This document shows, in pieces, positions 1 to 38,914 of a stretch of DNA of 38,914 nt. The notes beneath the pieces were generated by a model, which saw only the letters and a list, made by a program, of their open reading frames with translations, was not told the origin of the DNA and did not search any database. The DNA comes from an uncultured Candidatus Saccharibacteria bacterium (GTDB taxonomy: Bacteria; Patescibacteriota; Minisyncoccia; Minisyncoccales; UBA10102). A program made the position numbers and the translations under genes. The DNA lies in the NCBI GenBank assembly GCA_964471385.1, contig CAYYFJ010000001.1, forward strand, positions 19,133 to 58,046, given 5' to 3'. How positions within the stretch are numbered: position 1 is the stretch's first letter; the number at the start of each line of letters is the position of its first letter.

Positions 1-60
1 ATTACGGGGTACGACCCCGCGACGGATCATTACGGGCATTACGGGGTACGACCCCGCGAT
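1..60. repeat. REP-like palindromic element, family B, doublet (units at 1-23 and 38-60, partial copy 28-37)
   Basis: Read directly: attacggggtacgaccccgcga(c/t) occurs twice. The core cgggg-tacga-ccccg can form a hairpin. The unit is the reverse complement of the units at 36877-36925 and 38863-38911. It lies immediately 3' of the dehydrogenase stop codon (66-68). Confidence 0.8.
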
Positions 61-65
61 GGCGA

Positions 66-1094
66 TTAAGAAACAACATTAATGGGATTTCCAGCGAGAA
101 ACCCTGCAATATTTTCGGCGGTGGTGTCAAGAATGCGCTGGAGGGCTTCGGTCGTATTAAAAGCGTTGTGGGGAGTGATGATGACATTGGGCATATCAAT
201 TAAAATATGGTTTGCGAGAATTGTCTTCAGATTGTGTTCTTTGAGGTCGCCCTTCATCAAAAAATCAAGCTCGTCCCGTATGGCTCCCTCTTCTTCCAGC
301 ACGTCCAGCCCGGCTCCTCCCAAATGCCCCTCTTTGAGGGCTTTGACAAGGGCCTCCGTTTCCACAATTCCTCCCCTGCTGGTGTTAATCAGATACGCGC
401 CCTTTTTCATCGTCGCGATTGTTTTGCCGTTCATCAAGTGATGGGTCGCGGGAATATACGGCACATGCAAAGTCACAATGTCGCTTTGCGACAGCAATTC
501 TTCAAAACTTGCGGAAGCCGCGCCCATGTCCTTGAGAAATTTCCCGTCAGCTTGCGTATCGTGCACAAGCACATTCATTTCAAAGCGGCGGCCAATGGCA
601 ACAACATGCCTTCCTATTTTGCCGCACCCCACGACCCCGAGTGTTTTGCCCCGCAAATCAAATCCCCGCAAACCCTGCTGGCTGAAACTTCCGGTTTCCC
701 GAATCTGATCGTACGCCTGATATATGTTGCGCGAAAGACAGAGAATAAGCGCAAACGCGTATTCCGCAACCGTGTACTCCCCGTATGTTGGCACGCTTGA
801 AACGACAATGCCGCGCTTTTTGCATTCGGCAATGTCAATGTGGTCGTATCCGGTGGATCTTGCCGCGATACACTTCAAAGCAGGCATTGCGTCTAGCGCC
901 GCCTTGTCAATGGCAGAATCAACAAACACGGACACAATATCGGCATGGCCAAAATCTGCGGCGCGAGATTTATCAAGAATATCGTCAATAAAAGAAACAG
1001 CGTCACGATGGCGTGAAAGCGCGGGATGTGAAAGAAGATATTGTTTTTCCCATTCTTCAAGCCCGAAAAATGCAATGGCGTGTGATTGAGCCAT
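66..1094 (-). CDS. D-isomer-specific 2-hydroxyacid dehydrogenase family, NAD-binding
   Basis: ORF 66-1283 trimmed to the internal ATG at 1092-1094 (MAQSHAIAFFG...), because the upstream part overlaps the neighbouring gene. Contains GVVGCGKIGR (GxGxxG Rossmann motif) and the family catalytic context NTSRGG...LDV.EEE...ITPHNAF. Confidence 0.85.
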   Translation of the reverse strand: MAQSHAIAFFGLEEWEKQYLLSHPALSRHRDAVSFIDDILDKSRAADFGHADIVSVFVDSAIDKAALDAMPALKCIAARSTGYDHIDIAECKKRGIVVSSVPTYGEYTVAEYAFALILCLSRNIYQAYDQIRETGSFSQQGLRGFDLRGKTLGVVGCGKIGRHVVAIGRRFEMNVLVHDTQADGKFLKDMGAASASFEELLSQSDIVTLHVPYIPATHHLMNGKTIATMKKGAYLINTSRGGIVETEALVKALKEGHLGGAGLDVLEEEGAIRDELDFLMKGDLKEHNLKTILANHILIDMPNVIITPHNAFNTTEALQRILDTTAENIAGFLAGNPINVVS

Positions 1095-1098
1095 ACTG

Positions 1099-1575
1099 TT
1101 AAGAAACAGAGCCGTTCTTGCGGACATGCGCCTGATCCAGTTTTTTGACAATGTCTTCAAGCCGATCGTTCTGGTTTTCCAAATGCTGAATGATGGTTTC
1201 AATTTCCTGCTCGGAACGCAGATGAATCTCGTATTCGTTTTCAGCGCGCGCCTCTGAATGCTTGGCGTCCATATTTTGGCCAATGAGCAACAAAGGCAAA
1301 AGCAAAAGCTGGATCATGTTGGACACAAACAGCCAGAGCACAAACGCAGGAAACGGATCAAAACGCAAGGGTTCTGGCGCATAGGTATTCCACCCGATCC
1401 ACAAAGCCGTCCATAAGGCGAGAATAAGAAAAAAACCCATGGTTCCCACGCGCTTGGTCGCGCGATGGGCGAGTTTCTCAAACCGGTTGAGTTTTCCGTA
1501 ATGCTCAACATTGACGTTGCGCAAAGGAGCGCGAAGCGCTTTTAACTCCTGAAGATTGCGGGGCGCGTATTTCAT
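1099..1575 (-). CDS. DUF1003-family membrane protein
   Basis: 158 aa with two hydrophobic helices (FFLILALWTALWIGW and FVLWLFVSNMIQLLLLPLLLIGQN) followed by a charged coiled C-terminus. This layout is typical of DUF1003. Confidence 0.65.
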   Translation of the reverse strand: MKYAPRNLQELKALRAPLRNVNVEHYGKLNRFEKLAHRATKRVGTMGFFLILALWTALWIGWNTYAPEPLRFDPFPAFVLWLFVSNMIQLLLLPLLLIGQNMDAKHSEARAENEYEIHLRSEQEIETIIQHLENQNDRLEDIVKKLDQAHVRKNGSVS

Positions 1576-1585
1576 GCGATGAACA

Positions 1586-2167
1586 TTATGAAGAAGTTAT
1601 GCCGAGCAGTTCAACTTCAAAAAGCAGGGTCGCGTTTGGAGGAATGGGGCCGCCCGGAGTTCCCACAGATCCGTATCCGTATTGCGGCGGAACTGTCAGC
1701 TTGCGCGCTTCCCCGATTCTCATTCCCTCAAGCCCGACATCCCAACCAAGAATCACCTGCCCCGCACCAAGCGTAAACGTGAAAGGAATCCCCCTGTCGC
1801 GGCTTGAATCAAACTTTGTTCCATTGAGAAATGTTCCCGTATAATGGACAGAAAGCGAATCGCCGCTTTTCGCTCCCGTTCCCGCGCCTTCTTTTACAAT
1901 TTCAACTTTGAGTTCAGATTCCGGAACGGCAATTTGTTGCGGAGGATTTGAAGCAGGTTTTTGCTGTGCTGAAGGAGCAGGTGCCGCTTTCTGCTGAGGC
2001 GCGGCAGCCTCCTCTGTGGGAGACAAAGCCTGCTGTTCAGTTTGAGCAGTTTCTTTTGGCTGGCTCATCTGAGCTAGTTTCTGCGCTTTTTTGGGTCCGG
2101 CGAACAAATAATATGCGCTGGCTCCAATAAGCGCCGCGAAAATTATAGATAGTGCAAGATGTCTCAT
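1586..2167 (-). CDS. FKBP-type peptidyl-prolyl cis-trans isomerase with N-terminal signal/anchor and Q/P/A-rich linker
   Basis: C-terminal [57 protein letters not shown]...[14 protein letters not shown] is a classical FKBP domain. The N-terminus [22 protein letters not shown] is hydrophobic. Confidence 0.88.
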
Positions 2168-2213
2168 AGGAAAAGTGGTTTAAGGTTTTTTCCATTATAC
2201 TACTATACTACGG

Positions 2214-2987
2214 CTAAAACAAAAATGCGAGGAAAAACGCAAACGCGAGCGCGACCCGGTACACCCCGAACCAGATAAAATTTCTTGTCTGAATGTACCG
2301 CAAAAGAAATTGCATGGAATACAGCGCGGTCAGAAACGCCACGCAAAACCCCACAATCAATAGCTCAAACTGGCGAAATGAAAACGCGGACGCATTTTTT
2401 AAAAGATCATACGCCGCGGCTCCTCCAATGGTGGGCACGGCAAGCAGAAAAGAAAATTCCACAATGGCTTTGCGTTCAATGCCAAGGATAAGCCCTCCGA
2501 TGATGGTCGCGGCAGAGCGCGACACGCCGGGAATCATGGCAAGCGACTGGAAAAGCCCCACGAAAAATGCTTGTTTTTGAGAAATCGCGGAAAGGTCTGC
2601 GGCGGTTTTTTTGCCTGCCTGATGAGTCATCTCAAAAAATATAAGAAACAGGCCGCCCAAAAACAAAGCCCACAAGACAATACTGCTGTTGGACAGAAAA
2701 TACCGTTTCACCACGGGATACAGCAATAATCCCAGCGCGCCTGTCGGTAAAAACGCAATCGCGATTTTTTTTACCGTTTCCATGTCGCGGAAGAAAACCC
2801 TTTGGAATAAAAACACGACGGCCGCAATCGCTCCAAGCTGAATGGCAATGTCAAATGTTTTCAAAAATTCCGTTTTGGGAATATCAAAAATCTGCTGAAA
2901 TAAAATAAGGTGGCCGGTGGACGATATGGGAAGAAACTCCGTAATGCCCTCCACGGCCCCAAGCAAAAATGCGGAAATAATATTCAT
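2214..2987 (-). CDS. uppP: Undecaprenyl-diphosphate phosphatase (BacA/UppP)
   Basis: 257-aa polytopic membrane protein with the signature EGITEFLPISSTGHL near the N-terminus and PGVSRSAATI in the second half. Confidence 0.9.
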   Translation of the reverse strand: MNIISAFLLGAVEGITEFLPISSTGHLILFQQIFDIPKTEFLKTFDIAIQLGAIAAVVFLFQRVFFRDMETVKKIAIAFLPTGALGLLLYPVVKRYFLSNSSIVLWALFLGGLFLIFFEMTHQAGKKTAADLSAISQKQAFFVGLFQSLAMIPGVSRSAATIIGGLILGIERKAIVEFSFLLAVPTIGGAAAYDLLKNASAFSFRQFELLIVGFCVAFLTALYSMQFLLRYIQTRNFIWFGVYRVALAFAFFLAFLF

Positions 2988-3033
2988 ATATTACATATGT
3001 ATATCATAAACAACTGAATTTCGCGAGATCCCA

Positions 3034-3069
3034 TAAAACAAACCCAGCACTCATATTGAGTGCTGGGTT
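3034..3069 (-). terminator. Rho-independent terminator downstream of RRM gene 1
   Basis: 13-bp perfect stem aacccagcactca / tgagtgctgggtt (3041-3053 and 3057-3069). On the minus strand it is followed by TTTGTTTTAT. Confidence 0.7.
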
Positions 3070-3085
3070 GTGTAAGAACAAAATC

Positions 3086-3352
3086 TTACGCGGCGGATCT
3101 GGGAGCCATCTCACGCGCCTCGTTGACGGTGAGCATTCTTCCATCCAGTTCCTTGCCGTTGAACATTTCAATCGCGCTCTGCGCTTCCTCTTCCGTGGAC
3201 ATTTCCACGAATCCGAAGCCGCGAGATCTTCCGGAAATGCGGTCAACAATGATTGTTGCCGATTCTACTGTTCCGGCCTGCGCGAATGTGTTCCGCAAGG
3301 TTTCCTCGTTTGTCTGAAAAGACAAACCGCCTATATACAATCGTTTTGCCAT
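3086..3352 (-). CDS. RRM-domain RNA-binding protein (RNP-1/RNP-2), paralog 1
   Basis: ORF trimmed to the ATG at 3350-3352 (MAKRLYIGGLSF = RNP-2). RGFGFVEM = RNP-1. 88 aa. Confidence 0.85.
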   Translation of the reverse strand: MAKRLYIGGLSFQTNEETLRNTFAQAGTVESATIIVDRISGRSRGFGFVEMSTEEEAQSAIEMFNGKELDGRMLTVNEAREMAPRSAA

Positions 3353-3465
3353 GTGTTGGAACGAACTATTTGTTACTGTTGAGAGGACGACCGTCTCCTT
3401 TTTGCTTTTGGCCGATTGTATGGACGGCTGTGAAAACAAAACGAGAACTACCTCTAACGATTTGT

Positions 3466-3494
3466 ATTATACCAGATGAGATTATAAAAGTCAA
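3466..3494 (-). promoter_or_regulatory. Sigma70-type promoter for RRM gene 1 (TTGACT-N17-TATAAT)
   Basis: Minus strand reads cTTGACTtttataatctcatctggTATAATac. The -35 is at 3489-3494 and the -10 at 3466-3471, with a 17-nt spacer. This predicts a leader of about 105 nt. Confidence 0.6.
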
Positions 3495-3512
3495 GTTTTT
3501 ACAACTATGGGG

Positions 3513-5276
3513 TTATGGCGCTATGGGAAGTGAAAAACTGAAGACGCTTCCTTTGCCAAGCTCTGAAGAAAACCAAATCTTCCCCTGCATGCGCTCCACA
3601 AGCTCTTTTACGATAAAAAGGCCGAGTCCGGTTCCGGGAACCGAATCTTTTTTCGCCGCGCTCGCTCTGAAAAACTTTTCAAAAATATGTTGCTGTTCCT
3701 TAGGGTCAATGCCCTTCCCCTGATCCTGAATATGCGTAACAAGAAACTGCCCGTTTTGCTCGTGCGATATTGTTATATTTTTCTTTTCGTCGCTGTATTT
3801 GATTGCGTTTGAAAGAAGATTTCTCGCGATTTCTTCAACGCGCAGAGATTGGGAAAAAACCAATGGAACATCTGCGGGAGGCGCGTAGCTCATAGTAATA
3901 CGCTTTTCTTTGGCGAGAGGGGTTAGTTCCTGAATGACCAGCCGCACGCTTTTCACCACGTCCACGGGCTCCCCTTTAATTTCAAGGCGCCCCGCTTCCG
4001 CTCGCGCGATTGTCAGAATCTCATCCACCAACAGGGAAAGATGCTCTGCCGCCTCTCCGATTCTCTGAATATACTGCTTTCCCGCCGCGCTTAACGCGGC
4101 CTTCTGGACAGTCATAAACTCGGATATGTACCAGCGTATGGCAGTCAGGGGGGTGCGCAATTCATGGGAAGCGATAAACACAAACTCATTCTGCAGTTCG
4201 CGCAGACGCTTCAATCCCTGAACCATTTTATTAAACGAGTTTCCCAAATCCTCAAGCTCGTCGTTTGTCTGGATAATAACCTTCCTTTCAAAATTTCCTT
4301 TTTCCACTTCCGCGGCCCCCGCCTGCAGTTCCCGTATGGGAGCGACAAGCCGTTCCACAAGAAACGGAACAATGAGAAAAATCGCAAGTATGGTGTACAG
4401 CAGAGTCTGAATTCCCTGCGACCGGATTTTGTAAAGAGCGGAGTTGGCGTCTTCAAGAGGCCACTCCACAAGCATTGCCCATCCGGTTAGCGGAATCTTT
4501 TTGCCCGCTCCCACCACGGAAACCTTGCCAAACTGGCTGAAATACCGGTCGGTGTTTTGGAATCCGTCAAACGCGGCGCCCGCCAGCACAGAGGCAACTC
4601 TTGGAATGCCGTTCGCGTCAATGCCGGATTCCAATGGAATGCGGCCTCCCTGCGCGATAAGCCGGCCCTGCTCGTCTGCGAGCGCGAGATACCCTTCGCC
4701 GCCGAGCCGCGCGGTCAGCACGGTATTGACCAGCGTTGAAAGATTGAGTCTGCCTGAAAGAATTTGGATAGTGTTTCCGTTTCTGTTCCGCACGGGAGAA
4801 GAAAGAGTCACAAAGAGACCTCCCTGCCCATATTCAACAGTCCCGATAAAATCGTTTCCGGAAAGAGGCGCAAGGTATGACGGCAAATTGGAAACATCGC
4901 GAAGAGGAGTATTTTCTTTGCCTGCGGACTGGGACTTCTTGGAGGTCTCGCGCCCCTGCAAATTAATAAAACTCACCTCTTCTAACGCGTCGTTCTCGCG
5001 CAAAAATCCGTCCAAAAGAAACTCCTGGTCCGCAACGGAAATTTCTGTTTTTTCCACAAACCCGACGCGCAATTTCAAAAGACTTACCGCGTCGTTGAAA
5101 AACGTGTTTACCTTTTCAACGTTTTGATTTAAAAATTGCTGTTCTGACGCGCCAATATCTTTACGGTAGGCGCTGCTCAAAAATGTGTACGTGAGAAAAC
5201 TCAAGGCAATCACCGGCGCGCCCGCGAACACGAGAAGAAACACCAAAAATCTGTTTCGCAAAATATTTTTCCGCAT
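3513..5276 (-). CDS. Sensor histidine kinase (TM, extracytoplasmic sensor domain, TM, HAMP, HisKA, HATPase_c)
   Basis: H-box FIASHELRTPLTAI, N-box LLSNAIKYS, G1 DQGKGID, G2 GTGLGLFIVKELV. A HAMP-like segment follows the second TM helix. No response regulator is adjacent. Confidence 0.88.
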   Translation of the reverse strand: MRKNILRNRFLVFLLVFAGAPVIALSFLTYTFLSSAYRKDIGASEQQFLNQNVEKVNTFFNDAVSLLKLRVGFVEKTEISVADQEFLLDGFLRENDALEEVSFINLQGRETSKKSQSAGKENTPLRDVSNLPSYLAPLSGNDFIGTVEYGQGGLFVTLSSPVRNRNGNTIQILSGRLNLSTLVNTVLTARLGGEGYLALADEQGRLIAQGGRIPLESGIDANGIPRVASVLAGAAFDGFQNTDRYFSQFGKVSVVGAGKKIPLTGWAMLVEWPLEDANSALYKIRSQGIQTLLYTILAIFLIVPFLVERLVAPIRELQAGAAEVEKGNFERKVIIQTNDELEDLGNSFNKMVQGLKRLRELQNEFVFIASHELRTPLTAIRWYISEFMTVQKAALSAAGKQYIQRIGEAAEHLSLLVDEILTIARAEAGRLEIKGEPVDVVKSVRLVIQELTPLAKEKRITMSYAPPADVPLVFSQSLRVEEIARNLLSNAIKYSDEKKNITISHEQNGQFLVTHIQDQGKGIDPKEQQHIFEKFFRASAAKKDSVPGTGLGLFIVKELVERMQGKIWFSSELGKGSVFSFSLPIAP

Positions 5277-5282
5277 TCATGC

Positions 5283-5288
5283 ATTATA
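5283..5288 (-). promoter_or_regulatory. Candidate -10 box (TATAAT) 6 nt upstream of the kinase ATG, possible leaderless transcript
   Basis: Minus strand reads gtgTATAATgcatgaATGcgg. I found no convincing -35. Confidence 0.3.
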
Positions 5289-5314
5289 CACAAAAATAAT
5301 CTTTCGCGATACTT

Positions 5315-5500
5315 TTGTATAAGGTAACGCAAACACTTCAAAGTCCTGACTATGTTTTTCCTTCTTATTCAGATAGGATGAAGGCATACAAAAGATTCGG
5401 CAAGTTATATCTAAAAGTGATTTTTAAGAGAGAAAAAGAAAATGTACTTGTCATCACTCAACATTGGGAAGAAACATTTAAGCCGCTAAAAAACATATGA
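5315..5500 (+). pseudogene. Short DUF4258-like toxin-type ORF, apparently N-terminally truncated
   Basis: C-terminal pattern KRFGKLYLKVIFKREKENVLVITQHW resembles the C-terminal beta-strands of DUF4258 proteins that pair with DUF2283. The ORF begins at a TTG and is only 61 aa (40 aa from the first ATG). It overlaps the next gene by ATGA. Confidence 0.35.
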
Positions 5501-5715
5501 GAATTGATTATGATCCAAAAGCGGACGCGCTCAACATTACGTTCCGAAATGGAAAAGTCAAAAAAACTGTTGAGCTAGCTCCTGAAGTGAACTTAGACCT
5601 TGACCTTAAAGGAAGACCTTTGTATTTGGAGATTATCGGAGCGGCAGAAAAGTTTGGCAAAAAATATCTCTCCGGCGTCCAGCTCAAAAACTTAAAAGCT
5701 GTTGCCGCCTCATAG
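5497..5715 (+). CDS. DUF2283-family protein (putative antitoxin-like partner)
   Basis: MRIDYDPKADALNITF...LDLD..GRPLYLEII matches the characteristic DUF2283 pattern. 72 aa. Confidence 0.7.
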   Translation: MRIDYDPKADALNITFRNGKVKKTVELAPEVNLDLDLKGRPLYLEIIGAAEKFGKKYLSGVQLKNLKAVAAS

Positions 5716-5746
5716 CAGCTGTTCAAAAAACAAAACATCTCACAAC

Positions 5747-5775
5747 AAAAACAGACCCCTAGCGGGTCTGTTTTT
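5747..5775. terminator. Bidirectional Rho-independent terminator between convergent genes
   Basis: aaaaa-CAGACCC-ctagc-GGGTCTG-ttttt: a 7-bp stem flanked by an A-tract and a T-tract. Confidence 0.7.
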
Positions 5776-5813
5776 GTTGAGACAAACCAGGTTTGTTGAG
5801 ATAAACCAGGTTT
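5776..5813. repeat. Two tandem 19-bp units gttgaga(c/t)aaaccaggttt
   Basis: Read directly. Identity is 18/19. Each unit contains the mini-palindrome aaacc-a-ggttt. Confidence 0.7.
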
Positions 5814-5840
5814 ACTTAGCCCTGCCAGTCTTGATTGGGA

Positions 5841-7037
5841 TCACTTGTAGCGGAGAGCGTCAAGAGGGTTCATTTTGGAGGCGCGGCGCGCGGGCCACAT
5901 GCCGCCAAATAAACCTACCATGGTGGAAAGCGCCACGATAAATAACAGAAACCACGGGGGATAATAAAACAGGTGCAGGGTTTTGCCCCCGAACGAATTT
6001 GCAATCGCGTTGAAAATCAGGTTGACTCCCTCGCTGAACAAAATGCCAATGATAATGCCCGCGGCTCCCCCCATAAACCCAATAAGCGTCGCCTCCCCGA
6101 GAAAAAGCCGCTTCACATCCCCGGGCGCGGCGCCGATTGCGCGCATAATGCCAATTTCATTGGTTCTTTCCAGCAAAGAAATAGTCATGGTGTTGATAAG
6201 CCCAATAGCCGCGACCACAAGAGCGATGATGCCAAACACGCCCAGCACGATTTGTATGATGCGGAAAATTTTGTTTGCCTGATCAATGGTGTCAGACAGG
6301 GCAGACACGCGGAATCCTTTTTCCAGCAGGGAGGTCTGCGTGTCTTCCATTGGCTTGCCGCCGCGCGCCACTTTTACTTTTGCAAACTGGTATTCTGAAA
6401 TTTGCACGTCGGGCGCGTCAACCCTGTTCATAAACACTTCCCCTGAACTGTCCCCTTTTTCCACCACTCCCGCCACGGTAAAAGGCTGTTCCATTTGCAC
6501 GGTTTCAATTTCCGCGCTTTCTTTTTCTTTGGGAAGTAAAAACAGGAACAAAAATTCTTTGCCTACAATCGCCTCCGGGGATTCGTCAAACAGCTTTGCG
6601 ACTGTTGTGTTCACGACAATCTGATTTTTGTCATCTGAAGTGAATAATCTTCCCGCCTGCGGAAGCATTCCTTCAAGCTGAAATATGTCGGGCTCCACCA
6701 GATTGACAATCGCCTGCGCGGTAACGCCTTCTTTGTACATCGCGGCCGTCACGCTGGCTTGCGCGCTTACTTTTTCCACATTGGGCAAAGACAAAATTTC
6801 TTTGATTTTATCCTCGTTCAAACGAATGCTGGGGTCAGACGGTATAATGTCAATGGACAACAGGGATTCTGTCGTGGTGATTTTCTCAAGCAGAATGCGC
6901 TGAAGCCCGTAGCCGAGCGACACCAAAAACAGCACCGCGGAAATTGCAATGGCAACTCCCAGCGCGGTAAGAATGACGCGGGATTTGCGGTTCTGAAAAT
7001 TTTTGACGCTTAAATATAAAAGATCGCGAATATGCAT
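5841..7037 (-). CDS. ABC transporter permease, FtsX/MacB family
   Basis: 398 aa. It has an N-terminal TM helix, a roughly 230-aa extracytoplasmic domain and three C-terminal TM helices with the FtsX-type pattern (LLERTNEIGIMRAIGA). Confidence 0.85.
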   Translation of the reverse strand: MHIRDLLYLSVKNFQNRKSRVILTALGVAIAISAVLFLVSLGYGLQRILLEKITTTESLLSIDIIPSDPSIRLNEDKIKEILSLPNVEKVSAQASVTAAMYKEGVTAQAIVNLVEPDIFQLEGMLPQAGRLFTSDDKNQIVVNTTVAKLFDESPEAIVGKEFLFLFLLPKEKESAEIETVQMEQPFTVAGVVEKGDSSGEVFMNRVDAPDVQISEYQFAKVKVARGGKPMEDTQTSLLEKGFRVSALSDTIDQANKIFRIIQIVLGVFGIIALVVAAIGLINTMTISLLERTNEIGIMRAIGAAPGDVKRLFLGEATLIGFMGGAAGIIIGILFSEGVNLIFNAIANSFGGKTLHLFYYPPWFLLFIVALSTMVGLFGGMWPARRASKMNPLDALRYK

Positions 7038-7049
7038 GGTGGTTGTGCG

Positions 7050-9185
7050 TTACTCTTTCATGAGAATAAGCTCTATTTCTCTCGCGAATCTCCTTGCGGT
7101 GCGGCTGTTCAAGCCAACGCCTTTTTCGCGGAACGGCAAGTCAAGGACGCGGGCAAATTCTTCATTGCTGATTTTCCCGAGCAAACGGGAAAGTAAAACA
7201 TCTTCAAGACGTTTTACCTGATCAAACGACAGCTTGCCTTTGTACCCGTCAAGCAGATAGCCCCGCAGGTTTTGCGCCCTCTCTTCAAGAGGAGTCAGGG
7301 TCGGATAGGGCTCCTGCGATATCATTTTGATTTCCTCCACAAGCTTGCCGATATTTTCTGAAAGCTCGCGGGCTCTCTGCACGTACAGCCCCGCTCCTCC
7401 TTTTTCTTGGGGAGTGTTGAGCATGTGGAACAGCGCGGCTTTGGATATATTGTTAAGAATAAAGTTTTCAATGGTCTCTTCAATTCTCTGCTGGATGTCA
7501 ACCGCGTAGGGCAAAAGCAAGTGGTGCAGAATAAGCTTGGAGCGCAAACGGGATTCCGTAAGATACGGGTATGCCTGCGCCAACTGATCCAGTTCTGAAA
7601 TGCGCTCCGGGGTCAGGCGGCTGGGACCCGGCTTTCCCGCGTTTCTGACCACGCGCTCTATTTTGCCGTCCCGCATGAAGAAGACGCGGTTTGCGTAGTG
7701 AAGGTCCCGGGGATTGTGGGTTACATGGACCACGGTCTTGCCGTCTTTCCGGTTTATCTCTTCAAGCAATTTCAGCACAATGTCCGCGTTTTTAGAGTCA
7801 AGGTTTCCGACCGGCTCGTCGGCAAAAATAATGGAGGGGTTGTTCACAAGCGCCCTCGCAATGGATGTTCTTTGCTGTTGTCCCCCTGAAAGCATAGAGG
7901 GTTTTCTCGCGGCAAAATCCGCGATGCCGAATTTCTCCATGAGTTCCTGCACCCGCCGCTCGCGCTTTTGCGAAGGCACGCCCGCGAACACCTGAGGGAG
8001 CATAATGTTGTCCCGCGCGCTCAAATTGGGAATGAGATAATACGCCTGAAACACCATGCCAAGCGTCGTGCGATGGAACCAAATGAGCTCTTTGGCATTC
8101 ATGCGGGTCAGCTCTTTTCCTTCCACCTGAATTTTCCCCGCGGTGGTTCTTTCAAGCCCGGCAATCGCGTACAACAGCGTGGATTTTCCGCACCCTGACG
8201 GCCCGAAAAATGTAACATATTCTCCGGGATACACCTCAAGCGAAATGTCAGACAAGGCGCGCGTCTCATTGCTTTTTCCCATGTCATACACCACGCTCAC
8301 GCGCTCCAAGCGTATAAGCGGCGCCTGCCCTGCTGAAGAAATAGTTGCGCCTTCAACGCGTTCAGCTGGCGCGGCGGCGGCGCTGGAAAGAGCAGGGGGA
8401 ACAATATACTGTTTTTTCCGCCGCTGAAAAAACAAAAAAATCCCTGCGGCATTTATGCGCCCCAAAGAAAAAAGGGTTTTCAGGTAAAAAATGCCTCGCC
8501 AACATGCAAGCAACGCGCCTGCAATAGAAAAAAGCGTTTGCTTGCCTAATTGAATTATCCGCTGACCTGCCCGCCGCAGCTTGAGCATAGGCTGGCTTGT
8601 CTGACGCAGGCCATCCAAAAGAAACGAACGCAAATTTGTCCGCCGAAACTCCAGAAGCGAAGGCAAACGTTTCCACAGCAGTGCTGAGCTTTGCAGAAGA
8701 AACGCAGATAGAGGCTTCATCCTTTCTCGTATGGAAGAAAAAAACGCTGATAAGTCTTGCAGAATCTGCGTGAGTTCGCCGGCAGAAAAACGAGTAAAAT
8801 TGCCGGCCAAAAAAATCATATGTTCAATCCGCAGCTGAGAAGAATACAAAAACGATTCTTTCTTTAAGCCAATGTCGCCAACCCATTTCTTGATAAAAAC
8901 CGCAGGGCGTTCCCATTGGAAAGAACGCAAGAACGATTCTATGGAAAAGTTCGCGTCTTCAATCCATTTTTTTGCGGAAACTGCCGCGCGTTCCCAGTGA
9001 AACGCAGTGAGGCGCCCTGTTTGAGAAATCAAAGAAAAAATAAACAGAACGGATTGTTCCCACGCGTTTCGCGCGCCTTCCGCAGCATGCCAAACAAAGT
9101 CAAAACGAATGGACTGAATAAAATTGGAAAAACGGCGAATAATCTCCTTGAATCTTTCTTGCATATCTTCTCCCCAATACTTCAT
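7050..9185 (-). CDS. ABC transporter ATP-binding protein (MacB/LolD-like core) with about 290-aa N-terminal and about 200-aa C-terminal extensions
   Basis: Walker A GPSGCGKST, Q-loop, signature LSGGQQQR, Walker B IIFADEP, H-loop THN. The extensions are read from the ORF translation. Confidence 0.85.
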   Translation of the reverse strand: MKYWGEDMQERFKEIIRRFSNFIQSIRFDFVWHAAEGARNAWEQSVLFIFSLISQTGRLTAFHWERAAVSAKKWIEDANFSIESFLRSFQWERPAVFIKKWVGDIGLKKESFLYSSQLRIEHMIFLAGNFTRFSAGELTQILQDLSAFFSSIRERMKPLSAFLLQSSALLWKRLPSLLEFRRTNLRSFLLDGLRQTSQPMLKLRRAGQRIIQLGKQTLFSIAGALLACWRGIFYLKTLFSLGRINAAGIFLFFQRRKKQYIVPPALSSAAAAPAERVEGATISSAGQAPLIRLERVSVVYDMGKSNETRALSDISLEVYPGEYVTFFGPSGCGKSTLLYAIAGLERTTAGKIQVEGKELTRMNAKELIWFHRTTLGMVFQAYYLIPNLSARDNIMLPQVFAGVPSQKRERRVQELMEKFGIADFAARKPSMLSGGQQQRTSIARALVNNPSIIFADEPVGNLDSKNADIVLKLLEEINRKDGKTVVHVTHNPRDLHYANRVFFMRDGKIERVVRNAGKPGPSRLTPERISELDQLAQAYPYLTESRLRSKLILHHLLLPYAVDIQQRIEETIENFILNNISKAALFHMLNTPQEKGGAGLYVQRARELSENIGKLVEEIKMISQEPYPTLTPLEERAQNLRGYLLDGYKGKLSFDQVKRLEDVLLSRLLGKISNEEFARVLDLPFREKGVGLNSRTARRFAREIELILMKE

Positions 9186-9226
9186 ACCGAATACTTAATA
9201 CTGCATACTAAATACCACATGCGTAA

Positions 9227-12200
9227 TCAGAGGCCCACTCTCTTCATAAAGGTAAATGTGTCTTCAAAGTTGCGTATGATAAGGTCAACCACGGACTGGC
9301 GGGGCTTTGGAGTGAGTATGGTGTATGCGGTGGAAAGAGAGGTGTTGCCCGAAGGGTCGGAAGATTGCGCCTTAAACTGGTACACCCTGCCCGTTTTGAA
9401 CGCCGTGGTAATCACAATATGCTCGGTGACAAGAGCCGGATCCTCGGGAGTGTGGAGCTTGAAGTCCTGATTGGGATTGACGCCCTCAATGTAGAACACC
9501 TGCGAAGTGGAAGGTTTGTTTGTTTTCCATGAAATAATGGTCTGGGCGGTTTCCACGCGCTCGGGAATAAGGGAGGAAGTGACTCTGACCTGCGAGATTA
9601 TCGGGGGCTCCGTGGAAGCGGCGGTGGAAAAAGGTAAAAGAGAGGAACTGGAAGAGTTGCCTTCTTCGTCTTCTGCGGTAAGGCGCAGAATATACGCGGA
9701 CGAGGGCTTGAGATTTTCCAGAGTGAAGCTGTGGTCTTTGAGGTAGCTCTTATCTTCCTGCAAAATTTTCTTTCCGGTGGCGGCGTCCGTCGTTTCAACG
9801 ATGGTCCTCGTGGGAAGATCTGTCTTCCATACGAGAGCAACTTTGTCTTCTTTAATCTCCCTGAACTCGGCGTCCACAATCTCGGGATTCAAAGAGGCAG
9901 TGGCAAAAGTGCGGTCTTCTAACTTTGCCATGGGGCCGATCTGACCCTGCGACTGAATCTGATAGTGATAGGTTGTCCCGGGATTTAAGCCTGTCAGGGT
10001 GACCAAATGCTGGGTTACCTGTTCGTCCGGGGTGCCGACAGTGGTGGCGTAGGAATTCTCTTTTGCGGGATTGTATTCTTTGTCTGGCGCAAATGCGATC
10101 AAAGAGTTTGATTTTTTGTCGGTGGACCAGCGCACCACGGCCGATCTCGGGCCCGCAGACACCTCAATGTCAGACCCGTTGATGCTTGGAGCCGAAACAA
10201 TCTTGGACGACGCTTCCCTGATAGAAGAGATAAATCGCTCCTCGTCAATACTGCGCACGGTCCATCGCGTGGGAAACGCCTCAATAAACTGGTCAATGAA
10301 TGTCTGGGACGCGCGCTTCACGAATTCCGAAACGCCGATGCTTTCCACGCTTTGCTCAATGTTCTGCACTTTCAGGGTAATGGGCGACTGGGGCTCAAAA
10401 ATGGGAATTTCTTTTGTGGTCGGCTTTGGCTCCTCTCGTTTGGCTTCCTCTTTCTTTGCTTCCTCTTTTTTCGGCTCTTCTTTCTTTGTTTCAGCTTTTG
10501 GAGTTTCGGGCGTTTTTTCTTCAGTTTTTGGAACAGCGGGAGCAGTGCCCTCCGTGGTAAAGGATTGTTCAGACGAAGAGCCGAGATTGCCCGCGGTATC
10601 CTTGCCCTGCACAACAAAGTAATACGCGGTGCCCGGAGCAAGATTTTGAAGAGTCACCGTGTGGGAAGAAACGGATTCAAACTGGCCCGTCGTAACAGCG
10701 TACGCGCCCTTGGAGGTTCCATATTTCACAAAGGAGTCTGCGTATTCTGACGTGTCCCATGTAAGTACGGCTGAATTCTGGGTTATGGAAGAAACTTTAA
10801 TGCTTGAAATAGCCGGAGCCGTGGTGTCCTGCACGTTGCCATAGACAATCGTGGTGGATCCTGAAGGGGCAGATGTTGCAAACGAATACTTCTGGCCCGA
10901 GTTGTCGGAAGTGGTGGAATTGTTGGAACGGTCTTTGGAGATGACCTGATAATAATACATGGTTGCCGCGGTCAAATTGCTCAAGGTGACGGAATGCTCG
11001 GTGGTGTAGTTCGTGTCTTCTGTGGTGGAAGTGCCCAAAGAAACCGTGATGCCGTACTCCACCTTGGAGTTTGCGTCTTCGTTTGTTGTCCACGTAATGG
11101 TGGCTCCTGTTTGGCTGGTCAGAGCCGCAGTAACAGAAGAAATGGAAGGAGCCGTGGTGTCCTCGGCAACCTGAACCGCTTGGGAAGGATTGGTGGTAAA
11201 TGTCAGGTCTTTGGAAACCGCGGTGTTGTTGTCAGAGTCGGTTGACCTGACCCTGAAATGATACGCAATGTCGCTCAAAAGATCGGCGGGCAGACTGACA
11301 GTGTGCGAAGTCACGGAATCAAACTTGCCTGCGGTTCTGCCGTATGAAGTGTCAAACCCAAATTCCACAATGGAGGAGGCGGATTTGTTCGTTGCCCAGG
11401 TGACGGTGGCTGTCTGGGTGGTTACGTCTTTGATTTCAATATTGGAAATCACAGGAGGCGTGGAGCTTGAAGCGCCTGTGCCGAATGTGAATCCGTTGCC
11501 TCCGTTGTTTGCCGTGCCAATGTTGCCCGCGGCATCCGTTGACTTCACCCTGTAATAATACTGGGTGGAAGGAGTAAGGCCCACAAGAGTAATGGAGTGC
11601 GATGTTGCCATGGTGGGAGTTCCTTGAGAGAGCAGGAAAGACCCCGCGGTGACGGAATATTCAATCAAAGAGTCTGAAAGCTCGCCCGTGCTCCATGTAA
11701 TGGCGACAGAGGTTGCGGTTGACTCTGATGTTGTAACCGAAGAAATGACGGGAGCCGTGGAGTCGGCCGACGAAGACGCGGTGGTAAATGTCTGGTCTGC
11801 TGAAAGCTTTTCATTGCCCGCAGAGTCAGTTGACCTGACCCTATAATGATAGGGGGTGTTGGCAGTAAGGTCGCGGGGCATAGCGACGGAATGAGACGTG
11901 ACAGCGTCATACTGGCCCGCCACTCTTCCGTACAAGGTTGTGGCGCCGAATTCAACAAATGACGACGCCGATTCGCTGGTGGTCCAAGTGATGGTTGCGG
12001 TGTTGACTCCCGGAGTTCCGGATGAAATTTCGGATATGGTCGGAGCCGTGGTGTCAGAAGAAGCCGCTGTGGTGACAAAACTGCTTTGCGAAGAAAGGCT
12101 GGTGTTTCCTGCGGCGTCTGTGGAACGGACGCGGTAATAGTAGGTGGTGGAAGCATTGAGCACGGCAGGAAGCGTGACAGAGTGTGAAGTGACAGAGTCA

Positions 12201-15200
12201 AAAAACCCATACACCCCGTCAGCTGAAGGCGAGGCAAATCCCGACGAAGCGGACCACAACACAAAAGAATCAGCAGACTCGCTGGTTGTCCATGTGATAA
12301 TTGCCTTCTTTGAAGTGGCTCCCGAAGAAGAAACCGAAGAAATGTTGGGAGCAGTGATGTCGGCTGACGCTGTGGTAAAGCTGGACGCAGAAGATGTGGT
12401 GCTGTTGGTGGAAGGGTCAATAGACCTGACTTTGAAGTTATACGCGGTGTTGGGAGCTAATCCGACCAAAGTGACGGAGTGCGAAGTGACATACGAAGTC
12501 AGCCCTTGCGTGGAGGAATACGAGGTGTCTGTTGAATACAACACGGTGGAATCTGAAAGCTCGTCCGTGGTCCATGTTACGGTGACAGATGAAGTGTTGG
12601 GCGTGCCTGCCGCAACGGAAGATATCGCGGGTCCCGTGGCGTCAGACCCTCCTCCGCCCTCTCCGGCGTCCTGCGTGCCGTTGGCTTTTGCGCTAATGGA
12701 GAAGGAAAGGTAAGAAATGTCATCGTTGTTGTCCTGCGTGGAGATCTTGTAATAGTACAGAGTGTTAAGCACGGTGGAAGAATCGGCGTACGAGTTGGTG
12801 TTGATATTGGTAATGGTGGCAATGGAAGAAAAGCTTGTGCCGTCAGTTGACCTCATCACATTGTACTGCTTGAACGCGGCGGACGGAGGAGTCGCCGCGA
12901 CCTTCCAGGCAACGAACAACCGGTAATCCGCGGGAGATACTCTTGTGTTGGAAGTATCCTGAACCATGAGGGCTGTGGGAGTTTCAGGCGTGGTGGCGGA
13001 AACTGTGGTTGTGGTGTTGCCCCGCGCGTCGTAGAACTTCGCGTACACGACATCAGGGTCGGTTGCCAAGGCAAGAGTGGCGGAAGACGCGTATGAAACC
13101 TGCGACGCCCCCGCAAGATCCGAGTTGACGCTGACTTTCATTTGCAGTGCCGTGTCGTCCGTCGCAGAAAGCGTGACGCCAGCCGGGCTTGTGGTCGCAT
13201 CCACCGCAATGGAAGGAGAGCCAAGCGCCGGGTCTTTGGTGTCAAAACTAAAGCTTGCGGAGTCCGCGTTTCCGATGTTTTCAGATCCGTTGCCGTCATC
13301 CGCCACCACGCGCGTTACAGCGGTTGCCGAGTAAAAGCCGTCCACGTCCGACTTTGCGGTCCACACGATTGATTTGCCCGTCCCGTTCGTGATTGACGCG
13401 CCCGCGTTTCCCGAGACTGTCGCGGCTTTAATGTATATGGCGGTTCCCGAGTTGTGCGCCGCCGCGGTTGTGTTTGACACTCCGCGAGCTATGGTTCCCT
13501 GAAGGTCATTGCCCGATTTTGAGGTATAGGTGATGATCTCGCTTTCAATCATCAAGGTTCCGGAAGACGGGAAAAGCGACGAGCTGGAAACCGTGATCGC
13601 TGTGGTGTCGTTTGATGTCAAAGACTCGTTCACTGTGGCAAGAGACTTGTAATACAAAGACACTGTGGTTGAAGACTGCACGGCGTCTGTCACGTCATAG
13701 CCGACTGTTACCGCGCCGGCTGAACTCTGCGATGCCGTCACATTGGAAACCGTTGGAGGCGAGGTTTTGGTAATGGTGTCGCTCACCGTGCTTGAGGTGT
13801 TTCCCTTCGCATCTTTGAACTGCACGTACACAGTCTTGGTGCCGTCTCCCGCAGTAAGGGTCCATGAGGCAACAGATGTGTTGAATGTGATCCAGTTGCC
13901 AGAGTCGTTGTTCAGACCGTCCGCGGCAAGGCCGCTGTCGTTTGAAATCTTCATCTGCCCCGACACGCCAGAACTCATGTTGTCATCCGTCGCGGCAAGC
14001 GTAAGCGCGACGGTAAACGAAGTGGTGGTTGCGGCGGCCGCGGCGATTGAAATGGAAACGCTCGCGGGATTTTTGGTGTCCAGTGCGTAGTTCGCCGATG
14101 TCGCGCTTCCAACTTGGTTCGCAGACGCGCCATCGTTTGCCGCAACCCTCACGGTCGCGGTTGCAGAATAATATCCGTCAAGATCGGTTTTGGCTGTCCA
14201 TGTAATACTCTTGCCTGTGCCATTTGCGACCGAGCCGGTCGAGCCGGAGACGGTCACGGCTTTTATCCAGATCGTTGCGCCGCTACTATGCGCCGCGGCA
14301 AGCGTGTTTGACGCGCCCCGCGTTATTGTTCCGGCAAGATCGTTTCCGCTCACCGAGGTATAGTTGATTTGTTCGTCGTCAATAAAGACGGTTCCCGACG
14401 ACGGGATATTTGTTGCCGCGGAAAGCGTGATCGCCGTGGTATCAGAGTTTGAGAGCGACTCGTTAAGCGTTACGCCGACCTGATAAAGGAGGGTGACCGT
14501 CGTAGAGGAAGATTCATTATCGGTGACATCGTAGCCCACCGTAACGGTTCCGTTCGATCCCTGCGAAGCGGTGAGGTTGGAGACAGTGGGAGGAGAGTTA
14601 ACGAACGTAAACGATAATGACTGCGGAGGATCCTCGGTGAGCGTCCCCGAAAAACCTCCCGTATTCTTCGCGCGCGAGCGGATCTGATAAGTATGGTTCA
14701 ATGTCCAAGCGACAGAAGACGTACTGTACGACCATGTCGCGGTTCCGGTTGCAGCGATCCAGTTCTCTGATGTCTGATCAAAAGAATTATTTGAAGAGTT
14801 GTACCACTTGTTGACCGAAACATCAGTGTCTTTGATGGAAATCTCAACACTCGTCATGGGCCCTGATCCTGTTCCTCGGAGCGCGGTCACGCTGTACGGC
14901 TCCTGCGGGCTTGCCGCGGCTCCCGCGACGGTACAGCTGTTTCCAGTTGCACTACATATGGCAGTAATCGCTGAAGATGGCGGATATTCATAAAGAGTAC
15001 CCGCAGCACCGGCATTCGCTCCACTTCCTCCAGTTTTAGTCACAGAACCGGTAAAGGTGCTGCCCCCTGTAATATTAAGAGCGATCCTCCCTCCTCCTCC
15101 GCCGCCGCCATGACTATCGCCACCTCCACCATTCGCGGTAATAGAACCGGCTCCGGCAAGCGTGCCAGCTTGAATCCAGACGGAACCGCCCGATCCTCCG

Positions 15201-17752
15201 CCGCCGTCACGTGCCGAATTGTTAACATTAAATTGTCCATCACTACCATTTGCCACAATAGAACCAGACAAAGTTAATGTCCCTGTGATGATCAATTTAA
15301 CGGCTCCTCCCCCCGCTCCTCCAGTAGCATCGTACCCTCCTCCTCCTCCAGAACCAAGCGCAGTGGGCTGAGTGTTTGATCCATGCGTAATTCCTCCGCC
15401 CCCGACAGATCCATTACCTCCGGCCCCCCCATACCCTCCTCCCCCTCCTCCTCCAGAACTGCCCGCTCCGCTTCCTCCTCCTGTGCCGGATCCATTACTA
15501 GTACCTGTTGCAGCACCGGCGCTGCCTCTACCGTTAAGGCCAATGGAACCGGTAATGGTTGCATTTCCGCTTGCGTTGATCACTAATGCGGTTCCAGTGG
15601 CAGGATGAGAAAGAGTTCCACCGGAGTTAATGGTAAATGTGGTGGTCGTGATTGTTCCGCTATTGTAATTTACAAAATTGCTGATAGTAACGCTGTCAAA
15701 TGTCGCCGCGGAAATATTGTCAGCATTCGCAACTGCGCTGTCGTTCGCGTTGCTGTCCCAAATCAAGTCTCCATTTGTTTGTGAAGCAGACTTTTTGAGC
15801 ACGGTTCCGGGGCCTCCGCGCCGATTTCCAGTTCCTCCGTACGCAGTGGGAGTAATGGAAGAAGAATCAGTTGTATAATGAACTGCAATTCTTCCTCCCG
15901 CTCCACCCCCTCCATGGGTATCTCCGTTTCCACCACTCGCGGTAATGGAACCGGCTCCCGCAAACGTGCCCGTCTGAATCCAGACGGAACCGCCCGATCC
16001 TCCGCCGCCGTCTCGGGCTTCATAACCAGATGCATTTACATCTCCATTATTACCATTAGCTGTAATGGAGCCCGAGACAGTAAGTGTTCCCGAAACAATG
16101 AATTTTACAGCTCCTCCGCCTGATCCGCCACTACCGTCGTACCCTCCTCCTCCTCCAGAACCAAGAGCGGTGGGCTGAGTGTTTGATCCATGCGTAGCCC
16201 CTCCCCCCCCTACAGCTCCACTGCCTCCGGATCCTCCATATCCTCCTCCCCCGCCTCCTCCAGAACTGCCCGCTCCACTTCCTCCTCCTGCGCCGGTTCC
16301 ATTACTTGTACCTGATCCACCGGCGCTGCCCTTTCCATTCACGTTGATAGAACCTCCCGATTGCACATCAAGCGTAACGGCAGTTAAAGAAGTCAAATTT
16401 CCGCTAATGGTTCCCCCTGATTGAATGGTCACTGTTGAAGAGCCGCCGGACATATTGACGGTAAATGCGTTCGTGCCGGAAGCGGTGATTGTGCCCCCGT
16501 TCGCAACGGTAATATTGCCCGTGCCGGAAATGGTGTCTCCGTTGTTCATAGTGTTGCTGGAAGAGACCGTGCAGGTGTCGTTGAGCGTTCCCGTGTTGCA
16601 GGCAAAGTTGTGCGCCTTGGCGTTTTCCGTCTCGCCGAACGATAAGGCGATCCAATGCCTGCCGGAGCTCACCGCAGTGTTTCTGATTTTTGAGGTTTTG
16701 CCATCGCACGAGTAGCCGGGAACGGTCAGCGTGTCAGAATCCATCCAATCAATTTGGCTGTTTGGCACTTGGTTTTCACCGCAAAAAATTCCTTCAAAAC
16801 TGATGTCATCCGGGTAATGGGTGCCGTCAGCCGCCTGAATTTTTAAGTCGGACTGCGAGAATGTCCTGAAACTCGTTTCCCAGTAATCTCCCGTTGTAAG
16901 GTTTGACTCAACATTCAAAATCTCAAGATAGGCGCCGGCAAGTGCGGAAAAGTGGGAGGTTGAAAACGCGATGGAATTTCCTTTGTCTTTGGGAGCGGCG
17001 GAAGCAACCTCCCACTCATCGCAAGAGGAAGTTTCCTGATTGAATTTTTCAGTCGGACAGGAAAGCACCGCATTTACTTTTTCTTCGGGAGAAATCTTTT
17101 GAAGAGAAATGTCTGCCTGTTTGAAAGACAAAGCTCTGTCGTCAACAAAAACAATTTTTGTTTTAATCTGTTTGTCTTTTTTTGCGTCTGGGTTTGAGAG
17201 CTGGACTGAAAGCGGCTGGGACGGCTGGGAAGAAAGCCCCTTGATTTCAAGGCCCACAAAATTGTTCTGAACTTTCAATTGGTATGTCTTCGTTTTCTTC
17301 TCTTCATACAAAGACCCGAAAAGAAATTCATTGGAATTTGCTTCGCGATCCGCAATCTTCACGGGAACCTGCGCGGTGTACACAAGCGCGGGTTCTGACG
17401 GCTTTTGAATAAAAGAGATAAATTGAGAAAACAAAAAAATCCCCATCGCCAGCGACGGAATCACGATAAAAGAAAAAAGAGAAACGGCCGCTATACAGTC
17501 TCTAAAGCTCCGTCTCCAAAGAAACGGGGTTTCCAAAACAGCTTGACCGCTCTTGCGGCTTGCAGTGTTCTTATAGTTTCTTGTTCTCAATCCCGAGCTT
17601 TGCCGAGAGGGTAAGGGAAGATGATGGTTTGCGTGGCTTGCGCCGGCGCGCGAACTCAAAACGGACCTCTTCTTGGTCTTTCTTTTTTTTGATTTCAGCT
17701 GAACAGGTTTCTTGAGAGACAAAATAATTTTCGCCTTTCCTGGCATATTCAT
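9227..17752 (-). CDS. Giant (2841 aa) N-terminally anchored surface protein with glycine-rich modules, two 150-aa repeats, at least 10 FN3/purple-acid-phosphatase-N-like repeats and a K/E-rich linker
   Basis: Uninterrupted 8.5-kb ORF. Basic N-terminus plus a TM helix (CIAAVSLFSFIVIPSLAMGIFLF). Repeated pattern (A/P)P.IS.....T....A.ITW.T.E.A.S.V.Y......Y.......TSHSVTL..L...T.YYYRV.S.D..GN. The second ATG lies 6 nt downstream at 17744-17746. Confidence 0.88.
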   Translation of the reverse strand: MNMPGKAKIILSLKKPVQLKSKKRKTKKRSVLSSRAGASHANHHLPLPSRQSSGLRTRNYKNTASRKSGQAVLETPFLWRRSFRDCIAAVSLFSFIVIPSLAMGIFLFSQFISFIQKPSEPALVYTAQVPVKIADREANSNEFLFGSLYEEKKTKTYQLKVQNNFVGLEIKGLSSQPSQPLSVQLSNPDAKKDKQIKTKIVFVDDRALSFKQADISLQKISPEEKVNAVLSCPTEKFNQETSSCDEWEVASAAPKDKGNSIAFSTSHFSALAGAYLEILNVESNLTTGDYWETSFRTFSQSDLKIQAADGTHYPDDISFEGIFCGENQVPNSQIDWMDSDTLTVPGYSCDGKTSKIRNTAVSSGRHWIALSFGETENAKAHNFACNTGTLNDTCTVSSSNTMNNGDTISGTGNITVANGGTITASGTNAFTVNMSGGSSTVTIQSGGTISGNLTSLTAVTLDVQSGGSINVNGKGSAGGSGTSNGTGAGGGSGAGSSGGGGGGGYGGSGGSGAVGGGGATHGSNTQPTALGSGGGGGYDGSGGSGGGAVKFIVSGTLTVSGSITANGNNGDVNASGYEARDGGGGSGGSVWIQTGTFAGAGSITASGGNGDTHGGGGAGGRIAVHYTTDSSSITPTAYGGTGNRRGGPGTVLKKSASQTNGDLIWDSNANDSAVANADNISAATFDSVTISNFVNYNSGTITTTTFTINSGGTLSHPATGTALVINASGNATITGSIGLNGRGSAGAATGTSNGSGTGGGSGAGSSGGGGGGGYGGAGGNGSVGGGGITHGSNTQPTALGSGGGGGYDATGGAGGGAVKLIITGTLTLSGSIVANGSDGQFNVNNSARDGGGGSGGSVWIQAGTLAGAGSITANGGGGDSHGGGGGGGRIALNITGGSTFTGSVTKTGGSGANAGAAGTLYEYPPSSAITAICSATGNSCTVAGAAASPQEPYSVTALRGTGSGPMTSVEISIKDTDVSVNKWYNSSNNSFDQTSENWIAATGTATWSYSTSSVAWTLNHTYQIRSRAKNTGGFSGTLTEDPPQSLSFTFVNSPPTVSNLTASQGSNGTVTVGYDVTDNESSSTTVTLLYQVGVTLNESLSNSDTTAITLSAATNIPSSGTVFIDDEQINYTSVSGNDLAGTITRGASNTLAAAHSSGATIWIKAVTVSGSTGSVANGTGKSITWTAKTDLDGYYSATATVRVAANDGASANQVGSATSANYALDTKNPASVSISIAAAAATTTSFTVALTLAATDDNMSSGVSGQMKISNDSGLAADGLNNDSGNWITFNTSVASWTLTAGDGTKTVYVQFKDAKGNTSSTVSDTITKTSPPTVSNVTASQSSAGAVTVGYDVTDAVQSSTTVSLYYKSLATVNESLTSNDTTAITVSSSSLFPSSGTLMIESEIITYTSKSGNDLQGTIARGVSNTTAAAHNSGTAIYIKAATVSGNAGASITNGTGKSIVWTAKSDVDGFYSATAVTRVVADDGNGSENIGNADSASFSFDTKDPALGSPSIAVDATTSPAGVTLSATDDTALQMKVSVNSDLAGASQVSYASSATLALATDPDVVYAKFYDARGNTTTTVSATTPETPTALMVQDTSNTRVSPADYRLFVAWKVAATPPSAAFKQYNVMRSTDGTSFSSIATITNINTNSYADSSTVLNTLYYYKISTQDNNDDISYLSFSISAKANGTQDAGEGGGGSDATGPAISSVAAGTPNTSSVTVTWTTDELSDSTVLYSTDTSYSSTQGLTSYVTSHSVTLVGLAPNTAYNFKVRSIDPSTNSTTSSASSFTTASADITAPNISSVSSSGATSKKAIITWTTSESADSFVLWSASSGFASPSADGVYGFFDSVTSHSVTLPAVLNASTTYYYRVRSTDAAGNTSLSSQSSFVTTAASSDTTAPTISEISSGTPGVNTATITWTTSESASSFVEFGATTLYGRVAGQYDAVTSHSVAMPRDLTANTPYHYRVRSTDSAGNEKLSADQTFTTASSSADSTAPVISSVTTSESTATSVAITWSTGELSDSLIEYSVTAGSFLLSQGTPTMATSHSITLVGLTPSTQYYYRVKSTDAAGNIGTANNGGNGFTFGTGASSSTPPVISNIEIKDVTTQTATVTWATNKSASSIVEFGFDTSYGRTAGKFDSVTSHTVSLPADLLSDIAYHFRVRSTDSDNNTAVSKDLTFTTNPSQAVQVAEDTTAPSISSVTAALTSQTGATITWTTNEDANSKVEYGITVSLGTSTTEDTNYTTEHSVTLSNLTAATMYYYQVISKDRSNNSTTSDNSGQKYSFATSAPSGSTTIVYGNVQDTTAPAISSIKVSSITQNSAVLTWDTSEYADSFVKYGTSKGAYAVTTGQFESVSSHTVTLQNLAPGTAYYFVVQGKDTAGNLGSSSEQSFTTEGTAPAVPKTEEKTPETPKAETKKEEPKKEEAKKEEAKREEPKPTTKEIPIFEPQSPITLKVQNIEQSVESIGVSEFVKRASQTFIDQFIEAFPTRWTVRSIDEERFISSIREASSKIVSAPSINGSDIEVSAGPRSAVVRWSTDKKSNSLIAFAPDKEYNPAKENSYATTVGTPDEQVTQHLVTLTGLNPGTTYHYQIQSQGQIGPMAKLEDRTFATASLNPEIVDAEFREIKEDKVALVWKTDLPTRTIVETTDAATGKKILQEDKSYLKDHSFTLENLKPSSAYILRLTAEDEEGNSSSSSLLPFSTAASTEPPIISQVRVTSSLIPERVETAQTIISWKTNKPSTSQVFYIEGVNPNQDFKLHTPEDPALVTEHIVITTAFKTGRVYQFKAQSSDPSGNTSLSTAYTILTPKPRQSVVDLIIRNFEDTFTFMKRVGL
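9305..12645 (-). repeat. Intragenic array of FN3-like units of about 90-95 aa (7 units at about 10545-12645, K/E-rich linker at about 10395-10540, 3 divergent units at about 9305-10195)
   Basis: Periodicity read from the translated protein. Boundaries are approximate, within about 30 nt. Confidence 0.65.
13290..14600 (-). repeat. Intragenic duplication: two modules beginning PPTVSN(L/V)TASQ...TV(T/S)L(L/Y)Y... (about 14130-14600 and about 13290-13765)
   Basis: The two protein segments align residue by residue over about 150 aa (for example GTITRGASNTLAAAHSSGATIWIKA against GTIARGVSNTTAAAHNSGTAIYIKA). Spacing is about 835 nt. Confidence 0.7.
15066..16349 (-). repeat. Intragenic duplication of a glycine-rich module (about 15066-15547 and about 15874-16349)
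   Basis: The DNA segments ggctgagtgtttgatccatgcgta...cctcctccagaactgcccgctcc... recur about 805 nt apart. Proteins: GSAG.SGTSNG.G.GGGSGAGSSGGGGGGGYGG.GG.G.VGGGG.THGSNTQPTALGSGGGGGYD..GG.GGGAVK.I..GTLT.SGSI.ANG...ARDGGGGSGGSVWIQ.GT.AGAGSITA.GG.GD.HGGG..GGRIA. Confidence 0.8.
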
Positions 17753-17754
17753 TT

Positions 17755-17783
17755 ATTATATAAGAGCCAAGAGACCTAATCAA
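17755..17783 (-). promoter_or_regulatory. Candidate promoter of the giant-gene operon (TTGATT-N17-TATAAT), with the -10 only 2 nt from the first ATG
   Basis: Minus strand reads TTGATTaggtctcttggctcttaTATAATaaATGaatATG. The geometry implies that transcription starts at or near the second ATG (17744-17746). Confidence 0.45.
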
Positions 17784-17923
17784 TGTGCATAACTGTGGAT
17801 AACTCAAACTTCTTGTAATAGTACAAAAATGAGCATACTCCCCTTTGTAAACTGCAAAACATATTGCATAATTTTGCAAATTATGTCATGGTATCAACAG
17901 CACAAATTGAGGAGGGAAAGAAG

Positions 17924-19312
17924 ATGGCTTTGAATCCTGTTTCCGCCGAAACAGTAAAGAAAAACTTTCCGGTTTCATTGTTCCTTGAAAAAATATCCAT
18001 TGAGGCGCGGAGGTCATCCATAATCCGCGCTCTCATGTACGCCTTGCTCATTGCCCCCGTCGCGGCCGCGTTTCTCGCTGTGCTCGTATTTACGGTCGGG
18101 GGAACTCCGACATCGGACGAATGGTCCATTGTGCCATACTTCCAGTACAAGGCTGATGGAACGCTTAGCCTTGTTAAATTGGCGGAGTGGTATAAGGTGC
18201 ACAGATACCTATTTCCACGGATTCTCATTCTTGGTCTCGGCTCAATAACGGGCTGGGATATAGAATGGGAGACGCTAGTCGGATTTCTTTTTTTGTGCGC
18301 GACAGTGTTTTTGATTTTCCAGCGCTACCGCGCGCAAAAAGGAAACCTTTGGCTGTTTGTCCCTGTTGGTTTCATGCTGTTCAGTTTGCGTCAGCATGAA
18401 AACCTTTTTTGGGGGTTTCAGATGGCCATTTACATGGCTATCTTGGGGAGTATCTATGCCCTGTGGCTTCTGGACCGAAAAGTTTCATTTCTACATTTGA
18501 CAGGGGCACTTGTATCAGCGTTCATTGCCACGTTTTCATTTGGAATGGGACCAGCGGTATGGCCCGCCGGGGCCGCGCTTCTGCTTCTCAAAAGACAATG
18601 GAAACATTTATTCTTGTGGATAGGAACTGCCGTAGTAGTCATGGCATTTTATCTACAAGGATTTGAGGTCAGAGGGCAGCAACCAACTCTGCTGATGACG
18701 GGAGCACTGTTCCAAATCGGAACAGGAGCTCCGTTCGCGTTCAGCGCGGACGTGATTAGAAACAAGGCATATAGCCTCGTGGATGCCGTGGTTGCGGCAA
18801 ATATGGCTTTTGCTGTATTTACTGCCATTGGCATGGGCATCTATGCCTCCTGGAAAAAACAGGGGGGAAATGCCTTTTGGTGCGCGCTGGGACTGTTCGG
18901 TCTCGGAACAGTCGCCCTGATAACGCACGCGGAAGCGAGCGTTTTTGTGTCTCGGTACTCGTCATTTACTATGCTGGCCCCTGTTGCGGCGTATGTATTG
19001 ACGCTACATGCAAAAGAAAAATGGATGAAAACTCTTGGCGCCATTCTCGGCGCCATGATACTTGTCTCGGTTACCGCCGCCTTTGCCTACGCACCAAAAG
19101 TCGCGCAAGACATGGCGGCGCTGAGATGGAACCAGTACTACAGTATGACGAAGGGATTTGTTCCATATGATGTAGATTTCTCAAAAGAGGAGATAGTGGG
19201 GCACGCGTGGACGATGGCACGCCTAAAAATTGGAATATACCGCCCCAACCCAAGAGAATACAGCGGAATAATCCAAAAAATCCGCTCTAAACTCTTTGGG
19301 TTACTGCTCTAA
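17924..19312 (+). CDS. Polytopic integral membrane protein (10 or more hydrophobic helices), function unknown, possibly GT-C-type glycosyltransferase or polymerase-like
   Basis: ORF 17864-19312 trimmed to the ATG at 17924, which is preceded by GAGGAGGG with 7-nt spacing. Hydrophobic helices occur throughout. I recognised no catalytic motif. Confidence 0.7.
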   Translation: MALNPVSAETVKKNFPVSLFLEKISIEARRSSIIRALMYALLIAPVAAAFLAVLVFTVGGTPTSDEWSIVPYFQYKADGTLSLVKLAEWYKVHRYLFPRILILGLGSITGWDIEWETLVGFLFLCATVFLIFQRYRAQKGNLWLFVPVGFMLFSLRQHENLFWGFQMAIYMAILGSIYALWLLDRKVSFLHLTGALVSAFIATFSFGMGPAVWPAGAALLLLKRQWKHLFLWIGTAVVVMAFYLQGFEVRGQQPTLLMTGALFQIGTGAPFAFSADVIRNKAYSLVDAVVAANMAFAVFTAIGMGIYASWKKQGGNAFWCALGLFGLGTVALITHAEASVFVSRYSSFTMLAPVAAYVLTLHAKEKWMKTLGAILGAMILVSVTAAFAYAPKVAQDMAALRWNQYYSMTKGFVPYDVDFSKEEIVGHAWTMARLKIGIYRPNPREYSGIIQKIRSKLFGLLL

Positions 19313-19325
19313 CGTGTTTAATGTT

Positions 19326-19359
19326 GCCCCGGGCGCTTGCCAGCCCCGGGGCTTTTTTT
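19326..19359 (+). terminator. Rho-independent terminator
   Basis: GCCCCGGG-11 nt-CCCGGGGC followed by TTTTTTT, 14 nt after the stop at 19312. Confidence 0.8.
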
Positions 19360-19435
19360 ATACAAATCAAAACCCGCGCGCCTAAAAAATCTGCGCGCTC
19401 CATACCGGATACCCTATACTAAATACTTGATGCTT

Positions 19436-20350
19436 CTATTGCTTAGGATGCGTCAGATTGAGAGAAAGCTTTCTTGCAAACGCTTGGAGCTGTTCGTCCA
19501 TGGCGTTGCGCGCCAATCCTTCCCGCACCATAGTTTCAGCTCCAAGCCGGTCCCCTTTTTTCAACAACACATTGGCAAGAAGCAGATACGACTTTGTGTA
19601 GTCTCCGTTAAAGCTGAGCGCCTCCTCGTACAAGCTTTTTGCTTTTTCAAGGTCTCCCAGAGCTTCATACGCTTCCCCTTGCTGAAGGTTCACCAGAGGA
19701 GTTTTCGGAAAAAAACTTTTCAGTTTTTCGTATGAAGCGATGGCGTCTTCATACGCGCCGTTCCATGTCTGTAAAATCGCCAACTGCCAAAGATACCCTC
19801 CGTTGGAGGGATCGGCTTCAAACGCTTTGTGAAAATAGGTCTCTGCCTTTCGCAGACTGCGCGCCTCAAGATACGAAAGCGCCCGTTTATACAGCGCCTT
19901 CCCTTTGTCCTGCGGGTCTGAAAACTGAAGCGCCGCGAGAAAACTTGCGAAGACTCCGGCAGTAAGCAAGATGACCAGCCACCGTACTGTCTCATGCTCC
20001 CTCAAAAACACCGCAACCGGCTCCGTTCCCTTGGAAATTTTCTTGGCAACCTGGTTTCCAAGCAAACGAGAAACAAACCAAGAAATCAAACCAAAAATCC
20101 GCTTGGAAATCCACCCGGAGACCCGCTTGAAAACCAAATATACAACAGCTGTTGCATGCTCAAAAACCCGCCCCCCAATTCGGAGACACACGGAGTGTGT
20201 CTCCGACACAAATTGCCCTAAATGTCCAGCTCGCAACACAGCGTGTTGCAGGACAGCTTGCAGTTGCGGTATAAAATTCGCGCGCCTGCCGGATTGCCGA
20301 TTATGGCCGCCGAATTGCTGATATCCTTTTTCTTTACAAACCCTGCTCAT
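19436..20350 (-). CDS. TPR-repeat protein with a signal-anchor helix. The true start is uncertain (ATG 20350, or GTG 20011 giving 191 aa)
   Basis: C-terminal 150 aa contain TPR-like repeats (AETYFHKAFEADP, YEDAIASYEKL, GDLEKAKSLYEEALSFN, LLLANVLLKKGD). The TM helix is WLVILLTAGVFASFLAALQF. The N-terminal 113 codons read through the REP-A hairpin at 20181-20205. The GTG at 20009-20011 has GGAG 9 nt upstream. Confidence 0.6.
   Translation of the reverse strand: MSRVCKEKGYQQFGGHNRQSGRRANFIPQLQAVLQHAVLRAGHLGQFVSETHSVCLRIGGRVFEHATAVVYLVFKRVSGWISKRIFGLISWFVSRLLGNQVAKKISKGTEPVAVFLREHETVRWLVILLTAGVFASFLAALQFSDPQDKGKALYKRALSYLEARSLRKAETYFHKAFEADPSNGGYLWQLAILQTWNGAYEDAIASYEKLKSFFPKTPLVNLQQGEAYEALGDLEKAKSLYEEALSFNGDYTKSYLLLANVLLKKGDRLGAETMVREGLARNAMDEQLQAFARKLSLNLTHPKQ
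20181..20205. repeat. REP-like hairpin, family A, copy 1 (cGGAGACACAC-gga-GTGTGTCTCCg)
   Basis: Perfect 11-bp stem with a 3-nt loop, read directly. Confidence 0.85.
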
Positions 20351-20378
20351 ATTCGCTTTGAATGTTTTTCACCACTAA

Positions 20379-20399
20379 GAGACACACGGAGTGTGTCTC
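20379..20399. repeat. REP-like hairpin, family A, copy 2, 15 nt 3' of the RayT-like gene stop
   Basis: GAGACACAC-gga-GTGTGTCTC, a perfect 9-bp stem. Confidence 0.85.
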
Positions 20400-20413
20400 C
20401 GCAATGTTTATGA

Positions 20414-21139
20414 CTATTTGTCAAGATAAAGTGAAGAATCATACTGCTCGTATTGTTTGCCCTCTATAACACTCTCAACGAATTCTTTATACTCTTGCGA
20501 ACTTGGAAAAAGCAAGCCGGCGATTCCTTTTTCCGCAACAACGGATTCCCGGAGCCCAAGATATTCTTTGTGAGTACTCCATGGGTATTCCTCGGCAAAT
20601 TTCAAAATTGCTTTTGCGTTCAATACTCCTCTATTCTTTAAATCTGGTTCTACGAGCTGTCCCGGATTGACAACATGCAAATACGCGAGCAAGTATTTCA
20701 TTTGGTCATCGTTTTCAACGCGCACGGCGCGAAAAGGACCTTGAAACAATCCTCCAACGCGGGCATATCTTTCGTTAAAATACTTGGCAAATCCCATGCC
20801 AAGTTTATGCATAAAATTTGAGATGCCGCGTTCTTGGAGCTCTTCAAGAACTAAATGATAATGATTCGGCATAAAACAATCGGCAATAATCCGTACAAGC
20901 GGTGTTCGCACCGGCACTATTTCTTCAAGAGATGCGCGCAATGTTTTAAAATTTAAACGCTTTTTTCTCACGGCAAGATCCCATAAAAGCCGGTGCGAAG
21001 TCGTCTTGTTATTAAATAAGAAGAGCGCTTGGAGAAATCTCCAGCGATCCGTGTCGTCAAGAAAAATATCGCGTTTCTCAACGCCCCGGTTGAATATATG
21101 GTAAATTCCCCCAACCTCAAACTTCAAGTATCTGCTCAT
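20414..21139 (-). CDS. REP-associated tyrosine transposase (RayT / IS200-like Y1 HUH transposase family)
   Basis: YHIFNRG near the N-terminus. HUH motif in CFMPNHYHLVL. FMHKLGMGFAKYFNERY.R.GGLFQG.F. Catalytic Tyr region YLLAYLHVVNP, then YPWSTH. ATG at 21137-21139 (an alternative GTG at 21154 would add 5 aa). Confidence 0.85.
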   Translation of the reverse strand: MSRYLKFEVGGIYHIFNRGVEKRDIFLDDTDRWRFLQALFLFNNKTTSHRLLWDLAVRKKRLNFKTLRASLEEIVPVRTPLVRIIADCFMPNHYHLVLEELQERGISNFMHKLGMGFAKYFNERYARVGGLFQGPFRAVRVENDDQMKYLLAYLHVVNPGQLVEPDLKNRGVLNAKAILKFAEEYPWSTHKEYLGLRESVVAEKGIAGLLFPSSQEYKEFVESVIEGKQYEQYDSSLYLDK

Positions 21140-21149
21140 AACGATTAAA

Positions 21150-21334
21150 GACACTTAGGACACTTAGGACACTTGAGACACACGGAGTGTGTCTCCGACA
21201 CGGAATCGATTATCTGTCAACCCCATTTCCACGCCTCCTACTAAAAAGTGAGGTTTCGGAGACACACGGTTCGGAGACACGGTTCGGAGAGACACACGGA
21301 GTGTGTCTCCGACACGGAAATTGATATCTGTCAA
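21150..21334. repeat. Complex REP-A cluster 5' of the RayT-like gene: 3 x 9-bp gacactt(a/g)(g/a); two 46-bp direct repeats each starting with the hairpin (21175-21220 and 21289-21334); three tandem half-sites ttcggaga(ga)cac(ac)gg (21255-21299)
   Basis: Read directly. Hairpins are gagacacacggagtgtgtctc at 21175-21195 and 21289-21309, both followed by cgacacggaa..gat.atctgtcaa. Confidence 0.85.
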
Positions 21335-21353
21335 TATCTGTGATGTGCGTTAC

Positions 21354-21489
21354 TATCTATCACTAATGAAAACACTGACTGAAACACTATCTATCACTAA
21401 TGAAAACACTGATTGAAACATTATCTATCACTAATGAAAACACTGACTGAAACACTATCTATCACTAATTAAGACACTGACCGAAACAC
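21354..21489. repeat. Tandem repeat, 4 x 34 bp (tatctatcactaatgaaaacactgactgaaacac), iteron-like
   Basis: Copies start at 21354, 21388, 21422 and 21456. The period is exactly 34 bp and the last copy is diverged (taattaagacactgaccgaaacac). Each unit carries two GAAACACT sub-motifs with starts 12-13 nt apart. Confidence 0.9.
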
Positions 21490-21511
21490 TAACTAAAATT
21501 TTACTATACTT

Positions 21512-22273
21512 CTAAGCGGCGAGCCAGCCGCCGTCAACATACAATGTGGCGCCTGTCACATAGCTTGCTTCTTCTGAAGCGAGAAACACCACTGCCGCCG
21601 AGACTTCTTCCGGCTTTCCAATGCGCTTGAGGGGAACTGCCGCGAGCATGGCGTTCATTGCGTCTTGCGGTATTTGCGCCGCAGAAACCATGGGAGTGTC
21701 AATAGCTCCGGGCCCAATCGCATTCACATTGATTCCAAGCGGAGCCCATTCCACGGCAAGCGTCTCTGTCATGCCAAGCACACCGCCTTTTGACGCCGTA
21801 TAATGAACCCCGCCCGCAATGCCGACTCCAACCTGCCCGGACGCGATTGACGCGATGTTGATAATCCGTCCCCACTTGTTCTTTGCCATTTCTTTTGCCG
21901 CGCGCTGGGCGCATAAAAACTCTCCCTTCAAATTGATATGAATTGTTTTCTCCCATTCTTCTTCCGTAAGATCCAGGGCTGGCTTTGGCGCGTAAATTCC
22001 GGCGTTGTTCACAAGAATATCCAATCGCCCAAAATGTTTGACAACCGCGTCAAAAACTTCGTTGACCTCCGCCGCGCTTGACACGTCAAGCTTGAAAGCA
22101 ACGGCTTCTCCGCCTTTTGCCGCGATTTCATCCGCGACCTGCCGGCACTCGCCAAGGTCAATATCCGTCACCGCGACCTTCGCGCCCTGCAGAGCCAACG
22201 CCAGCGCGTGCGCCTTGCCCATTCCCCTTCTCGCGCCCGTCACCAGCGCGACTTTGTTTGTGAGTTCAAACAT
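21512..22273 (-). CDS. Short-chain dehydrogenase/reductase (FabG / glucose-1-dehydrogenase-like)
   Basis: TGARRGMG cofactor motif, NNAG, and catalytic YTASKGG (YxxxK). 253 aa. Confidence 0.9.
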   Translation of the reverse strand: MFELTNKVALVTGARRGMGKAHALALALQGAKVAVTDIDLGECRQVADEIAAKGGEAVAFKLDVSSAAEVNEVFDAVVKHFGRLDILVNNAGIYAPKPALDLTEEEWEKTIHINLKGEFLCAQRAAKEMAKNKWGRIINIASIASGQVGVGIAGGVHYTASKGGVLGMTETLAVEWAPLGINVNAIGPGAIDTPMVSAAQIPQDAMNAMLAAVPLKRIGKPEEVSAAVVFLASEEASYVTGATLYVDGGWLAA

Positions 22274-22446
22274 AAAACAAAAATTAGGTTTCTTAGAGGG
22301 CCGCCATGGTTATTGTATCAGAAAATTGTAAATTCTGAATACTGATCCCTGCCTGTCGGCAGGCAGGCCTGTGTTCTAAACAAATTCAAAACTCAAATCT
22401 CCAAAATGAGAAACTTTGCCGGAGTAAACCTGGTTTGCTCGGACCA

Positions 22447-24678
22447 TTAAAGAGGAGTGCGGCGGAGAAGCAGGGCGTTGAAAGCGACAATAACCGTGCT
22501 CAACGACATTAACACGGCGGAAAATGCGGGCTGAAGCACAATGCCCCATGAAGCCAACGCGCCTGCGGCAAGCGGAAGCGCGGCGACATTGTATCCTGTC
22601 GCCCAAAAAAGATTCTGTATCATTTTGCGCCATGTGGCGCGGGAAAGCCGGATGATTTTTACAATGTCTCTCGGGTCGCTTTTGACAAGGATGATGCCCG
22701 CAGACTCAATGGCAACATTCGTGCCAGCTCCAATCGCAACTCCCAAGTCTGCCTGCGTTAAGGCGGGAGCGTCGTTGATGCCGTCTCCCACCATGGCCAC
22801 TGCCAGCTTTCTGCCGGAATTTTCAATTTTCAATTTTAAATTTTCAAATTCTCCTTTTTGAATCTGCTCCACGATGCGCGCCTTTTCATCTGGAAGCACC
22901 CGCGAAAAATACTTATCAATTCCAATTTCTTTGCTGACCCACGCGGCAACGTCTTCCGAGTCTCCTGTCATCATCGCGATTTTCACGCCCATCGCTTTCA
23001 AGTTGGCAATCGCTTCTCTGGATTCCTCGCGAATCACATCCGCAAGGGCGAACGCTCCGATTATTTCTCCCGATCGCACGACATAAATAACCGTCTTCCC
23101 CTTTTTGTTTTCCTCCTGAATTTCAAGCTCTGCATCTTTGGACAAAGAACCTTTCGCGTATTCCAGTATCGCAGATCCTCCGACAAAAATTTCTTCCCCG
23201 CCGTTCACTATGCCCTTTACTCCTTTTCCCGCAAGCCGCGTAAAATCTGCCACGCCAACAAATGAAATGCCCTGCTCTTTTGCTTTACGCACGATTGCTT
23301 TGGAAATGAAATGCTCCGAATGGCTGTCCACGGAAGCGGCAAGCCGCAGAACCTCGTCTTTGCTGTTTTCTCCAAAGCTCCAGATGTTCTGCACTCCGTA
23401 TTCTCCTTTGGTCAGCGTGCCCGTTTTGTCAAACATCACCACATCAATCCTGCGCGCGGCTTCAAGCGCAAGGCGCTGTTTCACAAGCAAACCGTTGCGC
23501 GCGGCCAATGTGGTTGAAAGAGACGCAACCAGAGGAACCGCGAGTCCCAGGGCATGGGGGCAGGCAATCACAAGCACCGCCACAAGCCGCTCGGTCGCGG
23601 TTGCAAATCCCGCCCCGACTGCAATCCACGAAATAAACGCGATGCTTCCGGCGCTTACCGCAACCCATGTCAGATAAGAGGCGGCGCGATCGGAAAGCAG
23701 TTGAAGCCGCGACTTTGACCTCTGGGCCTCCCGCACTAAACGCATAATGCCGGATAAAAAAGTCTGTTCTCCGATTTTCGTTACTTTTATTTTCAGATTG
23801 CCGTCTCCGTTGATGGTTCCCGCAATGACCTCGCTTCCTGCTTCTTTTGAAACCGGCTTTGACTCTCCTGTCACCATTGACTCATTCACCTGCGATTTGC
23901 CTTCCGACACAACGCCGTCAGCGGGAGTGTTCCCGCCCGGGCGCACCATGACAATGTCGCCAACCTTCAGCTCGGAAAGCGCAACAATTGCGGTAGCGCC
24001 GCCGCGCACCACCTCGGCTTTGTCGGGAAGCAATTTTGAAAGCTCCTTGAGCGCGCCCTGCGTGCCCTGCACCGCTTTCATCTCAATCCAATGCCCCAAC
24101 AGCATCACGGTGATAAGCGTTGTCAGCTCCCAAAAAAGCGTATGCTCTCCGGTCTGTCCCAGCACCACCGCCACGCTGTACGCATACGCGGCTGAAATCG
24201 CAATGCCGATCAAAGTCATCATGCCGGGCATTCTGCCCTGCATTTCTCGCCACCCCCCGATAAGAAACACCCAGCCGCCGTAAAAAAACACAAACGAGCT
24301 CAACGCAAGCGAAAGATACTGCGGATAGAATTGCGCGGGAACGCGCCATCCGAGAAATTTCTCCGTCAGCTCCGACAGCAAAACAACGGGAATAGTCAGC
24401 GCCAAACTCACCCAAAACTTCACCAGAAATGCCCGCGTGCTATGTCCGGCGTGTTTGTCCTGGTCTGCATGTTCTGTGTCTTGTTTTCTGTTGCTTGCCT
24501 GTCCAGAGCTATGCCGAGGGGTTGACTGTTTGGTTCTGACTAAAGCCATTCCGCACTCCGGACATCTTCCCGGCTCTTTTTCTTGTATTTCAGGATGCAT
24601 GGGACAAGTAAAAATTCCTTCGGCGGCGCCGTTTTCTTTTTGATGGTTGGCATTGGAATGATGATTGCAACAGTCCAT
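22447..24678 (-). CDS. copB: Heavy-metal (copper) translocating P1B-type ATPase, CPH-motif subtype, with His-rich N-terminus and CPxC...CPxCGM metal-binding ribbon
   Basis: MDCCNHHSNANHQ; FTCPMHPE...GRCPECGMAL; TM6 motif ACPHALGLAVP; DKTGTLT phosphorylation site; GDGINDAPAL hinge. Confidence 0.88.
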   Translation of the reverse strand: MDCCNHHSNANHQKENGAAEGIFTCPMHPEIQEKEPGRCPECGMALVRTKQSTPRHSSGQASNRKQDTEHADQDKHAGHSTRAFLVKFWVSLALTIPVVLLSELTEKFLGWRVPAQFYPQYLSLALSSFVFFYGGWVFLIGGWREMQGRMPGMMTLIGIAISAAYAYSVAVVLGQTGEHTLFWELTTLITVMLLGHWIEMKAVQGTQGALKELSKLLPDKAEVVRGGATAIVALSELKVGDIVMVRPGGNTPADGVVSEGKSQVNESMVTGESKPVSKEAGSEVIAGTINGDGNLKIKVTKIGEQTFLSGIMRLVREAQRSKSRLQLLSDRAASYLTWVAVSAGSIAFISWIAVGAGFATATERLVAVLVIACPHALGLAVPLVASLSTTLAARNGLLVKQRLALEAARRIDVVMFDKTGTLTKGEYGVQNIWSFGENSKDEVLRLAASVDSHSEHFISKAIVRKAKEQGISFVGVADFTRLAGKGVKGIVNGGEEIFVGGSAILEYAKGSLSKDAELEIQEENKKGKTVIYVVRSGEIIGAFALADVIREESREAIANLKAMGVKIAMMTGDSEDVAAWVSKEIGIDKYFSRVLPDEKARIVEQIQKGEFENLKLKIENSGRKLAVAMVGDGINDAPALTQADLGVAIGAGTNVAIESAGIILVKSDPRDIVKIIRLSRATWRKMIQNLFWATGYNVAALPLAAGALASWGIVLQPAFSAVLMSLSTVIVAFNALLLRRTPL

Positions 24679-24702
24679 AAAAGAAAAAGTTAAAAGTTAA
24701 AA

Positions 24703-24782
24703 TTCAAAAGTCAAAAGCATATGTCAAAAGTAAAAAGTTAAAATACTCCATTGCTTTTGCCTTTTGCATTTTGACTTTTGAA
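24703..24782. repeat. 14-bp perfect inverted repeat TTCAAAAGTCAAAA / TTTTGACTTTTGAA separated by 52 nt, inside an AT-rich aaaagt-type low-complexity spacer
   Basis: Arms at 24703-24716 and 24769-24782, read directly. The repeat lies between the DUF5676-like gene stop and the copB start. Confidence 0.75.
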
Positions 24783-24851
24783 ATAGCAGCGCGGTTTACA
24801 GCGACGGCTTCCTTCCCGAAAAACAGGAAGGAAACTCTCACCGCAACGATA

Positions 24852-25163
24852 TCACTGGCGAAGAGAACGGTTATACAGCCATGCAAACGCCCATGCGGTT
24901 GCGTACGCAAGCGCGGCAACCTCAACAAGTCCGGCAACAAAGCCGGTTGCAGTCACTCCGGCGTTCACCACTGATTCAAGATTAACCAGGTGTATCATCC
25001 ATCCAAACAGCTTCAGCCCAAGTTCAGGAGCCAGCGCAACCAATGTCGCGCACAGCACATACCAAACTCCCATGACTTTGGCTAAAGCAAGCGCAAACTT
25101 TTTTGTGTTCAGTTCCATAATGCTGTGTAAAAACCCTGTCTTCTTATTATAGGTGTCGACCAT
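24852..25163 (-). CDS. DUF5676-like small membrane protein (alternative start ATG 25118)
   Basis: Two or three hydrophobic helices and a C-terminal ...AWAFAWLYNR, as I recall for DUF5676 proteins. Its ATG abuts the csoR stop codon. Confidence 0.6.
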   Translation of the reverse strand: MVDTYNKKTGFLHSIMELNTKKFALALAKVMGVWYVLCATLVALAPELGLKLFGWMIHLVNLESVVNAGVTATGFVAGLVEVAALAYATAWAFAWLYNRSLRQ

Positions 25164-25442
25164 CTATTTCTTTTTCGCGACTTGAAACACAGACAAGATT
25201 TCTTTCACTGCTTTTGATTTGTTGCCGTGCGCCATCTGCTCTCCCAAGTGCGTAGAGAGATGATTTTCCAGCAACAAATCTTCCACGCGAGACAGCGCTT
25301 CCCTTGCCGCGGAGGACTGGCGCAAAATGTCAATGCAGTACACCTCTTCTTCCACCATGCGCTGGAGCCCCCGTATCTGCCCTTCCAAAATTTTCAGCCG
25401 GCGCAGAGCCTTGTTTTTGAGCGGCGTTTTCATACTTTGCAT
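25164..25442 (-). CDS. csoR: CsoR/RcnR-family metal-sensing transcriptional repressor (alternative start ATG 25433)
   Basis: RL.RI.GQ..G...M pattern (LRRLKILEGQIRGLQRMVEEE.YCIDIL.Q..A...AL). 92 aa. Located upstream of a copper ATPase. Confidence 0.85.
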   Translation of the reverse strand: MQSMKTPLKNKALRRLKILEGQIRGLQRMVEEEVYCIDILRQSSAAREALSRVEDLLLENHLSTHLGEQMAHGNKSKAVKEILSVFQVAKKK

Positions 25443-25443
25443 G

Positions 25444-25470
25444 ATACCCCTAGGGGGTATTTCGTGTCAA
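25444..25470 (-). promoter_or_regulatory. CsoR-type operator ATACCCC-TAG-GGGGTAT (25444-25460) lying between a -35 TTGACA (25465-25470) and a -10-like TATCAT that overlaps the first ATG
   Basis: The 17-nt palindrome is read directly. GC-tract palindromes of the form TACCC..GGGTA are the known CsoR operator type. Minus strand reads TTGACAcgaaATACCCCCTAGGGGTATCATGcaaagtATG. Confidence 0.6.
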
Positions 25471-25500
25471 GAAGAAAGCGGCATGCATCGCACAGAAAAC

Positions 25501-25539
25501 AAAAACCCGCCCGGCGCTTAGCGCATAGGGCGAGTTTTT
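25501..25539. terminator. Terminator-like composite hairpin flanked by A5 and T5, downstream of RRM gene 2
   Basis: aaaaa-cc-CGCCC-g-GCGC-tta-GCGC-ata-GGGCG-ag-ttttt. Confidence 0.5.
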
Positions 25540-25558
25540 GTGTAAACATCCGGAAAAT

Positions 25559-25897
25559 TTAGTAATCTCTCCTTCTTGCTCCAAATCCTCCTCCTCTTCG
25601 GTCTCCGCCGTCTCTGCCTCCAAATCCTCCCGTTCTCTGCGGGCGATCGGAAAGCGGGCGCGCTTCATTCACGGTGAGCGTTCTGCCGTCAAGTTCCTTG
25701 CCGTTGAACATATCAATGGCGGCCTGCGCTTCCTCGTCGCTTGCCATTTCCACAAATCCGAATCCGCGCGATCTGCCGGAAATCTTGTCTATGATCAGAG
25801 TCGCGGACTCCACGGTTCCCGCCTGCGCAAACGTACTGCGCAAAGTCTCTTCGCTTGTTCCGTAGGAAAGTCCTCCAACATAAAGCTTCTTTGCCAT
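25559..25897 (-). CDS. RRM-domain RNA-binding protein with C-terminal RGG-rich tail, paralog 2
   Basis: MAKKLYVGGLSY (RNP-2) and RGFGFVEM (RNP-1). The tail is GGFGGRDGGDRRGGGFGARRRDY. Confidence 0.88.
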   Translation of the reverse strand: MAKKLYVGGLSYGTSEETLRSTFAQAGTVESATLIIDKISGRSRGFGFVEMASDEEAQAAIDMFNGKELDGRTLTVNEARPLSDRPQRTGGFGGRDGGDRRGGGFGARRRDY

Positions 25898-26039
25898 GCT
25901 CGTTTCGTCTATTGTTGTTAATTATGTATAGGACGACACTCTTTTCTCCTTGCTTCTCAAGCGAGCTCGTTGAGAGACTTTGCCTGCTGTTCCCTTGCCC
26001 GCAGGGGGCGGGAAATACAACGAGAAAACCTATGGTGCG

Positions 26040-26068
26040 ACTATACCGCGCCTCGCGCAAAAATGCAA
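26040..26068 (-). promoter_or_regulatory. Sigma70-type promoter for RRM gene 2 (TTGCAT-N17-TATAGT)
   Basis: Minus strand reads TTGCATttttgcgcgaggcgcggTATAGTcg. This predicts a leader of about 135 nt. Confidence 0.5.
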
Positions 26069-26168
26069 GGAACTGCGGAATGGCGGCGCCAGTCAAGAAA
26101 AATTATGCTTCCGGCGCCATCCTTCCATAGGCTCTTAAAATATCAATGCGGTTTTGGGAGCGTTGTCA

Positions 26169-26199
26169 TTGACACTTTTTTCTTGTTTTGTGATATCAT
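26169..26199 (+). promoter_or_regulatory. Candidate promoter TTGACA-N19-(TGa)TATCAT for the 26260 operon
   Basis: ttgacacttttttcttgttttgtgatatcat. It has an extended -10 TG, but the spacer is long. Confidence 0.4.
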
Positions 26200-26259
26200 A
26201 CAGTAATTTACTGATCAGACGTCAATCACTTCATCAACAACACGCATTATACAAACAAT

Positions 26260-26721
26260 ATGGCAGAACAATCCGCATCATCAAACAAAGGATTCCAGCC
26301 AGAGCAAGGACGCGAAGAGTATCATGCGGCAACGGAACGCGTGATTGCAGATTTGAAAGAACGCATCGCAACGCTGGAAGCCGGACAAAAAAAAGAACCA
26401 ATGCCCTCTGCGGCGGGACACAGCGTAGAACAAGTAAAAAAAGTAAAAGAAGAAATACGGGGCTATCTGCACGAACTCCAGCAAACCCCTTCGTTTGCCT
26501 CGCCCGTTGGCGTTCGCGACGACACGCCCGAAATCAGGGTGCTTGAAAAAGACCAGCAAGTCGGCGCCCTCCTCTCGCTTGTATTTGACAAAGGCCTTCC
26601 CCATGCGCTTGCCGTGGCCCGGGCGCTGGATAATCCCGCGCTTATGGACGAATTTCACGACACCCTGATTGACCACTACTACGGACAGCTTCTCCAGACA
26701 GAAGCAATGAAATCGCTCTAA
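26260..26721 (+). CDS. Hypothetical soluble protein (153 aa), coiled N-terminal half
   Basis: Plausible composition. It is 4 nt upstream of the ATPase gene on the same strand. The competing antisense ORF 26281-26820 has junk-like composition. Confidence 0.6.
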   Translation: MAEQSASSNKGFQPEQGREEYHAATERVIADLKERIATLEAGQKKEPMPSAAGHSVEQVKKVKEEIRGYLHELQQTPSFASPVGVRDDTPEIRVLEKDQQVGALLSLVFDKGLPHALAVARALDNPALMDEFHDTLIDHYYGQLLQTEAMKSL

Positions 26722-26725
26722 CGCT

Positions 26726-29203
26726 ATGACAACCATCATACTGCTGGTTTTCTTTTTCGCGATTGCCGGCTTTGCCATTTCCATTGCCGGCTTTGTCTTC
26801 CAAAAAAGAGAAGGCGGCATTCTGAGGCGCGCTCTTCAGCTTGTGCTTTTAAGAGTAACCGTTGCGCAAGCGGCGCAGGAAAAAGAAGTTGCGGTACAAG
26901 ATTATCTCAAGCTCGGAGAGCAGTTTTTTTCTTCGCTGTCTGGCATTCTGGAGCATAACACGATGAAAAAAATTGTCTCGGGCAATCCGTTTTTCGTGTT
27001 TGAAATCGCGGTCCACCGGATCGGAGAAGAAATTCATTTTTACATGGCATGCCCCCGCAATGCGGCAGAACTGATTGAAAAACAAATCTTGAGTTTTTGG
27101 CCGCGCGCGCAGGTTGAAAAAACAGAAGATTACAATATTTTCAATCCGTCCGGATATTCCGCCGGAGCCGTGGCATCTCTGGAGCGTCCCGCGGTGTTTC
27201 CTTTAAAACCGATAGAAGAATTCACGGCAGACCCTTTGGCCGCAATCGCCGGAATTTTCACCAAGCTTGAAAAAGAAGGGGAAGGAGCGGCAATCCAGAT
27301 TCTTGTGAGGCCTTCGGCGCACAGCTTCCGCAAGGTCGGAGAAAAGACAATTGAATTTCTCCAGCAAGGGTCAAATCCCGCGGAAGCCGCGCGTGCGGCG
27401 CATCAAACGTCAGAAACCGCGAAAACAATTTACAGCATCATACAAATGATCGCCAGCGGTCCCCGCACGCCTGAAAAAGACCAGCAGTATGCGACGGCGC
27501 AACATAAGCCGGAACCAAACAATCCTTTGCTTCAGTATCAAATCGCCGCAATCGGGAAAAAAGCGACACAGCCCATTTTTGATTCTTCCGTGCGCATTGT
27601 GGCATCCGCGAAAACCCATCAAAGAGCCGATGAAATTTTGGAGCAGATGAAAAACGCGTTCAGTCAATTTTCCGCGCAGGCCTCAAACCAGTTTTCGTTC
27701 AAAGACGTTGCGGGGAAAAAGCTGAAAAAACTGTTCTACCAGTTCTCATTCCGCGTATTCCCGGACAAAAATATTATGTCGCTTTCATCGGGAGAACTCG
27801 CCGCAATCTTCCATTTCCCTTCTCCGAATCTCATTCAAACGCCGCGCATGAAATGGCTTAAAACAAAACAGTCCCCTCCTCCGGCGAATCTCCCGGACCA
27901 AGGCATTGTGCTTGGAAAAAATATATTCCGGGGCGAAGAACAGTTCGTGCGCATGCTGCCAGACGACCGGGGGCGGCATTTATATGTGGTGGGACAAACG
28001 GGCACGGGAAAATCCGGGTTTCTTCACGAGATGATACGCCAGGATATTGAAGAAGGAAAAGGAGTCGCGCTCATTGATCCGCATGGAGATTTTGCGGAAG
28101 CGATTCTTGGCACAGTGCCCCCCTCAAGAGCCGAGGATGTCATTTATTTCAATCCGGGGGACACGGAACGGCCGCTCGGGCTCAATATGCTTGAATACGA
28201 CCAAAACTTTCCGGAATCCAGAACGCTCGTAGTCAACGAAATCCTTGAAATTTTTGAAAAGCTGTACAACCTGAAAGCAATGGGGTTCGGCGGACCCATG
28301 TTTGAACAATACATGCGCAACGCCCTTTTATTGGTTATGGAAGATCCCGGGAGCGGCAGTACGCTTATTGAAATTCCGCGCGTGTTAGCCGACGTAAATT
28401 TTAGAAAATACAAGCTCGCGCGATGCAACAACATTGTCGTGCGCTCGTTCTGGGAACTGGAAGCGGAGAAAGCGGGAGGAGAAGCCGCGCTTGCAAACAT
28501 GGTGCCGTATATCACCAGCAAAATGAATGTGTTTATTGCAAACGATCTGGTGCGCCCCATCATTGCCCAACAGAATTCCGCCCTGCGCTTCCGGGAACTT
28601 ATGGATGAGGGCAAAATCCTTATTGTCAATCTCGCGAAAGGCATGATCGGAGACACCAACAGCTATCTGCTCGGCATGATCATCGTAGGCAAGCTTCTTA
28701 TCGGAGCGTTCTCAAGGGCAAATATCCCCGACGAAGCGCAAAGAAAAGATTTTTATCTTTACATTGACGAATTCCAGAACGTAACCACCAAAAGCATTGT
28801 CAACGCGCTCTCGGAGGCAAGAAAATACCACCTCAACCTTATCATCGCCCATCAGTTTATCGGACAGCTTGACGAGGATACGAGGAAAGCGATTTTTGGA
28901 AATGTCGGATCAATGTTTGCTCTGCGCGTGGGAGCGGACGACGCAAAATATCTTGCTCCCCAGTTTGCTCCGGTATTTGAGGAAAATGACCTGATGAATT
29001 TTGACAACCGCAACGGCGCGCTCCGCCTGCTCCTGCAAGGAGAAAGCAGTAGGCCGTTCTCGCTTGCCACACTTCCTCTCAAAAAAGGAAATACTGAAAC
29101 CGCGGCAATGCTGAAAAATCTCTCCCGCCTCAAATACGGCAAAAACCGGGATGACGTGGAATCGGAACTTTCCGGGCGCCTGCGCCATTTCCAAAATCCA
29201 TAG
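26726..29203 (+). CDS. VirD4/TraD/TrwB-like (type IV coupling protein-like) P-loop ATPase with N-terminal TM helix and about 400-aa unknown domain
   Basis: Walker A VVGQTGTGKSGFL; ALIDPHGDF; Walker B FYLYIDEFQN; ARKYHLNLIIAHQFIGQL...FGNVGSMFALRVG resembles the TraD/TraG C-terminal module. Confidence 0.78.
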   Translation: MTTIILLVFFFAIAGFAISIAGFVFQKREGGILRRALQLVLLRVTVAQAAQEKEVAVQDYLKLGEQFFSSLSGILEHNTMKKIVSGNPFFVFEIAVHRIGEEIHFYMACPRNAAELIEKQILSFWPRAQVEKTEDYNIFNPSGYSAGAVASLERPAVFPLKPIEEFTADPLAAIAGIFTKLEKEGEGAAIQILVRPSAHSFRKVGEKTIEFLQQGSNPAEAARAAHQTSETAKTIYSIIQMIASGPRTPEKDQQYATAQHKPEPNNPLLQYQIAAIGKKATQPIFDSSVRIVASAKTHQRADEILEQMKNAFSQFSAQASNQFSFKDVAGKKLKKLFYQFSFRVFPDKNIMSLSSGELAAIFHFPSPNLIQTPRMKWLKTKQSPPPANLPDQGIVLGKNIFRGEEQFVRMLPDDRGRHLYVVGQTGTGKSGFLHEMIRQDIEEGKGVALIDPHGDFAEAILGTVPPSRAEDVIYFNPGDTERPLGLNMLEYDQNFPESRTLVVNEILEIFEKLYNLKAMGFGGPMFEQYMRNALLLVMEDPGSGSTLIEIPRVLADVNFRKYKLARCNNIVVRSFWELEAEKAGGEAALANMVPYITSKMNVFIANDLVRPIIAQQNSALRFRELMDEGKILIVNLAKGMIGDTNSYLLGMIIVGKLLIGAFSRANIPDEAQRKDFYLYIDEFQNVTTKSIVNALSEARKYHLNLIIAHQFIGQLDEDTRKAIFGNVGSMFALRVGADDAKYLAPQFAPVFEENDLMNFDNRNGALRLLLQGESSRPFSLATLPLKKGNTETAAMLKNLSRLKYGKNRDDVESELSGRLRHFQNP

Positions 29204-29324
29204 CAAATCAAATGCTCGCGCACATTCGCTTGGCAACGAGTGCAAAACGAATTGATTTTGTTTATGTGCCTTTAGCGCAGCTTACCCAAAAAGTGCAATA
29301 TGTGTGTGGACATTACCACATATA

Positions 29325-29353
29325 TTGACTTTGTTCTCCATTCGTGATATAGT
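29325..29353 (+). promoter_or_regulatory. Near-consensus promoter TTGACT-N17-TATAGT
   Basis: ttgactttgttctccattcgtgatatagt, read directly. It is 40 nt upstream of a small ORF that has a strong SD. Confidence 0.6.
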
Positions 29354-29393
29354 CATATTCACAGCAGACAAAGGAAAGAAGGGGGGTGATAGC

Positions 29394-29474
29394 ATGCCTT
29401 GGGTCGTATGGGTCGCACTGGTTGGGATTTTCGCCGCCGTTGTGGCGGCAATGAAATCGGCCGTAAAAAAATAA
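29394..29474 (+). CDS. Small hydrophobic peptide, 26 aa (MPWVVWVALVGIFAAVVAAMKSAVKK)
   Basis: ATG preceded by aaGGGGGGTGAtagc. It has a single TM-like helix and a basic C-terminus. It is below the ORF-track size cut-off and was found by reading the sequence. Confidence 0.4.
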   Translation: MPWVVWVALVGIFAAVVAAMKSAVKK

Positions 29475-29558
29475 GTTTGCTGGAGCGCATTCCGCCAATG
29501 AAGTGAAAACTGAGGCGGGCTTTTTTTATACAAAATTTTTCAAACCTTCAAACAACGC

Positions 29559-29588
29559 AAATCCCCCGCTGAAGTCTGCGGGGGATTT
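29559..29588 (-). terminator. Hairpin AAATCCCCCGC-8 nt-GCGGGGGATTT, likely terminator of the sigma-factor gene
   Basis: 11-bp stem. On the minus strand it is followed by the T-rich gcgttgtttgaaggtttg. Confidence 0.5.
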
Positions 29589-29727
29589 AATGCGGCGCAT
29601 TCGCCAAAAACCTACTCAAATTCCGAGTTTCCTCTCTTGCGTGATTCCTCATCCTTTCAGCAAGCCGGCACCGCATTGCTTTTGAGGGGAGGTTGTCTTG
29701 GCATAGAGGTGAAAAGAGATGATATGC

Positions 29728-30402
29728 TTACGCCCGACCTTTTTGTTTCTCCGCCCTCTTTTGAGGGGCAGAAGCCGCGCGCTGTCTTTGTTTTTCTTTG
29801 CCCCTTCTGATTGTACTAACGATGAAACCCGGCAAAGGTGTCATTGCTGTGCGCGCCATTGCCGCCAGCCGTTTCCTTGCGCGGGAAAGCATGAGTTTGG
29901 CCGCGTTCACGCTTTTTCCTGTTTGCCGCGCAATTTCTTTCAATGATCGCTCTTCCAGATAAAACGCGGACAAAATTTCACGCTCTTTTGGTTTTAACTT
30001 GCGCATGAATTTTTGCAGAGTTTCAACTTCCATGCGCACGCTTGCTTTTTCATGGATGTCTTCTTTCAAATCAGACGGCTCTTGCGCAAAATACTCAAGC
30101 GACACGATGCTTTTTGACGTGCGGTACGTGTCAATTAAAAGATTCCGCGCCACGCGCAAAAGATAGGTGAGATAGGAAAATCCCCTGTCTTGAAAATGGG
30201 AAAAGCCACGAAAAGCCCGCACAAATGTGTCTTGCGCAAGGTCTTCCGCGGCCTCTTTGCCTTTTCCCAAGCGTCCCGCAATGTACCGAAAGACTCTCTG
30301 GAAATATTGTTCGTACAGCTCGCCAAAATGGTTCGCGTCCTGCTTTGTTTGCTTGACGAGGCTCGCTTTTCTGTTTTCTTGTCGGGCCCGTCTCGCAGAC
30401 AT
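29728..30402 (-). CDS. RNA polymerase sigma-70 family factor, ECF-like (regions 2 and 4), with a basic C-terminal tail of about 45 aa
   Basis: Region 2 context ELYEQYFQRVFRYI...AEDLAQDTFVRAF. Region 4 HTH is ILSAFYLEERSLKEIARQTGKSVNAAKLMLSRARKRL. Confidence 0.8.
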   Translation of the reverse strand: MSARRARQENRKASLVKQTKQDANHFGELYEQYFQRVFRYIAGRLGKGKEAAEDLAQDTFVRAFRGFSHFQDRGFSYLTYLLRVARNLLIDTYRTSKSIVSLEYFAQEPSDLKEDIHEKASVRMEVETLQKFMRKLKPKEREILSAFYLEERSLKEIARQTGKSVNAAKLMLSRARKRLAAMARTAMTPLPGFIVSTIRRGKEKQRQRAASAPQKRAEKQKGRA

Positions 30403-30428
30403 ACTTCTTTAATAAGGTTCCTATGTAA

Positions 30429-30836
30429 TTAATCTATCAGGTTTTGTTCAGCAAGCCACCGCATAATCATAAGTCCGTTTGAAGTCGCGCGCGCTGTGTC
30501 TTTTGAGGTAAACCACGCAATTTCCTCAATTTCAGAAGAAGGTTTCAATTCGCCTTTATGCTCCGCGGCATAGCACGCAGAGCGGAGCAGGGTGCCTGGC
30601 GGTTTTCCGTGCGCTTCTCCTTCAAACACACGCACGAGTTTCATGGTTGCGGCAATAAGATCCACATTCAGCTCCTCTTTTGCTTCGCGTAGTAAAGCCA
30701 AGGCGTCAGACTCTCCCTGTTCTCTTTTGCCCCCGGGCATAAAAAACATATCATTCCCGTAGCTCCGCACAACCAAAAGTTTTCTGTTTTGAATATGAAG
30801 CCAGGCAACCTTGTCAATGACGCTTTGGGAACGCAT
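30429..30836 (-). CDS. NUDIX hydrolase
   Basis: Nudix box GGKREQGESDALALLREAKEELNV (Gx5Ex7REUxEExGU). Confidence 0.88.
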   Translation of the reverse strand: MRSQSVIDKVAWLHIQNRKLLVVRSYGNDMFFMPGGKREQGESDALALLREAKEELNVDLIAATMKLVRVFEGEAHGKPPGTLLRSACYAAEHKGELKPSSEIEEIAWFTSKDTARATSNGLMIMRWLAEQNLID

Positions 30837-30849
30837 AACATGAACAGAG

Positions 30850-31044
30850 TTACAATTGCGAGCCCTGCTTTAAGCCTGTGTATCCAAGAAATCCCGCGGC
30901 TGGCACGGCGAGCCAGCTCAGCCATATCGGAACATCCCATGTTCCGATTGCCGCGTCCCACTGCAGAATAATCCTTGCGAGATGCAATGCGGCAATAACA
31001 GAAAAAATCGCTCCCGCAATCAGCATAAATTGTTTCGCGCTCAT
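30850..31044 (-). CDS. Small two-helix membrane protein (64 aa)
   Basis: ORF 30850-31188 trimmed to the ATG at 31042-31044 (MSAKQFMLIAGAIFSVIAALHL...), because the longer version would read through direct repeat DR1 and its terminator. Confidence 0.5.
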   Translation of the reverse strand: MSAKQFMLIAGAIFSVIAALHLARIILQWDAAIGTWDVPIWLSWLAVPAAGFLGYTGLKQGSQL

Positions 31045-31121
31045 AATATAAGAAGTTATACTATTATTGAAAACTCCTATCCTGTATGTAAGTATACCAC
31101 AAAAAATATCAGGCAAGAAAG

Positions 31122-31165
31122 CAAAGGGCTCCGAATATTCGGAGCCCTTTTCTACGGCATCAGGT
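31122..31165. repeat. 44-bp direct repeat DR1 containing the 28-nt perfect palindrome aaagggctccgaat|attcggagcccttt (bidirectional terminator shape)
   Basis: Identical base for base to 33164-33207. The flanking bases differ (g/g here, t/c there). Confidence 0.95.
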
Positions 31166-31170
31166 GTAAG

Positions 31171-31200
31171 AAAAAACCTCTGCCACAATCGCGGCAGAGG
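31171..31200 (-). terminator. Rho-independent terminator belonging to the cassette
   Basis: Minus strand reads CCTCTGCC-gcgattgt-GGCAGAGG-TTTTTT, starting 4 nt after the TAA at 31204-31206. Confidence 0.75.
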
Positions 31201-31203
31201 GGT

Positions 31204-32445
31204 TTACTTCCGCTTCACGCCAAGAATGACGTAAGGGAAGTAGAAGGGAGAACGGAACGAAAACTTGCGCTCTTCTCCCGGCATGACAAACGTCGTCTGG
31301 CGACAGGCGATGAGTGCACGGCCGGGATAGAGGAGAGGCGAGAGACCAAGCAATAGCGCTCTCTCCCTTGCGTCAGTGGCCGCGAAGAGGGAGTGCGCCG
31401 TTTTGTTCTGGAACACCCCCGCCGCCACATCGAGTGAGACTGTGCCGAGGGCGAAGAGTTTTTCGCCGTGCGGCACAGTGCCCATGTTCCCAAGCCAACC
31501 AGCCAGTATCTCAACTTCTTCTGGCGCGATGGTGAGCTTGGTAACATGCCTGTCTCCCAGGCAGACGGCGATTCGCCGAAGAGCTTCCCGGTAGAGCTCC
31601 AGCATCCCTCCTCCAATCCACTTGGGATGTGGCTCTCCGGCTATAGCGACAGTTCCTCCGCCGTCAGCAAGAGGAAAATTTTTCTTCATGAAGCAGGCGA
31701 GATCCCACTGGATGGACCTCGTCTCGCCCGCCGCCTCTAAGAGGGATTTGGCGGGAATGGCGTGAAGCCGAGCTTTTTCCACAAGCATCCGCAGGTGGAT
31801 AAGCTCGCCGGCAGACAAGCTGCGTCCTTCCGCAGCCGCCCGACTCTTCGTCCCTTCCTGAAACCTCAGGACCTCCTTCCTCAATCTCTCAATGGGAGGC
31901 GGCGCAATCTCCGCCTCGAGGCGAATCGCGAACAGTCGGGCATCGCGGTGTGCAACCTGGAACTCCTCCTGCCGCGATCCCGCAAACTGGGTCGCAACTG
32001 CCTCAAGGAACCACCGCGCCCACGCGTCATACCGGCGAGCGATTTCCTCCGCTCGCGCGACTTCTTCTTCCTTGGAGCGCAGACGTTGCTCCAAGCCACC
32101 GATCCGCAGAGTCAGTTCGGCAACCTGGCTCCGCAAGCTACGCTCCTCACGCCGGACAAAGACGTAACCCTGGCGGAACTCCCGGAGCGCCTCGTCGAAT
32201 CGCGCGCGATTCTTGAGGAGCTCAAGAGCCTTGGAGAACCGTAGAGTGTTCGCGGCAGCTTCGCCACCCCGTAGATCAGGATGAGCCTTTGCCATAAGGT
32301 TCCTGGCAATTTGCCGACAGTGATCGTAGAGATCGCCGTCGGAAAGCCCCAGACCCAAAATCTCCGGGGTGATCCCGATGAGAGCGAGTGGATTTTCCTC
32401 CTCGCCCTCGCCACGCAAGCGGCGGACAAGGTCTCTACCGAGCAT
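31204..32445 (-). CDS. J-domain (DnaJ-like, HPD motif) protein with central coiled coil and uncharacterised C-terminal domain of about 200 aa
   Basis: Residues about 18-95, NPLALIGIT...LYDHCRQIARNLMAKAHPDLRGGEAAANTLRFSKALELLKN...RFDEAL, align to the J-domain helix II-HPD-helix III pattern (compare E. coli DnaJ [33 protein letters not shown]). Residues about 100-150 are an Arg/Glu-rich heptad region. GGAGGAG SD lies 5 nt upstream of the ATG. Confidence 0.7.
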   Translation of the reverse strand: MLGRDLVRRLRGEGEEENPLALIGITPEILGLGLSDGDLYDHCRQIARNLMAKAHPDLRGGEAAANTLRFSKALELLKNRARFDEALREFRQGYVFVRREERSLRSQVAELTLRIGGLEQRLRSKEEEVARAEEIARRYDAWARWFLEAVATQFAGSRQEEFQVAHRDARLFAIRLEAEIAPPPIERLRKEVLRFQEGTKSRAAAEGRSLSAGELIHLRMLVEKARLHAIPAKSLLEAAGETRSIQWDLACFMKKNFPLADGGGTVAIAGEPHPKWIGGGMLELYREALRRIAVCLGDRHVTKLTIAPEEVEILAGWLGNMGTVPHGEKLFALGTVSLDVAAGVFQNKTAHSLFAATDARERALLLGLSPLLYPGRALIACRQTTFVMPGEERKFSFRSPFYFPYVILGVKRK

Positions 32446-32446
32446 C

Positions 32447-33097
32447 TTACTCCTCCCTCAAGGAATATTTATTCAAGAGCTCGATCACATCGTCGAAGTC
32501 GCGGACACAGAACACGCCGCCTCCGCCCTGTGTCGCATGCTCGGCGATATGGCCGAGGATAATCCCCATCCAAGCGGGCAGAGGAAGCCTGCTCCTCACA
32601 CCCGCGCCACGCAGGATCGCGTGAAGGTTGTTCTCCACCATCTCAACGATGTCAACGGCGTGCTCGCCGTATGCCATCGCTAATTTGGTGGCAACACGCA
32701 CGGTCGGAACACTGCGAACGCCGAGCTCCCAGAATCTCTCGAGAAGCTCTAGGGCAATGGCGAGGTAGTCGCCAACTTCCACCATGGTGTTCACGACAAG
32801 GTTTTCTCCGACCACTCGGTCCTCAAGATCCCTTGCCGTGAGCTTCCGTTCGCCAATCAACTCCCGGAAGATCTTCCCGAAAGTCTCCGGCAACGTCGCG
32901 CGCCGCAACCGAAGCGAGAGCGCAACCTCCAAATAGACTTGCTGTTCCAGAGGCGCAGGCAACGCGTCCTGAATCCTCCGGACCAGCGCCTCGGGAGACC
33001 ACTTGAGTCTCCTTGCGAGCGCCGTGACACCCTGTCCATCAACGGACAGGCTTCCGTCGGGATTCCGCGGAACAAGAGCCCTCTTCCCATCAGCCAT
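32447..33097 (-). CDS. Hypothetical protein (216 aa), first gene of the cassette, family not recognised
   Basis: ATG at 33095-33097 preceded by AAGGAGGAG. The stop TAA (32447-32449) is 1 nt from the downstream ATG. The composition is Arg/Ala/Leu/Glu/Val-rich, unlike the neighbouring genes. Confidence 0.7.
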   Translation of the reverse strand: MADGKRALVPRNPDGSLSVDGQGVTALARRLKWSPEALVRRIQDALPAPLEQQVYLEVALSLRLRRATLPETFGKIFRELIGERKLTARDLEDRVVGENLVVNTMVEVGDYLAIALELLERFWELGVRSVPTVRVATKLAMAYGEHAVDIVEMVENNLHAILRGAGVRSRLPLPAWMGIILGHIAEHATQGGGGVFCVRDFDDVIELLNKYSLREE

Positions 33098-33163
33098 CCG
33101 CGTCTCCTCCTTCTTATTCTATGCTAGCACGAGGCTAACACATTAAAATCTATTTGTCAAATT

Positions 33164-33207
33164 CAAAGGGCTCCGAATATTCGGAGCCCTTTTCTACGGC
33201 ATCAGGT
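33164..33207. repeat. 44-bp direct repeat DR2 (identical to DR1), which also serves as the terminator of the DUF378 gene
   Basis: Starts 6 nt after the DUF378 stop codon (33214-33216) in the minus-strand sense. Confidence 0.95.
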
Positions 33208-33213
33208 CAATCC

Positions 33214-33408
33214 TTATCCTCTTTTCGTGAATGCTTCCCACGCCACGTACACGGCTGACAATCCGACTAAATCATACACCAATTTTGCGGCTGTTGTCCC
33301 TTCGCCTAGAACGGCTGTCACGAGGTTGAAATCGAGCAAACCCACAAGGCCCCAGTTCAACCCGCCAACCACGACAAGAACCATGGCAAGCGTGCTTACA
33401 AGTTTCAT
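33214..33408 (-). CDS. DUF378-family small membrane protein
   Basis: LVVVGGLNWGLVGLLDFNLV...VYDLVGLSA is the characteristic DUF378 pattern. 64 aa. Confidence 0.8.
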   Translation of the reverse strand: MKLVSTLAMVLVVVGGLNWGLVGLLDFNLVTAVLGEGTTAAKLVYDLVGLSAVYVAWEAFTKRG

Positions 33409-33519
33409 ATTTTAAAGCGGCCAAAAATACTTATCAAAAGTACCCCCGACCTTTTCCACTATTTATTTTACCACTCCATCAAACCCGCACAAGACCGCGC
33501 CTGTGGATATCTCAAATAG

Positions 33520-36192
33520 CTATCGCGCGCTTCTTCTGTAGAAGAATTTCCGCGTCTCCTCCACAATAATAATGGAAAGAGCAATCGGCACAATCATAAG
33601 CCATTCGGAAAACGCAAGAGGAGTCGTATGGAGAAGTTTCTGCAGAACGGGATTGTACACCGCAAGCGCCTGCAAACCTATTACGATAGCGGTTGCCGCG
33701 ACCAGAAACATGTTGGAAAACGGATTCATCGCAAACACTGATTTTTCTTCAGAGCGGCAGTTCCACGCGTTCAGCCATTGAAATACAGCCAACGCGGTAA
33801 GTGAAATCGTCAACGCCTTCCCAAAATCGGTTTGCGCATACCGCGAAAAAAGATACAGGGCTCCGACAGCCATAGGAAGAGCCATAAAAAACATGCGCTG
33901 AGCCATCAATTTGTCAACAAGATAACGTTTCGGCCGTTCAAAATTGCCCTTCATCAGTCCTTTTTCTTTGGGCTCCATGGCAAGCGCGACGTCAAGAAAT
34001 CCGTCAGTCACAAAGTTCAGCCAGATAATCTGCGCGGGCAAAAGCGGAAGCGGATACCCAAGCAAAAGCGCGAGAACTATGGTAAACACTTCCCCGAAAC
34101 TTGTTGAAAAAAGGTACAGAATGACTTTTTTGATTGTTTTGTAAATGTTTCTGCCTTCTTCCACCGCCGCGACAATGCTTCCGAAGTTGTCGTCCAACAA
34201 CACAATGTCCGCCGCCTCTCTTGCCACTTCAGTGCCGATTTTTCCCATGGCGACCCCAAGGTCGGCCGCCACAAGCGAAGGAGCGTCGTTCACGCCGTCT
34301 CCGGTCATTGCCACGATTTCTCCACGCGCCTTATATGCCTGCACAATGCGCAGTTTATGCGTTGGCGTCACGCGGCTGAATACCGACGTAAAAGCAAGTT
34401 TTTGAGAAAGCTCCTTGTCTGACAAACTGTCAATGTCCTGTCCCGTAAGCGTTGTGTCTCCTTGCTGAAAAATGCCGGCTTCCTTCGCGATCGCCTGCGC
34501 TGTTTCTTTGTGATCTCCGGTGATCATCACAACATTTATGCCCGCCTCCTTTGCTCTGCGCACGGCAGGCGCGGCTTCCGGGCGCAAGGCGTCTCTCATG
34601 GCAAAGAATCCCCCGAACGTCAGCGATGAAATGTTCTTTGGATCAAGAGTGTCTGAAACCGCATGACTTACTGCAAACGCCAGCACGCGCAAAGCGTTCT
34701 GCGACATATTAGAAAACATCAGCTCCAGCGATTCTCGTTCATCGCGCTCCAGCGCATGGCTTTTTCCTCCGCGCCATGCGGTTTCAGAAAGCCGCAAGAT
34801 AACCTCGGGCGCTCCCGCAAGAACCAGAAGATTCCGTCCGTCTTCTTTATGGACCGTGGCGTGATATTTCAGTTTGTAATCAAACGGAATCTCTGCAATC
34901 AAGGGAGATTCCTGCTTCAGCTCGTCTTTGTGAAAGCCCAATTTTCTCGCAAACACAAGCAAAGCCGCCTCGGTTGGATCTCCTGCTATGCGCCATTGTT
35001 TTTGCTCCTGTGAAAACACCACCCGCGCGCTGGCGCAAAACGCGGCGGTTCTTGCCGCGAATAAAAGCTCCGGGTGATTAACCGCGTCAACCATATTTCC
35101 GTTAAGCCGCACTTCGCCCGCAGGGTCATACCCCGACCCTCCAATGTCAAACATTTTTCCGCCAACATAAACCTTTTCAATCATCAGCTCGTTTTTTGTG
35201 ATGGTGCCTGTTTTGTCCACCGCAATGACCCTTGCCTGCCCCAATGCCTCCACTGCCTGAAGCCGCTTCACCAACGCGTTGCGTTTTGACATTCTCCACA
35301 CTCCGGTTGCAAGCACAAGCGTCATCACAATGGGAAGCCCCTCGGGAATAATGGAGACGGAAAGCGAAACAACGGTGACAAACATTTGTCTGACTGGCGC
35401 TCCAAAAACAATGCCAAGAATAAACAGCGCGGCGCTGATAAACGCGGCTGTCGCTATGATAAGCCGGGTAAGAGCGCGTATATTCGCCTTAAGTGGAATC
35501 TCCGTGTCAATGGCTGACACTTCTTTGGCAACCTTTCCAATGGCAGTAACAAGCCCCGTTGCAACCGCAACCGCCTTGCCGGAACCTGCGACAATATTGG
35601 TGCCTTTCAGCGCCATGTTCTTTTGCGCGAGCGCGCCCGCCTCCGGTTTTTCCAACACATCTAGGATTTTGTGCACGGGTTCTGATTCTCCGGTAAGCGC
35701 CGATTCGTCAATGGTGAGATTTTGGCTGAAAATGATTCTTGCGTCCGCCGGCACTTTCTCACCCTCCTGCAGAATAAGAATGTCTCCCGGCGCAACCTCC
35801 TCGTCTGAAATGATAAGCTCTTTGCCTTCGCGTACGACAGTCGCCTTTGTTTCCACAAATGTTTTGAGCGCGTGCAATGTGTTTTGCGCTTTTCCCTCCT
35901 GCACGGTTCCGACAAGCGCGTTGAACAAAAGAACCGCGAAAATAACAAAGGCATCAGCCATTTGCCCCATTGCAAACACGAGCGCCGAAGCGCCAAAGAG
36001 AACATAAATCAAAGGGCTCTGGAATTGGCGCAAAAAAATAGCCGCAATACTTGGCGTTTTTGTTTCGGGCAGTTTGTTGCGGCCATGCGTTTTGAGGCGG
36101 CGCTTCGCTTCTGCCTCGTTCAATCCGTGCTCGCCTGTGCCCAGCTCTTCAAAAGTTTCAGAAACTGTTCGTAAATGCCATAAATGTTCCAT
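33520..36192 (-). CDS. Cation-transporting P-type ATPase, P2 type (Ca2+/Mg2+-ATPase-like)
   Basis: N-terminal cation-ATPase motif (GLNEAEAKRRL..HGRN), TGES, DKTGTITKN, MITGDHKETA, TGDGVNDAPSL, and 10-TM topology. ATG at 36190-36192 is preferred over the TTG at 36219. Confidence 0.9.
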   Translation of the reverse strand: MEHLWHLRTVSETFEELGTGEHGLNEAEAKRRLKTHGRNKLPETKTPSIAAIFLRQFQSPLIYVLFGASALVFAMGQMADAFVIFAVLLFNALVGTVQEGKAQNTLHALKTFVETKATVVREGKELIISDEEVAPGDILILQEGEKVPADARIIFSQNLTIDESALTGESEPVHKILDVLEKPEAGALAQKNMALKGTNIVAGSGKAVAVATGLVTAIGKVAKEVSAIDTEIPLKANIRALTRLIIATAAFISAALFILGIVFGAPVRQMFVTVVSLSVSIIPEGLPIVMTLVLATGVWRMSKRNALVKRLQAVEALGQARVIAVDKTGTITKNELMIEKVYVGGKMFDIGGSGYDPAGEVRLNGNMVDAVNHPELLFAARTAAFCASARVVFSQEQKQWRIAGDPTEAALLVFARKLGFHKDELKQESPLIAEIPFDYKLKYHATVHKEDGRNLLVLAGAPEVILRLSETAWRGGKSHALERDERESLELMFSNMSQNALRVLAFAVSHAVSDTLDPKNISSLTFGGFFAMRDALRPEAAPAVRRAKEAGINVVMITGDHKETAQAIAKEAGIFQQGDTTLTGQDIDSLSDKELSQKLAFTSVFSRVTPTHKLRIVQAYKARGEIVAMTGDGVNDAPSLVAADLGVAMGKIGTEVAREAADIVLLDDNFGSIVAAVEEGRNIYKTIKKVILYLFSTSFGEVFTIVLALLLGYPLPLLPAQIIWLNFVTDGFLDVALAMEPKEKGLMKGNFERPKRYLVDKLMAQRMFFMALPMAVGALYLFSRYAQTDFGKALTISLTALAVFQWLNAWNCRSEEKSVFAMNPFSNMFLVAATAIVIGLQALAVYNPVLQKLLHTTPLAFSEWLMIVPIALSIIIVEETRKFFYRRSAR

Positions 36193-36268
36193 ATGTAAGC
36201 GAGAAAAGACACTTGACAAATTTTCTCATCCAGATAGAATAAAAGCAATCACCAACGAAAAAGCCACC

Positions 36269-36790
36269 CTATAAGGTTTCGTCCTTGTGGGGCCTTTTTT
36301 GTTTATATTCAAGTTTTTGCCTCAAATCATTTGCATATCTCAAAAATGGCCTGAAGTTTTTATGTTTGAGCAAGGCAGAGAATTTCAAACGATTTGGAAT
36401 AAGCAAAATTCCAAGCTTGTTCTTTTCAACGAAATAATTTGCTAAACAATAAAAATCGCCGTCACCCGTAACAATGATTGCTTTGTCATAGCGCTCATAT
36501 TCAATCATTGCGTGCAGTACAAGTTCCGCGTCGCAATTTCCTTTTGTTGTTCCATCTTTATATCGCAGTGTCGGCTTGAAAATACAAAGAAACCCTGCTT
36601 CCTGCAACCGAATGTAAAGATCATTATTGCCTTCAATATACCCAATGAATAAAAACGCTTTTGACACATTATATTTCTCTTTGAGATAGACGCGAAAACG
36701 CAGAAAATCCAATTTCCAGCCGAGTTCCTGAATACTTAAATTCAGATTTTGGCTGTCTATAAACGCATAGTTGTTTAACTGAAGTTTCAT
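36269..36790 (-). CDS. NYN-domain (LabA/DUF88-like, PIN-fold) protein
   Basis: AFIDSQNL...GNCDAELVLHAM.....YDKAIIVTGDGDF matches the NYN/LabA acidic-residue pattern. Confidence 0.78.
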   Translation of the reverse strand: MKLQLNNYAFIDSQNLNLSIQELGWKLDFLRFRVYLKEKYNVSKAFLFIGYIEGNNDLYIRLQEAGFLCIFKPTLRYKDGTTKGNCDAELVLHAMIEYERYDKAIIVTGDGDFYCLANYFVEKNKLGILLIPNRLKFSALLKHKNFRPFLRYANDLRQKLEYKQKRPHKDETL

Positions 36791-36876
36791 TTGGCGATTA
36801 TATCATATTATTGCGCCGAGCTCACGCAAAAGGAGCTCCGAAGAGCTCCTTGTTCCCGTCGCTGGGTCTGCCGTCC

Positions 36877-36925
36877 GTCGCGGGGTCGTACCCCGCGACG
36901 CCGTCGCGGGGTCGTACCCCGCGAC
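36877..36925. repeat. REP-like element family B doublet, full-palindrome form GTCGCGGGG-tcgta-CCCCGCGAC (36877-36899 and 36903-36925)
   Basis: 9-bp stem and 5-nt loop, with a 26-nt period. It ends 1 nt before the typA stop codon. A degenerate partial copy lies just upstream at about 36855-36875. Confidence 0.85.
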
Positions 36926-36926
36926 G

Positions 36927-38723
36927 TTAATGGGAGGCGCGTTCGGCGCGCACGCGGTCAATTGCAGTCAGATATTTCTTGCGGAGGCGCGCGCTGTCGG
37001 GAGTAACCTCCAAATACTCGTCCTCCGCCATAATTTCAAGTCCGTTTTCAATGGTAAGCGCAAGCACAGGGTCCAGCTGGATTTTTTTGTCAGAATCAGA
37101 ATCGCGCATATTGGTCAAATGTTTGCCTTTTGTCGGATTGACCGACATCTCAACGCCGTTGGACACATTTCCAACCACCATGCCTTCATACACTTCGGTT
37201 CCCGGAGCCACATACAGCGTGCCGCGCTCCTGAAGATTGGCAAGCGCGTAGCTTAATGCTTTTCCTGAAGCCATGGAAACCATGGACCCAAATGTTTTTT
37301 TTGCGATAGCGCCGGCATACGGCTCAAACCCGAGAACGCGGCTGGAAAAAATGCCCTCGCCCCTTGTGTCCACCACAAACTGCCCCCTATATCCAAGCAA
37401 TCCCCTTGTGGGACCCTTAAACGTCAGGCGCACGGTATGTTCATGCGCGTGCACATTCGTGAGCACAGCTCCCCGCTGTCCGAGTTTTTCAATCACCGCG
37501 CCCTGAAACTCCGCGGGCGCGTCCACAATCACTTCTTCAAACGGCTCCATTTTTTTGCCGCCGATTTCTTTCACAATCACCTGCGGCTGGGACACCTGCA
37601 GTTCAAATCCCTCGCGGCGCATATTCTCCAGCAAAATGGCAATGTGCAATTCGCCTCTTCCATATACTTTGAACCGGTCGCCAGACTCGCTCTCTGAAAA
37701 ATCCACATGCAAGCCCACATTTACCTCCAGCTCTTTTTCAAGCCTCTCGCGCAACTGGCGCGACGTGACAAATTTGCCTTCTTTTCCCGCAAACGGAGAA
37801 TTGTTCACGAGAAAATTCAGCGCGATGGTCGGCTCATCTACTGTTATGGAAGGAAGCTGTTCCTGTTCGGGAGACGAACAAATAGTATCTCCAATGGTAA
37901 TGGCGGGAATGCCCGCGATCATCACAATGTCGCCCGCTGACGCTGACGCAACGTCTTCCCTTTCCAAGCCCCTGAAGGTAAAGAGTTTGGTGATTTTCCC
38001 GCGATACATTTCTCCTTCCTTGTTTTTTACAACCACCTCATCTCCCGTTTTGATTGTTCCGTCATATATTCTTGAAATGGCAAGGCGGCCGAGAAAATTG
38101 TCGTAGGCAAGGTTAAACGGCTGAACGCGCAAAAGAGCGTCAGCTTGCCCGGAAGCCGGCGGCACGTATTCTAAAATAGCGTCAAGCAGAGGAGCCAAAT
38201 TGCTTGATTCGTCAGCGAGTTTCTTTTTCGCCACGCCTTCCCTTCCCACCGCGTAAATCACGGGGAAATCAAGCTGTGCGTCGTTTGCTCCAAGCTCCAT
38301 AAAAAGCTCGTACACCTGCTCAATCGCGCGCTCCGGATCTGCGGCCTGCTTGTCAATTTTATTGATCACCACAATGGGCTTTAACCCAAGCTCTAGTCCC
38401 TTTTTCAGCACAAAACGGGTCTGGGGCATGGGCCCCTCCTGCGCGTCCACCACCAGAATAACAGAATCAATGGAACGCAGAACGCGCTCCACCTCCGAAC
38501 CAAAATCCGCGTGCCCGGGCGTGTCCACAATGTTGATTTTTGTACCTTTATAAAACGCGGCTGTGTTTTTCGCGTAAATGGTAATGCCGCGCTCCTGCTC
38601 TAAAGCGTTTGTGTCCATGCTCATGCCTTCTTTAAACATTCCGGTCTGGCGCATAATGGCGTCAGTCAGCGTGGTCTTTCCGTGATCCACATGAGCTATA
38701 ATCGCGATATTGCGTATTTCCAT
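36927..38723 (-). CDS. typA: Translational GTPase TypA/BipA
   Basis: [21 protein letters not shown] (G1), DTPGHADF (G3), NKID (G4), and EF-G-like domains throughout. ORF trimmed to the ATG at 38721-38723, because the upstream 39 codons run into the leader and repeats. Confidence 0.92.
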
Positions 38724-38793
38724 AATGGCGGTATGTCGTTTCTCAATAAAAAACTGCTGGCAGACAGCAGAATCAAATCTGAATCCTGATAAA

Positions 38794-38822
38794 ATCATAC
38801 TATCAAACTGTCCCTTTTGCAA
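38794..38822 (-). promoter_or_regulatory. Promoter TTGCAA-N17-TATGAT for typA
   Basis: Minus strand reads cTTGCAAaagggacagtttgatagTATGATttt. Confidence 0.5.
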
Positions 38823-38831
38823 GTTTTTTTT

Positions 38832-38856
38832 CGGAGACACACCGGGTGTGTCTCCG
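38832..38856. repeat. REP-like hairpin family A, copy 5, variant loop (cGGAGACACAC-cgg-GTGTGTCTCCg)
   Basis: Perfect 11-bp stem, read directly. Confidence 0.85.
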
Positions 38857-38862
38857 ATTTCC

Positions 38863-38911
38863 GTCGCGGGGTCGTACCCCGTAATGGCGTCGCGGGGTCG
38901 TACCCCGTAAT
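38863..38911. repeat. REP-like element family B doublet (gtcgcggggtcgtaccccgtaat x 2)
   Basis: Units at 38863-38885 and 38889-38911. They are the reverse complement of the units at 1-23 and 38-60. Confidence 0.85.
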
Positions 38912-38914
38912 AAA

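Follow-up and report, generated by a model that had tools for sequence, protein, structure and literature searches.

A two-gene cassette of foreign composition between perfect 44-bp copies of a terminator hairpin in a Candidatus Wildermuthbacteria genome

A two-gene cassette flanked by a direct repeat

The DNA analyzed here, referred to as the window, is a stretch of 38,914 nucleotides (39 kb) from a MAG of Candidatus Wildermuthbacteria (Patescibacteria). It contains exactly two copies of a 44-mer, CAAAGGGCTCCGAATATTCGGAGCCCTTTTCTACGGCATCAGGT, and no third copy was found in the window when up to three mismatches were allowed. The 44-mer consists of a C, a perfect 28-bp palindrome (AAAGGGCTCCGAAT followed by ATTCGGAGCCCTTT) and an asymmetric 15-nt tail. 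The palindrome, which can be split into 11, 6, and 11 nt (AAAGGGCTCCG AATATT CGGAGCCCTTT), is fully symmetric, as in a terminator-type hairpin; folded as RNA, the 44-mer reaches −22 kcal/mol (z = −5.6). The two copies are identical over all 44 nt, including the 16 bases that lie outside the palindrome, while the bases immediately beyond them are unlike (g and t on the left, g and c on the right). No such match arose in 100 shuffles, and none is expected by chance. The 44-mer also exceeds every other exact match between intergenic regions of the window, the closest of which, at 26, 24, and 22 nt, involve palindromic cores only. The first-pass annotation had described a perfect 44-bp direct repeat with differing outer flanks, and the exact positions, the shuffles, and the flanking bases all bear this description out.

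The 1,998 bp of DNA between the two copies hold two open reading frames, A and B, and no others (Table 1). Both are on the minus strand and are translationally coupled through the junction TAA-G-ATG. A promoter-like site precedes gene A, with a −35 element that equals the consensus and a weak −10 element. This site was read from the sequence, having been left unflagged by a promoter scan, and would serve the cassette. Downstream of gene B, a hairpin at 31177-31200, with a T-run behind it, forms an intrinsic terminator of the cassette's own, which together with the terminator in the adjacent repeat copy places two terminators in tandem. Both the coupled gene pair, alone between the repeats, and its private terminator had been proposed earlier and are upheld here. 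A search of the window against Rfam returned no matches. The cassette is flanked upstream by a DUF378 gene, whose terminator hairpin is the repeated element, and downstream by a gene for a small membrane protein.

Table 1. Positions of the cassette, its flanks, and the RAYT-like reading frame in the window
Feature	Position	Strand	Details
DUF378 gene (upstream flank)	33214-33408	minus	64 aa; the repeated hairpin is its terminator
Direct-repeat copy, DUF378 side	33164-33207		starts 6 nt past the DUF378 stop codon; palindrome 33165-33192
Promoter-like site	33132-33160	minus	TTGACA 33160-33155; 17-nt spacer ending in TG-n; TAGCCT 33137-33132
Gene A	32447-33097	minus	216 aa; AGGAGG Shine-Dalgarno site 33106-33111
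Gene B	31204-32445	minus	413 aa; Shine-Dalgarno site GGGAGGAG
Intrinsic terminator of the cassette	31171-31200	minus	CCTCTGCCGCGATTGTGGCAGAGG then TTTTTT; 5 nt upstream of the repeat at 31122-31165
Direct-repeat copy, small-membrane-gene side	31122-31165		palindrome 31123-31150; flagged terminator-like
Small membrane-protein gene (downstream flank)	30850-31044	minus	64 aa
RAYT-like open reading frame	20414-21154		Y1_Tnp, E = 5e-5; REP-associated tyrosine transposase, E = 4.5e-6

Foreign composition of the cassette and its relatives in other Patescibacteria

The cassette has a GC content of 0.588, compared with 0.499 ± 0.025 (maximum, 0.560) in other 2-kb windows of this DNA (z = 3.5), and the GC3 values of its two genes are 0.66 and 0.70 versus 0.42 to 0.59 in the other annotated genes. 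Both proteins are rich in arginine, with R/(R+K) values of 0.73 and 0.78. Ribosome-binding signals set the two genes apart as well: the anti-Shine-Dalgarno duplex energies are −11.7 kcal/mol for A and −11.4 kcal/mol for B, whereas among the remaining 24 genes most values exceed −3 kcal/mol and the best is −7.1 kcal/mol. Strong Shine-Dalgarno sites are thus found on 2 of 26 genes, A and B only. The limits of the foreign segment coincide with the boundaries of the repeat. The GC shift, the arginine-rich proteins, and the contrast in Shine-Dalgarno sites with neighboring genes, all noted in the first-pass annotation, therefore stand up to computation.

Homologues of both genes occur in other Patescibacteria, and co-occurrence in differing neighborhoods, which had been put forward as a check, was found throughout: the order A then B, with the genes coupled, was seen at all seven independent loci, the A homologue always lay directly upstream of the B homologue, and the neighbors differed at each locus. 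They include tRNA synthetases, RmuC with L21, a tRNA-Ser with type IV pilus genes, and IF3-L35-L20 with SmpB and FtsH. A separate promoter and terminator accompany every A-B locus, and a TTGACA box lies upstream in the homologous cassettes. At two loci the pair is richer in GC than its flanks (L094, 0.519 versus 0.387; L176, 0.501 versus 0.434), and the shifts are smaller at two others (L009, 0.420 versus 0.387; L010, 0.486 versus 0.456). The B family comprises about 158 cluster representatives, and a word-indexed profile search with it recovered three proteins only; as far as we have seen, the A-B family is restricted to Patescibacteria. No donor was identified, since identity to B reaches only 34% in its nearest homologue.

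Phage or plasmid origin was considered and rejected, as tblastn gave no matches for A or B in the phage collection searched or for B in the plasmid collection, and no loci were found in IMG/VR. Readings of the cassette as a defense system or a prophage were likewise without any support, with no PHROG or PADLOC matches.

Around the homologous A-B loci, we found no direct repeats comparable to the 44-mer, which counts against the repeat as a product of insertion. The one exception is a T-rich 15-mer common to both terminators in the Nealsonbacteria loci, which probably reflects terminator convergence.

A foreign origin of A and B is strongly supported, since GC and GC3, amino acid usage, and Shine-Dalgarno usage set the two genes apart from the other 24 and since their homologues have unrelated neighborhoods in other Patescibacteria. 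We also considered that the genes are long-term residents, that the second repeat copy arose by local duplication of the DUF378 terminator, and that the composition is a family trait or marks old, un-ameliorated DNA. The A-B pairs of Nealsonbacteria and of locus L186 do lie among core genes, recur across many samples, and look chromosomally stable, and the absence of a mobility gene from the cassette is consistent with long residence. However, the shift is not limited to amino acid content but extends to GC3 at synonymous sites, the homologues elsewhere are not GC rich in absolute terms (0.42 to 0.52), and strong Shine-Dalgarno sites are confined to A and B. In addition, the cassette already possessed its own terminator and had no obvious need of a second one. 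We therefore regard long residence as very improbable.

Predicted functions of proteins A and B

Protein B carries an HPD motif at residues 55 to 57. Each of the 19 aligned relatives retains it unchanged, and it is present in all six further homologues checked. In an AF2 model of B (pLDDT, 76.6), helices 36-54 and 65-77 flank this motif, residues 80 to 152 form a single long helix predicted to be a coiled coil, and the C terminus folds into an alpha/beta domain for which we found no fold match in the PDB or BFVD. A Foldseek search of the PDB returned the J domain 2och as the top match (probability, 0.96; TM score of 0.58 on the target; E = 0.21), and the best matches in the viral structure library BFVD were J-domain proteins. 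Relatives of B are titled "J domain-containing protein" in UniRef, and the family profile matches solved J domains with E values of 4e-4 to 1e-2 (about 4e-4 for Sis1, DnaJ, and DNAJA1). The Pfam DnaJ profile (PF00226) matched 4 of 19 relatives weakly (best E = 7e-4), and B itself had no Pfam DnaJ match at E ≤ 0.1. Judged by the HPD motif and the modeled helical-hairpin fold, B carries a divergent N-terminal J domain.

Protein A is predicted to be all-helical, with an AF2 pLDDT of only 53, and has no profile match in Pfam, NCBIfam, or PDB. Searches of both proteins against Pfam, PADLOC, NCBIfam, and PHROGs returned no family, transposases and integrases included, in agreement with the earlier observation that no mobility gene lies inside the cassette.

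From these features, B is predicted to be a specialized J-domain cochaperone whose HPD motif would recruit the host Hsp70 (DnaK), with the coiled coil and C-terminal domain holding a client or acting as a scaffold. Protein A may be an obligate partner of B, serving as its client, adaptor, or modulator. Like CbpA of the CbpA-CbpM pair, HscB, DjlA, and Rki of phage RB43, B joins an HPD-bearing J domain to a family-specific C-terminal region, and its gene shares a two-gene operon with that of a small partner, as in cbpAM. Beyond the J domain, B resembles these proteins in neither sequence nor fold; A is unrelated to CbpM and is encoded upstream rather than downstream of the J-domain gene. The constant pairing of the predicted J-domain protein with the same helical partner suggests that the A-B module is a dedicated Hsp70 client system.

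Origin of the direct repeat

The two repeat copies differ in what follows them. On the minus strand, the DUF378-side copy runs into GAATTTGACA, which contains the −35-like box of the cassette, and has no U-tract; the copy on the side of the small membrane-protein gene is followed by GCTTTCTTGC and is the only one of the two with a proper U-tract. Such an arrangement is expected if the insert landed immediately behind the DUF378 terminator hairpin, and insertion at the 3′ foot of this hairpin agrees with the layout. In L066, a distant relative, the homologue of the small membrane-protein gene directly follows the Ca-ATPase gene, and this spacer is therefore variable.

We consider it about an even bet that the cassette is a horizontally acquired, self-contained unit and that the repeat was most likely made by the insertion itself. 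The unit would comprise the promoter-like box, the two coupled genes with their Shine-Dalgarno sites, and its own terminator, set into the spacer between the DUF378 and small membrane-protein genes. It probably represents a recent, nonautonomous insertion at a terminator hairpin. Two routes can be envisaged. A chromosomal 44-mer may have recombined with the same 44-mer on a circular 2,042-bp intermediate in a Campbell-type event, which would also permit excision and reinsertion within the population; alternatively, an enzyme acting in trans may have cut on both sides of the hairpin, leaving the target duplicated. We know of no mechanism that yields a 44-bp target duplication. The first-pass annotation had inferred a foreign insertion bracketed by its repeat: the foreign origin holds, while the direct repeat is no more than a plausible insertion scar.

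Direct repeats, perfect over 44 bp, are present at both junctions of the cassette, as sought for an att-bounded islet. The locus resembles integrase-less genomic islets and CIMEs flanked by att-type direct repeats: it is a small foreign block without a recombinase of its own, and the direct repeat at its edges is a duplicate of the 3′ terminus of a transcription unit resident there. It differs from them in that an intrinsic terminator hairpin, and not a tRNA or tmRNA gene, serves as the target and in that no integrase lies in the 39 kb. Indeed, no recombinase or integrase was found in the cassette or among the open reading frames of the window; the RAYT-like open reading frame, 10 kb from the cassette, is alone in resembling a transposase gene. 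A transposon or insertion sequence with a target-site duplication was rejected: such duplications measure 2 to 15 bp and accompany terminal inverted repeats and a transposase, whereas the repeat here is 44 bp long, the cassette ends lack inverted repeats, and there is no transposase.

Neither an empty site nor a circular junction was found in the contig collections, and no close relative turned up in them. Genome and metagenome contigs related to the Ca-ATPase flank were at most 74% identical, and in none of them was the synteny of the DUF378 gene, the small membrane-protein gene, NUDIX, and the sigma factor retained. Logan contigs from the same project (k = 31) all begin or end exactly 30 nt (k − 1) inside the repeat, the cassette contig being 1,998 + 30 + 30 nt long; because the breaks fall inside the repeat, these contigs are blind to the difference between integrated, empty, and circular forms. 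Such a graph would equally accommodate an assembly artifact in which a separate 2,042-bp circle, or another molecule sharing the 44-mer, was threaded into the chromosomal contig, and in the NCBI contig one junction shows a 49-bp difference and an N-patch is present at another place. Nevertheless, the window and JACPIC010000007.1, which are independent long-contig assemblies, put the cassette at this site with both of its junctions; the cassette and flank contigs co-occur across samples of the project; and a molecule of 2 kb that encodes no replication protein would probably be lost. An artifact is thus scarcely credible. The 49-bp difference, a deletion at the cassette promoter, was set aside as a sign of junction heterogeneity because the contig that carries it is also interrupted by an N-patch at a place where the window runs on without a break.

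The intergenic DNA of the window also contains two other families of hairpins, with units of 46 to 48 nt. Among the other 20 pairs of adjacent spacers, 2 have such hairpins on both sides of the gene between them: the RAYT-like gene in one case and typA, a core gene, in the other. Since these hairpins bracket genes in this genome, bracketing by a terminator-like repeat has a nontrivial base rate here, and the 44-mer may have had nothing to do with how the cassette arrived. It could be a REP-like dispersed terminator hairpin copied into a nearby spacer by RAYT-type transposition or gene conversion, with the bracketing of the cassette being coincidental. The 44-mer is of similar size and design to these units and, like REP and REPIN sequences, is a repeated, terminator-like, GC-rich intergenic palindrome with a short tail in a window that also encodes a RAYT-like protein. 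Unlike REP sequences, however, it is present in just two identical copies in 39 kb and was seen in no other sequence searched; even its 22-nt hairpin core had no exact match in genome, metagenome, or viral contig collections. The RAYT-like open reading frame is flanked by GAGACACACGGAGTGTGTCTC, which differs in sequence from the hairpin of the 44-mer. Members of the other families are 78 to 93% identical outside the core, and the typA-type bracketing involves matches of only 22 to 24 nt, about half the length over which the two 44-mers are identical, nonpalindromic bases included. The repeat boundaries moreover match those of a compositionally foreign segment, the position of the U-tract favors insertion behind the DUF378 hairpin, and REP sequences are not known to us to carry 2-kb cargo. 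Independent copying of the hairpin is, in our judgment, unlikely but deserves to be kept in mind.

IS200/IS605 elements carry subterminal hairpins in direct orientation at their left and right ends. The two 44-mers could likewise be the hairpins that delimit a related (PATE-like) cargo element, which a Y1/HUH enzyme would mobilize in trans as single-stranded DNA. As in IS200/IS605 elements and PATEs, the cassette has directly oriented hairpins, here with identical tails, at both ends and lacks terminal inverted repeats; a Y1 transposase-like gene lies in the same window, and a TTAC stands 15 nt 5′ of the second hairpin. In contrast to those elements, it encodes neither TnpA nor TnpB, and neither a further copy nor a cognate transposase is known. 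The hairpins beside the Y1-like gene differ in sequence, the ends of known elements are similar rather than identical over 44 nt, and excision would strip the DUF378 gene of its terminator. We regard this reading as extremely improbable. Integron cassettes offer a further parallel, being promoter-to-terminator-sized units that lie between imperfectly palindromic recombination sites and are mobilized by an integrase acting in trans. Unlike attC, the palindrome here is perfect, without R and L boxes, extrahelical bases, bulges, or GTTRRRY, and the cassette has its own promoter-like box; no IntI or attI was found in the window. An Xer/dif-exploiting element (IMEX) would use a dif-like site of 28 bp with an 11-6-11 structure; the palindrome allows such a division but is fully symmetric, serves as a terminator hairpin, and does not resemble dif consensus sequences, from which the dif site of this lineage may depart.

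A more speculative possibility, which we hold to be improbable, is that Patescibacteria possess an undescribed route for moving small gene units that run from promoter to terminator, in which a trans-acting enzyme of the Y1/HUH type, or a Cas1-like integrase, recognizes the hairpin of an intrinsic terminator and inserts a 2-kb cassette at the foot of it. The whole 44-bp hairpin segment would then be duplicated, terminator hairpins would act as attachment sites, and the cargo delivered in this way would be an uncharacterized two-protein module that recruits Hsp70.

Patescibacteria (CPR) have tiny genomes and minimal proteostasis machinery. To our knowledge, gene acquisition in these bacteria is little understood, and mobile elements have rarely been described in them. 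Placed at a terminator hairpin, this cleanly bounded 2-kb unit of foreign composition provides a concrete case of small-scale gene acquisition in Patescibacteria, in a groundwater bacterium that also harbors REP-like hairpins and a RAYT-like gene. Its cargo defines an uncharacterized, phylum-wide two-gene module in which a predicted J-domain protein is always accompanied by the same helical protein.

Structure and composition of the cassette

The first-pass annotation described two tightly coupled minus-strand genes with a private terminator, bracketed by a perfect 44-bp direct repeat whose outside bases differ, and each of these elements was recovered (see the table). The 44-mer CAAAGGGCTCCGAATATTCGGAGCCCTTTTCTACGGCATCAGGT occurs twice in the window; a search at up to 3 mismatches returned no third copy, 100 dinucleotide-preserving shuffles gave 0 matches, and the bases immediately outside the two copies are not the same. 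It is built from a single C, a perfect 28-bp palindrome (AAAGGGCTCCGAAT joined to ATTCGGAGCCCTTT) and a 15-nt asymmetric tail, and its RNA folds into a 12-bp hairpin (−22 kcal/mol, z = −5.6). The repeat starts 6 nt past the stop codon of DUF378, and its other end is at the foot of the hairpin. Both open reading frames lie between the copies and meet at a TAA-G-ATG junction.

Features of the window (positions in window coordinates)
Feature	Position	Strand	Remarks
CGCGGGGTCGTACCCCGCG hairpin	1-62		inverted copy
RRM-domain gene	3114-3353
2,841-aa ORF	9227-17752
GAGACACACGGAGTGTGTCTC hairpins	20179-21334		four copies
RAYT-like ORF	20414-21154	minus	246 aa
TATCTATCACTAATGAAAACACTGACTGAAACAC tandem array	21354-21523		34-nt unit
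RRM-domain gene	25659-25898
Small membrane protein gene	30850-31044	minus	64 aa
44-mer copy	31122-31165		small-membrane-gene side
Intrinsic terminator of the cassette	31177-31200		3' of B; T-run present
Gene B	31204-32445	minus	413-aa ORF
Gene A	32447-33097	minus	216-aa ORF
Stretch missing from the NCBI contig	33115-33163		49 bp
44-mer copy	33164-33207		DUF378 side
DUF378 gene	33214-33408	minus
NYN-domain gene	36269-36790
CGCGGGGTCGTACCCCGCG hairpin	36874-36947
GAGACACACGGAGTGTGTCTC hairpin	38830		fifth copy
CGCGGGGTCGTACCCCGCG hairpin	38860-38907

The shift in GC content and codon usage proposed for the cassette held on computed windows. Within the 1,998 bp enclosed by the repeats, the GC content is 0.588, against 0.499 ± 0.025 in all other 2-kb windows (maximum 0.560; z = 3.5). 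GC3 reaches 0.70 in A and 0.66 in B, compared with 0.42 to 0.59 in other annotated genes. The tetranucleotide distance of the cassette is tied for the largest in the window. As had been noted by eye, the two proteins are arginine-rich and lysine-poor, with R/(R+K) ratios of 0.73 and 0.78 compared with about 0.25 to 0.6 in most neighbours. Strong Shine-Dalgarno sequences, which most neighbours were said to lack, are present in only A and B among 26 genes (duplex energies of −11.7 and −11.4 kcal/mol); in the remaining genes the energy is mostly above −3, with a best value of −7.1 kcal/mol. Evidently, the host starts translation largely without such sites, and the cassette brought its own. The foreign origin of A and B is well supported by three independent measures, namely, base composition, amino acid usage and translation signals, and the repeat boundaries are the limits of the foreign segment. 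Set beside these measures, it appears improbable that A and B have long been resident here and that the terminator was merely duplicated on the spot.

Two other stretches of the window stand out in composition. The NYN-domain gene (GC 0.362, GC3 0.39) falls far under the window mean of 0.50 and is a second outlier, in the opposite direction to the cassette. The 2,841-aa ORF, probably encoding a giant surface protein, carries many Fn3 and purple-acid-phosphatase-N-type repeats with internal DNA repeats of ~800 nt and accounts for the window's other stretch of high GC and high tetranucleotide distance.

Origin of the 44-bp repeat

The layout fits an ancestral order of DUF378 gene, hairpin, GCTTTCTT and small membrane gene, with the insert entering immediately behind the hairpin. 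The agreement of the repeat boundaries with the limits of the foreign segment also speaks for an insertion. On the transcribed strand, a U-rich tract (UUUGCUUUCUU) follows only the copy on the small-membrane-gene side, which was flagged as a terminator, while the DUF378-side copy runs into GAAUUUGACA, the −35-like box of the cassette, as expected for such an insertion. The second hairpin is redundant because the cassette's own terminator sits 5 nt before it.

No empty site was found: the hairpin core had no exact match in any collection searched, and the nearest flank homologues were at most 74% identical and not syntenic. All Logan contigs (k = 31) end 30 nt into the repeat, and the cassette contig measures exactly 1,998 + 60 nt, but such breaks are expected for any 44-bp repeat, so that integrated, empty and circular forms look alike. 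Thus, of the proposed repeat-bracketed insertion, the foreign origin stands, on GC, GC3, R/(R+K) and Shine-Dalgarno sites, but the reading of the repeat as an insertion scar is plausible only.

In two distant relatives, homologues of the 64-aa small membrane protein (44 to 51% identity) are encoded downstream of a Ca-ATPase gene, directly after it in L066 (6613-9590) and with other small genes in between in L102 (880-5262). This spacer is variable, since the two loci differ there and both lack DUF378 and the homologous A-then-B gene pair (AB), a further point in favour of insertion. The arrangement suggests that the P-type ATPase and the small membrane protein are functionally linked.

Further hairpin repeats bear on the origin of the 44-mer. 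Four of the five copies of the GAGACACACGGAGTGTGTCTC hairpin and its tail flank a low-GC (0.42) ORF with a weak match to an IS200-type Y1 transposase (Pfam, E = 5e-5, 23.8 bits) and a below-cut-off match to a REP-associated tyrosine transposase (NCBIfam, E = 4.5e-6); gene and hairpins together resemble a RAYT/REP system, here in a patescibacterial genome. The doubled GC-rich hairpin CGCGGGGTCGTACCCCGCG occupies three intergenic sites, and two of the copies, 48 nt long and 92% identical, lie in direct orientation on either side of the core gene typA. Exact direct matches of at least 22 nt occur in 3 of 21 adjacent intergenic pairs; they span 44 nt around the cassette, 24 nt around the RAYT-like gene and 22 nt around typA. 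A gene between two terminator-like repeat copies is therefore no rarity in this genome and alone is no proof of insertion. An independent REP-like copy of the 44-mer is thus a credible rival, although we consider it rather unlikely: the cassette pair is exact over its whole length, about twice that of the other pairs, and this identity reaches 16 nt past the palindrome, whereas the other families are only 78 to 93% identical outside the core. Two further repeats were observed in the window: about four to five tandem copies of TATCTATCACTAATGAAAACACTGACTGAAACAC lie between the RAYT-like gene and an SDR gene, and the two RRM-domain genes, paralogues 22.5 kb apart, share a 240-nt stretch at 74% identity.

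The absence of a mobility gene from the cassette was confirmed, with no match in Pfam, PADLOC, NCBIfam or PHROGs, and the RAYT-like ORF excepted, no recombinase was found in the 39-kb window. The hairpins at this ORF differ in sequence from the 44-mer, and a hairpin-ended IS200/IS605-like cargo element appears very improbable.

The window is 99.9% identical to JACPIC010000007.1 (GCA_016188285.1, a Candidatus Wildermuthbacteria groundwater MAG), where the cassette genes are HYV78_00390 and HYV78_00395, and pieces of the locus occur in Logan contigs from at least 8 runs of the same project. The NCBI contig (L001, 5200-5225) lacks 49 bp, so that the hairpin on the DUF378 side loses its last bases and the cassette its entire promoter-like region; three Logan assemblies side with the window. 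This difference is either a strain variant that places the cassette under DUF378 transcription by fusion or an artefact of assembly or curation, the latter because the same contig has an N-patch at a position matching window ~28917. Both discrepancies would also suit an assembly artefact as the source of the cassette layout itself, but both junctions agree in two long-contig assemblies, and we regard this as scarcely likely.

Our preferred reading, to which we give about an even chance, is that the non-autonomous cassette was inserted recently at the terminator hairpin and that the event itself generated the 44-bp repeat. The chromosomal 44-mer could have recombined with an identical 44-mer on a 2,042-bp circle, in which case excision and reinsertion within the population would also be possible; alternatively, a trans-acting enzyme might have duplicated the target.

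The gene pair in other Patescibacteria

A check on homologue co-occurrence showed A and B to be paired in all seven independent loci with readable surrounding DNA, A (phmmer E = 1e-16 to 1e-33) lying immediately upstream of B and overlapping or abutting it. The neighbourhood changes from locus to locus, with a beta-propeller gene in L009, tRNA synthetases in L092, RmuC and ribosomal protein L21 in L094, tRNA-Ser and a type IV pilus cluster in Nealsonbacteria (L176-L185), and IF3-L35-L20 with SmpB and FtsH in L186. Every module carries a TTGACA box and a terminator of its own. Its GC content exceeds that of the surroundings in L094 (0.519 versus 0.387) and L176 (0.501 versus 0.434), is slightly higher in L009 and L010, and is not higher in L092 and L186. 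Because the neighbours vary and the phage, plasmid and IMG/VR collections gave no matches, AB is an accessory unit scattered patchily over the phylum and is not evidently a set of phage or plasmid genes.

No direct repeats were found flanking the other AB loci. In Nealsonbacteria (L176 1425-3675, L180 1-2224), AB (GC 0.50, against 0.43 to 0.45 in the flanks) lies directly after tRNA-Ser(UGA) and before the type IV pilus cluster, and the terminators on both sides have the exact 15-mer GGGCTTTTTTGTTTT in common, which may be an insertion relic or terminator convergence.

Proteins A and B

Searches of Pfam, PADLOC, NCBIfam and PHROGs placed neither protein in a family. When 1.84 billion cluster representatives were scanned in full with HMMER, 158 relatives of B were recovered at E ≤ 1e-3, four of them, besides B itself, at E ≤ 1e-30 (best, 34% identity). 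In an alignment of 19 relatives, H55-P56-D57 is invariant inside a conserved N-terminal domain of ~90 residues, and the resulting profile matches the solved J domains of Sis1, DNAJA1 and E. coli DnaJ (E = 4e-4 to 1e-2) over exactly helix II, the HPD motif and helix III. Four relatives match Pfam DnaJ weakly, and UniRef labels relatives "J domain-containing protein." The AF2 model of B (pLDDT 76.6) contains the J-domain helices, an unbroken helix from residue 80 to residue 152 (a coiled coil) and a C-terminal domain of alpha/beta type. Its best Foldseek match in the PDB is the J domain 2och (probability 0.96), and the best viral-library matches are J-domain proteins; the C-terminal domain had no fold match in either. 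The nearly invariant C-terminal residues P243, W247, G334 and P370 do not look catalytic. A is predicted to be all-helical at low confidence (pLDDT 53), with no match in the PDB or family databases.

Since recruitment of Hsp70 is the defining property of a J domain with an HPD motif, B most likely acts as a specialised co-chaperone of DnaK, its coiled coil serving for dimerisation and its C-terminal domain for client binding. Protein A would then be the obligate partner of B, as client, adaptor or modulator, a pairing loosely comparable to CbpA-CbpM, and there is no indication of an enzymatic or defence role for the pair. The cassette resembles known direct-repeat-bounded islets that lack an integrase, here sited at a terminator hairpin in a CPR genome and carrying as its cargo an uncharacterised J-domain two-gene module.

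Follow-up and report, generated by a model that had tools for sequence, protein, structure and literature searches.

We propose that gene B encodes a specialized class C J-domain co-chaperone that would work as a unit with the product of the apparently co-transcribed gene A, a reading that we consider reasonably probable. The J domain and its HPD loop are what switch on the Hsp70/DnaK chaperone. Both genes lie in the 38.9-kb stretch of DNA that was analyzed (the window). At NCBI, both products are annotated as "hypothetical," with a Candidatus Wildermuthbacteria metagenome-assembled genome as the source, and the protein identical to that of gene B is entered as [quoted passage not shown] No literature on the A-B family was found. 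The features discussed below are collected in Table 1.

TABLE 1 Features of the A-B region, with positions counted from the first nucleotide of the window
Feature	Position	Strand	Basis or remarks
Gene A, 216 aa, conserved upstream partner	32447..33097	minus	Directly upstream of B
Gene B, predicted class C J-domain protein	31204..32445	minus	ORF, 413 aa; J domain, coiled coil, and alpha/beta domain
Putative divergent J domain, residues 18-91	32173..32394	minus	HHalign, family-profile PDB matches, sub-cut-off Pfam matches, conservation
HPD tripeptide codons CAT CCT GAT, residues 55-57	32275..32283	minus	Read from sequence
Predicted continuous 72-residue helix, residues 80-151	31993..32208	minus	AlphaFold2, pLDDT >90 over most; extends J-domain helix IV
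Predicted C-terminal alpha/beta domain, residues 157-413, ~255 aa	31207..31977	minus	AlphaFold2
Intrinsic-terminator-like hairpin, CCTCTGCCGCGATTGTGGCAGAGG + TTTTTTCTT	31177..31200	minus	Just past gene B stop
Direct repeat copy 1	33164..33207		Perfect 44-mer; DUF378-gene terminator hairpin plus 16 nt
Direct repeat copy 2	31122..31165		Perfect 44-mer, immediately after gene B's own terminator; terminator-like hairpin

Architecture of gene B

The reading frame of gene B opens with an ATG at 32445 and closes with a stop at 31204, giving exactly 413 residues on the minus strand, as an earlier sequence-only reading of this DNA had it. The start is preceded by GGGAGGAG, and the ribosome-binding site is of the AGGAGG type. 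When used as a single query against Pfam, NCBIfam, PADLOC, and the PDB, the protein returned coiled-coil noise only. A sequence scan found no CxxC motif, glycine and phenylalanine together make up 11% of the residues after the J domain (residues 90 to 160), which leaves no G/F-rich region, and no transmembrane (TM) helix was detected, the highest Kyte-Doolittle score of any 19-mer being 1.49. In Pfam, DnaJ_C and zinc-finger families were found neither in gene B nor in the set of families to which its 92 homologs had matches, HSCB_C matched neither gene B nor the 92 homologs, and TerB had no match in the gene B protein. Because the G/F region, zinc finger, and TM helix are all absent, gene B is a predicted class C J-domain protein; the same absences had rightly led the sequence-only reading to separate it from DnaJ, CbpA, and DjlA. 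DnaJ and CbpA (classes A and B) possess a G/F linker, a CxxCxGxG zinc finger (class A), and a C-terminal beta-sandwich, none of which occurs in B. DjlA has an N-terminal TM helix, a TerB-like region, and a C-terminal J domain, whereas the J domain of B is N-terminal.

Predicted J domain of gene B

To judge from its homologs, the N terminus of gene B is a real but very divergent J domain. Since the single protein has no PF00226 match at E ≤ 10, either at full length or as residues 1 to 96, this domain is detectable only via the homologs; a PDB sequence search with the gene B protein alone likewise gave no J-domain match. PF00226 is the sole recurrent Pfam family among the homologs, matching 18 of the 92 with a best E value of 2.3e-5, with every match under the cut-off; the gathering score of 27.8 bits is reached by none of the 92, scores running from 17 to 20 bits among the matches listed. 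A profile of 50 N termini, run against the PDB with hmmsearch, gave 44 matches at E ≤ 1, all of them J-domain proteins and the best of them Escherichia coli DnaJ (E value of 1.8e-4). With the 92-sequence full-length profile, the top 37 matches were J domains, led by human DNAJB1 (E value of 1.8e-5), and the listed matches below these were mostly generic coiled coils. HHalign aligned the family N terminus with a hand-entered set of seven canonical J-domain sequences at a probability of 96.4% and an E value of 1.4e-9. This alignment covers helices I to IV, from IGL versus ILGV in helix I to R..FD versus KR..YD in helix IV, and in it the family has 5 residues inserted behind helix I and a helix II that is 4 residues longer than in the canonical domains. 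In UniRef, a full-length Nealsonbacteria homolog with 32% identity to gene B carries the name "J domain-containing protein."

Given an alignment of the 92 sequences, AlphaFold2 modeled gene B with a pLDDT of 87.1 and a pTM of 0.72 (a single sequence yielded a poor model, with a pLDDT of 44), and pLDDT is about 89 to 96 across residues 11 to 100. The model contains a helix at residues 2 to 10, short helices at 19 to 23 and 27 to 30, and helices at 36 to 53, 65 to 78, and 80 to 151. Read as parts of a J domain, these comprise helix I with NPL...IGI, the extra short helix at 27 to 30, helix II (residues 36 to 53), which ends in ...CRQIARNLMAK, and helix III (residues 65 to 78), which is ANTLRFSKALELLK; HPD, at residues 55 to 57, sits in the loop between the latter two. 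Helix IV would start with RARFDEAL...EFR, RARFDEAL opening the predicted helix at residue 80. A four-helix J-domain pattern thus fits the secondary structure of the model taken together with the profile alignment. Foldseek, queried with the whole model, found the J domain 2ej7 as the top PDB match (TM score of 0.51, not significant), and in BFVD the top five matches were J-domain proteins, among them a DnaJ/Hsp40 protein of CroV with a probability of 0.87; the J-domain matches had non-significant E values of 0.27 to 2.1.

The hallmarks that the sequence-only reading had picked out, namely, NLMAKAHPDL, helix III, and RFDEAL, are all present and agree with the predicted secondary structure, and family profiles, HHalign, and conservation concur with its claim of an N-terminal J domain with HPD. 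Two points came out divided: PF00226 fails to match gene B alone, but the J domain is recovered through homologs and profiles, and the J fold is seen in the four-helix secondary structure of the model but not in any significant three-dimensional match.

Conservation within the family distinguishes the residues of the HPD motif. A full HPD occurs in 69 of the 92 members; His55 and Asp57 are each present in 91, Pro56 is present in 71, and the 21 replacements of the proline comprise HSD (9 members), HED (6), HTD (5), and HRD (1). Loss of this proline is rarely tolerated by canonical J domains, and its replacement in 21 members suggests that part of the gene B family may not stimulate Hsp70. In helix II, position 48 is Lys or Arg in 85/92 and position 44 in 73/92; A73 (88/92), F83 (90/92), and L87 (82/92) are conserved as well. 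This pattern is compatible with a working J domain. Unlike the behavior of Pro56, the conservation of the His and Asp and of the basic helix II positions would be most simply explained by contact with Hsp70, of the kind captured in the J-domain/Hsp70 structure PDB 5NRO (cited in PMC10410713).

The strongest alternative to a working co-chaperone, which we nevertheless regard as quite unlikely, is that the N-terminal domain is of J-domain descent, no longer activates Hsp70, and serves as a structural or interaction module, as is the case for Pam16/Tim16. The variable Pro56 (21/92), the insertions relative to the canonical domain, and the Pfam scores, all of them under the cut-off, would suit such a scaffold, yet the motif His and Asp are each kept in 91/92 members, the basic helix II positions are kept in 73 to 85 of 92, and the window protein itself carries a complete HPD. 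The tight linkage of A even to short forms of B, described below, also leans toward this alternative, as the N-terminal part could be a plain A-binding domain.

Coiled coil and C-terminal domain

Behind the J domain, residues 80 to 151 follow a single unbroken heptad register in which 86% of the a and d positions are hydrophobic, compared with 57% in shuffled sequences (P value of about 0.0002), and 42% of the residues are charged. A heptad-rich stretch at this place had been claimed from the sequence and is borne out by these values. The same reading had correctly stated that the C-terminal domain resembles no known family, but it had put its size at 200 aa, and the domain extends over about 255 aa. 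Strands are predicted at residues 169 to 181, 300 to 314, 330 to 336, 377 to 382, and 401 to 412, with pLDDT mostly above 85. This alpha/beta domain had no fold match in the PDB or BFVD and no sequence match in Pfam or the PDB. Its conserved residues are G334, which is invariant (92/92), S/T335, P370, G375, P184, and Y/W285; in the family alignment, conservation extends to none of the acidic, basic, His, or Cys residues and to none of a catalytic type. Since glycine, proline, serine, and hydrophobic residues are what is conserved, the domain would appear to be a binding module rather than an enzyme, which is where the family alignment points.

Gene A and its linkage to gene B

In the window, the ATG of gene B lies 1 nt past the stop codon of gene A. 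This arrangement is the rule: of the 34 loci that could be tested, namely, non-redundant loci in which B has the alpha/beta domain and the upstream DNA is readable, 32 carry an A homolog immediately upstream of B. The intergenic distance is as a rule −8 to +5 nt, and the two genes usually overlap by 1 to 8 nt. The exceptions concern a 324-aa variant of B in the loci L030 and L059. Gene A also accompanies complete B proteins made up of J domain and coiled coil only (L002, L013, and L102). As A is linked even to B proteins lacking the alpha/beta domain, A and B are probably connected via the J-proximal or coiled-coil part of B.

Attempts to identify gene A gave little. Scans of 30 homologs against Pfam and profile searches of the PDB, together with NCBIfam, PADLOC, and PHROGs, produced no family match, and neither the Pfam scans nor the PDB profile searches revealed any J-like or Hsp70-like sequence. 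What these searches did return was rejected as an identification: designed helical-repeat proteins, the sole PDB matches, at E values above 0.03, and a HicA toxin domain, seen in the Pfam scan of A homologs, that in one locus only (L080) immediately precedes A in the same reading frame. The weak resemblance to designed helical repeats suggests an all-alpha fold, and gene A probably encodes an all-alpha protein. Its homologs share the conserved motif LPAxxEQQ(I/V)YL.

At Rfam thresholds, nothing in the A-B cassette corresponded to a structured RNA. A promoter-like sequence can be made out by eye upstream of A; it does not appear in the list produced by a consensus scan.

Distribution and mobility of the pair

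An exhaustive HMMER search yielded at least about 158 homolog clusters of B at E ≤ 1e-3, counted at 50% identity, of which 42 reached E ≤ 1e-10. Distant homologs of gene A offered a second route into the B family, each being followed by a B-like gene. A word-indexed search returned gene B itself only when queried with gene B and 4 proteins when queried with the 92-sequence profile, a low yield that likely reflects coiled-coil words saturating the candidates. The homologs of B do not form a known housekeeping co-chaperone family, in keeping with the sequence-only reading. Across 185,579 species representatives, a degenerate 120-nt DNA pattern that recognizes about half of the B family found 17 loci. 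Sixteen belong to Patescibacteria (Saccharibacteria, Nealsonbacteria, Minisyncoccia, and less precisely named Patescibacteria metagenome-assembled genomes); the 17th, in Marinilactibacillus, was discarded as a chance match, with no A or B gene there. As all 16 true matches are from Patescibacteria and they are few among so many genomes, the A-B pair is confined to Patescibacteria and sporadic within the lineage. In soil metagenomes, the same J variant occurs as an abundant protein of about 161 aa with a short coil and without an A gene, and in one metagenomic cluster it is fused to an HTH_17-like domain.

In the genome studied here, the pair is an apparent recently arrived insert of 2.0 kb. 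It is bracketed by the two copies of the perfect 44-bp repeat, which occurs twice in the window; none is found in shuffles, and 0 are expected by chance. The module has a GC content of 0.596 compared with 0.492 in its flanks and a GC3 of 0.68 compared with 0.54 (window values). The insert includes neither an integrase nor a transposase, and a search for an empty site or related strain found no match to the repeat hairpin in metagenome contigs. In L020, the module is likewise flanked by a direct repeat, a mosaic one of about 226 bp. Among 35 non-redundant loci, 12 have a GC3 of A and B more than 0.10 above that of their flanks, with a maximum of +0.41, and in none does it fall more than 0.09 below (Wilcoxon P value of 0.015), a comparison that is approximate, as flanking ORFs were crudely picked, above all at high-GC loci. 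By this measure, A-B stands out clearly as foreign in the window, L020, L024, L025, and L133, and in about half of the loci its codon GC equals that of the host. The repeat and the GC and GC3 excess support the acquired two-gene module that had been read from the window sequence, but the pair is no one-off acquisition: it is an operon conserved across Patescibacteria. Overall, A-B appears to be an accessory, horizontally moving module of this group.

The neighbors of A-B vary and are mostly housekeeping genes, including those for DnaB, RmuC, RecR, tRNA synthetases, and GroES/GroEL. RmuC sits immediately upstream of the pair in three loci, DnaB is found close by in three, and in L004 the pair adjoins groES/groEL and an M48 peptidase. 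No consistent neighbor was found across the loci, and a heat-shock link was rejected because groESL stands beside the pair in just one lineage. A dedicated Hsp70 gene was not found beside A-B in any locus examined, nor is any Fe-S assembly family among the listed neighbor families.

These observations bear on two further alternatives. The first, to which we give less weight than to a J-derived scaffold and which would be more unlikely still, is that A-B is a toxin-antitoxin, abortive-infection, or other defense or addiction system in which DnaK is used or monitored. The compact two-gene operon, its sporadic distribution, the compositionally foreign third or so of the loci, and the two repeat-bracketed copies would agree with such a conflict module, as would the HicA domain upstream of A in L080, and DnaJ-dependent phage sensing in bNACHT25 provides a precedent (PMC12169576). 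PADLOC-DB 2.0, however, had no system match for either protein (none at all for A and, for B, only a coiled-coil-level match to RTasRmuC with an E value of 0.017); Pfam found no toxin-family domain in A or B and no nuclease, kinase, or pore domain; neither protein has conserved catalytic residues; and the neighbors are housekeeping genes, not defense islands. With no match in PHROGs and no copy of the A-B family in IMG/VR, which also count against a conflict module, a phage origin was rejected. The weakest alternative, and an improbable one, is a vertically inherited Patescibacteria co-chaperone for a core machine (DNA replication/recombination or a cell-surface apparatus), which the chromosomal housekeeping neighborhoods, the RmuC, DnaB, and groES/groEL-M48 peptidase adjacencies, and the host-like GC3 at about half of the loci would favor but which is at odds with the rarity of the pair (16 of 185,579 species representatives by the half-family pattern), the lack of a constant neighbor, and the clearly foreign loci named above.

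Discussion

We therefore return to gene B as a class C co-chaperone acting with A and propose a model for how the pair might work. B would dimerize through its coiled coil, and its J domain would dock on ATP-bound host DnaK and trigger ATP hydrolysis, upon which DnaK would clamp onto a specific protein held near B. Because A stays with B even where the alpha/beta domain is missing, the likeliest client or adaptor would be A itself, probably bound on the J-proximal or coiled-coil part of B, and the alpha/beta domain would be no enzyme but an additional module for targeting or binding. The outcome could be the remodeling or activation of A or of something that A binds. On this reading, DnaK would be recruited to A itself or to a target linked to A. 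Retention of DnaK, DnaJ, and GrpE has been reported for Patescibacteria as a whole (PMC12641178); dnaK was not found within the window. A TM7x transcriptome paper was set aside as evidence for dnaK, as the passage in question concerns the host bacterium and not the CPR cell.

Class C proteins are defined by a division of labor in which the non-J part picks the client and Hsp70 is fired by the J domain; they are the least understood J proteins, with 2,712 architectures counted, many of which include domains of unknown function (PMC10410713). As class C proteins with unknown partners are common, one more is no surprise in kind. B resembles HscB and DjlA of this class in joining an HPD J domain to a non-DnaJ targeting region, in lacking the G/F region, zinc finger, and C-terminal domains of DnaJ, and presumably in the division of labor just described. 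Unlike these proteins, it has no HscB_C, TerB-like, or TM region and no isc context, its J domain has insertions and scores under the Pfam cut-off, and helix IV runs on into a 72-residue coiled coil. It is further set apart by its unmatched alpha/beta domain, by its near-obligatory upstream partner gene, and by a family restricted to Patescibacteria, apart from the short soil form. What is new here is the A-B family itself, with its fixed partner gene, unmatched C-terminal domain, relaxed HPD proline, restriction to Patescibacteria, and signs of horizontal movement.

J proteins that work with a dedicated partner are known from Pam18-Pam16 and from DjlB/DjlC-HscC. As proposed for A-B, the activity of the J protein in these systems is tied to one co-inherited partner, but A, unlike the partners there, shows no J-like or Hsp70-like sequence, and no dedicated Hsp70 gene adjoins the pair in the loci examined.

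J proteins are also carried by mobile elements and viruses, examples being the polyomavirus large T antigen, Rki of phage RB43, and DnaJ-like proteins of giant viruses and phages. The likeness to A-B would be that a horizontally mobile unit carries a J domain with which it turns the host Hsp70 to a target of its own, and the best structural neighbors of B in BFVD are viral J-domain proteins, at non-significant E values. A-B differs in that it was not found in viral contigs (IMG/VR) or phage protein families (PHROGs), in having non-J parts without similarity to those proteins, and in lacking replication, integration, and capsid genes. A bolder hypothesis, which we consider rather unlikely, is that A-B is a self-contained mobile Patescibacteria module whose own J protein commandeers the only Hsp70 of the host for the benefit of the module. 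In this scenario, DnaK-dependent remodeling of A might, for example, govern a DNA transaction, throw an addiction switch, or operate an infection sensor. If true, A-B would represent a novel type of bacterial mobile system that hijacks chaperones, with a logic like that of the viral T antigen J domain.

J-domain proteins decide where Hsp70 acts, and A-B offers a clean and compact case, in which a single J protein is paired with a single fixed partner and the libraries recognize no further domain. The pair supplies a new predicted alpha/beta domain and a new, probably all-alpha protein for structural and functional study, and genetics has recently been developed for Saccharibacteria. Its hosts are minimal-genome bacteria in which specialized proteostasis is nearly unstudied, and the apparent transfer of A-B from genome to genome may make it instructive as to how mobile units exploit a host chaperone.

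Direct repeats bracket the A-B module

In the window, the 2.0-kb insert carrying gene A and the adjoining gene B, which encodes a protein with a divergent J domain (J variant), is flanked on both sides by a perfect 44-bp direct repeat, and no recombinase gene lies within it. The hairpin of this repeat found no match among metagenome contigs (database metagenome_contigs). The 246-aa ORF with a weak match to a Y1 transposase is located some 10 kb away from the insert. A second, independent Patescibacteria genome (locus L020) also harbors a repeat-bracketed A-B module; there, the repeat has perfect ends (46 and 45 nt) and a middle of 83 to 85% identity, within which a terminator hairpin is found, and the duplicated segment stops approximately 70 nt 5' of the start codons of both gene A and the next gene (7201-7554).

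Coordinates of features in the window and in other loci (L-numbers) with family members
Feature	Locus	Position	Strand	Remarks
Single 2841-aa ORF	window	9227-17752	minus	spans 8.5 kb
246-aa ORF	window	20414-21154	minus	weak hit (E 5e-5) to IS200-like Y1 transposases
TrwB/VirD4-like ATPase	window	26726-29203		825 aa
Homologs of this ATPase	L002; L024	2318-4084; 4970-7717		34-40% identity to the window's
44-bp direct repeat, two copies	window	31122-31165; 33164-33207		perfect; terminator hairpin + 16 nt
Direct repeat bracketing A-B	L020	4906-5075; 6963-7131		~226 bp
~347-aa gene upstream of A	L009; L018; L024	886-1929; 4556-5593; 2507-3553
HicA domain and gene A region	L080	11958-12971	minus
~161-aa soil J protein, example	L032	5649-6134

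Genomic neighbors and relatives of the module

Homologs of the window's TrwB/VirD4-like ATPase occur close to the module at two further loci, and a conserved gene of approximately 347 aa, found directly 5' of gene A in three loci, probably belongs to the RmuC family, a reading based on Pfam matches to RmuC in three unidentified neighbors. The presence of these two neighbors may be due to synteny within a clade or may hint at a weak connection with DNA transactions. At a single locus, L080, gene A is immediately preceded, in frame, by a HicA toxin domain (E 5.5e-8), which may be either a distinct upstream gene or part of a fusion. The pair in one Saccharibacteria genome (L004 6273-11334) is flanked by heat-shock-type neighbors, with a gene for an M48 (HtpX-like) peptidase on one side and groEL/groES on the other, an arrangement not observed in other lineages.

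High-GC soil contigs abundantly encode a protein of approximately 161 aa (90 of the 119 metagenome loci, L026-L144), beside which no gene A was found, consisting of the J variant, with an N terminus of VTKNPLTMIGLTPAIL...HPDR, and a leucine-zipper-like coil. By eye, without a domain search, its neighbors include PEP-mutase-like and molybdopterin oxidoreductase-like genes. Two further soil metagenome proteins, P0036 (named "AlpA" by JGI) and P0170, fuse the J variant and a coiled coil to a C-terminal HTH_17 (excisionase/AlpA-like) domain, matched at an E value of 2e-4, under the Pfam cutoff.

Base composition and possible transfer

Across 35 nonredundant A-B loci, the third-codon-position GC (GC3) of A and B stays at approximately 0.5 to 0.6 even where host GC3 is 0.17 to 0.34 (e.g., L025, L133, L024, and L020), with an excess over the host of up to 0.41. 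This steadiness in low-GC3 hosts suggests that the A-B module has been transferred repeatedly and recently from higher-GC donors.
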